A stretch of 64,000 bases of DNA from Octopus sinensis (Eukaryota). Numbering within the stretch: position 1 is the stretch's first letter; the number at the start of each line of letters is the position of its first letter. Below are positions 1 through 64,000 of this stretch, one piece after another. A program made the translations under genes and the position numbers. The notes under the pieces were generated by a model. It had not been told where the DNA came from, searched no databases, and saw nothing but the letters and a program-made list of their open reading frames with translations. The stretch spans positions 140,492,001-140,556,000 of the forward strand of contig NC_042999.1 in NCBI RefSeq assembly GCF_006345805.1. Reading direction: 5' to 3'.

Positions 1-1110
1 ATGAGAGTAACAGGTGGTTATGAATTGGGGTAGAGGTTAATGTAGTGACTGATGTAAAAGGGTATAAAGTGTGGTTATTGGTAACTATCAGTATGAGGGG
101 AAGTGAAAGAAATAAGAGTGGTTCAGGAAGGAGGAGGTAATAGGTGGAAATACAGGAAGGAGGTGGATAGTAGCAGTATAATAAACCTGTAGATAGATCA
201 GCAAATATGAAGGTAGAGATGTACAGGGACAGAGAAATAAGTCAGAGATATGTAGCGGTGATTATAAAGAATGTGGAACAAAGGTAGGGTGAGAAAGATA
301 TGAGGGTGATAGCAGATATGAGAGGGTGTTAGAGATGAAGTATTGCAGCCCTAAGACAAAAATGAAGATATACCTGATGACACAAAAAGGAGTGAGCAGT
401 AGAAAATAAAGTGGGAAGGGATGATATTAAGAATGAGGGATGGATGTTAAGGGAAGTGGTTTCATGGGAAGGAGGAGGTAATAGCAGAACAGGAAAGAAA
501 TATGTGCAGATTCAACTAACTGAATAGTGTCATTGTTAGAGGAGTGATGAGTGTCAGGAAGATGAGAGGTAGGGTAAGTTTGACAGTAATGGATGAGGAG
601 TTGGTGAGGACTTGGTGAGTGTATAGACATAAACCTAATGCTTTTAGGACCTCACTATTGCCATGATGATGATAATGATTGAGCACTGTAAAACAGCAAT
701 CATCTTGGTCTTTTGTCATCACTATGAGGATAAACATCTTGAGATTGGTTTCACTTCCTAGTCCCATATGTGTGAGTGTGTTATAATATTTCACTCTACA
801 TTCTTGATTTAGAGTAGCTGTATATGCAAATATGCTCCTTACATCAATATATTCCTCATTTGTTATATTATTCAGTTCAAAAGGATAAAAAAAAAACCCG
901 TTGTTTCCTTCTTTATATTTTGTACCACAAACATCTTAAATCTTGTAAGCCACTTATCTTCATTGGTGATGTTAGTATCCTTCTTTTTAGGCTCTTTCTT
1001 TCTAACTACATCTAACTACATGTAAGATTCAGCCATTCAGTACATACACACACACACAGATTTTTTATAATTCTGTTTTTGTTTCTCTGTAATAGAATAA
1101 AAGTAGATTG

Positions 1111-3200
1111 GGATCTTTTCCTTTTGATGGACGGAATTTTCTAGTTAACTAAACAATTTGAAACTTCGTATACTGGTAGAATGTGTCAAAAGAAAACAAT
1201 ATTGTAAATAAAATTGTAATTTGTAAGTTTAACGTAGTTTAATTCTTCGAATTTTAACCAATGAAATGCCAGCATTTGAGCTCAAATCATTTGCTGCGTT
1301 ATCGATATTGATAAACAAACATAGCAGACGCACGCCGCACACACACACACACACACACATATATTCAGACGACTGGCCTCCGTGCTGTGGGCACAACAAA
1401 CACCATCTGATCGTGGCCGTTCGCCAGCCTCACCTGGCACCTGTGTCGGTGGCACATAAAAACACCATCCAAAGACCCGGCGACGTAGTCAGTCCACCTG
1501 TGCATACCTTCCCTCTTATGACACTTGTGAAGACCTGTTGAGGCAGAGGCAAGTGTGTGACACTTGTGAAGACCTGTTGAGGCAGAGGCAAGTGTGTGAC
1601 ACTTGTGGAGACCTGTTGAGGCAAGTGTGTGACACGCGTGACACTTGTGAAGACCTGTTGAGGCAAGTGAAAATCAAACCAAATCAAAATAGATGAACAT
1701 CAATGGAATTTGTATCTTTGTGGTTCCAGTACCGGTGGCACACAAGAAAACCATCCGATCGTGGCCGTTCGCCAGCCACATCTGGCACCTGTGTCGGTGG
1801 CACATAAAGACACCATCCGAAGACCCGGCGACGTAGACAGTCCACCTGTGCATACCTTCCTTCTTGTGACACTTGTGAAGACCTGTTGAGGCAAGTGACA
1901 CTTGTGAAGACCTGTTGAGGCAAGTGAAAATCAAATCAAATCAAAACAAATCAAAATAGATGAACATAAATGGAATTTGTATCTTTGTGGTACCAGTGCC
2001 GTGGCACACAAGAAAATCATCCGAACGTGGCCGTAGCCAGTACCGCATAGACTGGCCTCCGTGCTTTGGGGACGTAACAAACACCATCCGATCGTGGCCG
2101 TCCGCCAGCCTCATCTGGCACCTGTGTCGGTGGCACATAAAAACACCATCCGAGCGTGGCCGTCTGCCAGCCTCGTCTGGCACCTGCCAGCCTCATCTGG
2201 CACCTGTGTCGGTGGCACATAAAAACACCATCCGAGCGTGGCCGTCTGCCAGCCTCGTCTGGCACCTGTGTCGGTGGCACATAAAAACACCATCCGAGCG
2301 TGGCCGTTCGCCAGCCTCGTCTGGCACCTGTGTCGGTGGCACATAAAATCACCCACTACACTCTCGGAGTGGTTGGCGTTAGGAAGGGCATCCAGCTGTA
2401 GAAACACTGCCAGATCTGACTGGCCTGGTGCAGCCTTCGGGCTCCCCAGACCCCGGTTGAACCGTCCAACCCATGCTAGCATGGAAAACGGACGCTAAAT
2501 GATGATGATGATGATGATGATGATACACACGTACACTTGCACACACACACACACACTCTCTCTCTCTCTCAAACACATGCATATACATTTGCACAAGCAC
2601 ATAGTAATTAATATATAAGCGTACACACACATACAAACGGAGATATACATACACACAAGCATACATACACGTTCGTGAGTTCACACTGGTGTCGATAGAA
2701 TTGACTTAATACTTTTGTATCTCATGCTTTGTCCCCTCTGTGTTTTGCCCCTTGCCGCAACAAATTTACACAAAAGGTAAATAAACCAGAAGGGGAGGGG
2801 GGGTTAATGTTTCATTGTTTCGGGGACGATAAATTAAGTACCAATTACGTACTGGTGTCAAGGATTTTTTTCCCAATTTATATCACAGCCTCCAACAAGC
2901 TGGGGCATCCTTTTATCAAAAAATATTTCGCAAATTTTTACAATACGACCCACACTCCACACGCACCCTCTAGACCAATTTAGGCATATTATTGTTTTGT
3001 TTTTGTTGTTTCTGGCCCTTCAAAACCATGGGAGAAGCCTTTTCGGTAAAAAAAAATAAAGAAAATATTTAAAAAATATCGTTAATATTTTTATTGGGCG
3101 ACGAAATTCATCGATTTAAGAGATATAGCTGTTATTTCTAGCACATGCCTCCTCCTTCCGCCTTTGTTTATCAAACAGACAGAAGAGAGAAGGATGAATA

Positions 3201-3235
<35 letters not shown>

Positions 3236-3458
3236 TTACGTTGCAAGAGGATATTGTCTGAGTTTTTAGGCGCAGCAAATGATTTGAGCTCAAATGCTGG
3301 CATTTCATTGGTTAAAATTCGAAGAATTAAACTAAGTTAAACTTACAAATTACAATTTTGTTTTCAATAATGTTTTCTTTTGACACATTCTACCAGTATA
3401 CTAAGTTTCAAATTGTTTAGTTAACTAGAAAATTCCGTCCATCAAAAGGAAAAGATTC
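1111..3458. mobile_element. Non-autonomous DNA transposon with 188-bp TIRs and an 8-bp TSD
   Basis: 1111-1298 is the near-perfect reverse complement of 3271-3458. Flanks are gtagattg (1103-1110) and atagattg (3459-3466). No transposase seen. Confidence 0.85.
1371..2524 (+). mobile_element. (GAT)n-tailed SINE-like element with internal tandem modules, nested in the TIR element
   Basis: Conserved 3' block ...ggagtggttggcgttaggaagggcatccagc...aacccatgctagcatggaaaacggacgctaaa(tga)n, shared with several other copies in the window. Confidence 0.85.
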
Positions 3459-3955
3459 ATAGATTGTCTGACATTCATGCCTTTCTCACAAAAATTAGGA
3501 ATGTAAGTGAAATGAAACAAAGCTGCAATCTGAAACCTAAATTCAGAGCACGTGCTATGGTACTCATCAAATTAAAATACAAATTTACATTTGCTAAAAT
3601 TAAACTAAGCTGATATATCCATTTTAGAAAGTGAGAACAGATGATATTATTATTACATAAGTATTTAGAAAGTCAGTCATGTCCTGGTGCCACATGGAGC
3701 TGGCAACATAAAGATGAAGGTGCAACCTGTATATTATAACTCTTACTCCTACTACTATCTTAAAAAAGAAAGACTTCATTTGGTCCTTGATATGCTTAAA
3801 AAGATGGGATGGTCAGGGTTGGAATATTTTAAATCTGTTCTGTTAGAGTTGACTTGGAGCCAAGCAACAACAACAACAACTAATGAAAGGGTTGTAAGTA
3901 TTTGAATGAAAGCTTCCATAAATATCCTTATTCGAAATAGAACTAATCAACTTAC

Positions 3956-4066
3956 CCTATGCATAGGTTCTTCAACATCTCTTTCAGGAAAGTCTTCTTC
4001 TTCAAGGTTTCCTGATATGGCTCTTCTAATTTCTGGACCAAGATCATGCACCGCACGTAATCCAGC
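3956..4066 (-). CDS. Cav1: Cav1 exon, post-IQ (AGLRAVHDLGPEIRRAISGNLEEEDFPERDVEEPMHR)
   Basis: tttttcag|GCT ... AGG|gtaagt, 111 nt, phase 0/0. Matches the AGLRxLHDxGPEIRRAISG motif. The next exon was not found in 1-3955. Confidence 0.95.
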
Positions 4067-4516
4067 CTGAAAAATAGTTCCATAAAAATATAAGTTATTC
4101 CACAATATAAACAAAGGCTGAGTAAGTGTACCACTGTAACCAGAATGGACCATTTATTTAACAAGCAGTTAATTTAGCTGAAGGCAATAAAAGTAATAAA
4201 TACTAGTATTTAAGTAATAGACACCATAGCGGGAACAAAGAACTACAAAAAAATCAGTATTTGATGAACAATCACCATATATGGAACATGAATTGGATGG
4301 GAAAATTTATCTGATATATAATAATCACAAGGATAACTGTGATATGAAGCATAACAAAGAAAAAGAAATTAATGAGGATAAACAGATGGACAAATGATGA
4401 GGATGAAAAGAGGAATAAATAAGAAAGATAAGGATGAAGAAAAATGACAAGTAAGAATAAGGCAACATGCACAGAAGAAAAAAAAATATACAATGATAGT
4501 GATAATGATATCATAC

Positions 4517-4647
4517 CTGTAAAGCATTTGTGTGTTCCTGCCCTTTTTGAATCTTTTGTATTTGTTCTTTTCGCTTTTTGAACCGTCGGAAATAATCCTG
4601 GATTAGGAAGGTTGCATAGAATTTCCCCACTGTAACTTCATCATCCC
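4517..4647 (-). CDS. Cav1: Cav1 exon, calmodulin-binding IQ motif ([43 protein letters not shown])
   Basis: ccttacacag|GG GAT ... CAG|gtatga, 131 nt, phase 1/0. Confidence 0.97.
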
Positions 4648-7600
4648 CTGTGTAAGGCATAGGAAATAAGACCAACTTCAGTATTAAGTGTACTAATTTA
4701 AAGGCTATACAAGACAGAGTAGGACAGTATCAAATAACCTGATGTAACAGTTGTTTATTTAATAATACATTCAAATCTATGCTTAGTCATTTAACAAGTC
4801 CCAGATCAAAAACAAGTCCAATTTCAAAGCATTCATTTTCCTTTTGATATATGGATTTAGAATTTACACAAATGAAAATTTGTTGAAAACATACTATATA
4901 AGGCTAAATATTAATTGTTAAGAGATTTATTTTTGCATATGTTTTTCATCTTTAGCATAGATAACTCTAGCTTAATGTATTTAATAAGATGAAAGATTAC
5001 AGAATAGTGGAGGTGCAAAATTATATTAGTAAGTTTTCTCATAACTGATATTGCACCAAATCCAGGACAAGTCAATATAAGGTCAGGATGAATATAAGCT
5101 AGCTATAATTAATATATTCATCAGACTTAGTGGATATTGTTCATTCAATAATCATAACATAATGCATTGCCAGCATAAATGTAAATTCATCAGAATGTGT
5201 GAAAAGTATAAAGGGGGTTTTGAAGGAGATAGACAAGAGCCTTAAGTAACAAGCTCCTGTTAAGATACCCCTCTGAGCTTTAGATTCTTCATCACAAAAT
5301 CATTTTGCTTCACTGTTTTTGTAAATGCTTGGGAAAAAAAGTGTTGTTACAACCTTCCATCTCTCTAATCAATTTGAAACCTGGCATCAATGTATGAAAT
5401 CAGTTTTAAAATTGCAAAGTTATTATTTTTTCAACTTCAAAATGAACAAAACAGTAGAATGTTGAAGTAGAAATTGCTATTTTGCCATCTGGTATCTTAC
5501 TAGTCTGAGTTCAAATCATGCCAAGGTCTATTTCATCTTTAATTTCTTTGGGCTTAGCAAAATTAATTACAAGTATTATTCATATACTGTCATTAATTGA
5601 ATCAGCTATAAATCTGTTACAAGAAAAAAAGAAACCCAACAAAATTACCTTAAGTTTAATTGAAACAAATCAAACTATCAACATCACACTAATAGCAATA
5701 ACAATAGTAATAATAAAGCAATAGATTCAGCAATTAGCCAACAAGATTCAAGTATAGAGGTAATTACAGTAGTAGCAGCAATAGTGGCAGCAATAGCAGC
5801 AATACACATAGATATGGCAATAACGAAGAGAAAGAGAGAGAGATATATAGAGAGAGTTGCAGCAACAGATAAAGGTTATATATATATTGCATGTTTGTGT
5901 ATGCTAACAGGTTTCACAACATAAGAGTAGTTGAAACACGCTTGTGGTAGAAGTGCAAAGACTCAGTTAAGGTGTATGTGAGTGAGAGAAAGAGAGAGAG
6001 TATGCATGTGTAGAAATAAAGTTATATGTCCTGCTTTACAGGTTTCATGCAGTTGCATGTACAATTGCAAAGAGTGGCAAAAGGATTTGATTTCTAATTT
6101 AAGATGATTTACTGCCTTGAAGCAAATATTAGCAGTAGTTTGATCACTTCCACTGTTATGTGGAGGACATTCAACTTCTGTTTACTTTCTCAGAGATTTT
6201 AATGTCAACAACTCCTACTGTCTTTCTAATTTCAGCCATTCCAATGCAATTGGTGCAGAGGCTGTAATTGTTGCCACCTGAACTGCACACGCTAGCTTAT
6301 TTTCTCCCTATGCATGTCCATCACTTGTTTACTAACTCTCTGAACATTCTATTTCTTTCTCACCTCCAAACCCATCCGTACTCAAGCAATATGCATACTC
6401 TAGTTCTTGAAGCATAGAGTATTTTTTCTATAAGTAAAAGCCTTGGTCTTACATGTAAATACACAAGAATATTTACATATGTATACATGTATATATATTT
6501 ATATACATAAATGATGTGAGGATTTAACGATATAACTTATATAACATGGCTAAGTCAAGGCATTAAAATAAACAGCAGCTCATCACTCTCTATGGCCCAA
6601 TACATTTTGTATTAATTATTCAGTGTAATTGGCCAAAAGTTTTCTCTGCAGGACTTGCAAGAATATTTTCAGGTAGAAGTAGTTATTAAATTAACTGCTT
6701 CATTATCATGATTAAAACTAAATCCATTACATCAAGAAAGAATACCAAGTCCTTTGTTAAACAAATTAACAATTAGAAATTTCTCACACTGAAACAAAAA
6801 TTTAATAATTGAATTTATGTTGGAATGCCTTATGAATACTATAATGATAGAAACAGAGTAACAGAAGAAAGTACGGAGAAAAATAAGAGAGAAAGAATAC
6901 AGCTTGACCAAGCAGACATTTTGTTCAATGAAAATTATCATTATCATTCAAAACTGTATGTAAAGAACATTCTCAAAGCAATTGTAGATTTATTTGGTTT
7001 AGCTGTCAGCAAGACATGTCATGCAGAATTTTCTTTTCAAAGCAATTTTATTTTATTGAAATATCAGGGGTAGAAAAAATTTCTGGAATTGTCTAATTTT
7101 ATCTATTTTTTCTTGAGAAATTTTTCACAAAAATGTTATTAACTTTCACATTAGTTTCAAAATAACTTCTAGAACAACTAAGAAAAGAAAAATTGTCTTT
7201 CTTGAAGGAAAATGAAAATGAAAAACTATGTAAATTTCAATATTGATTATTGATTAAGAAACCATTATAACTATTTATTATTATTATTACTTCTATTTTT
7301 ATCATTTGGTCAGTGAGGCATTCCAACAGTGAAGGTGAATTTATCTGATAATTGTTTACACATTTCACACTTCTTTATTATTAAATGGACAGCTACCATT
7401 GACTTTTGAACCAAATAATAATGGATATTATACAGAAGTGAATGGTAGATGTCTTGATCACGTATGTTGGTCTCTGGGGTTGATAGGGGTAACATGAGGG
7501 AGGGAGGGAGGGAGGGATAGAGGAAATGATGTCCATGGATAATGAAAGGGAATAACAAATATATAGAAAGGGTTTACATAGAACAAAAGACAAGGGAAAT

Positions 7601-9332
7601 AGTATTTGTACCATATGATAAATAATTGTGCAACTTTTATTTCTTTTTTCAAGTCTTACTCAATGTGTTGTATGTGAATATTGGTAAATTGGTACATGTG
7701 TCTTCAGTTATTGTAGATGTTTAGGGTTATCAATTATACATCCATTAATTATGTACATGTAAGGGTAATTATGAATAGTTCTTGTCTTTGTGTTTGTCTT
7801 GTATTGAACTTCTTACTTTTTTAGGCATAAACTAAATGCCTTTTAACATGCTTAAGTTAGGTGCTTTTACCAAATATCTTAGTGAATATTTTCTTGAAAC
7901 ATTAGATTAGTATGTAATATAGAAGTAAATTTTCCCCATGATTCATTAGTATTCAGTACCTGTTTCTTACATCTGTTCAATTATTTCAAATAATAACTCA
8001 GATTACATTTAGAAACATCAGTTAAAATTTTAGTACAGTGATTTTATTGCAGAGAATGTATATTCAACAGTAAGTCTAGTTAAGTGCCTCGTGGATATGA
8101 ACTGAAATCCAGTGGATGGGTGATTTTAGTCTTTCATCATTTTTATCACTTTGACATTGATAGCAGATTTATCATTGATATATTAAGACAGAAAGAACAA
8201 AGACACAACCTCATCAAATTAGCATTCTTTTTTTTTTATCTTGATGCTAGCTGGAAAGAGTAACTGACCCTTTTAGGAACTTAAAGTAGGAAGTGTCAGT
8301 GGACAAAGTTGGAGGCTTTCATAAGGAATCACGTCCTTTAGGCAAGAAACACAGATAGTAAGGATATTCACACTTAATACTTGGGAAGTCAAGAAAGGCA
8401 TTCAATATAATAAGAATAATGGAAGATCAGCACAGAATAATATTAAACAAATGTCCTTAAAAATATCTTGGGAGTATGATATTTTTCTTTTCACTGGTCA
8501 TGAATTGGTTTAGACCATGGTGGCATTGCTGGAGTACCTCCATGAATGTATTTATGAAATAGATCACAATGATAGCTTCACAGAAATAATAATAAGCAAT
8601 GTGGTTTCAACTTTTAGGCTAACTTTATATATATATGAGTGTGTGTGTGTGTGTACGTATAAATATGTATATTATTATTATTATTTGATTGAACACCACA
8701 CATCCATTTCCAAGTATATGTATGTATGTATGTAAGTATGTATGGATAGATGAATATTAAAAAGATACACGAAGAGAATTGCTTTGATCAGTGACTGTAG
8801 AAGTACCAATAAAGTAGGCAGAAACAAGCAAACATAGGCAAGCAATGCACAAGAGATTGCAATTTGTATCATATCTTACAACTACAGATCCTAAATGACA
8901 CAGTAAAAGTGGTTGGGACAATGGTAAGTATGTTCTTAACAAGGTTTTTTCCCCTCAAATATGAAAGAAAACTTGCTGGACTAATTTTCCATATTTTCTA
9001 AAAGGATACTATAGTTTTCTTAAGAGATATTAAAATTACAATTTTATTGAACAAAGTTTTGATTAATTTATTAGGGCACTTCTCTTTCTGCCTTTAAGAA
9101 AAACAAAAGATCTTTGAAAATACGATCCTTGTTTTGCTGAAATAAGGCAAATAAATTGTTACCAATAGTTACCAATAAAAAAATGCTGCATCATATATTA
9201 TGCATGAGGATGCAACCTTATCAGAAACCAATTTAACCCAAAGAGCCTTGCTAAAATGTTATGTTATCTCTGATAGTGCCTGGTATCACAGGTTTTTCAT
9301 TTAACATAAAAGTATCACCTTATCATTTCCCT

Positions 9333-10370
9333 ATAAGCATGTTCTATAAACATGTTTGCAAGGAGATTCTTAGAAAATAGAATATAATAGTTCACTATTA
9401 CAGAGTTGGCAGAATTCTTTGCCTTTAACGTATGGGAATATTAGTCTGTTAAATAAGAATCCAATTACTGAAAATAATAACATTAATTTAGCTAATACTA
9501 ACCATCCCCCTAGAAATATTAACAACAAGGTTATTGTCTCTGAAGTCAATTCCAACAGAATTAAGTTTATGTCTAGTAATTCTAAGACTAAAAACTCTAT
9601 ATACCAGTGTAAAATTACTTCCAGTACCGATGTCTTTTTTTTATACAGGTAGTTCTTCTTCTCAATTATCTAAAAGAATTTCTAATCATTACTCTACATT
9701 TAGGCATAGTAATAAATGCGACAGTACAGGGCTTAGTAAATTAATTTGGTATCTAAAAGATCATAATAAACAATTTAATTTAGATTGGTTGATTCTCTCC
9801 ATTTCATTCCCATATGATAAAGGCAAAGAATTCTGCCAACTCTGTAATAGTGAACTATATTATATTCTATTTTCGAAGAATCCCCTTGTAAACATGTTTA
9901 TAGAGCTTGCTTATCGATGTAAACATTGGTAGAAACATACCTTTAGTTCATATAAGTGATATCTACCAGTCTATATAATTTGAACATTGGTTTTTCTTAC
10001 ATTTCACTTCCACTAGATATATCTATTTCCAAGCCTTTAAGCTTTTATTTTAATTCACATATTGCTCTATATTTCCCCTTTATTAGTTTTCTGCTTATTT
10101 CTTTCCTTTACCCCTTCTCTTTCTATAGGCTGCCTTTGACGTTATAAAAAAAATGTTTAAAAAAACTAAACAGCATTCTGTTCATCATTATACACATCCA
10201 TCACATTTTGTTAAAATGTCTTACTGATGAGTTTGGTTTCTTTCTTTCCTTCCCTGATGAGAAGATTACATTGTTTTACACCATTTTATTCCTTTTGGAA
10301 TAATACCAATGTTGTCTTCGAAACATGTCGGAAGTAGAAGAATTTGCATAACACCTGCGTTTAACTCTAT
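9333..10370 (+). mobile_element. 5'-truncated Penelope-like element: GIY-YIG C-terminus, inverted 5' partial repeat, 3' hammerhead
   Basis: SIYQCKIT...(frameshift in T-run near 9635)...YTGSSSSQLSKRISNHYSTF...TGLSKLIWYLKD...FCQLCNSEL...RCKHW, stop at 9932. 9333-9440 is an inverted copy of about 9808-9914. The 3' boundary is approximate. Confidence 0.8.
10249..10334 (+). ncRNA. Type I hammerhead ribozyme, minimal stem III (PLE type)
   Basis: Stem I cttcc/ggaag, core CTGATGA (10254-10260), stem II gaagattacattg/caatgttgtcttc with a G-C closing pair, GAAA (10320-10323), stem III ACATGT, GUC cleavage triplet ending at 10329. Confidence 0.85.
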
Positions 10371-10529
10371 TTATTTATATATATTATACAAAATATTTCA
10401 CATCAACCCAGAGATTCTACCTTTACAAACAGGGTGTTATGTCATTATTTGTGTGATTTTTTGCTGCCCTGGTAAGTGTTTATTTATTTCTTTTCATGTT
10501 AATTGTAAACAAGGGAAAAATACACACAT

Positions 10530-10594
<65 letters not shown>

Positions 10595-10974
10595 CATAAA
10601 TGAGTAGTATAAGATGTGGATTCAGAGAATCATGTAGCTATCACTGAAAGCACCTCTTACAAACTCGGCTAACAGTCCACAAAGTAATTCAATACCAACC
10701 AGTTTAATGTAGAGTGTCCAAGCAACTGAAATCCAGAAGATCCAGTCAATGAAATTATTTTATGAGGAGTATATAAACCATAAAAATCACAAAGTAAGAG
10801 AGGTGAATATATATCTAACCATGGGACATTCTCAGGATTACAGCCATTTTGCAACCTTCTTCATGTAGTATTAATTTCCGTGTAGAAGAAATTATGCTAA
10901 TATGTTTGCATTAATATGTATGCTCAGTATTATACAATTGTATACTCACAAATCAATGCAAATAAAGAAAGCTG

Positions 10975-11068
10975 GCTCATCAGCTCACAGAACGTCATGG
11001 TTACACCAACATCTCAACTCAAAGTTGAAGTGTTGATGTAACCATGATGTTCTGGTAATCTGATGAGC
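10975..11068. other. 94-nt near-perfect hairpin
   Basis: 10988-11019 pairs with 11023-11054 with few mismatches. Basal stem gctcatcag/ctgatgagc. Confidence 0.8.
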
Positions 11069-11077
11069 TATTTTCCT

Positions 11078-11216
11078 TTTACTAGCATTGATTTGTGAAT
11101 ATACAATTGTGAATATACAATTTACAATTGTGAATATACAATTTACTAGCATTGATTTGTGAATATACAATTTGTGAATATACAATTTGTGAATATACAA
11201 TTTGTGAATATACAAT
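11078..11216. repeat. Minisatellite of (t)ttgtgaatatacaa units with a higher-order duplication
   Basis: Seven copies of ttgtgaatatacaa. The tttactagcattgatttgtgaatatacaa block occurs twice. Confidence 0.9.
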
Positions 11217-11240
11217 AATGCTGATCATACATAATAATGC

Positions 11241-11242
<2 letters not shown>

Positions 11243-11271
<29 letters not shown>

Positions 11272-11394
11272 TTAACGTCCGCTTTCCATGCTAGCATGGG
11301 TTGGACGATTTGACTGAGGTCTGGCGAACCAGACTCCAATTTGATCTGGCAGAGTTTCTACAGCTGGATGCCCTTCCTAACGCCAACCACTCCA
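11243..11394 (-). mobile_element. (GAT)n-tailed SINE 3' fragment
   Basis: Reverse complement of the 2365-2520 block, with a (cat)n tail. Confidence 0.85.
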
Positions 11395-11951
11395 AGAAGA
11401 CCACAATGCTGTTAATTATGTGTCTAAAAGCAGTAGACTTTTCACTAGGACAAGGTAGTAAAAGGGTGGTTTTTCTAGCCATTATTAACATTCAGTATAC
11501 AGGCCTGTACTGTGTGTATTTGCATAAAGAGTAAATCCAACGGACTTCCACACAGTTTCCACTTGTTTGATTTCATTCGCAAGACATGAGTCCATCCAAG
11601 CCTGACACTCATCCAAGATGTCACATACTGGTATTGAACCAGAGACTTCATGATTGTGAAACAAACTTCTTAACTATTCGGTTATGTCCTCTACCTGTAT
11701 TTCAAACAGGGGATTAGACTAAGGATACTGGTGTCATTGAAATAATCAAACCTCTTAGGATTTGATAATTTCTTCCACATGGAAATTAATACTACATGAA
11801 GTAGTTGCAAAACAGCTGTAATCGTAATGATATCATGCAGTTTAATAAATGTATATTCACCTCTCATACCTCCTCACTTTTATGGTGTGTGTGTGTGTAT
11901 AATGTACATACCTATATATCCTCTTAAATTTTATCTATTATTGTATTCTCC

Positions 11952-11989
<38 letters not shown>

Positions 11990-12516
11990 ACACACCCATC
12001 TATTGCTTAATTAACTTGTGTTATCTGACAGAAGCATTTTCTGATAAAAAATGTAAGAAAGAGCAATTATGCAATTTAATATGTTGGAGTTGTTTTGCTT
12101 TTAGATAAAGCTAATAGTGAGTCAAGGTAGCAGAAGCAATAGTAATTTGGATACATATGCACACATACATATATATACATATACACACACATACATATGT
12201 ACACATGTGCACACACGCACACATAAATACAAAGGTTTTGGATAGGAAATAATGCTGATTCAGGAAAGAAGGAAGAAGAGACTGGTGGAAGACTGACGTG
12301 AAGTAACATGCAAGGAAGTTTATCTGCTGCCATAGCAGTAGCAGCAAGTTTGATACAAATACAAGCACAAAGAGGAGGTGAGAGTAGAAGAAAAAAAAAA
12401 AGATAGAGAGAGAGTAAGAAATAGAGAAAAAAGGTGAGAGAACCAACATTGATGGTAGCTTTACACAGCTGTCTAAACGTGATCCTCATTAGCCTTATTA
12501 GAAAACGAAAACTTAC

Positions 12517-12721
12517 TACCGGCTGGGGGAACAACTTGGTCCAGAAGTTTTGGACTGGTTCGTTTCCAGATTTTCTTTATCACAGCTCTAAGTTCCTCAT
12601 TTGCTTGGTCTATGTTTCCCTCAGTTTTGATTTTGAGGGATGTGCGTACCAAGGCAAACAAGGTGGCATTAAACATAACTGTTCCATCACTGTTAAGTGG
12701 CATGTTCATACTGACTAAACG
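12517..12721 (-). CDS. Cav1: Cav1 exon, pre-IQ ([68 protein letters not shown])
   Basis: ttttcag|CGT ... GGT A|gtaagt, 205 nt, phase 0/1. Lies within ORF 12473..12946. Confidence 0.97.
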
Positions 12722-14270
12722 CTGAAAATAAATATAGAAAGACAAACAAATGTATAAAGAGATATAGAGATAAATGAGAAAAAAGAGAAGAGAAAAATGA
12801 GATGACATGCAGAAAAATCTCTCTTGAAATGATCTATCAAAAGTCACACTGGATGCTTGGGTTGCCAGTAGTGCCAGTATGGTTTCAATTACATCATTAA
12901 CATGATTAAAACACCTAGTTTGCTGTAGCTCACAATTTTTTAACAAGTAGGGTCACTTAGAAAGAGGAGTAACTCAACTAGTACATGGTCAGTGGCCTAG
13001 AAAGTCATGGAGGGACCAATGAATATCTGATGGCCCTCTCCCTCCAAAAACAAAACAAAAAATAAACAAAAAATCACTTCCCTTGCATTATTTTGTAAAG
13101 GTTTAAGGTAGTGAACTGGAACAATTGCTAGAATGTTGGGAAAAATGCCTGTTCCAACTCATGTTTTGATTTCAAATCTTGCAACAGTCAACTTCACCTT
13201 TAATCTTTTTGAGGTCAATAAAAGTCAAGAACTGGGATCAATGAAATTGATTAACCACCTCCTCTCAAAACTGCTGACCTCGTGCTTAAATCAGAAATTG
13301 TTATTTTACAAAGGTTAGCAAACACTTAGTTCTTCAGTTAAATTTTTGTGTCTTTTACTAGGACCTTTCTATTTTTTCAAAAAGATGAGTGGATCATTTT
13401 ATGTGAGCTTCCATTTAAAATAGTTAGGTGTGATAAGAAGGAAATTTAGTTGCTATTTCTATTTAGCAGGTGTGGTGGTCATGTAGGTACTGCCTTGTTA
13501 GCTTGTAGAGAAAGAAGTAATGGGAATTGTAGATACACATACTTTTCTCAAGTAATATATTCCATGGGTTTTGAAACTGATTATTTCTAGAAATTTTCAA
13601 CAAGTTTGCTCCTGCAATTTTCTAGTTTCAAGTAGCTTGTTCCAAGTTAGAGAAAAATGGTTTTCCAAAGAACTTTTGTATTATCCCTTTTAATGAGGTC
13701 TCCTTTTGTGTTTGTATGAGTGGGTGAATGATAAGATGTGTGTGCGTTGTTGGCAGCAATATTACAAGTAAATAATACTGATGTAATTGCAATGTATTTT
13801 ATCAGGTGTATCATTTTACCTGTAGTTAAAAAAAAACAAAACAACTGGGTGGGATTTTGGGTTTTATTATACAATATTATCTCACTGTATATATTGACAC
13901 TGATCAACACATGATTACAGTTAACCCTAGTTCTTGATGGGTGCTAGATTTTTGTCAACCCCAGAAGGACAAAAGGAAAAACTGATCTTGTAGGAGTTGA
14001 ATTTAGAACATAAGAGCAGGAACAAACACTGTAAGGTCTGCTGACCTAACAATTCTGCTAACTCATCACCTTGGTTCTACAAAAAATAAACCATCTTTAT
14101 GGACTTCTTGTTGACAATTCTTATTCATTAGATTTTGGCTGCTGAAACTGTTTTCGCAATAATACAGAACATTTTCAGTTTCTTATGTGAATGACATTCT
14201 GTACTTTATAAGCACTTTGCATCTATTCTCTAAACTTGTTCAATTTTAGATTGGAAACATATACACCAAC

Positions 14271-14367
14271 CTTACAGGCCACTCTATGAGGACACAACTT
14301 GCCAAAACCCAGTGGTGGAGATATTTTTCGCAGTAGGGTTACAACATCTAAATGTTTGATTCGGCCT
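14271..14367 (-). CDS. Cav1: Cav1 exon, EF-hand ([32 protein letters not shown])
   Basis: ttctttttcag|A GGC ... AAG|gttggt, 97 nt, phase 2/0. Confidence 0.96.
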
Positions 14368-14599
14368 CTGAAAAAGAAAAAGAAGAAAAAAATTCAAGTT
14401 AGGAAGTGGTAATGTCATGAAAGTTGGAATAAAATTTTGAAAATTTAAAACAAAGCTTCAGTGAGTCATCTACATGTATTTAGTCTAAAATTCAATTTAA
14501 AAAAAAAATAAAATACAATACACACCTTAAATTTCATTTGACCAGGCAATTTTCTAAAGTGAGAGATGTATAATTAATTCGTTAATTGTAATATACTGA

Positions 14600-15276
14600 A
14601 GCATGACCTTCGAACATTGGGTCTCACAAAGGCAATGATGAAAGACCGAGATCTCTGGAGATGTGCTGTGACAGAGGACCTGGCAAATAAAGTGAGATCA
14701 CAGCCTACACCAGTGTTGCATAGCAAGCCCACTCAAAAGTACCTTTGAATCGTAGGGTGACATGCCGTGCTTGAGGAGACCTATTGAGTCAAGTACGTCA
14801 TCAACATCAAAATCAAATCAAACTACAATCAAATGGAAATTATAGTTGTGGTTGATGCCAGTGTCACCTGACTGGCTCCCAATGCTGGTGGTATGTAAAA
14901 AGCACCATCCAAACGTGGTTGATGCCAGCCCCCTTGTTCCCACTGGCTCCTGTGCCGGTGGCACATAAAAAGCACCATCCGAACATGGCTGATGCCAGTG
15001 CTGCCTTGACTGGCTTCCGTGCTCGTGGCATGTAAAAAGCACCATCCAAATGTGGTCAATGCCAGTCCCCTCTGGTCCCTGTGCTGGTGGCATGTAAAAA
15101 GCACCTACTACACTCTTGGAGTGGTTGGCATTAGGAAAAGCATACAGCTGTAGAAACATTGCCAGATCAGATTGGAGCCTGGTGCAGCCTCCTGGCTTTC
15201 CAGACCCCTGTCAAACCGTCCAACCCATGCCAGCATGGAAAATGGATGTTAAATGATGATGAATAATGATGATGAT
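14600..15276 (+). mobile_element. RTE-like LINE 3' end, (aaatc)n, then tandem modules and a (GAT)n-tailed SINE block
   Basis: GLTKAMMKDRDLWRCAV-like RT C-terminal remnant near 14620-14670. SINE tail at 15110-15260. Confidence 0.65.
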
Positions 15277-15708
15277 TAATTTTGACAAGGCACAAGAAAG
15301 ATAAACTTTTGATGGAGAGATATGTAATTGACTTAACATCAATGTATCATTGGTACTTATTTTATTGATCATTGGTAGATTTGAACTCAAAACACTGAGG
15401 GACAGTGCTCTAAAATATAACCATATCTTAACAGATATAGCTCCCACCATCTGCCTATCTAAAAAAATGTAAATAATCTTGAATAAGATGCTGTAAAGGG
15501 GCAATAAATGCCTACCCCAATAAAAAAAACTGAAGCTATGACTCAATTTCTTTTCCCAGTTCTGTTTCGTTAACTTAGCAAATCTTGTATATATTATCAA
15601 TGACGCAACTTCCCATTTTCATATTCAATGAATATGAAGTATTATATCAGGGAAGGAAATTACAAAATTCTATAGAAAAAAATACGTAGTATGAAAAGTA
15701 TTTATTTA

Positions 15709-15837
<129 letters not shown>

Positions 15838-16793
15838 CTAGGAAAGAAAAATTACCAAAATTTGTTAATGTTTATCAGAAAGAATTATTCACATATTTCA
15901 TTATGATATGCAATACTTTATGTAATTCTAGCAAATAAATTCCTTAAAATAAGATATTTTAAGTGTTATCCATTTAAATATTATGATTAAGAGATGAAGA
16001 TGAGAATATTAATATTGATTATGAGTTATTTTCTGCATTTATAGGCATCAAACATAATAAATCTTTCTTCATATTTGACATGTCAATGGAAGTTTTTCAA
16101 AGCAATAGATGAATATTTCTAAATCCTTCACAAGTCAGGAATGGTTGTGTAGATGTAGGCTTGGCTGTGTAGTTAAGTTTGCTTTACAACTCTATGGCTC
16201 CATGTCAAATTCCATTGCATGGCACACTGACCATGGCTTTGGGTTGATCAACACCTTGCAAATGAAATTTGGCTCATGGAAACGGAGGAATTCTACCATG
16301 CACACACACACACACACACACATGTGTATGTATTTTGCCAATGCAAGTCAAAGAAAGATATACATAATGACAAAAAACCCCTGAAAAATTGGCCTATCAT
16401 GTTGTACAGACACTTGTTTGTTAATCAAGACACTGGAAATGTAGTGAACCAGTGTTTGACCTTGTTGGTAATATATAACCAACAATGTTTTTGTTCATAA
16501 AATACATGACATTAAATAGACATAATAAGATGTATAAAGAACTCCCTTTGGTTGCTTACAATCAGTGAATTTCATATGGCACAAGCCCAATTCAAACAAA
16601 ATCTATCATGAAGTCATATGCTTGTATCAAAATTGTAATCTTTGTAAGTGAATCCCAGAAACATCCACCCCAAACTACCATAATACACAACATTATTAAA
16701 TCTGCTAGTGATTTTAAAATTTCCCAATTACATTTTATTGTTGACTCACATTCTCATGCAGTATTGAACCAGAGAAAATTTTAAAATACTTAC

Positions 16794-16947
16794 CAAAAAT
16801 GAGCAGAGAATATAGAATGAAATGAAGTAAGGATATGCAAAGTTTGTACCGCAGGTGGAATTAGTTTTGACAAGTTTGTCACAAAACACATCATGGCTGT
16901 CTACACAAGAAAGCATTACTTCTTGCCACGCTTCACCTGTGGCAGAC
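16794..16947 (-). CDS. Cav1: Cav1 exon, domain IV pore glutamate (TGEAW) and IVS6 start ([51 protein letters not shown])
   Basis: ttctgttcttag|G TCT ... TTG|gtaagt, 154 nt, phase 2/0. Confidence 0.96.
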
Positions 16948-17296
16948 CTAAGAACAGAAATATAGTGTATTACTTGTAACTACATGGAACAGTTATTCTT
17001 CTTGTTATTATCATATTATAAAGAAACAACTATTATTATTTATACTTTCACATCACATCAGTTAATTTCTATGTATTTCTGTTAGTTTACTACTTTCCTA
17101 AGCTTAAACAGATCAGGGTTAGTCTTTCAAAAATTGATAAGGTCAATATCAGATGGCATATGAAAATATTGAAAGTAAGAGGTATCAAACATTGCAACCA
17201 AAAGAAAAAATATTCTTAAGAACTTGCATAATTATACCATGGGTTTAATTAAATGTATGTATATATCTATATATATATATAATTATTATTATTATT

Positions 17297-17764
17297 GAGT
17301 AAGAGAGCAGCACATGCCATCAAAGTGATACTGGGGTACAAATATACAAAGCCCAATATACCTATCATGACTACTCATCTGATAAGGGTACACCAGGTAC
17401 ATGCCACATAACCATATGTACACAACATGGTGATATCATATCAAGATAAACCATTGCATGACTTTGCAGATGGGGTGTAGTTAGAATTTTCTTCAGGTTG
17501 AGTAGCTCATACCACTCAAAAGGTCCTTGAATAAAAGTTGTTTAAGAATGTTGAATGGAACATCAAAAGTGAATTATTCAAACCCCAGAGTATTCCTCTC
17601 ACCACATGGCTATGATGCTCCCCAACTAATTCTGCTTGTGATCAGAGATGCACATATCATCATCCACTAAGGGACATGCTCAACTTATTAAGGTCAAGCA
17701 ACTGACAAACAAATCTGTGGTATTGAGCAGAATACTTGCTGTAGCCCATCTTTTATACCAAGAC
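17297..17764 (-). mobile_element. About 470-bp interspersed element embedded in a (TAA)n microsatellite
   Basis: More GC-rich block flanked on both sides by (TTA)n in the same orientation. No ORF recognised. Confidence 0.5.
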
Positions 17765-18523
17765 TATTATTATTATTATTATTATTATTAATAATAATAA
17801 TATTTAAAACAGATTGATTTGGCTCCATCCAATTTAAAGTTTTACAGACTTCTAACAAAAACCTGGTTCATTCAGGTTTAGATTACCAATTGAAGAAACA
17901 CAGGAAGTCTAAAAAGGCTACTGGGAAATGGGCTGCTATTGATCAAGGTGGGTCACATGGGGTTGTTAGCGGTGAAATTGGCATTGCAGTGATAAGGGCT
18001 GACTTGGGGCTATGATAATTTCAGTTATGTCTTTGAGATTTTGTTCCATAGTTAAGGTTTTAACAACATAACAAGAGCACTTGCTGAAACAAACAGAATA
18101 ATATTATATACATGTATATGAACATTTTGAAGATATCTCAAGTTAAGTAGGTACATTTAGGGTATTAGCCTATGAACTAAAGCTACACATTTGAGCTACA
18201 CTTCGGTGTTGGCATATTTAATGCTTTCTTGTGTAGTACCAAAAAGGAAGGATAACTCTCTGCTACAAACAGTTAGTGCTCTGTATGGCTGACAAGTATT
18301 TCCTTTGTAAATAGTGCTGAGCACAACTGCCTACATTAGACTAAAAGAGAAAAAACAATTACTGAAGTTATGGAGAAAAAAAAAACAAAAAACACCTCAA
18401 GGATTCCTCTCAGACTTATGAAAACAATCAGTTATTGAAACAATCAAATAACAATAGCACACACAGAATATATAGGAACACAATATAGTAACTTAATGAA
18501 AGTGATTACAGTGGCAAGTTTAC

Positions 18524-18615
18524 CTGAACAGTACAAGAACAGCTTGTGGAAAAGTCTGGAAATTGTTATTTCTATGAATCTCAGTTGATTCATTTAGTGC
18601 AATTCGACCAAATGT
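18524..18615 (-). CDS. Cav1: Cav1 exon, IVS5-P loop ([31 protein letters not shown])
   Basis: aaatag|ACA ... AG|gtaaac, 92 nt, phase 0/2. Confidence 0.96.
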
Positions 18616-19635
18616 CTATTTAATAGATATGGAAAAAGCACGCGCAAAAAAAAAAAAAAGAAATATATTAAAGTCATTTTCAGAAGAGACAATACAATTG
18701 TTTTTAAATGTGTTATTTTTGTGATTATTTTGATAACATCAATAACTTTAATTAAATTAATAAAATAAAAATTGAATTTTTTAAAAATATGAATTTAAAA
18801 AAAATTATTTATTAATCTGGCTATTGTCAGAGTATGAGTGGTGAATACTAAGAAACATATTTAAAAACATGAAGAACATCTGAAATCACTCAGCTATATC
18901 ATTGTCATACGAAAATGAGCCATGTTTTAGGTATGTTATAATTAACCAAAACTTTGAAACTACTTGCTTTGAATTGTAGCTTATCTCATAACTAAACCTG
19001 AGAATTTAGTGATAAATGCAACAAAAACATAGGATAGAGGCCAAAAAAAAAAAAACAAGCATTTCAGAGGTTAGAAAGAAGCCTTTAATATGCCAGGAGT
19101 ATGTTGTTCTTTAAGTGTTCTAAAAACACTTTTCTCAAACTAGTTAACCAAACTATGAGTTCTAAATAACTCGCACTATTTACAAATATAGTACACTCCC
19201 ATTTAAAGATATAATACATTTTTAAAAATCAATATTTGAATGTACCTTATATGTTATATCATCAGTCTATTATAGAAATATAATTGTATTCATCTTTAAC
19301 TCTGCTTGAATCATATCTGCAGGAACTGAGTTTTGTTGTTGAGAAAATGGAATATGAATGTCTGAACCTCATGCTTGGAAATAGTATCATTATTTTAAGA
19401 AAGAGTTGTAATGTTGGTTAAATCTAATATCACTATTTTTTAAAATTCAAGTCTGGTCTTCATATCTCCAGAATATTATCCAAATATTTTTTCAGTTTTA
19501 AACAACATTCTGTCTCTATATAACATTAATGGCATAGATCACACAAATTTGAAATAAATTGATATATTTCAAGCTTGTGAATCTCTATATGGCTATGTGG
19601 TTTGTGTATATATATATATAAAAGAAATTACTCAC

Positions 19636-19701
19636 CTGCATACCAATGACTGCATAGATAAAGAACAACATGACAATTAACAGAGCGACATATGGCAGAG
19701 C
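19636..19701 (-). CDS. Cav1: Cav1 exon, IVS5 (ALPYVALLIVMLFFIYAVIGMQ)
   Basis: ttttcacag|GCT ... CAG|gtgagt, 66 nt, phase 0/0. Confidence 0.97.
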
Positions 19702-21152
19702 CTGTGAAAAGACAAAGTGAAATCAAATAACAATAATGATTAAATTCTAAAAGGAGTCTTTATCAACAATTAAGTCATTATTTTTAATGAATAACTGAAT
19801 ACACACACACACCATCATCATCAGCACCGTCATTTAACATCTATTTTCCATGCTGATATGGTTTCTATGGCTGCATGTCTTTCTTAACTTCAACCACCTT
19901 ACAAAATGCACTGAATGCTTTTTTATTCATGACACTGGTACTAGTGAAGTCTCTGAGTAACTTGACTTGCAAGACAAAGAAAAAGAAGTCCCTCAAATGA
20001 GTGGGGTTGCATGAAGCCACCTCCCCTTCTTCGCAAATGACAGATGGATGTTTAAGGAAGTAGTTCCTGTGAGAGGAATAGGTAAATAGCAGCACAAAGA
20101 GAATAAATATGGGCTGATTGTGCAGTGATATAATTACAACAACTAAATAGTACCATTACTAGAATGATGATGGAGATGGAAAGAGCTTAAAAGGGACAAA
20201 TTGGGTGTAGTGAGAGTACAGACAAACATAAAACTTTTAGGACTTCAATTTCATTATGATGGATGGACCTCATTAAGAGATATGCTCAGATCTGTAAGGC
20301 TGAAGTTGGGAACGAGGGGTGGTTAGACCGTCTCTGTTGAAAAGTATGGATTATCATACCTCTTATGTAACCCATAATTTCCATATATATATATATATAT
20401 ATGGAAAATTGGAAGTTAAAATAACGATAATAATGATTTCACACACATACACAAACATGTATGTTATATATTCTCTTACTCTTTTAATAACTAATTTGAG
20501 AAATTGGACTATGGCTATGCTGAGACACTATTTTCAAGAGTTTTACTTCATTATATTGATCCAATACTTATTCAGTCTAGTACTTATTTTATAGATATAA
20601 TAATATGTTACATTTTTGAAATAAAGAGGTGCAACTCAACACACTGGTAAACATACTATACATTTAGGCAACTGTGTAAGTGGTGTTAAGTCATAGATTA
20701 GATATGAAGAATTTAAGACGGTTTTGTTATATGTTAAAAGCAAAACAGACATCAACTGTGATGGCTTTATCAGGAATAGCCTTACTTATAGAGCCATCTT
20801 GGTTGAGAAGTTGTCTGTATGAGGACTCTTCAGAGTTAGAGATCATTTTGGCAAGGTAAAACTGAAACTAATTAGCTGATTTTAAGCACTAAAAGGTTTG
20901 AGGCAGTATTATACAGTAGGGATGTAAAGTGGGTTGTCTTGATCAGATGGTCCAACGAAAAAGCAATGACAAATGAGTGAAAACTGGGTTTGGTGGTAAG
21001 ACAAAATTCAAGAATGAAGCACGCTATAACAATAAGAGATACAGAGGATGATAAAAGATATTTGTCTCTACAGGTATTTCAATATCATGACGTACACACT
21101 CTGTAGCTATAGTGTTTTTGTTCTTTCCACGTAGAATCATGTACCCACTAAG

Positions 21153-21484
21153 TGGCTCCCGTGCCAGTGGCACGTAAAAGTACCATCCAAACATAGTCAA
21201 TGCCAGTACCCCTTGACTGGCCCCTGTGCTGGTGGCACAGAAAAAGCACTATCTGAATGTAATTGATGCCAGGCTCATCTGACCGGCTCCTGTGCTGGTG
21301 GTATGTAAAAAGCACCCACTATACTCTCGGAGTGGTTGGCGTTAGGAATGGCGTCCAGCCATAGAAACATTGCCAGATCAGATTGGAGCCTCGTGCAGCC
21401 ACTGGCTCTCCAGACCTCAGTCAAACCGTCCAACCCATGCCAGCAGGGAAAACGGATGTTAAATGATGATGATGATGATGATGA
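21153..21484 (+). mobile_element. (GAT)n-tailed SINE with tandem modules
   Basis: Same family as 1371-2524. Confidence 0.85.
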
Positions 21485-23072
21485 ACTTTAGTAAAATAGA
21501 AATGACTGAACAGAACTGGACAATTAACACCTAAATAATTAGTTTAAATTCTTTGTAAGCATTATATTATGTAATTAGGAAATAAACTTCTTTTAATGTG
21601 CCTTAGTGTTTTTATGCCACTGAAGAAAGTTATTTGAGATAAGCATAAACTTTTAAAAGCCTTCAGGACACAGAACACATTTACTATAATCTACAGGAAA
21701 AACTTCCAAGATATTACAATGTGATATAGAATCTCTTTTGAATTGTTAGTTATAGTCACTCCATGCATATTTGTCTCACAGTATATACAATGAGACATTG
21801 CAGTATAATCTTTTTTTATGGATCTAATACAGATAAGAGAAGGTTAATCACAAGTAATAAGGATTCCATTAAACTAAAATACCAAACACATCCAGATACA
21901 TCCTCCAGTAAGATTTCTAAAGGTTATTCCAAAACTTGATAGCAAATAACAAAATTCCTGTTTGTATGTCCACTGTTTGGTATAAAAAATATTCTTTACA
22001 GGAGTCCATAAGAAAAGTCAAAGGGAATTGATTTTGACTGGTACCTTAGCCATAATAAACTAAAATGTTTATGTTTAAAAATATATTTGTACAGACAGAA
22101 AAAAAAAAAACCAAGAGTGAATCAGCTTTTAAGGGAATAATAATTTCTTACATTGGCATAAGACTATTTGTTTGAGGAAGGAATATTGTCAATTAAATTA
22201 ACTTCAATTTTTCACCTTGCAATAATTAACAGAAGTAATAATTAATAACTAAAAAACAAATATCTACTTTCATTGTGCAAGAATTTAGAAACATTAGAAG
22301 TTACGTAAGGGATAGAAATGTTAGAGTGCTGAGTTAAATGCTTTTCAGGGTTTCATTTTATCCCTTTGTATTCTAAGTTCAAATCCTACTAGAGTGAACT
22401 TAATCTAAAGATGGGAAACCTTTACATATTGGAATGCAACATCTAAGTTAACTGACATCTGACAAAAACACATTTTAACTAAACAAATATTTTACTAAAC
22501 CTATTATTTTATAAATTATAATTTTGCAAAAGAAAAAAATATCTGTAAGAAAGTGTAAAAACAGAAAAGTTTTGGAGTAAGCACCTCTTTTAGCTTACAA
22601 ATTTGCTTTTAAGAAAATTTTTCACATTTCTATATTTGAAATATGTTTGTAATTACTTTAAACAATTAGTTATAAGTATAGATAATGAAATATAAATAGG
22701 CATTGGTAAATTTTGCAATCAGTAGAAAAGATAGACTTAAATTAGCAAAAACATATTTTAGTATAATGGTTTTCCCTCAATTGTACTTCTTTCAGAAAGC
22801 TGTACAAAGCTGTAAGTTCCCAACTTCTGATTTAGTCTTGCATTTCTTCAAAACCAATAAAATAAATGCAGGCTTTTACTGGAGTTTTCTTAGTAAGATT
22901 TGTGATTTTAACAATTGTAAGCAATCAATGTTTTAGTGCTACTGAAAAGCAATAATTATGTGTTATATAACAAACAAATAACATTGACAAATGCTTTTAA
23001 TTACAAGGCAGATAACACCACTATCCACTAACTGCAGTGTTGTATGTGAGTGTATATATATATATATAATAT

Positions 23073-23115
<43 letters not shown>

Positions 23116-23180
23116 TATATATATATAAAACTTAGCATGGTTTTAAATATTTATCAGAAGAGAAAGAATAGATATTATAC

Positions 23181-23303
23181 CTGGAATGACTTGATGAAGG
23201 TCCAGAGCAGAGTACGGATGCCCTCTCCTCGGCTCAATAGTTTAACTAACCTCATAACACGGAATAGACGGAAGAAATTGATACTGATGATTGGAGAGCC
23301 TGG
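23181..23303 (-). CDS. Cav1: Cav1 alpha1 exon, domain IV S4 voltage sensor and S4-S5 linker ([41 protein letters not shown])
   Basis: ttttacag|CCA ... CAG|gtataa, 123 nt, phase 0/0. Near-identical to L-type channel IVS4. Confidence 0.97.
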
Positions 23304-24294
23304 CTGTAAAACAGATATACACATATTTATGTAAGAAACAGAAATCATTTTGATATTGCAAAATATGAAAAACTATCTCAAGAAACATCTAAAGTAATAC
23401 ACGTCTCTCTCTCTCTCTCTCCCTCCCTCTAATGTATGAGTGGTGTGTGTGTGTGTGTGTGTATGTGTGAGAGAGATTTATTTATACATTTTCAGTTTGG
23501 ATAAGTTTGAAAGTCAAGGAGAGAAAAGAAATCTGAAGTTTTAGGATTGACCCTTCATCTTGGTGAGAGAAATGTAATACAAAATATTATTTTCTCTGTA
23601 ATTTATACTGATGTAACCATTGCCAATTTTCTTGTACTCTGTTTCTTAAATTTTATGTGCTTGTCTGTGTGTGTGTATATATACATACACACACAGCCAT
23701 ACTGACATACATAATAATGCTTCTTTTTTTTTGTTGAGCTTGGGTTGTTCAATGATTCAGATTTCTAAGCACACCAAGCCTTATATATATATGTATTTAG
23801 CTATATCTTTATGGTGTTTATGAGTATATGCAAAAGCCATGAGTGCTCTAAATCCTTTACTGATTAATGTCACAAAAGTCTTTTTCTGTGTGTGTGTGTG
23901 TGTGTGTGTGAGTGTGTATGTGCAGAGACACATGGTTGTATGAAACTGAAGCAATTTCTAACAAATTGTATTATTTTTCTATTACATTCAAACAAAAAGG
24001 TAACCAATGAAAATTAAGAAAAATAAATACCAAAAAATATTGCACAATGTCATATTGTCACACAATTCAGTTCACAAAACCAATTTAAAATAATGTAAAT
24101 TTTAATTTTATTTCAATAAACAAATTATAATGTAGATTAAATTAAAAGCATTTCAAAGAATTATATTTAAGAATGTTACACTTCTTAACTCAGATGACCT
24201 TTTAATTATCAAACAAAATTGAAAAAGAAAGACATGTTTACTCTTCTTTTATATTGATAGTAGTATATAAATTATAATGCTATTGAGAAATGTA

Positions 24295-24486
24295 TCATAT
24301 ATATATGTATGTATGCATGTATATATATGTATACATATATGTAAATATATATATATGTATACATATATATATATGTATACACATATATATATATATATAC
24401 ATATATATATATGTATACACATATATATATATATACATATATATATACACACACACATATATATATACACATACATATATATATAC

Positions 24487-24520
<34 letters not shown>

Positions 24521-24900
24521 ATACATACATACATATATACATACATATATATATATACATACATATATATATACATATATATGTATACATATATATATAT
24601 GTATACATATGTACATGTATACATATATACATGTATACATATATATATGTATACATATATATATGTATACAAATATATATGTATACAAATATATATGTAT
24701 ACATATATATATGTATACATATATATATGTATACAAATATATATGTATACATATATATATGTATACAAATATATATGTATACAAATATATATGTATACAT
24801 ATATATATGTATACATATATATATGTATACAAATATATATGTATACATATATATATATGTATACATATATATATGCATGTATACACATATGTATATATAT
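24295..24900. repeat. Compound (TA)/(TAC) microsatellite with 14-16 bp higher-order units
   Basis: Repeated atatatatgtatacaa/atatatatgtatacat units. Confidence 0.95.
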
Positions 24901-24905
24901 GACCT

Positions 24906-25199
24906 GTGGAGGCACAATGGCCTAGTGGTTAGGGCAGCGGACTCACGGTTGTAGGATCGCGGTTTCGATTCCCAGACCGGGCGTTGTGAGTGTTTATTGA
25001 GCGAAAACACCTAAAGCACCACGAGGCTCCGGCAGGGGGTGGTGGCGATCCCTGCTGTACTCTTTCGCTACAACTTTCTCTCACTCTTTCTTCTGTTGGC
25101 CTGGTCGCTTAGCCAGCGGGATGGCGTCATTTGAAGCACATTGTGACCAGCGATGTGTAACAACATCTGATGGCCTGGTCGGTCATGGTGATCACGGTG
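24906..25199 (+). mobile_element. tRNA-derived SINE with a 13-bp TSD
   Basis: A box tggcctagtgg, B box ggtttcgattcc. TSD atatatatgacct at 24893-24905 and 25200-25212. Confidence 0.9.
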
Positions 25200-25998
25200 A
25201 TATATATGACCTAGTTGTTAGGGTGTTATATTCACAATCGAGAGATTGTGGTTTCAATTCATAGCCCAGGTGGTGCATTGTGTTCTTGAGCTTCATCGCA
25301 CATTGCTTTACAATCACTTTGACACCTGAAGCATGGTACACAGTACACCTGTTCAGACAATGTTGATTTGATGGAGAGAGTGAGCTAATGTGTAGTACAA
25401 ACATTTGATCACTATAAACAAAACAGTTGTGCAGGTTGTTTGGCAAGCTGAATGCTCATACATCATCTTCGATGGGAGCATCCATCATATATACACATAT
25501 ATACATATGCACACACACACACACACACACACATATATAAACATATATCTATGTGTATACATACACATGTATGTGAGTGAAGAAATGTGACCAAGTGGCT
25601 TAGGTAGGGTGTTTGGCTCATGATCATGTCAAGTATTCACTTCTTGGACTGAGAAGTATATTGTGTCCTTGAGTATGGCACTTCATTTCTTGTAGTTCCA
25701 GTTAACTCACCCAAAAAGCAGTACCAGCCGAATGCTGGTATAGCTTCTATCTTTCTCCAGGTGTCACACCAAAATTGATACGTGGTGGGTCAGAGAGAAC
25801 ACCATTAACACATTCTGTGATATTCTGATTTAACAGGAAATTACTTAACCAAGAGCTGAGAGATGGATGGAGCACATAAGTGAGCAGTTTGATAGAAAAT
25901 TTGCATGCCAGACAAGGTCAAAAGCTCTGTGGATATCAAGGTAACAACACTACTTTAACCAAATTTCTTCAGAATGGGAACTCAATGGTGACATCAAA

Positions 25999-26124
25999 GA
26001 GTAGAGGTTATAGCGCTTTGCTTCGGTTGAGAGTAAATAATATAAATTTGTCCTATTTGTTCCAATAATAGGACAAATTTATATTATTTACTCTCAACTG
26101 AAGCAAGACTCTATAACCTCACTC
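25999..26124. repeat. 126-bp palindrome (MITE-like)
   Basis: Perfect 32-bp arms (26026-26057 / 26067-26098) extend to about 58 bp with few mismatches. 9-nt loop. Confidence 0.9.
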
Positions 26125-27148
26125 CAGTAGATCAGGTTGGTGATCATTAAGAAGGGAAAGAGATTCAAGGTGATTGAGATTGTCTTTCAAGAAAATCTTT
26201 GGCCAGGCTTGTGCCTTAAAGAGGAACCTTTCAGGAGCAGAATCATGGCATCATAAGATAAAGAGGCCCAGAATATGTAACAAAGAGAATAAATATTTTT
26301 TTCATGGTATTTTATATTTTTTATCATAGAAAAGATATAAAGAATATATATATATATATATATATGTTGTGCTCAATTCAACCTTATGCAGAAACTATGC
26401 AGAATCTTGTATATGTTAATTTATGTGAAACAAACATGAATTACATACTCATACTGCAGTTTTGCTTGATTAGCCCTTCAACCAGCTATACATGTCAGCA
26501 GGTTGAAAAGGAATGGGTATGAAATATCTGTTTTTGACACATGAATTAATTGCATGCATAGTTTATTATGTGAAAACAGCAAACAAACAAAAAAAAAGAT
26601 ATAAAAATATATTTAAGTGCATACACATTTGCACACATATAAATGTGTATATATATATTATTTTTTTAATAGCTGCAAATACATATATGCACATACATAT
26701 ACTGAAATACAAAATATCAGGAGTTTTTTTTTTTAGTCTGTGTTCCAACAAAGACTTAACAAAATTCAAAACAGAAAACTTTCTATACTTACAAGTATTT
26801 CCAACAAGAGTTTGGACATACGAATAGCACCATTTAGGCAGAGGAAATGGAAATGATTATGGTTTTTGATAGATGCCACAGATAACAGTAGAAGATATTT
26901 TGAAGAAGTTATTTCAACAAAGGAAACTAAAATCTATGGATATACATTTCAGCAAAACTGCAGAAGCTATGTATATGTTCTTTTGGTCAAACCATGTTTC
27001 ATACTCAAAACTGTTACTAACTACTTTGGGTAAAACACTGCAGACGGTAAAGTTAAATTGTTCTAAAAACATCAGATACTGCTAGTTAGTATGAGTTGGT
27101 ACCTTTTAACTTAAATTAGTTAAGATTTTCAAGTAAATATGTGAATAG

Positions 27149-27194
<46 letters not shown>

Positions 27195-28011
27195 TAGAAG
27201 GTGCAGCTATTTGCACAGGTTAAAGGAGTAAAATTGCAGATAAGTATTCTTCCTTTGTTAATTGTGGTAAATAGTTTCATTTACTATTTTAATTCAATAA
27301 ATTTATAACATATATAGAGGTTTTTTACTTTTTAAATATTATTAACTTAAGTTTGACATAATAATGGTAATATATACTAGTATTGATAGGGGTAAATTTC
27401 ATGATAAATTATTAATTCCCATAAAGTTTATATAAATAGGTGGTTTAATTTGACGTGTTTATAGTTGATGAGGGTTTCTTATGTTTAGCACTTTCTATAT
27501 CACTATTGTATTTTTAGGTGTTTAATTTTATGAAATTTTTTTAAATTTTATAATTTTGTAATTTAAAAAATATTTTAAATATTGTAAAAATATATTAGGA
27601 AGTTATATATATATTTATTTTTATTCTTATTTTTAAAGAAGAATTATTAGAATTTGTAGGATTAAGTTGGATCCATTAATAATAAAAAATAAAAATAGCC
27701 TGAGGATGCATTGGTGGATTTATGTATTAGGTATAGCCTGGTAAAACTAACCACCAGGGCAGAAACACAAGTAGCATTGATTAATATTATCTTCTTTCCC
27801 CACAGACTAATAACAGGTAAGGTATATATATATATTAAAATATGTTTAAATAATTCTATTGTACTTTATTTTATTGTATGTTATAGTAGGTTTTAAAATG
27901 CTTATATTATTAAATTAGTATTTTGGATATAACTTTCTATGTGTACTCCAGAAAATAAGGTTGTCCTGAAATTGAAGTTGTGGTCATATTGGTAAAATCT
28001 CAAATTTGTAA

Positions 28012-28113
<102 letters not shown>

Positions 28114-30543
28114 GATGAAAGCTTTTTTGAAACAATTCAAATGAGAAGTTCCTATATGTGAAATAAAAAACAGTTGAATTTTAGATTAGTTATTAGACAC
28201 TATTTTGTTCTAGAAATTGTGAGAAAAGTAACAGAAGTTCTATTAAAATTTCAATAATCAAATTTATATCTTGACTGGAATGAAATAAAGACTATATCAC
28301 AAAATGATCACAGAAGTTTTTTCTTTTTCTTTTTTCTCAACAATCTAAGAAAATTTTTTTAGACAAACTATGACTATTTTGTGTTTATTTGTGTATGAAT
28401 ATGTATGGGTTTATTGTTTCATGAAAAGCTACTCTATGCATTTTGTAGAGTGTAAGTATTTATTGTACTATCTTGGTATCAAAAAATAGAATTGTTTAGA
28501 AATAAAATAATTCAGAGATTCCATCCATGTAAAAGTTAGTGTTACTATATTTAATGCTTGGAGCATTACAAATGTTAACTAAAAATAAATACATACGAGA
28601 AAAAGAAAATTGATAAATAATTTTTAAAAAAATGTTATTTCAGTAAAGTACATGAGATAACTCTGAGTTATTTTATCTCTACATAAGACTCACTCATTGT
28701 GTCCACTTATACAAAACCTTAGTTTGGGGGTTATCAACCCTTTTCATTCCATCAGTCTTTTGAAAGTAAATTTACCCTTATTCAGTTTTGTTCATTAGTT
28801 TGAGTTTATACTTCTACTATAATAAAACAACTAACAATGAGAAAATTTAAAGTACTATTTTAAGTAGTGTTTAATTTCAAATAACAATACAAATAGCACA
28901 TGACAATGTTAAGTTATTCATTTATGAACTAATGATAAACAGATACCAGAACTAACTAGTGTGTTGCTAATGGAGAACAGTTTTCTGAATGAGACTACAC
29001 CATTAACAATACAATAATTAAGAAGAATACAATACTTAAATACAAAATGTTAGAAAGAAAAAGATTTTAGTTTAATGCTCTTCACAAAGGAGGCCAACTT
29101 CAAATTTATAACTGAAGAAAAAGTAAAAATCCATAGCCAGTAAATACCTACCTCCCCTAAGGGTAGATTTACCCTAATTTGAGAACCCCTGCCATAGCCA
29201 CCTCATATACATTGTTCGACAGAATAGGAAAGTCAATCTAACATACTCCTGTTGCTGTAGATCAGTGATGGAATTCGATATATTTTTTTGGGTTAGTTTT
29301 TATGCTTTAGCCATATAAAGGTTTTTATTTCCTAAATTTTACCATTATTCATATTAATTCTATTTCAATGGATTAAACAGAACATATAATGATTTTGATA
29401 TCTGTTTTTGTTTGCTAATGTAAATGTTAAGAAATTTATATGGAAAACTGTTAAATTTCTGTTGTTTTCATTCTCAGTTTTTTTCTTTTTAACTTACAGT
29501 TTAAGTTTCAGAGAGTCTCATAAATATCTTTCTAGACTTTAAGAGTAGAACACGAAATAACTTGTAAATGTCTATTTGCTCTCATCAGAAGAAAACAAAG
29601 AAAGAAATACTGTCTACAGAGAAGATGTGAGCTAATCATTAAAAGAGTATTGATAATATTTCCATATCTTATATTTACTCACATAATATTTATATTTTTG
29701 TTTTATAGCATTGATTAATGTGGAAGAAGGCATTTTGAAACATGTATAACTATGTTTGAGTGACTGTATGGGAGCTGTGAAATGTACAGATCTTTGAATC
29801 AGGACTTTCACAGGTATCTAAAAGAATTATCTAATTCATGAGACATACAACTTTGTCATCCTTGATTTGAAGTGACAGCTACAACTCTCTCTTTCTCTCT
29901 CTCTCTCTCTCACACACACACAAACAAACAAAGCATAAAGCCAGGAGGTGTGAGAGGTGATTCATTTAACCATATGAATTTTATAGGGTTACAGTCATTT
30001 TGCAACTTCCTTCATATAGTATTTATTTCAGTATGCAAGAAATTATACATACATGTTTGTATTAATATGTATGTTTGGCATTATACAATACAGTTTTATA
30101 TTCACAAATTAATGCAAATAAGGAGTTGAAAATTTGATGCAATCATGATGTTCTAGCTTTCTTTATTTACATTAAACTGCAAATATACAATTATATTGTA
30201 TAATGCTGAGTATACATAAGGCAAACATACTTATAATTTCTTGTATACTGAAATAAATACTACTTGGAGAAAGTTGCAAAATAGCAATAATCCTATGGAA
30301 ATAACATGGTTAAATAAATCTATGTTCACCTCTCACATATGCTATATGATGTATATACTTTTATATACTCCTCAGAGAATAATTTATTACTTGAATTTTC
30401 TAGATCTTCAGTTACATGGTTGCTTTACATTACACTGCTTTGTAAGAGATTACTGTGTGGACTGATAGCTGAATCCGTAGGAGGAACTTACTATGATAGA
30501 CACAATTCACTGAATCTGTATGTTATACTATTCTTATATATAT

Positions 30544-30949
30544 AATAATATTAGGGAATATTATTCCAAACTTACAAGGAAAAATTGAATTTAGAAATAC
30601 TAAATCAAATTTCACAAAATATTATATATATATACATATATAAATTAGAAAAGAAAACACCTTTTATCAATTCAACAATGAAAAAATTAAATTATACCAT
30701 ATAGAAAAAAATTACATCTTATAGAAAAATTAAATATAAGATAAAAACATATACCAATGATTAAGTAATGTGCAAAATAATAAATAAAACATATATATTT
30801 GGTAGAATGACAAATCTATACGTTTTATTTATTATTTTGCACATTACTTAATCATTGGTATATGTTTTTATCTTATATAATTTTTCTATAAGATGTAATT
30901 CTATATGGTATAATTTAATTTTTTCATTGTTGAATTGATAAAAGGTGTT

Positions 30950-31013
<64 letters not shown>

Positions 31014-31843
31014 TACATATATACACACATACATATATTTATACACACACATGTATATATATATATATATATATAAATTAGAGAAAAACCACTATTATGC
31101 AATTCAAACAATGATAGACATAAACCAAATCATAAATAAAAAATAAAAAATATATTTTAAAACATAACTAGATCATAAAAAGTACAAAAATGAATAATCA
31201 ATATATAATAAGTAAAAAAAACATATATTGATTATTCATTTTTGTACTTTTTGTGATACTCTCTTTTACTTGTTTCAGTCATTTGACTGTGGCCATGCTG
31301 GAGCACTGCCTTTGGTTGAGCAAATCGACCCCGGGACTTATTCTTTGTAAGCCCAGTACTTATTCTATCGGTCTCTTTTGCCGAACCGCTAAGTGACGGG
31401 GATGTAAACACACCAGCATCGGTTGTCAAGCAATGCGAGGGGGACAAACACAGACACACAAACACATACACACATATATATATACACATATATACGACAG
31501 GCTTCTTTCAGTTTCCGTCTACCAAATCCACTCACAAGGCTTTGGTCGGCCCGAGGCTATAGTAGAAGACACTTGCCCAAGATGTCACGCAGTGGGACTG
31601 AACCCGGAACCATGTGGTTGGTAAACAAGCTACTTACCACACAGCCACTCCTGCGCCTAGTTATATGTTTTAAAAAATATATTTTATTTTTTATTTATGA
31701 TTTGGTTTATGTCTATCATTGTTTGAATTGCATAATAGTGATTTTTCTCTAATTTATATATTATATATTTATATTATGAAATTTGATTTAATACTAAATT
31801 GAATTTTTCCCTGTAAGTTTGGAGTTCTACTGCCTAATATTAT
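30544..31843. mobile_element. Foldback-like AT-rich element: outer inverted repeats enclosing two palindromes
   Basis: 30544-30620 pairs with 31771-31843. 30645-30790 pairs with 30822-30958. 31074-31206 pairs with 31223-31258 plus 31657-31757. Confidence 0.75.
31259..31658 (-). mobile_element. tRNA-derived SINE (head aggcgcaggagtggctgtgtgg) inserted in a foldback arm
   Basis: Minus-strand A/B-box-like head, internal (CA)n. A homologue lies on the plus strand at 41275-41690. Confidence 0.85.
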
Positions 31844-32149
31844 ATATATTACATGTTATGCATATATTATAAATATTTATTACATATATACATGCATATA
31901 CCTGTGTGTGCATGAGTGGGTTGCTCATGATGCTTGTTTGGGCTCTGAATTTATTGGTTAAAAAACAACTTTTTTAGAAAAATAAAACTGTGTCTGAAAA
32001 ATGTCTTACCAATCTTTCTATGCTATACTTTCAATATACAATGTTACTGAGTATTACCTGTCACATTTGCATTGATTGTACTTATTTCTTCCTCTGTTAC
32101 CACAACCTCAATATGGTCTTAAAAAGTGGGTAGGAAAAACACCCACAAA

Positions 32150-32570
32150 GCAATGTAATGGCCAGTATGTACGATTTTGTTTCTTTTACTTTTTGAGTCT
32201 GGAGGAAGGGCAATGCCCATGAACTTTGCAGGCTGTCTGAGAATTTGAATGTTTTAATGTTTCATTTAAACTGTTTTAAGTTGATACCTGCAGGAAAACT
32301 ATGGGCAACAAAATGATTTCATTGGGTTGGTGTTCTAGAGAGAATGGACTGGGTATAATGATTAGTATAGGGAGAGCTGAGAGGTTGGAAGCACTAAGAG
32401 TGATGAGAGGTGGAAAGATGAGTGGGATGAGGGTGCCCAAATGGTAGAGGTACAATACCAACCAGCTCTGAAAAACAAAGGCTATAACAATAGCGATAAA
32501 AAGACAGAGAGATAAGACAGCATACCTGTGGGACAGGGGTTGTAGCAACTCTATTAGTGATTTAATTGCA
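32150..32570 (-). mobile_element. Degenerate LINE 3' end (CR1/L2/Jockey-group RT C-terminus)
   Basis: Minus frame SFYRYCYSLCFSELVGIVP...TNHYTQSILSRT...FPAGINLKQFK with stops. Related pieces near 20760-21060 and 63840-64000. Confidence 0.6.
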
Positions 32571-35023
32571 ATTAGTAGAGTGATCTTTTTCTGGATTCAT
32601 TGCAGGATGTCTGTATGTAACAACAGCACCAACCCAGATGTGGGACCAATACTACTTATCTGGAAAGGTGGTCATGCTTTGCATACAGAGACCTATATGC
32701 TTAAAATATATCCAAATGGATGAAATGCTTCTGGAATTTGGATAATTTTCAAGAAATGAATCGAATGTAGAAGGTGACTCACAAATCTGGCAATCATTGA
32801 GTTTAGAGCATTACTTTCATATTTGTTATTTGAAATTTAATATGGTTTTGCTTGGAGGCTGGCAATGGATTTTGTAAATTTTCTTCTGAAGTTTTGCCTA
32901 CAATCAACTGATTTGTTATAGGGCTTATATATTTTGTTTTCTTACACACACATACACATGCATACTATACACATGTGTATATTTTTGTAACTTAGAGGCT
33001 AAAATAATTTAAGAAATAAATTATCCATTTCTCTCCTTATAAAATGTGAATAAACTTGTCTGTGTTGTACATTTATTAGATTTAACTAAATTATTTGTCC
33101 AGCTCTAAAATAGTGTGATTGCAGGAGAACCAGAACTCAAATAGAATACAAATGAAAAGTATTATTTTAAAAAAATTACTTATGCATATTATATATGCAT
33201 ACATTTTTAATAAATTGTTATGTGTTGAAGATTATAATTAATTTGAAGGAATTTGAATTTCCTTCAGCTATTTAGGAGAAAATAAATTTTATAAAATCTT
33301 ACAGAAAATGGAAAAGAAATGACATCATCAGATTTTGACAGTCACCAAGACGAACAACATTTTATAAAGTAATTACCAATCAAATAAACAAAAAGCTGTG
33401 TAGTAAATCTGGTAAATAGCATTTTTGATTGGTTACCAGCATTAATTAATGAAAACTCAGTATCAATTGCCAACCATAAATACACCACAAAGTAAGAAAA
33501 CACAACCACAAAAGCATTAACATATAAAAGTAAGAGATCCAGTGAATATATAAAAAGCTCAATTATCTGTTTGAGCAAAACCATGAAAATGAGAAAAAGA
33601 CAACCATATCTCATAAAAATAATTTATATATACAAATAAGAAAAGAATTAAAAAGTTTTAAAAAATCACAATACAAAAATAATTAATAAAATGTTCAACA
33701 AGATATAGCAAATGACTGGTTAAGGTAAAGTGGGCAAGCTAATAAAAAATTTGATTGAAATATTTTCGAATAAGATTCACAGAAATGAGTTTATCTTAAA
33801 AACAGATTTCAAACTATTTCAAATTACTTGAATTTATAAACCATTACTTATCACATTTGGCACATCGAATAAAGTAATTTACTGCTATTTTATTTTTTTA
33901 ACTAATTTGTTTTACTTTTTATTCTTTACAATTCCAAACTTAAGTATAATTTATTAATGCTTTGGCAACCATTAATCATATCTATTTAGCTACTTACTGA
34001 GGTCACAGAAGGACAAAATTTCATTATGACTGTGATGCAGCTAGCAATGATCTTGCTACCCATAAGAAATACAGCAGTGAACATTCCCAGTAAAGTTGAT
34101 AGTAGTAGGACAAAAAAAATCCAGTCCAAATGAGGAAGGGGTGGAGTAGGAGTGCTGACAAACTGCCAGAAGAAATCTGTTATTTTTTTATCAAGACATG
34201 TAGCACTAATGTTGTCACATCTGGTATAGTGATGTGGTAATAAGTAAGAGCATATGACTAAATACTCTTGAATAGCCTAGCATACAATCTACAGTCATAT
34301 CTCATTGTAGTTAACCCCTTGAGTATCAATAATCATGGATGAATTGCAGTAGTAAATCCTACAGATTAACCGATATGTTATTATCATCATTATTTCCACT
34401 CAGGAATCTCCATGGTCCACTAGACTAATGAATATCTCTAGTTTCCATGGTTATTAAGTGGATGAGAAAAATTATACTGCTTTGTTATAGACATTCACTA
34501 TCCAATATTTTGTCATCTTGGCTATATGCACACTCTAGATAATATTTAATTTACTTTAGTTTCATTAATAATCCAAAATAGTAAAATAGTTTCTGAGGTG
34601 ACCAGCTAATGAAAATTAACAAAGAACAGTTACATATGACAAATTAACTATAGTTTTATATATCTACACACTTTTTCTCCGTTATCTAGCCAGACTACCA
34701 TAAATTAGTATTTCCAGAATCCATGGTTCTCATTTTTTATTTTGAAAAATTATATAAATTAGGAATTGATGCTCAACTTCACTAGTTTATAAAAAGAAAC
34801 TCTAAACTCACCCCCTTAACAATATCGTTAAATACAAGTTTTAAATATAAAATAATTACTATAATTACATATATGGATCAAATAATTCAGGAGAATGACT
34901 TATTTCGGTGATTTAAATAATAGTTTTGACTGTTATTTCCAGCAGGTAGACATACTTAACATGTCCTTTGATTAATTATAATTACATATATAAATAAACA
35001 AATTCTGCATTACAATTACTAGA

Positions 35024-35055
<32 letters not shown>

Positions 35056-35058
<3 letters not shown>

Positions 35059-35402
35059 TATTATCATCATTATGATGAAACTGTCAGCTTATTTTGGTGG
35101 GTATGATGGAAAGTGCCAGCTGTCCACAGCCAGCAGACTAAGGTGACACTTGTTTACTGGTCATGCTTCAAGAACTTTACAAAGAATTTTTGCCGTTCCA
35201 AACAATGCTGATTTTTGTAGGTGTTCAACCTTTACATTTGTACCAATATTTTTCAGTCATGTTGGTAATTGAGTGCTGATACTTCCAAATGCACCAATTA
35301 CTATTGGTATTATGTCTCCTCTCCTCATTGACCACAACCTTCGCAGTTTCCACTTCAAATTGTCGTAGTTGTTCAGTTTTTCTTCTACTTTCTCTTTGAT
35401 CC

Positions 35403-35404
<2 letters not shown>
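35056..35404 (-). mobile_element. R4/Dong-like RLE LINE 3' end
   Basis: EEKLNNYDNLKWKLRRLWS...IIPIVIGAFGSI...LQKSALFGTAKILCKVLEA*. The 5' junction abuts (AAT)n at 35405-35443. Confidence 0.75.
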
Positions 35405-35445
<41 letters not shown>

Positions 35446-35743
35446 ACAAAATAATAATTTTTGAGCATCATTAATAATTTCTAATTGGTAATAAAGATGA
35501 TCTATTACATATACAGGCATGATGCATGATGTGATAGATTCAGGTAGGAAAGAACAAGTTATCATCATCATCAGTTTAACACCTACTAATGATGATGATT
35601 ATGATTATGATGATGATAAGTTATTGTCTGACATATCTGACACTTCAACAGTGAAAATGATGTGGAATCACTAAAGCTGGATATGGAAACCAGGCCATGG
35701 GCTCTGTTCATTGAGAAGGATATTTGCTATTCAATAATGCTAT

Positions 35744-35795
<52 letters not shown>

Positions 35796-37458
35796 TGTGT
35801 GTATGTGTGTTTGTGTGTGCACATGTACACACAAGAATGTATTCTAAGTTACGTATTTCATTGGCTCTTCAACAAAATAGCTGTACACTGAAACAAACAG
35901 AGAAACAGATAAGCAAGGAAATAAATAACTATCTGTATGTTTACAGGTTCATAAAACAGGATAAGAATCACGGCAAGAACAGAAGACAAATGTTCAAAAT
36001 CGAGAACAGTACTAAGGTTTAGGTAGTACAACTCACACTAAAGAGTTTTTACAACACTTGGTCTAGCACCAGAGATGCTGTCATCTACAAACGGATGAGG
36101 TCACAGCATGGTGTGCAAACCCAAAAAACACACACATACATACATACACACACATCAAAGTATATGACAACATTGTGGGAAGAAAGAAGGGTGTTGAGAA
36201 AGCAGCACAAGAGCAGTAGAAGGAAGTGGGACACACAAGAAAGCTGCACATGCATAGCAAAACTATTGCACTTATAACATTGATTTATGTTTAACAAGAC
36301 ACAAAAGGAAGTGTTTCTATGCCAGGTGAGGTATAGCTGATTGTACTGATAGCCACTCTATAGCCTCAGTATATTACTGGTACTTGTTTTTTTCCCCTTT
36401 GACAAGAGGATGAAAAGTAAAAGTAAAGTAAACAAAAAAGAGATATGACTTAAATTAAGAAATGAGGAAGCTGAAACTTTAAATGTTTCTGAAATCTAAA
36501 TAGAAAATACACTTTTGGCTTTTTTGCACACGGACTAAATTAAAATGTTGAAGTCAGAAGGTAAATTCATAGCTGTTGGATATTTCATTTTATGGTATAT
36601 CATTTTCAATTTTTACCATCATAGATTTCAATATTAACTTTAACTTGGAGATAACTTAAAAGCTTTGTAGGGAATGAAAGAATTTGAGCTGCTGTGATGT
36701 TTATGACATCTTCCAAGGCATGAGCAGCGTAAGTAAAGGAAACTTATACCAACAGTCTCAACTTATTTGAAATTTCCTCTTTTTATATATCTCAGGTGCT
36801 AGCTACTTCACAGATCAAACTATTAGTTTCTTAATATTAAGCACCAGTCAGATTTTGAAGGAAGAATGAATAATTGAATCTATTCTAGTAAAGTGGCATT
36901 GCTTATTGATGCTGGAGTGTGAAAGAGAAGAACTGATTTCAATTCAACAATGTCTAATCTGAACACTAGAATTGAAAGGAATGTTGTAACACATTTAATC
37001 CAGTGCTTTGAATTTCTTGTATTCATTCAAATATTAATCTTACTAGATACACAGTGGAATGAATGCCAATATATTACAGATAATTACATTATGATACAAA
37101 TAAAATAGCTGCATCACTGAAATGTCTGAATGAAGGAATATTAAAGTACCAGACCATATATTTATTTTTGCAAAGCATTTGAGGCTACATTTAATTCTCT
37201 TTGTCTCAATTCTCTTGTTGACAGGAATAGGTACTAGGTTATCTAAAAGTATTACATGCTGTGACTTACAAAGGGAAAGATTAACTTCTCATGCATTCAA
37301 TCCATTAAAAAACCCAGTATTATGCACCAATCATTAAAGCATAGAAATATTTTACTGATTTTCATATAAATCTGAAAGATAAAAACTGGTCTAGTTTGAT
37401 CTTTATATGCCTCAATCATCACATTAGCATCATGAATTGTTGTTTAAATTATCATATA

Positions 37459-37521
<63 letters not shown>

Positions 37522-39234
37522 ACAAAAAGCATGGTTTGGGGAAATATTTCAAATTGTAAACAATAGTGCAATTATTTTTGATTAAGTTTGAAGCAGAATT
37601 GACAAAATATATTTCAGCAAGTTGTCTGGCAGAGTTGAAAGGAAGAAAGAAAGCAAGAGGTATTTAAAGAAAAGTGGAACAAGATGGACACACACAAACA
37701 CACATGCATGTGCACACACACACATACACGAATGTATGCACACACACACACACACACACATTTATTGTGCAAGTGTAGTCAATTTTCAAAATCAGAATTA
37801 TTCATCAGGACTGATGAGCTTTATTAAATTCTAATGAATGGAAAGCAGAAGATGCAATGTTGATGCCTTATCTTTGGGCAAAGTGAAATGATCCAGTTAA
37901 ATGCATGGCATGTAGTGAGCTTGCTGAGAGATAGCTAGCTAATTAGATTGACAGAAAACTAGACAGAGACTGAATGAAAATAAATCAGAAGAAAGGTAAA
38001 TTACCACAGACAATTTAGAATGTTTACATTAAAGCTTACTCTGAGAAAATCTATATATAATAGTGGAAGTTTAGCATCCTATGAATAATCTAAAATTCTC
38101 TCTGTTAACAACCTGTCAGTATCATATAATTGAATCTTAAAAGAATTTTAGTCATTAAAATACACATAAAGCTGTTATATTAACTTTTTTTTATTTCTTA
38201 ACAGTTCAGTCTATAATGAAGAATCAAAATGTTTTGTACTTCTGTGACCTAATCACTAGCACAATTCATCTGCATCTCAGCATTACATTTTTTTTTAATA
38301 AAAGATCCAACAAAATATTTTAAATAAGTTTCAGCTGAGAGGAACAGCATTGAAATTCATTTATAATTTGTGAAAAGTAAAGCAAAGCAACAGTAGCCTT
38401 GAATTTGTGATATAAAAATTTAACTGTTATGCCTGATGATAATTATTGTCAGACTTAAAGTGCTTCTGGCGTTCACAATAACAACCCTGTTACTTGATAA
38501 TAATTCCAGAAGAAAATAATGAATTAAAATTAAATATTGGTTTTTAAGAATTAATCCTCAACAACTCACAGCTATTGAATTGCTCATGCAAAGCTAGTTA
38601 GGATTGTTAGCAGTAGTAGTAGCACTACACACAGATACACACACACACACTTCATAGTACATCTTAAGACAATAAAAAAGTATTTCATAAAATTTGAAAA
38701 ATGTTAAAAAATTGTAGTAGGATGAAATGAATGTATTTCATTTTTGGAACTGAATGCAGAGAATGAGATCTAGAATCCCAACAAGCCATTTTTAACTTTG
38801 AGTTAGAATTTCAGAATTTCTTCAAGAGACTTCTTGTCTGATGTAAATTTTTGAGATATACATGAAACTTTGAAGATGATTTTATTATCTGTATAGATAG
38901 GGAAAAGAATAGCTCATCTAAGAAATAATGTGTTCTAGCTTTAGACAGGCAAAATTTATATCAGTGGGAGGAAATGAGAAATCGTAACACTGATGTCTTT
39001 CTTAATGACACTAACAAAATAAATGAAGCAGTTTATCTCCAAGGCCAATGATTATTGATTCCCACCACTGTGCATCCCCATTACTACTTCTCACTCTTGC
39101 TTTTCATCTACCACCTTCTTAACCCCTCACTTTCTCTATCATCATATTTTTGCTTGCCATAAGCATTCATCCTGGTTCTTTTTTGGTCATTGATCTCACA
39201 TATATTCACTTTTCTTTCCAGTAATGTTATCTAT

Positions 39235-39514
39235 TTTTGTGGCACTCCATCAGTTATGAGGACGAGGGTTCCAGTTGATCAGATCAATAGAACAGCCTGC
39301 TTGTGAAATTAATGTGCAAGTGGCTGAGCACTCCACAGACATGTGTACCCTTAATGTAGTTCTTGGGGAGATTCAGCGTGACACAGTGTGTGACAAGGCT
39401 GGCCCTTTGAAATACAGGTACAACAGAAACAGGAAGAAAGAGTCTAGGAATCGAAACTGCGATCCTATGACTGCGAGTCCGCTACCCTAATCATTAGGCC
39501 ATTGCACCACCACT
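39235..39514 (-). mobile_element. tRNA-derived SINE with an internal deletion and an 11-bp TSD
   Basis: TSD atgttatctat at 39224-39234 and 39515-39525. Head and tail match the 41744 copy. Confidence 0.85.
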
Positions 39515-41274
39515 ATGTTATCTATATTACATTATGGAGTAGAGATAACTGTCATTTAATGGGGTACAAACAACCCTACATCTAATGTACTTTGTTTAGG
39601 GTTTGGTGAATGAAGAAGATGTGGAGTCATGGATATGACAATCTCTGTGGTGCTGATGTCTCAATCAAATAACCCAGTACACTCTGAAAAGTCACTGGTA
39701 ATAGTAAGGGCATCTAGTCAGGGGAAGCAAGTATAAAGTGAAGTATACAAGTTAGATACGGTTCTTTGACTTATCTATGAGAACAATAACTTCAAATAAT
39801 TGGTCATTAAGGTCTGACCTTAATGACCAATTGAACCCATGCAAACATGAAGGAAGCCAACCATAGAACCATAAGAGTCACACACACACACACACACACG
39901 TATGTAGAAGGCACCTACAAATATGTTGAAAAAGAATCACAAAATTCTTTTTAGTTAGGAGTAATTTCCTTGATATTATAGATAATTTTCTTAATTTTAT
40001 AAAATATCCATTTAACTTACTGCACATACAGAAAGATAGTACGGAGTTAATGGAAATTAATTTCAGTTTTCAGTATTATTTAACTGAAAGTAATTTCTAA
40101 TCCTAAGTATGAACTTGGTTTAACTGTAACATTTCCATTGGAGATATTTAGGTGAGCTAATCTAAGACGTTTCTAATGTTTTTCCAAAGGATTTGGAGCA
40201 TTTCAGTAAAAAGAGAGAAACTGCTGACACTTAATAATCTATTCATCTATTCAGTTGTGATTTAGCTAATTATGTGATTTTATTTGTTTGATATACCTAT
40301 TTTTTATAATTATGAATATTCTTTATTATTACAACACATTGCTATTATGTGCTAAATATCTTTATCAACAATTTCATATTTGGGTCATCATAATTTGAAG
40401 CATATTACAATTAAAAGGTAAACTATAATTAATGATTCATTTTAGCTGTGCACAAAACAAATGATTTGCTGGAAAAATAACAGTTGATTAAGTTGATCAC
40501 ATTAATAAGAATTTTTGTTTTATTAATTCTACAATGATAAAAAAATCAATGCTGCTAGAGTGTGAACTCAGAAAAATGAGATACTGAATTAATCACAATA
40601 ACCCATCCAATCCAGCACCCTACAACCTCAGCTGTCTCCAGAAAAACAGTACAGTGTTGAACAAATAAACGGAAATGGCAGAAAAGTCTTTATAACAGGA
40701 CATACTTTATCAAGAAGAGATAGTAGGAAAACAGACAAAAATGGGTAAAATGATGACATGGAGATATGAATTGTTGTAAACAAGCAAAAGAATGAAATAG
40801 GAAAGTTGTTAGTGATGACTGACCAATAACTGATGTCACAAGGTAAAAGTCAGTCAACATGAAAACAACAAACCCATATTTAACAAAGATTTCACAGATG
40901 CTTCATAATTTCATTTTAAGGTCTACAACTATTTCCATGGTTGAAATACAAACACCACTATCCATATAATTACATTATTAATTTATATAAAAGTATACAA
41001 TTAATTAATTAGGTATGTGTGTGTGTGCTTGTGTCTCTTTGTTTTAACATCATGCAATAGTTGTAAACGAACATTACCACCATACAAGTAGTGTTCTACA
41101 TTTGCAGTCCTCTGTGAAATCATGTCTAGTCATAAGAGAGTATTACCTAACTTGGAAATAGGTGAAGGTTAGTGATAGGAAGAGCATCAGGCCATAGAAA
41201 ATTTGCTTCAACACACTTTATCTGACTTATGCAAGCAAGGAAAAGTGGACATTGAAACAATGATATATATATTA

Positions 41275-41690
41275 GGCACAGATGTGGCTGTGAGGCAGAC
41301 ACAGGCAGAGCTGTGTGATAAGAAGTTTGTTTCACAACCACATGGCTCTAAGTTCAGTTTCACTGCATGGCACCGTAGATAAATGTCTTCTACTATAGCC
41401 TCAGGCCAATCAAAGCCTTGTGAGTAGATCTGGTAGGCAAAGACTGAAAGAAGCCCATCATATGTGTGTGTGTGTGTTTGTGCATATGTCTTTGTGTCTG
41501 TACTCCACCACCACCACTTGACAACCAATGTTGGTGTGTTTATGCACTCATAACTTAGCAGTTCGGCAAAAGATACTGATAGAATAAGTACTAGGCCTTA
41601 AGAAAATATTTCTGGGATCGATTCATTCAACTAAAAAGCCTCAAGACAGTGTCCCAGCATGGCTGCAGTCAAATGACTATAAAGATATAA
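41275..41690 (+). mobile_element. tRNA-derived SINE (same family as 31259-31658)
   Basis: tgtcttctactatagcc...aaagccttgtgagt...actgaaagaagcc core and tail cccagcatggctgcagtcaaatgac. Confidence 0.8.
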
Positions 41691-41743
41691 AGATATATAT
41701 ATATATATACATATACATATACATATATATATATATATATATA

Positions 41744-42127
41744 GTGGAGTGCAATGGCCCAGTGGCTAGGGCAGCGGACTCATGGATGTAGGATTGCTGT
41801 TTCAATTCCCAGACCAGGCACTGTGAGTGTTTATTGAGCGAGAACACCTAAAGCTCCACAAGATTCCAGCAGGGGAGGGTGGCGAACTCTGCTGTACTCT
41901 TTCACCACAACTTTCTCTCACTCTTTCTTCCTGTTTCTCTTGTACCTGTATTTCAAAGGGCCAGCCTTGTCACACTGTGTCACGTTGAATCTCCCCCAAG
42001 AACTACATTAAGGGTACACAGGTCTGTGGAGAGCTCAGCCACTTGCAAGTTAATTTCATGAACAGGCTGTTCCGTTGATTTGATCAATTGGAACCCTCGT
42101 TGTTGTAACTGACAGAGTGCCACGACA
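41744..42127 (+). mobile_element. tRNA-derived SINE inserted in (TA)n
   Basis: Head homologous to the 24906 copy. Tail homologous to the 39235 copy. Confidence 0.85.
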
Positions 42128-42340
42128 ATATATATATATATCAATGCTTTTTAATGTTTCTCTGTCAGTAATATAAACACTTTAAACTGAAATATTCTCA
42201 ATACTTTTCTTCAGAGTACATGTTTATTAACTTTAAAATCACTGCCAACCTTTCCCTTACAAAAGTTAATATTTATATATTTTTATTTATATACTTTTGG
42301 GTTTCCCCATGACTAGCAAGTTCATTATAATCATTATTGT

Positions 42341-42706
42341 TTATTACTTCCGCTTTAGCAAAGTTAAGAGGTATTGTTTTCAGTCGTGTTTGTTTGTCTG
42401 TGGACAAGATATGTCAAAAACCACTGGATGGATTTGGATGAAAATTTCAGGGATGTTTGGGCTCATGATTGACATGAACTGATTAGATTTTGGAATCAAT
42501 CTGGGACTGAACAAGGATTCTGGATTATTTTTCCTGTTTTTTTACTTAAATTTTGAGAACAGTCAGGTTCATTTTTAGTATTCTTGTTTGTGAGAGCAGT
42601 TGAGTTTATTTCAGATATACTTATTTTAAAAATCATCTCCAGCTAATCATTGAGAGGACATTGGTGTTGCCTTGGCAGAGGTTTGTGTTCTCTGAGAGCT
42701 CTTATT
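42341..42706 (+). mobile_element. Helentron-associated (DINE-1/HINE-like) element
   Basis: T-rich termini, 5' ttattacttccgct, gtttgtttgtct microsatellite, 3' cttggcagaggtttgtgttctctgagagctcttatt with a degenerate subterminal IR. Confidence 0.6.
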
Positions 42707-43448
42707 TTTTTCACAACAGTCATTATTTGTACTTTGTCTGAGTATGATTCTTTTATATATAAGGGCAATACTTACTTTTATATTTCAATATTTTTCATCT
42801 GATGAAAATGGTCTGCACATCAGATACATATATTGGTATCATCATCGTTTTAACATTCACTTTTCCATGCTTGCACAGGCCACACTAGAGTACACAGAGT
42901 CTGTTTTATGAGTGGATCAGCTCCTGTCACTAGACCCTCACCAGATTCCATGTGAAGTAATAATTTCCCAATCTATCAAACAACAAACATCCCAGACATG
43001 TTTTTTATCCAACCAAGAGGAAACAAAGGACACTATTTTAATGAGTCTTTTGTTTACAAAAATCATACAAGACATGTCAAGAAACCCAAATATTTTTTTG
43101 GTGATGGACTGCAAGGAGGAAGCCATTGTTAACAAACCAGCAGAGATGAGTGCAGCAGAAACCAGCAGAATATGAACTCATCCACACAAGCACACACAAA
43201 AGGTTTCTTTAGTTTCTATCAACCAAATCCACTCATAAGGCTTCGGTCAGTATGAGGCCACAGTAAAAGTCACATGCTCAAGGTGCCACACAGTGGGAAT
43301 AAACCTGGAATCACATGGTTGGGAATTAAACTTCTCAGCCACACACCCATACCTGCACTTAATATCTACCTCTGTGTGTGTGTATTAGTATATCTATGTA
43401 GATATATGTATGCATGTATGAATTTTCCCATACATGAAGGTTGAGAAG

Positions 43449-44200
43449 TATGTTTTTGGATGTGTGTGGATCTAGATACCTTGTTATGTATGCTTTTATA
43501 TGTCGGATTGTACTACTGTGTGCATCAGTGCACATAGGCCTGTATACTGAACTTGGGTTCTCTTCTTTGACATACATGTATATAAGGATGGTCCTGAGTG
43601 CATATCATTAACAGGTACAGTGACAGCACCAACTGAGTTACATGAATCACCCATTTTCTCAAGATCCTAGGAATCAATGGATACCTGCCATCTGTTACCA
43701 ACACTCTACACAGATACCAACCAAATAAACATTGCAGGAGGAATCTCTCTAACACGTGTTTTCCAAGGATAACTCACTTCAACAAGAGGACCATCACAGC
43801 TATCATTAAAGTCAACCACAAGGAAAGTTTTTACATCTTATTAGCCCACTCAGGCCCTTCCCTATGTAGACACTTGTCAATGAAGAGAACCCACGTGGAA
43901 CAACAACCCTACACATTAGTGAACTGTCCCATTTATGACAAGAGCAAGAGTCAGAGAACATATGTGATCTACCAGTTACAGAGTTCCTAATGTGCCACCT
44001 ATTACATTGGTAGCATGATCTGATCACTCCACATATGGCTGAAGGAACATTTGACAACACATGTCTTCCTTTCATGAACACATCCTGAAATGTGGCAACA
44101 CTACTACCAAGATGGATGCTTCCATTGGTCACTGAGAGTAATATTAGAAACCTCCATATCAAGGAATCCTTAATGATCCACTGATTTAACCTAAATGTTA
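43449..44200 (+). mobile_element. Degenerate Penelope-like element (RT C-terminus plus GIY-YIG)
   Basis: FLDV near 43452, KILGINGY near 43660-43684, YVIYQLQSS*CATYYIGSMI*SLHIWLKEH near 43960-44050, NLHIKESLMI near 44150. Multiple stops. Confidence 0.75.
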
Positions 44201-44619
44201 ACAATTGATCAAATATTCATGCACACACACATTTTTATTTATATACATACAAAGCAATGTAGGGCTTTCTCTATGAATATATACACACACACACACAAAT
44301 AACTGGCACAGGTATGACTGTGCCGATACAAAGTTTGTCTTGTAACTGCATAGATTTGTGTTCCATCATGTACATGGAACTTTGGGCAAGTGTCTTCTTG
44401 CTCAAGTGTCTACATACAGGCTGAGCAATACCTTGTGAAAAAAAATATGGTAGACAAAAACTGTATGGAAGTCTACTTTATGTACCTGAGTGTGTTTGTG
44501 TGTACATCTATTATGCATATTAAGTGTGCATCTTCCTATTTATTTCAACTTCTGAAACATTAAACTAATTCACACTTCTGTTTTTTTAATGTTTTTCGGC
44601 CTTTAAATCATCTCTCTCT

Positions 44620-45905
<1,286 letters not shown>

Positions 45906-46325
45906 ATGTGGAGAGAGATTAATTTTTGCATCATTTTAAACTCATATCTCTGAAATCTCTCAGCTCCTCACCCACATGTCTCATAGCATCCAAACTTTAT
46001 TTTGGTATTAACTCCATTGTCTTCTATCTGAAATGACAACTACCATCCAATTTGAAGACCATTACCATTTTTTGACCCCCTACCCCTCAATAATATAGAT
46101 AGATACTAATGCTGACATTTGACTGCAGTTTGAACAAACCACCACAGCAATAATTCAAATTCACAATTGACAACTTCCAATTAATATTAGATTCTACACA
46201 TATGTTCATACCTTTTACAGCCAATGTTCAACAATGTTATATATTTAAAAATATTTATCTTATATCTATCTGTCTACACACACACAGACACATATAAATA
46301 TATATATATATATATACACACACAC

Positions 46326-46402
<77 letters not shown>

Positions 46403-47078
46403 CATACATATATACATATACATACATATATGTATGTATGTATATATATATGCACACACACACAGATTTATATAAAGAAGGCATTAAGAAACTTCGGAAA
46501 ACACAAGAAGGAAAAACAGTGGCATCCTTAAAAAAAACAAAACATATACCATCCCCACTCATTTCTGCATTATTAGATACAGAATGTTAATTTTGTTTGA
46601 GAGACCAATGTGAAAAGCAAAAGATATTGTTAGGAAGAAAAATTATAGTTTGGTTTTGGAAAAGAACAGAATTGAAAAAAAAATTATTATGATTATTATT
46701 GTTATTATTTTCATTATTATGATTATTATTGATTCAAAAAAAAAAAAAACGTTTAATGGAAAGAAAAAAATCCTAACTACAGCGCAAACCTCATGTTCGA
46801 AGGATGTTATATACTGGGATAAGAGTTATTAACACAGTTAGAGAACCAAGTGAGATTTGGGTCAGTTACAGGTAAGTGATTTTGGAAGAAATGATCAGGA
46901 AGAGAGTACTTGCCGAATTATCCAGAGAGAGCTACCACAGAAAATATAGAAAAATGACTTCATGTAAATATCATCTGTCACATTGATGAAGATGACAATC
47001 GAAATAGATATAAGATGCATATATCAATATTACTGTGTGTAACATGTGTATATATGCATGTATGTATGCATGTGTTTG

Positions 47079-47171
<93 letters not shown>

Positions 47172-48750
47172 TAATGTTTTGGAGAAAATTGAGGACTGTG
47201 ACCATTAGCTCAGAATGCAATGATATATTAGTAAAAATGATGAAAAAGAAAGAAAAAAGTACAAGAGAGAATTAAAAAGACATAAAAAAAGATGAAAAAT
47301 CTTTTATGAAAGAAAATAGAATAAGAAAATTGAAAGAAGTATTAAAGAGCAAATAAATTCATTGTTGAGGAATACTTTTGCATATTTTGAGAAATTCTCC
47401 ATGTTAGGCTGTAACTTGACTCCAGTGAAGTTTAGACATTTTTTTTTACCAAGCAGAAGAATTCAAGTGAAAAGGAAGAATTGAAATAAAAAGAAACAGT
47501 AAAAGAAAATAAAGTCTTAAGAGAAAAGCTGCAGAATAAATAGGCAAGTTCAACAAAATAATAGAAGAAAAAACATAAAAAGAAGTAAAGAGGAGAAAAG
47601 TAATTATTTTCTTTCATTCATTAATGTTGCATACAGATGTGTGTGTGTGAGTGTGTGTGTGTGTGTGTGTGCGTCTGTGTGTGCTTGCACGTGTATGCAT
47701 TGAATGCATTTACATTTCTGCGTCTATGTACTTACATTGGTTTATTTGTATATATGTTTGTATGGGAGATTTCATGCATATGTTTATAAATGTGCATAGT
47801 TGCATATGTGTTTTGATATATGCATATGTGTATAAATATGTGTGCATTAATTTAAACATATATATAGAAAAATATATATTTAAGTGCGGCATGCTATATG
47901 CATGCCTATCATATCCACACACATGTGAATCTAATTATGATATTTTTATTTGCCAGCATGTATATGTTTGTGTGTGAGAGCTGTGTGTATGAGTACAGCA
48001 TCTTAAAAGCAGTTTGTAAAAGCAGAATAGTAAATAAAATAAAGAAGCAAAAAATAAATAAAATAAATACAAATAAAAAATATAAAAGAAAGTGAAAAAA
48101 AAAAGAAAAAGTTAACTTTGATATTAGGCTGGTGGAAGGTAGTATTGGTAGAGTGTGGTGACTATGACCCACAGGCCACTGGCTGGAACCAGTGAAAGAG
48201 TAATAGTATAAATTAGAAATTAAAAATATAAACAAATAAAATTAAAATAAACAGAAGATATCTGAAAATAAAAGCAACAAAAGAAATAAAAAAGAGCAGG
48301 AAAGATAAAGAGCATAGGTTGGTGAAATGGTCAAATTTAGACAGATCCAACTATTGAAGAATGTTTGATAGTTTGAAAAAGAAAACATGAAAAATAATGA
48401 TGATGATGATGATTCATGTGGATATCTAAGGGTACTGGTAGTAACCTGTTACCCACATAAATTCTAACAGGAACAAGACCAATCCCAAGTCAAGCTGAAT
48501 AATAATAATAATAATAATGATAATGATGATCCTTTCTATTATAGGCACAAGGCCTAAAATTTTCGAGGAGAAGTCTAGTTGATTACATCAACCCCAGTGA
48601 TTGACTGGTACTTACTTCACTGACCCTGAAAGGATGAAAGGCAAAGTCAACCTTCATGGCATTTGAACTCAAAATGTAAAGATGGGCAAAATGCTACAAA
48701 GCATTTTGTCCAGTATGCTAACAATTCTGCCAACTCACAGCCTTAGTATT

Positions 48751-48784
<34 letters not shown>

Positions 48785-49881
48785 TAAATAATGTTATCAA
48801 AGGGTATAAAATAATAACTAGTTTTGCATGAGTGAATATTAATTAGAAATCAACATCATAGGTTATTGGATGGCAGAATCAATAACATGTCAGACAGTAA
48901 TACCTTGTGGTATTTAGTTACAGTTCTTTATGTTCTGAGTTCAAATCCCATCTAGTCTGACTTTGTCTTTCATTTCTCCAAGGTTGATAAAAAATTACCT
49001 GTTAGAGTACCAGACAAAACACCTTGCAATATTTAGTTATGTTCCTTTATATTCTGAGAGCTAATATTTGGCAAAATGAGTGATGAGCATTATAAGAAGA
49101 ATGACCAAGGTATTGAATTACTTATTCTTGGCAAAATGGATAGGAAACAGATGACCCCCACCCCCCAATGAAGGCATTAAGGCAACAAATTTTATGACAA
49201 CTGTACTCAACAGATACTTTATTAATCTCCAGAAAGATCACAAGTAAAGTTGAGCAGGATATGAACTCAGAACATACAGTGATGTAATTAAATATTGTCA
49301 GGTATTTTCTTGTAGGCCTTACTGTCTTTTTTAATTCGGCACAATATCACAAATCAGGAGTAAGGAAAAGATGATTAAATCAATTGCAGTACTTGACTGG
49401 TAACTATTTTATAGACTTCAAAAGGATGAATTTAACTCAGAATGCAAACATTGCAAGGCACATTTCTGGAATTCTAGCAATTCTGCAACTCCACTGCTCT
49501 ACTACTGTTAATAATAATGATTTCTAATAAAAGCAAAAAGGCCTTAAGTCTGAGGAAAAAGGTTAGTCAATTAAACTGCCCTCAGTACTTAACTAGTACT
49601 TATTTCATCAACCCAAATGAAAGGTAAAATTGATCACGGAAGGATTAATTATAATAATACACTGCTCATAGTCAAAATTTTACACATGCATACATATGCA
49701 TGTATGTATGTGTGCATGTATGTGTATATGCATATTTTATATATATATACGCACATACATACATGCATGTACATATATATACACACACACATATATATAA
49801 ATTGTAGCATGACTTTTCACCCAATGACATTTTGTAGAAACAACTTTTAACAGAATATTTTTGTAAATGTATTTCCATTAA

Positions 49882-50082
49882 CCCTTTTGTTACCATAATT
49901 CTGTTGAGATGCTCTGTTTCTTTCAATTAATTTTAAGTATAACAGAGAACTTAGTAAAATAAGTGTTTAGAACATAAATTGTGACTAAGGTTTGGTGGAA
50001 GATTTTAATTCAGAACTTTTGAAAACAAGACAATTGTACTACAGAGTCAGAGGTAGTTTCAGTCAGTTTGGTATCAAAAGGG
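49882..50082. mobile_element. piggyBac-type MITE
   Basis: TTAA|cccttttgttacca ... tggtatcaaaaggg|TTAA. 14-bp TIR (13/14), 201 bp long. Confidence 0.8.
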
Positions 50083-50688
50083 TTAAACAACTGAAACAGC
50101 TTTTTACTAAATCAAAAGGTTAAGGTTAAGATTAAAGTTGTAGTCAGTCAGTTGGTTTTGAAATTCATATCAGCTATGAGAGAAGTAATCTGTGCTGAGC
50201 AGCCATGAGTAGACCTTGAAAATTTTGAACTATGTTGCCTGATTCGTTGATCTGAGGTTTTAATATCCCTAATATAATATTAAACAATCATCTCAAAAAG
50301 AAAAAAATCTACAAAATTATTCTATGGAAAGTTGTTTTGATAAAATTTCATTCAATAAAAGTCATTGAATGAAAAATTGTAGCTATATATATAATATCAT
50401 TTAATGATGGCAATATTAACAAATGATGGCCATGACTCTGGGTTTCATGCAAAAGTAATAATGTATCACATAATGCACCTCAAATGTAGCCATCTGATGA
50501 GTGTGACATATAGTTACTTTTATATGAAACTGTGAGTCATGATCATTGTTTGTTAGTATGATAATCATGAAACTACATTATATATCTTCACTATATTCAT
50601 AGTCGAGCACTATTTGGTTTTTAATTAAGAACTGCAACTGAGCATGTGTGTGTGTATGTAAGTATGCATGCATGTATATATAGATATA

Positions 50689-50772
<84 letters not shown>

Positions 50773-50841
50773 CACACACACATACATACATACATACATG
50801 TATATGTAGGTATGCATATATATATATTTATTTACACGTGT

Positions 50842-50888
<47 letters not shown>

Positions 50889-52039
50889 TACATATATGCA
50901 CACATATGTATGTGTAGCAGCAACTCTTGGTGGAACTGAATCTATAAATTTGAAGCAAAGAAATTAGAAATAAAGAAAACAGTAAAAGAGAAGGAAAAGA
51001 GAGTCTGAAATAGAAGTGAATGTATTTAGATGTAGTGAATATGACAGTACAGAGAAATAACAGATTAGAGAGTGATATAATTGAGTATAGGCTATTGTAT
51101 ATAGAAGCCCTATATAATAAAATGATCTTTAGAATTAAGTTCAATGTCTACAAATGAGTGCAAAGAGAAAGCAAGGCAAAGAAAAGTAAACAAAAATGGG
51201 GAGAAAGAGAAGAAACAAATTTAGTTGGAAAAGAAAAATTAAGAATAAAAGGCTTATTCAAGTTGAATAGCCAGAACTGAGTGACCCAGAATAATAATAA
51301 TAATAATAATAACGATAATGATAATAATAATAATAATGATAATTATAATAATAATAATAATAATAATAATGATAGAAGATGATGATGATGTTAATGATGA
51401 TTAATGTAGACTTATAAGCTATGATATACTCATTATGCTTTTATTCATGTTCTTGTTTATCACCTTGAAGTTTAATTATTATTAATCATGTTTTTAAATT
51501 TATAACCTGCAACTTTCTTATTTCCATTTTAAAATCTTGGTCCCTTGGTAGTTCCTCAAATTTTTTCACTTTAGTATTTTTATTAGAAGGAATTGAGATT
51601 TCTATCAGGGTTCATACATTTTTATTCCTGCCATTAATAGTTATTACAGCTTGAGGTTTTGTTTTGATCGCTCTGTCATTTGTGAATACTTAGGCAAGTA
51701 GGGTAAAGGGTCTTATACAAGGATAAAATGCTATGGTTTTCAGAGAACCATTCATCAAATGAGCTGTGTTTAATAATAATTTGATTTAGGTGTAAAACCA
51801 GCAACTTTGAAGGAAGAGGGTTACACAATACCATTGACCTAAGTACTAGGCAGATACATTATTTTATTGACTCTGGGTATAAAAGACAAAATTTACCTCA
51901 GCAGGATTTCAACTCAGAATGCAAAGAGCCAAAACAAATGTGCTTCCCTCAATGTTCTAATGATTCTGCTAATTTACAGTTAATAATAATAATAGTACTA
52001 TTATTACAACTACTAATAGTAATTTCTTGTCTTTGCCAC

Positions 52040-52670
52040 TGGGGCATTCAAAGGTAGGAGGATTACATAAAATTAGTGAGAAGGAAAAGGAAAGGGGTAG
52101 GGATAATTGATGAGAAAAATATACATTGTATACAAAATTAATAAATACATGGTTGATATAATTCTCCTGATACAAGGAGGGCTTGTATCAATCAAGCTAG
52201 GGTCAATCAAGAAATCCCACAGATACAAGATCACCTTGACCACCAAGAGCATGAGCCTTCACCAAAATACTGTTCTCCAATTCACAAGTTACCCACTTTT
52301 TGACAAACCTGCTTCTCCTTCCAAGTGAAACTTTAAAAAGCTGATGAGGGCTTAACTGAAGAGAAAGATTCTATCCTCAATCCTTTCAGCCTCATCCACC
52401 ACACAACCTCTTTTATCATAGCCTCAGTAAAGAAGGGTGGTAGGCTGATCCTCAAAATGAACATGGCAAATAAATGTGAGACAATCTTCATTATAACTCT
52501 ACAAGTTAGTAAAGCTTCAACACTACATGACTGCATACAGTACTGTTACATCATGCATCAATATATTTCTAATACTTGATATCAGTGAGAACCTCACAAG
52601 AAACTCAACAACTTGGGGGTACATTACCAAAGCATTAATCACTGTTTCAAATAACTCACCACAACTCAGG
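52040..52670 (+). mobile_element. Possible highly degenerate CR1-like RT fragment
   Basis: EPHKKLNNLGVH-like remnant near 52590-52625. Otherwise weak. Confidence 0.3.
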
Positions 52671-52677
52671 GCCTCAG

Positions 52678-53037
52678 ATTGGTTCGCGTGCCAGTGGCAT
52701 GTAAAAAGTACCATTCAAGCGTGATCGTTGCCAGTGTTGCCTTACTGGCACGTGGAAAACAATATTCGAGCATGGTTGTTGCCAGTGCCGCCAGACTGGC
52801 TCCTGTGCAGGTAGCACGTAAAAAACACCCTCGAGCATGGTCATTGCCAGAACCACCTGACTGGCCCCCATGCCGGTGGCATGTAAAAGCACCTACTACA
52901 CTCATGGAGTGGTTAGCATTAGGAAGGGCATCCAGATCAGATTGAGCCCAGTGCAGCTTTCTGGCTCACCAGTCCTCAGTCAAACTGTCCAACCCATGTC
53001 GGATTGGAAAGCGGATGTTAAATGACGATGATGATGA
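52678..53037 (+). mobile_element. (GAT)n-tailed SINE with tandem modules
   Basis: Same family as 1371-2524. Confidence 0.8.
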
Positions 53038-53785
53038 ACTTAGACACTTCTATCTGCAATGATAGATCTTGCAGATTATTTAGGAGCCTGGTACCCAATG
53101 GCCATTAGAAAAGCATTTGCAGGCCTTTCTTTATCACATCTAATTTATCTCTTAGAACATCATTCTTCACTGTAGTGTGTGTGAAGTGTGGTGTGATGTG
53201 ATGTGGTGTGGGTTGTGTGTGTGTGTGTATTAGCTTGCACACACAGAGAAATTTATTTGAAGAAAATTTGGTCTTTTCTGGGTTAATAATCTCTGCTTTT
53301 GTATTTTGTATTTCTATTGATAAAAAACTTTTGATATATCTTTTATCTAAATAATAGGCCTTTCTATTATAGGTACAAAGCCTTAAATTTTGTAGCAGGG
53401 GACTAGCTGATTACATCAACCCCAGTGCTCAACTGGTATTATTTCATTGATGCCAGTCACAACTGGTATCATTTAATTGACCCCAAAAGGATGAAAGGCA
53501 AATTTGGCTGTGGTGGAATTTGAACCCAGAAATTAAAGAGCTGAAAGAAATGCTTTTAAGCATTTTGTCCAACTTGTAAATGATTCTACAAGCTCAATTT
53601 CTTTAAAAGTAAGTATTATCTAGGAGTTCTAAGACTCATAGGGCCAGTTACATTGTTTCCATAGCATATAAATGACCAAGATCACAAAATTCTTCCTGAA
53701 TAGGATGCCAGTCCATCAAAAGGTTATTCAGTGGCAGCTGAGTGAACTGGAGCAATATGAATACAATGCTCAAGAATACAGCTGA

Positions 53786-55063
53786 GTGAACCGGAGCAAT
53801 ATTTCCCTTACATCAATAATCAGCAAGATGTTCGAAACCATCCTTAAGAAAAGTATGATGCTCCACCTCCTAAACACAGCCTCGATCACTAATTCCCAAC
53901 ACGGCTTCGTGCCAAAGAGATCATGCTTGACCAACTTACTAGTAATGGAAGAATTGGTGACGCGCATCCTTGATGATAGTGATGCTGTTGACATCGTTTT
54001 ATTGGACTTTGCCAAAGCTTTTGACTCGGTAAACCACCGCCTACTACTTGTCAAGCTTCAAGCATATAGTTTCCATTCGGATATTGTACGATGGGTTGGT
54101 GCCTTCCTCTCAGATCGCTCCTTCCAAGTTCAAGTTAATGGTTCGCGGTCCGACGTCTCCAGTGCGAGCAGTGGCGTGCCTCAAGGTTCAGTGCTTGGGC
54201 CCTTGTTGTTCTTAGTCTTCATAAATGACTTGCCCAACGACCTCACGCAACACACCCTTCTATTTGCCGACGATATCAAACTGGTCGCTCCTCGCGGTAG
54301 TATAGAGGATCTTCGTCGATGCCTCCACCAAATTTGGAAGTGGTCTAACGATTGGGACCTGTGTCTGAACGTGTCAAAGTGCTGTCATCTGCCTGTCGGC
54401 TTTACTCCTGCAACTCAACTTGATTGCGAGCCGGGTCGTCTGTTGCTGGAGAGGACCGATCAGGTAAAGGACCTGGGTATCTTGGTGGATTCCTCCTTTT
54501 CGCCTTCGGCCCAGTGCGTCCATGCTGCCAACAAAGCGCGCGGAATTCTGTTTTTGATTCAACGGTCATTCGGAATGCTCACAGTAGCCATATTCCTACC
54601 ACTCTATGTCACGCTGGTGAGACCCATATTGGAGTATGGGATTCAAGCCTCTTCTCCTTATCTCCTCAAAGACATACAGCATCTCGAAAGAGTCCAGAGG
54701 CTGGCTACCTGCATGGTTCATGGTCTCAAAAATTTGTCCTACGAAGAAAGGCTGAGGACGCTCGACCTTTATTCTCTTGAAAAACGCCGCCGCCGTGGTG
54801 ATCTCATTCTCGTCCACAACATCATAAGCGGGAAGTGTAACCTCTTGAAAGAGCTGTTCTTCACTCCTGCTCCGGAGCGTCGGCTGCGGGGTCATTCCAA
54901 AAAGCTCTACCTGCGACGATTTCATCTCAATCGAAGGAGAGGAGCTTTCTCCGTCCGGGTTGCAGATCTGTGGAACAAGCTGCCAGACGAGATGGTGAAG
55001 ATGCCGACGACCGCTTTGTTCAAAACCTCCCTGGACCTCAAGTGGCCTGAACTCTTTACATGA
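53786..55063 (+). CDS. Non-LTR retrotransposon reverse transcriptase, N-terminally truncated (no endonuclease)
   Basis: Motifs QHGFVPKRSCLTNLL, LDFAKAFDSVNH, GVPQGSVLGPLLFLVFINDL, LFADDIKL, LERVQRLAT. The first few listed codons derive from flanking sequence. Confidence 0.9.
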   Translation: MNRSNISLTSIISKMFETILKKSMMLHLLNTASITNSQHGFVPKRSCLTNLLVMEELVTRILDDSDAVDIVLLDFAKAFDSVNHRLLLVKLQAYSFHSDIVRWVGAFLSDRSFQVQVNGSRSDVSSASSGVPQGSVLGPLLFLVFINDLPNDLTQHTLLFADDIKLVAPRGSIEDLRRCLHQIWKWSNDWDLCLNVSKCCHLPVGFTPATQLDCEPGRLLLERTDQVKDLGILVDSSFSPSAQCVHAANKARGILFLIQRSFGMLTVAIFLPLYVTLVRPILEYGIQASSPYLLKDIQHLERVQRLATCMVHGLKNLSYEERLRTLDLYSLEKRRRRGDLILVHNIISGKCNLLKELFFTPAPERRLRGHSKKLYLRRFHLNRRRGAFSVRVADLWNKLPDEMVKMPTTALFKTSLDLKWPELFT

Positions 55064-55147
55064 ACACCACCCTGTACTTAACTCCATGTCCCCCTACATG
55101 GCCTTGCTATTTGCTTTTGAGCCAAATTAACTAACTAACTAACTAAC
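53803..55147 (+). mobile_element. Young 5'-truncated CR1/L2-group LINE
   Basis: Uninterrupted RT frame to 55063, short 3' UTR with a ccatgt/acatgg hairpin (55084-55101) and a (TAAC)5 tail (55128-55147). Confidence 0.93.
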
Positions 55148-56629
55148 AATGCATTATCTGGTAAAAGAAGCTAATAACAATAATGATTTCTAATACAGGC
55201 ACATATCTAAAACAAGTTGGAGGAGAAGTATAGCTGATTTAATCAACTCCAATATGTGATTGATACTTATTTTATTGATCCCGGAAAGATGAACGGCTAA
55301 GCTGATCCCAGTGGAAACTGAACTAAGAATGTAAAGGATTGTAAATAGATGCCACAAAGCATTTTGTCTAAGTCTACCGATTTTATCATCTCCATAGTGA
55401 ATACTACTAAAAATATATACTGCAGTAAAATATCAAACCCAGATGCAATATTTGTGATCAGTTTGATGAAACCATCAGCACAATTTGCCTCACACTGACC
55501 ACTGCAAATTGCTTCAGGAGACATGGCAGAGTGACTGTCTTTACTCCACTGGAAAATAATGTCCCAGAGACAAAGGTAAGATTCTTTAGGATATGTAAAT
55601 ACATACAGATAAAATAAGAGTGAACTGCTTTGACATGATTATATAGACAGGCTATTTATGTCTCATTTAGTTATTGATATGGTTTTCCCAATACACTTTT
55701 ATACTGATGTAACATGGCCAACAATCAATAATATGAAGGAAGTAAAAGACCTTGTGGTAGAAATATTGATATAGAAAATGGATACACAAACAGTCCCTGC
55801 TTTTATATGAGTGTTCAAAGCAGTGAAAATGACAGCAGAAACAATCTATATCATTCTAGTATATTTAAAAAGATGCAATTGAATTTTTTACAGATGCAAT
55901 GTAATAAGTTATAATGTTCGTACCTTTTTAAAGACATTAATGTTTAATGAGAAACAAAATCGATATATTAATTTATTTTATTAAAAAAACTTGCCTCTGC
56001 CTCATGATTTATAGCCCACTGCTTTTTTACTGTTTAGTTAAGTAGGAAAGGACAGTACCCACGATCAATTGCTTTTAAAGGGCCTCTAAGAGTGATGGGA
56101 TGTAGGGAGAAGTTATCTTGAAACTGGTGACCTGAATGCTTGCAACAGAGTGCACTCTGCTAAAGGCACACAAGAACTCAGAATGTAAAGGCCCAGAACA
56201 AATACCACAAGGCATCACATGACATCCTGCCAATCCACTGCACTGGACTGGTACTTTATTTTATCAACTTTGAAAGGATAAAAGGCAAAGTTCACATTCG
56301 TGGGATTTGAACTCACAGTAGAGAGAGTCAGAACTCTAATGACTGTAAATTTGCCACCTTTATTAACAAAATGATTATTCCTTTAGATTAAACAAAAGGT
56401 CAATGATTTCTTGTAGTGAACTAAGAAATATGGTACATGGAGTATTGAACTACCTATTTACTGGTATACTAAATGAAATACTATATTTTCAAGACAGCTA
56501 TCTGAGCCATTTGTCTCTTGGCATAAAATGCTTACAAAAAATTAATTGTTATAATACATCTTTATTGGACAAAGAGATAATGTCTTATTTGAATTTATAA
56601 ATAATATTTTAATTTCTATATAAATATAA

Positions 56630-56694
<65 letters not shown>

Positions 56695-58961
56695 ATAATA
56701 AAAAGCTAGTCATGTAGAATACACATCCATGCAAAACTGCTGAAAAACATTTTGTAATCAATGCTCTGTAGAACTGTATCAGAACTCCCTGCCTGGTAAT
56801 GATTTCAAAACCCACCACAAAGCTTGATCTAACTACTTCCTCCCTAACATGGGAATGCATTCATTACAATATTTTCAAAACACAAACACAAGTAGTTCAG
56901 ACATAATTATCAGGAACAACAAAATTGAAAAACAAGTGACTTGCTGCAAAAGTTAGTTCTCCAGAAGTTGGATATATCATTTCTGAAATAAATCGAAAAG
57001 AAAATATCTCTGTATAACTAATGAGGAACTTGCATGTTATATATCCAGTCTATGGCTTCATATTTATGTTTAAAGTCATCTGTGCATTTTGATCATATAA
57101 AGAAATAACTTATGAAATTGCATTTTAGAAAGAATGGAATGGACACAGTTGAGTTACATGCCAGATATTGTGGTTTAGCACTAATGTCAACACATTGAAC
57201 AGAACTATAATGAAAAGCCTTTCAGCTGTGACAATTTTTAGAGGAATATAGAATTACATTATCTAATGTGTCCTTATTTAATATGGTAGAGTGTGATTTA
57301 TGGGAGATTTAGCTACTGTTACTAGTAGCTCTATTGACCGTGTAGAGGCTTCCTTGTTGGCTCTTAACAACAAGATATTGTATTCATAAAAAGTGATGTG
57401 AAAACTGTTCAGTTTGATAATTACAGGAAACAATTAAGTGAAAGAGATAAATCTTTACAACGTAGTTAATGACTGTTTAGTTAATTTTAAAAAAAAAGTA
57501 TTGGAGGACACATACATATGTATATCAGTAATTGTACTAATAATATTCTTGAAAAAACTTGAAATCTTTTGTTTTAAGATATTTTAGGGACAACTAAAAA
57601 CTTTTCTTTTTTTTTTGTTTCATTGTTTACCTTCAGAGTACTCTCTATCAAAGGGAATCAGTGATGAGAACATTTCAAAGAAAATTCAATAAGAAAAGGG
57701 TTTTCAAAAATAAAATTTATAGTTTACAAATAATCAGTAAAGCTTGTGATAGGTTCTTCATTATCACCATCATCATCATAATCTGCTTCATCATCACTAA
57801 CACATATACATAATCTCTTTATATGTACATGTATATATTCTTACATAATCACATTCACGCACACATACATAAACATACACAGCAATCATAATATGTACAC
57901 AAACATACTTAATTATATAAAGAGTACAGTGCATACACAAACATATGTGTGTGTACACAAATATATACATACACATGTACAGACATATATATATTGAAAA
58001 AAAAAATGTATGTGTGAAGGAACCTGTAGAAGAAGATACAAGAAGTGAAAACTGCTTTTGCAATGTTGAACACCAAGAAGATGACTTGGAAGTTTAGCAT
58101 TAATATATATACATAAAGCATAGCAATGAGGAATAGCAAGTGAACTACATACTAACAGACTAAATATATCTAATTAATAGTGATGGTTGAAGTATTTCTT
58201 TGCTAACATAACAAAGATAAAATTTAAAACAAACTGTGGCAAATACTAAGAATAGATACAAAAAAATTCTACAAAAAAAAAAAAGAGAGCTTAACTAATA
58301 AATAATAAAGTATAAGAGAAATTGAAAAAAAACTACAGCAGAGACAAAACAATGAGCAGAGAAGTATTTTTAGTAATTTTATTCAAAATAGTAGTAATGA
58401 AGAAATAATCTAAAAGGTAAACTAATGCTACTGATAAATCATTGAAGAAAAGCTCATTAATTTTAATGAAAAGATAATCAAAAACTATTTAGATATATTA
58501 AAGAAATTTCATGCTGATTTTTAGCAGAATGGTTTTATGGATTTTAAATGAAATCAAAGCAAAAGATGAAAAAGTGAAAAGATTTTGCATTTTATCTCTG
58601 CTGCAAAATTGTTGTTATTGTTATTATTGGTGTTTTGTGTTCAGGTATTTATATGTGTTTGTAAGATGGGAAATCACAATGTTCATATTCCTGCCTTGCT
58701 GAACCAATAACAATAACAACATAAAAAAACCACTACCCCACCTCCCATTCAAGCTAATTTTATCAAATTGTACAAACAAATGCATACATTTTTCAAACTA
58801 AGGAAACTACAATATATATATATATATACATACACACACATTATATATATATATATTATATATATATATATAAGTAAAGAAATAAAAGTGTGAGCATAAC
58901 AATAATGTAGTGCTGTGTCAATCGGTGAAACGATTAATAGTAACAGGTTTGTTGTACTCAC

Positions 58962-59009
58962 AGCTCCCGAAGATAGCGTTGGCTGTGACGGGTCGTCATT
59001 GTCAATTCT
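58962..59009 (-). CDS. Candidate 48-nt cassette exon of Cav1 (RIDNDDPSQPTLSSGA), probably in the domain IV S3-S4 linker
   Basis: Minus strand reads ...cctactaatgttgcttcatttag|AGAATT...GGAGCT|gtgagt. 48 nt, open in phase 0, 25/48 GC in AT-rich surroundings. Phase matches the phase-0 start of the IVS4 exon. No transcript evidence available. Confidence 0.55.
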
Positions 59010-61775
59010 CTAAATGAAGCAACATTAGTAGGAAGGGTTAAAGTAGCCAAGACAAACCACAAATTATTCTACCACTAGTAGAAATATATGCACACAAACA
59101 CACAAAGAGAAAAGAAAAGCCACAAGCATATACACATAGGCACACACAGTAAAAGATAAAAGAAAAGAAAAAAAGCAAAAGAAAAAAATAACATGCAGCA
59201 AACAACAAAAAAGGTTTTTGCTGTTTAAGCATGATGCAAATTGATGTGAGTTCAGAATGATGTATGGTGTATTTTAAAGATCTAGGTGAAACAGCTGCTA
59301 AGCAAAAAAATCCACTCATTTATTTTTGCTATGATTTCACCACTGCAACATCTTGATGAAATTTTAACCATTGGCATTAAAGTGATATAATGTAGGGGGC
59401 ATGTCTTTAGATTACTAAGACTATCACTGAAATAACTGTTTGCTTTATTCTCAATTTTCTATGAGAAGTAGTTGCAGATAACTATTGCCTAAAACTAACA
59501 TTAGTGATGAAATGAAAGTGATGATGATGATGATGGTGGTAATAAGGATTATTATGTCAAAGATATTGATGAATGACTAATAAAATTACAGAGGAAGGTT
59601 TAACTAAATGATAGAATGAAAGTAGTTAATACACTCACATGGTAATATCCCCAGGAGGTATAGATTGAGAGTTGCCAATGAAAGTATGCAAACCTTCAGA
59701 AGTAAACATACTTTGGTCTTCATAAACATATTGGTTTCAGTGGAACACTTAGACCTCTGATTTCTAGAAATCATTTGCTTTCAGAGTTGTTAAACCTTGG
59801 ATCTTGTGGTCTTGGCACTCAAAGTGGTTGCTCTCAATATATAGACTTAAGTAGAGATGTCTTGAAAAGGGGAAAATCAAAATTCTAGTGTCATTTGCTC
59901 AGGAAAAGTAAAAGTGACAAGGCTGTTGCATTATTACTGTATTATTGAATTATTGTTGAGATTATAGGTGATGATACTGCTGATAGTCAACATGACCTTA
60001 TTGTCTATTTTTGTTTCAGTACAACTGTTGTGGGATGATGTTTTTATTATCAGTTTTTAGATGTCTAAATTGTTTCAGATGATTTGTTACTAAGATTGTA
60101 ATATCTTTAGGACTATTAGCCTCATCTTTAGTAATGAAAAATGTCTAATATATATATATAGATGTAAATATTTTTAAAAATGTTTTTATCCATAAAGATG
60201 AACATTCAGAATCATATCATTAGTGCCATTGATGAGTTTTTGCAGTTGGTGATATTACTGTTGGTACTCTTGGCTTTATTGCTGCTGGTAGTGAAAATGT
60301 ACTTTTAGTCAATATGATACCATTGCTGTAAGAAACAACCCTTAATTGACAATATTTATTTCAGTGTTGCAAAGTGAAAACATAGAGAGAGATGCTTAGT
60401 TCTCTAGCTTATAAAGTGCAGAATAAAGGATTATTTCCCAATGTTTAACTGTAGTTTTTTTCTTTTTATTTTAATGGTTTAGTCAGAGGAGGAAAGGTAG
60501 TGCCCAAAACTATTTTCATGGTTTCTGTAATTGATGGGAAGAAAGTGTCTTCAGACCAGAGATCTGTTCTGAATGTTTGCAATGTAAAAAAAGGTGGAAG
60601 ACTAAACCTATCACTGAGAAGAACAGGAATGGTCCATTGGACAGGCAAACAATTTTCATCAATTTCACTAACAAGGTCTTGATTAACCTGAGATTATGGT
60701 AAAAGTTTCCCAAGGAGTAGCAATGTGGGATTGAACCATATAGTTGTGAAGTGAATTTCTTAATCACATAGCTATGACTTCATCCATTATTAAGGCTGTA
60801 TAGAAACATCAATAAAAAAAAGTAGAGGAAGAGGGAGGTGGTTAGCAATGATAAAGTGAAAATGGTGATAGTAAAAGGTCGAAATCTAGAGCAATATGAT
60901 GCATGAAAAGGAGAGAGAGAGTAAAAAGGTTAAGAAAAAAGGGGGAAAAAGGAAAAGAAAAGATGAAAGGGGTATAATCAGTTAGAAAGTAACAGACCAG
61001 CCAAGACATGACATAAATCAGAACTTTGAAGAAAGTATCTTAAAGGCAAAATATTTTGCCAAGTTTATTAAATGAAAAGAGACAATTTAGGCATCCCATT
61101 CTACCTATCAAGTAAGGAGTAGATGACTCTTTGGCACCTACATATAGTATAAGCACCCAAAAGTGTAGACCATACATGGCAAATGTATGTGAAAAGTTAA
61201 ACAAAGAAGATTAAGAGAAAAAAAAAGAATAGGAAGAAAAGGTAAAATAGGAAAAGTATAGGGAGAGGCAAAAATATGAATGTTACTCTTTTTACTGGAG
61301 ACAAAATTTGGCACTTCAAAGCCTTGGGCTTGCTTATATTGTGATTTCATGTTTATGTGTGCGTAATCATTTTTATTTATTTGATATTATTGCATCCATG
61401 TGCACACCTGTTGGCATAAAGTATATTGTTACATTAACCAGTTGCTGACTTTCTGAAACAACTGTGAAAGACTAACTACTAGTATATTTTTGTTTTGCTG
61501 GTTATATTATAGCTGTGAAAATGATATAAAAGATACAATGCAATGTATACATGTTTGCCCATCCTTTATCTTTTTTTACATGCTTGAGCTACACAGATCT
61601 ATGCAGATTTCTTGTTCTACAGAATTACTTTTATTTTGAATTTTAAGAGTTTTGGACCTTCAGAGCATTAACCCAGTATTTATCTATGGTACACATATAC
61701 TAGACTCTTCTCAACCATTGTATATATACATGTGTGCAAGTGTGTGTGTATATACACACATATACATAGATATTT

Positions 61776-61807
<32 letters not shown>

Positions 61808-61989
61808 GCATGTATACATATATATATTTAAGTGACAGCAACTTACACATATCTCCCAATGCCAAGAATCTCTATCTTCAATTTCCAGTCGTGAATAGCA
61901 GCAATGAAGTTGAATGGCCCTTGTCCAATGTTAGGGTGTGAAAATCTCCAAAATATATCATCTGACAAGGCTTGTTGTTTAGCAAGAAA

Positions 61990-62470
61990 GCAGTGATAAA
62001 AAAAGGTAAAGGTAAAGTTACCTTCTCGAGTCATACTGACTCACAAGGGCCAGTTTTCCAGTTTGATGGTGTATATATTCCCCACCTGACGGGATGCTGG
62101 TCCATTGTAGGATTACTCATTTTTGCCAGCTCAGTGGACTGCAGCAACATGAAATGAAGTGTTTTGCTCAAGAACACAATGCATTGCATGGTCCAGGAAT
62201 TGAAACCACAATCTTACAATCTGTTTCTTTATTACCCACAAGGGGCTAAACATAGGGGGGACAGACAAATGGATTAAGTTGATTACATTGACCCCAGTGC
62301 GTAACTGGTACTTAATTTATCGACTCCGAAAGGATGAAAGGCAAAGTTGACCTTGGCGGAATTTGAACTCAGAATGTAATGGCAGACGAAATACGGCTAT
62401 GCATTTCGCCTGGTGTGCTAACAATCTTACAATCATGAGTCAAACACCCTAACCATTAAGCTACATGCCT
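61990..62470 (-). mobile_element. tRNA-derived SINE host carrying a nested SINE
   Basis: Minus-strand head ggaggcatgtagcttaatggttagggtg...gtggtttcaattcctggacc, split by an insert. Confidence 0.75.
62222..62420 (-). mobile_element. SINE (core gcctttcatcctttcggagtcgataaattaagtacc) with a 14-bp TSD
   Basis: TSD acaatcttacaatc at 62208-62221 and 62421-62434. Degenerate relatives near 13130, 48531, 48870, 49510, 51770, 53355, 55190 and 56160. Confidence 0.88.
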
Positions 62471-62842
62471 CCACTAGATAGCAGTGGCCTGCAATTCTAG
62501 CAGAGATGGATGGAATGTATCCATAAATCTTCTCTTCAGTGATCACATCATGGAATATTTGGAGCCCTCATATGAGGCCTAGGATTTGTATAATGAAATT
62601 GATCTTGAAACACCTTTGTAGTTGAAATTTTAATTTCACAGTAAAGAATATTCTCTGCAAATGCCTTGAAGAAGGAAAACCTTGTTGACTTTGAAATACT
62701 TGATCTATTGGCATACATAGGAGGGGCTGAAACTTCAAACTTACTGTCAACCCTCTTCTTACAAAAGTATAATATATATATACACACACACACCACATGT
62801 ATGTATATATACACATATAGATGTGTATATATGTATATGTTT

Positions 62843-63050
62843 ATCATCATCATCATTCGTTGACCCCTTTTCCATGTAGCATGAGTTGGATGGTTCAACA
62901 AAAACAGACAAACCAAAGGGCTGCATTAGTTACTAAGTTTACTTTGGCATGGTTTCTACAGCTGAATGCCCTTCCTAATGACAACTATTTAACAGAGTGT
63001 ATTGGGTGTATTTTATGTGGCATCAGCACTGGTGAGGTTGCCAAGTACCT
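62843..63050 (-). mobile_element. Degenerate (GAT)n-tailed SINE
   Basis: (cat)n followed by ...ttttccatgtagcatgagttgga...cagctgaatgcccttcctaa. Confidence 0.7.
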
Positions 63051-63167
63051 GTAAGATTAGACCCCTCAAATGAGTTGGTTATTGAATGGAGGGATAAGAA
63101 ATTATGATAGAGGGTGAAGGAGAGCAGATGTGTTGCTGAAGAAGTGAATGCATGAGTTGCCCACTTG

Positions 63168-63215
<48 letters not shown>

Positions 63216-64000
63216 TGCAGTCCATGTACAAGGTGAATATTAAACATAAGATGATTAGAGATAGGGAATATGTTGGACACAGAGAGGGGAAGTGAAGGAT
63301 ATAGAAGACTGATGGAAGAGTAGGTGTTAAAAGATGAGTGGTTGAGGAAGGCTTGACAGAGCCTCAATTCTTGATACATGGATAGGTCTTCTCAAGCATG
63401 AAAAACATTATTATACATAAGTCACAGCAGGTGTCTATTCCAAAATGTAACTTTTGAGACCCATACACTTGCCCACTCAACCAAGTATGCATGGTTAGCT
63501 CAGTGGTATATGAAGCTGAGGTCACCTCAGTTCTACAAAATAACAAAACTCGAAAGGAAAAGTACACTGGCATATGTGAAAGTAACTTTAACAAAAAAAA
63601 ATGATATGCCAATCACCAGCACATAAACAAGAAGAAAACAACTAAGTTAACAAGCCATCAACAAAGAATCTTAGAGTGATTCATACCATAATGTTAATGG
63701 GTCATGGAGGTGCAGGCTTTGTAGAGTAGAAAGAATTTATATCCTTTTTAAATCTAAGAGTTCCACTGACATACTGAATTCTAGATCCAAGATTTTCACT
63801 AAATGAAACTACTTGACAAATTTCTATTATCAAACTGGCGAACACCACCCTCTCTGGATTAGGCATACAATCTCACAAACTTTAACCTTTCCCCTTGCAA
63901 AGTCTGGAGGAAGGGACAGAAACTTTGACCATGTGGGGCCTTCAAGACTGGCGAGTCTGATGCTATTATTATTTCATTTAAACTGTTGCAGGAAAGACAT

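What the first reader, a model, noticed from the sequence alone, without database searches (positions are those of the whole stretch)
58921..59040. Hidden 16-aa cassette exon for the domain IV voltage-sensor loop
Seen: a branch-like ctactaat, a TGC about 10-12 nt upstream of the AG, a 48-nt stop-free phase-0 exon with 4 CpGs, a strong gtgagt donor, and a TGCATG about 185 nt upstream. It is absent from the ORF track. Established: IVS3-S4 linker length is tuned by optional exons in vertebrate Cav1 (exon 33 in Cav1.2) and shifts voltage dependence, and UGC near the 3' splice site marks SRRM4-type neural microexons. Inference: a lineage-specific acidic, Pro/Ser-rich insert (RIDNDDPSQPTLSSGA). Its placement assumes the IVS3 exon lies beyond 64000, since I did not find it in the window.
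Basis: partly seen in the sequence, partly recalled or inferred. Interest (0 to 1): 0.72.

Follow-up and report, generated by a model that had tools for sequence, protein, structure and literature searches.

The report
Annotated octopus calcium-channel cassette exon
The 48-base segment is a real optional exon that adds 16 amino acids to the outer loop of the fourth voltage sensor of an octopus L-type calcium channel, but public Octopus sinensis gene models already include it, so it is a confirmation and not a discovery.

Summary
The exon is 59009..58962 and reads RIDNDDPSQPTLSSGA. It follows ...ctactaatgttgcttcatttag and is followed by gtgagt.

Splice signals alone are not above chance. Six other pseudo-exons in the 40.6-kb intron score at least as well.

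Homology settles the question. Octopus sinensis RefSeq isoforms X1-X4 of "muscle calcium channel subunit alpha-1-like" carry exactly this peptide between IVS3 (...IIYTEVN) and IVS4 ([14 protein letters not shown]...). Isoform X5 skips it. Argonauta hians keeps 15 of 16 residues.

The same intron holds a second annotated optional exon, an 18-nt microexon (LSLDNS, 46931..46914) with a GC donor. A third 4-aa module (RNSE) lies outside the window.

Inserts at this EVN|PG site recur across protostome Cav1 genes, with unrelated sequences.

An effect on gating is inferred from vertebrate Cav1.1 exon 29 and Cav1.2 exon 33 and was not tested. The kind of exon is well known and this one is already annotated, so interest is low to moderate.

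The parts
58962..59009 (-). 16-aa cassette exon (48 nt, phase 0-0) encoding RIDNDDPSQPTLSSGA, inserted in the IVS3-S4 extracellular linker
   Evidence: Sequence. Identical peptide in O. sinensis XP_036357314-17. tblastn of isoform X1 residues 1314-1329 maps here. Argonauta hians keeps 15 of 16 residues.
59010..59031 (-). 3' splice region: CTACTAAT branch-point-like motif (59031..59024), TGC (59021..59019), short pyrimidine tract, AG (59011..59010). The nearest upstream AG is at -61.
   Evidence: CTACTAAT occurs only twice in the 40.6-kb intron.
58956..58961 (-). 5' splice site gtgagt of the cassette
   Evidence: donor score 3.4, within the range of the real exons.
59192..59197 (-). Single TGCATG 188 nt upstream of the cassette. 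It is an Rbfox-type hexamer and is not above chance.
   Evidence: 18 TGCATG in 40.6 kb (0.44 per kb).
46914..46931 (-). Second optional exon in the same intron: an 18-nt microexon encoding LSLDNS, ag|CTCTCTCTGGATAATTCG|gcaagt (GC donor)
   Evidence: Unique match in the window, context. Present in RefSeq X1/X2. A cuttlefish-type transcript has QRLDAS at the same site.
23181..23303 (-). IVS4 exon ([41 protein letters not shown]), the acceptor partner of the cassette, phase 0
   Evidence: The exon boundary Q|PG is conserved in genomic ORFs of other protostomes.
3956..19701 (-). Downstream constitutive exons from IVS5 to past the IQ domain: 19701-19636, 18615-18524, 16947-16794, 15837-15710, 14367-14271, 12721-12517, 4647-4517, 4066-3956
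   Evidence: With the IVS4 exon they splice into 369 aa contained exactly in O. sinensis X1, X3, X4 and X5. Pfam Ca_chan_IQ, E = 8.6e-18.

Best explanation
The segment is a genuine, already annotated cassette exon of the single octopus L-type (Cav1) calcium-channel alpha-1 gene. The gene runs on the minus strand.

The exon sits in an intron of more than 40.7 kb between the IVS3 exon, which lies beyond position 64000, and the IVS4 exon (23303..23181).

When included, it is spliced in phase 0 after ...IIYTEVN (or after TEVN-RNSE). Downstream it joins either the IVS4 exon directly or the 18-nt LSLDNS microexon at 46931..46914. It adds 16 acidic, Pro/Ser-rich residues to the extracellular S3-S4 loop of voltage-sensor domain IV.

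Together with the 4-aa and 6-aa modules, it gives annotated inserts of 0, 16, 20 or 26 residues.

Shown here:
- the exon's existence, position and frame;
- annotated inclusion and skipping;
- conservation across octopods.

Inferred:
- Lengthening this loop changes how S3 and S4 of domain IV pack. This would weaken the contact between the outer IVS3 aspartate (D in FIDII) and the first two S4 arginines.
- That would move activation to more positive voltages and/or lower open probability, as Cav1.1 exon 29 and Cav1.2 exon 33 do.
- Inclusion would then be regulated by tissue or cell type.
For: - Exact peptide in O. sinensis XP_036357314.1, XP_036357315.1, XP_036357316.1 and XP_036357317.1, between IVS3 and IVS4. 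XP_029634462.1 skips it.
- The five isoforms differ only in the linker modules and in one Arg produced by a tandem donor.
- The window's spliced exons are contained exactly in these proteins.
- The Argonauta hians model GAB1599644.1 reads RIDNDDPSQPKLSSGA at the same place.
- The exon keeps 4 CpGs in an intron with CpG observed/expected of 0.24, and it is not a repeat.
- The IVS3 aspartate (D85 of the domain IV fragment) and the S4 arginines (R124, R127) are invariant in 20 aligned Cav1 sequences.
- The mechanism for Cav1.1 exon 29 is described in PMC5330888. That review also states that IVS3-S4 splicing is common in the Cav family.
- AlphaFold2 places residues 100-116 of the fragment as low-confidence coil between the S3 and S4 helices (weak model).
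Against: - No RNA reads or junction counts could be inspected, so inclusion and skipping rest on RefSeq models.
- The Argonauta model might have been built with octopus protein hints. The conserved genomic sequence would still be real.
- Splice signals alone are no better than several pseudo-exons.
- No functional data exist for any protostome IVS3-S4 insert in the papers searched.
- The structure model is low-confidence (mean pLDDT 62, pTM 0.35).
Confidence: 0.9

Rival explanations
1. The exon is effectively constitutive in octopods. The 16 residues are then a fixed octopod extension of the loop, and the skipping isoform X5 is a minor or artefactual model.
For: Four of five O. sinensis isoforms and the only Argonauta model include it. 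No read-level evidence for skipping was available.
Against: RefSeq X5 and the O. vulgaris model CAI9720191.1 skip all three modules. Neighbouring modules are clearly optional. Optional inserts at this site are annotated in oyster and seen in cuttlefish-type transcripts.
Confidence: 0.12
2. It is a chance pseudo-exon that a gene-prediction pipeline picked up and that spread to other annotations by homology. It would not be a functional exon.
For: Six other intronic segments and three antisense ones match its splice scores. No proteins of 100 aa or fewer in the large protein database carry the insert. No transcript contig with it was found.
Against: 15 of 16 residues are conserved and open in the Argonauta genome, inside a very large intron. 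This is close to the 97% identity of the rest of the protein. CpG and GC content are in the top 0.8% of intron windows. A near-consensus branch point sits at the right distance. The region is single-copy.
Confidence: 0.04
3. It is a neuron-specific exon controlled by the Srrm234 eMIC domain (SRRM4-type) and/or by Rbfox.
For: UGC at -12, an AG exclusion zone of about 59 nt, and a CUAAU branch point at -19. These match three features reported for fly eMIC-dependent exons (PMC8797185). One TGCATG lies at -188.
Against: At 48 nt the exon is longer than typical microexons. The single TGCATG is what chance gives (0.44 per kb). The RefSeq name is 'muscle calcium channel'. No expression data were available.
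Confidence: 0.25

Closest known systems
Vertebrate Cav1.1 (CACNA1S) exon 29, a 19-aa optional exon in the IVS3-S4 linker
   Same: Both are frame-preserving cassettes of similar length, in an L-type channel, in the loop between IVS3 and IVS4. The IVS3 aspartate and the S4 arginines R1/R2 that mediate the exon 29 effect are conserved in the octopus channel (PMC5330888).
   Different: There is no sequence similarity. The octopus insert is acidic and Pro/Ser-rich and is predicted to be coil. It comes with two further optional modules. Its effect on gating is untested.
Vertebrate Cav1.2 (CACNA1C) exon 33, an optional cassette in the IVS3-S4 linker
   Same: Both are optional exons immediately upstream of the IVS4 exon in a Cav1 gene. 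Alternative splicing in this linker is reported to affect the voltage dependence of activation (cited in PMC5330888).
   Different: The sequence and length differ. They probably arose as independent exonisations in the corresponding intron. Orthology was not shown.
Optional EVN|PG inserts in other protostome Cav1 genes (oyster REKGDLK, abalone YQRECNVTGDVCRYV, insect 6-aa inserts, spider 23-24-aa inserts)
   Same: All insert at the same point, between ...(T/S)EVN and PG..IISINFF. Isoforms with and without the insert are annotated in Ostrea edulis.
   Different: The sequences are unrelated. The octopus isoforms X1/X2 have the longest linker among the 103 proteins surveyed and are built from three separate modules.
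Cephalopod 6-aa linker microexon (octopus LSLDNS, cuttlefish-type QRLDAS)
   Same: It lies in the same intron and the same loop and is also optional.
   Different: It is a different exon, 12 kb downstream. It has a GC donor and is shared by octopods and decapodiforms, whereas the 16-aa exon was seen only in octopods.

Membership tests
IVS3-S4 linker optional exons of high-voltage-activated Cav channels | The host gene is a Cav1/Cav2 alpha-1 subunit | tested here: met
   369 spliced aa are contained exactly in O. sinensis 'muscle calcium channel subunit alpha-1-like'. Pfam Ca_chan_IQ, E = 8.6e-18.
IVS3-S4 linker optional exons of high-voltage-activated Cav channels | The exon lies in the intron between the IVS3 and IVS4 exons and encodes part of the extracellular loop | tested here: met
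   The insert sits between ...FIDIIYTEVN and [14 protein letters not shown] in the RefSeq proteins. The IVS4 exon is at 23303 and no IVS3 exon is in the window.
IVS3-S4 linker optional exons of high-voltage-activated Cav channels | Frame-preserving, with no stop codon | tested here: met
   48 nt, phase 0-0.
IVS3-S4 linker optional exons of high-voltage-activated Cav channels | Both inclusion and skipping occur | tested here: inconclusive
   RefSeq models X1-X4 include it and X5 skips it. No reads could be examined.
IVS3-S4 linker optional exons of high-voltage-activated Cav channels | Inclusion changes the voltage dependence or kinetics of activation | not testable with these tools
   Only analogy is available (PMC5330888), plus conservation of D4, R1 and R2.
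Orthologue of vertebrate exon 29/33 | Sequence homology of the exon | not tested
   The insert resembles none of the linker inserts in the 103 Cav1 proteins surveyed, almost all of them protostome. The one vertebrate row is a Cav1.4-type channel, and the exon 29 and exon 33 peptides themselves were not compared. On this evidence I treat the exon as analogous, not as shown to be orthologous.
eMIC (Srrm234/SRRM4)-dependent neural microexons | Very short length (typically 27 nt or less, at most about 51 nt) | tested here: inconclusive
   48 nt is at the upper edge. The length limits are from my own knowledge.
eMIC (Srrm234/SRRM4)-dependent neural microexons | UGC close to the 3' splice site, a long AG exclusion zone, and a strong CUAAY branch point | tested here: met
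   TGC at -12, nearest AG at -61, CTAAT at -19. The features are as listed in PMC8797185. Each is a short motif, so this is weak evidence.
eMIC (Srrm234/SRRM4)-dependent neural microexons | Neural-specific inclusion that depends on the eMIC domain | not testable with these tools
   No expression or perturbation data were available.
Rbfox-regulated exons | (U)GCAUG enriched in the flanking introns | tested here: not met
   One TGCATG at -188 and none within 300 nt downstream. The background rate is 0.44 per kb.

The most novel reading that the evidence does not exclude
Octopods may tune the fourth voltage sensor of their only L-type channel with a three-module combinatorial linker of 4 + 16 + 6 aa. 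This linker accounts for all annotated isoform differences except one Arg from a tandem donor. The octopod-specific acidic 16-aa module would produce a graded or tissue-specific shift in activation voltage. Its 3' splice-site architecture suggests it may be under the ancient neural eMIC splicing programme.
Probability: 0.3. Interest if true: 0.45.

Novelty: already known. Interest (0 to 1): 0.22.

Why it matters
The result shows that the first-stage reader can recover a real 48-nt alternative exon from raw sequence inside a 40-kb intron.

Biologically it adds little that public annotation lacks. The exon, its skipping isoform and the two neighbouring modules are all in RefSeq.

The modestly interesting points are these:
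- Apart from one Arg produced by a tandem donor, all annotated splice diversity of this octopus Cav1 gene falls in the IVS3-S4 loop.
- The octopus loop is the longest among about 100 Cav1 proteins surveyed.
- Unrelated inserts have arisen at the same EVN|PG site in many protostome lineages. This parallels vertebrate Cav1.1 exon 29 and Cav1.2 exon 33.

If the insert shifts gating, it would be a clean case of convergent use of one structural lever. That is testable by expressing three existing isoforms.

Tried and rejected
- **IVS3/IVS2 exons in the window.** I searched by regex and by sensitive tblastn with mollusc, arthropod-like and vertebrate-like IVS2-S3 peptides and with the full O. sinensis X1 protein. 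Nothing was found. The ORF 55297-55524 (-), with 'LQYIFLVVFTMEMI', matched an IVS2 peptide only at E = 6.2 and was rejected as chance.
- **Splice-site weight-matrix null.** It does not separate the candidate from pseudo-exons, so I did not use it as support. Two GC-rich pseudo-exons at 52746-52856 lie in a SINE-like repeat.
- **Short protein queries.** They list only targets up to about 1.75 times the query length, so they could not show full-length isoforms. I solved this by padding the query with four copies of the spliced window protein.
- **Degenerate DNA pattern for the exon in metagenome contigs.** No match.
- **AlphaFold2 of domain IV with the insert.** The model is low-confidence (mean pLDDT 62). 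The insert is modelled as coil with pLDDT below 50. I did no fold search.
- **Literature.** No paper in the library describes IVS3-S4 splicing of a cephalopod or other mollusc Cav1.
- **RNSE module.** No AG- or GT-flanked match in the window, so it lies beyond 64000. It could be an alternative donor of the IVS3 exon or a 12-nt microexon.
Full report
**What is at the coordinates.** The window is AT-rich, microsatellite-rich animal DNA. On the minus strand, 59009..58962 reads AGAATTGACAATGACGACCCGTCACAGCCAACGCTATCTTCGGGAGCT, which translates to RIDNDDPSQPTLSSGA. It is preceded by ...cctactaatgttgcttcatttag and followed by gtgagtac.
- CTACTAAT starts at -22 and TGC at -12.
- The donor is gtgagt.
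- The exon has 4 CpGs and 52% GC.
- A TGCATG lies 188 nt upstream.
- The nearest upstream AG is at -61.

**The host gene.** ORFs and tblastn with retrieved homologues show an L-type (Cav1) calcium-channel gene on the minus strand. I fixed the splice junctions of nine exons:

| Exon | Coordinates | Content |
|---|---|---|
| E1 | 23303-23181 | IVS4 |
| E2 | 19701-19636 | |
| E3 | 18615-18524 | |
| E4 | 16947-16794 | |
| E5 | 15837-15710 | |
| E6 | 14367-14271 | |
| E7 | 12721-12517 | |
| E8 | 4647-4517 | IQ motif |
| E9 | 4066-3956 | |

They join into an open 369-aa sequence. Pfam finds Ca_chan_IQ. No IVS3 or IVS2 exon exists anywhere in 23370..64000.

**Is it more than chance?**
- On splice signals alone it is not. 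I used a crude consensus weight matrix with approximate frequencies from memory. The candidate scores -0.8 for the acceptor and 3.4 for the donor. This is within the range of the nine real exons.
- Six other frame-preserving, stop-free AG...GT segments in the same intron score at least as well. Three do so on the antisense strand.
- Composition does set it apart. The intron has CpG observed/expected of 0.24, and only 0.8% of 48-nt windows reach 4 CpGs with GC of at least 52%. CTACTAAT occurs twice in 40.6 kb.
- The region is single-copy in the window. The only comparably GC-rich pseudo-exons lie in a SINE-like repeat.

**The decisive evidence.** Short protein queries could not show full-length proteins, because the search lists only targets up to about 1.75 times the query length. 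A padded query returned Octopus sinensis 'muscle calcium channel subunit alpha-1-like' at 100% identity. Cluster look-up and inspection give the following linkers:

| Sequence | Linker between IVS3 and IVS4 |
|---|---|
| X1 XP_036357314.1, X2 XP_036357315.1 | TEVN-RNSE-RIDNDDPSQPTLSSGA-LSLDNS-PGSP |
| X3 XP_036357316.1 | TEVN-RNSE-RIDNDDPSQPTLSSGA-PGSP |
| X4 XP_036357317.1 | TEVN-RIDNDDPSQPTLSSGA-PGSP |
| X5 XP_029634462.1, O. vulgaris CAI9720191.1 | TEVN-PGSP |

- The window's 369 spliced residues are contained exactly in X1, X3, X4 and X5. The window is therefore O. sinensis or a relative with identical coding sequence.
- The five isoforms differ only in these linker modules and in one Arg. 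That Arg comes from a tandem donor at 12517/12520.
- The Argonauta hians model GAB1599644.1 reads RIDNDDPSQPKLSSGA at the same place, 15 of 16 identical. The rest of the aligned protein is 97% identical.

**The rest of the linker system.**
- The 6-aa module is an 18-nt microexon at 46931..46914, ag|CTCTCTCTGGATAATTCG|gcaagt. It therefore uses a GC-AG intron.
- A 2012-aa ORF on a 7.5-kb Logan contig must be a spliced transcript. It clusters with cuttlefish (Acanthosepion pharaonis) CACNA1D and has QRLDAS at the same site. Sibling contigs and the cuttlefish models have no insert.
- RNSE has no AG- or GT-flanked match in the window.
- In 103 Cav1 proteins from the search, 63 have the minimal ...EVN|PG.. 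linker. Inserts at exactly this point occur in spiders (23-24 aa), nemerteans (10-20 aa), abalone (15 aa), oyster (7 aa, with and without the insert) and insects (6 aa). Their sequences are unrelated, and octopus X1/X2 is the longest.

**How it most likely works.**
- Shown: inclusion adds 16 residues with net charge -2, rich in Pro, Ser and Gly, to the extracellular S3-S4 loop of voltage-sensor domain IV.
- A low-confidence AlphaFold2 model (mean pLDDT 62, pTM 0.35) extends the S3 helix through TEVNRNSERID. It leaves NDDPSQPTLSSGAPGSP as coil with pLDDT below 50 before S4.
- Inferred, by analogy with Cav1.1 exon 29. That 19-aa exon shifts activation about 30 mV positive and lowers open probability. 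It does so by weakening contacts between an outer IVS3 aspartate and S4 arginines R1/R2 (PMC5330888). The review also cites Cav1.2 linker splicing.
- The aspartate (FIDII) and R1/R2 (FFRLFRV) are invariant in my alignment. Lengthening the loop is therefore expected to shift or damp activation, perhaps in steps with 0, 16, 20 or 26 extra residues.
- Nothing here tests this.

**Regulation.**
- The 3' splice region shows three features reported for fly eMIC-dependent neural exons: UGC near the 3' splice site, a long AG exclusion zone and a strong CUAAY branch point (PMC8797185; my counts).
- These are short motifs, the exon is 48 nt, and no expression data were available.
- The lone TGCATG is at background frequency.
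- I rate the SRRM4-type reading at about 0.25.

**Novelty.** Optional exons in the IVS3-S4 loop are textbook for vertebrate Cav channels. This particular exon and its skipping form are in RefSeq. No paper in the searchable library describes it or any mollusc Cav1 linker splicing. It is therefore annotated but uncharacterised. Verdict: observation confirmed, interpretation supported, already known; interest about 0.2.

Noticed in passing
window 46914-46931 (-): An 18-nt microexon (LSLDNS) in the same intron has an AG acceptor and a GC donor (gcaagt). It is in RefSeq X1/X2, and a cuttlefish-type transcript has QRLDAS at the same site. It therefore looks older than the 16-aa exon.
   Followed up: partly
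window 12517-12520 (-): A tandem 5' splice site (GCCG|gtagta versus GGTA|gtaagt) adds or removes one Arg in VVPPAG[R][10 protein letters not shown], just before the IQ motif. RefSeq X2 lacks the Arg.
   Followed up: partly
window 53786-55063 (+): A 425-aa open reading frame with a reverse-transcriptase domain (Pfam RVT_1, E = 4.8e-30). It is a LINE-type retroelement inside the channel intron, antisense to the gene.
   Followed up: partly
window 2213-2514, 11256-11397, 14849-15262, 21153-21478, 44950-45046, 52600-53050: A SINE-like interspersed repeat family with 72-77% identity between copies. Its GC-rich copies create open, splice-site-flanked pseudo-exons such as 52746-52856 (-).
   Followed up: partly
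beyond window position 64000 (minus-strand upstream): A third optional linker module, RNSE (12 nt), is present in RefSeq X1-X3 but has no splice-flanked match in the window. It is either an alternative donor of the IVS3 exon or a 12-nt microexon.
   Followed up: partly
window 23370-64000 (-): The intron shows strong CpG depletion (observed/expected 0.24), while the cassette keeps 4 CpGs in 48 nt. That is the highest CpG density of any exon of the gene in the window.
   Followed up: partly
window 44000-46000 and many other places: There are very long (TA)n/(TATG)n-type microsatellite tracts. GC falls to 0.20 in 44001-46000. These tracts generate long spurious Y/I-rich ORFs in all frames.
   Followed up: no
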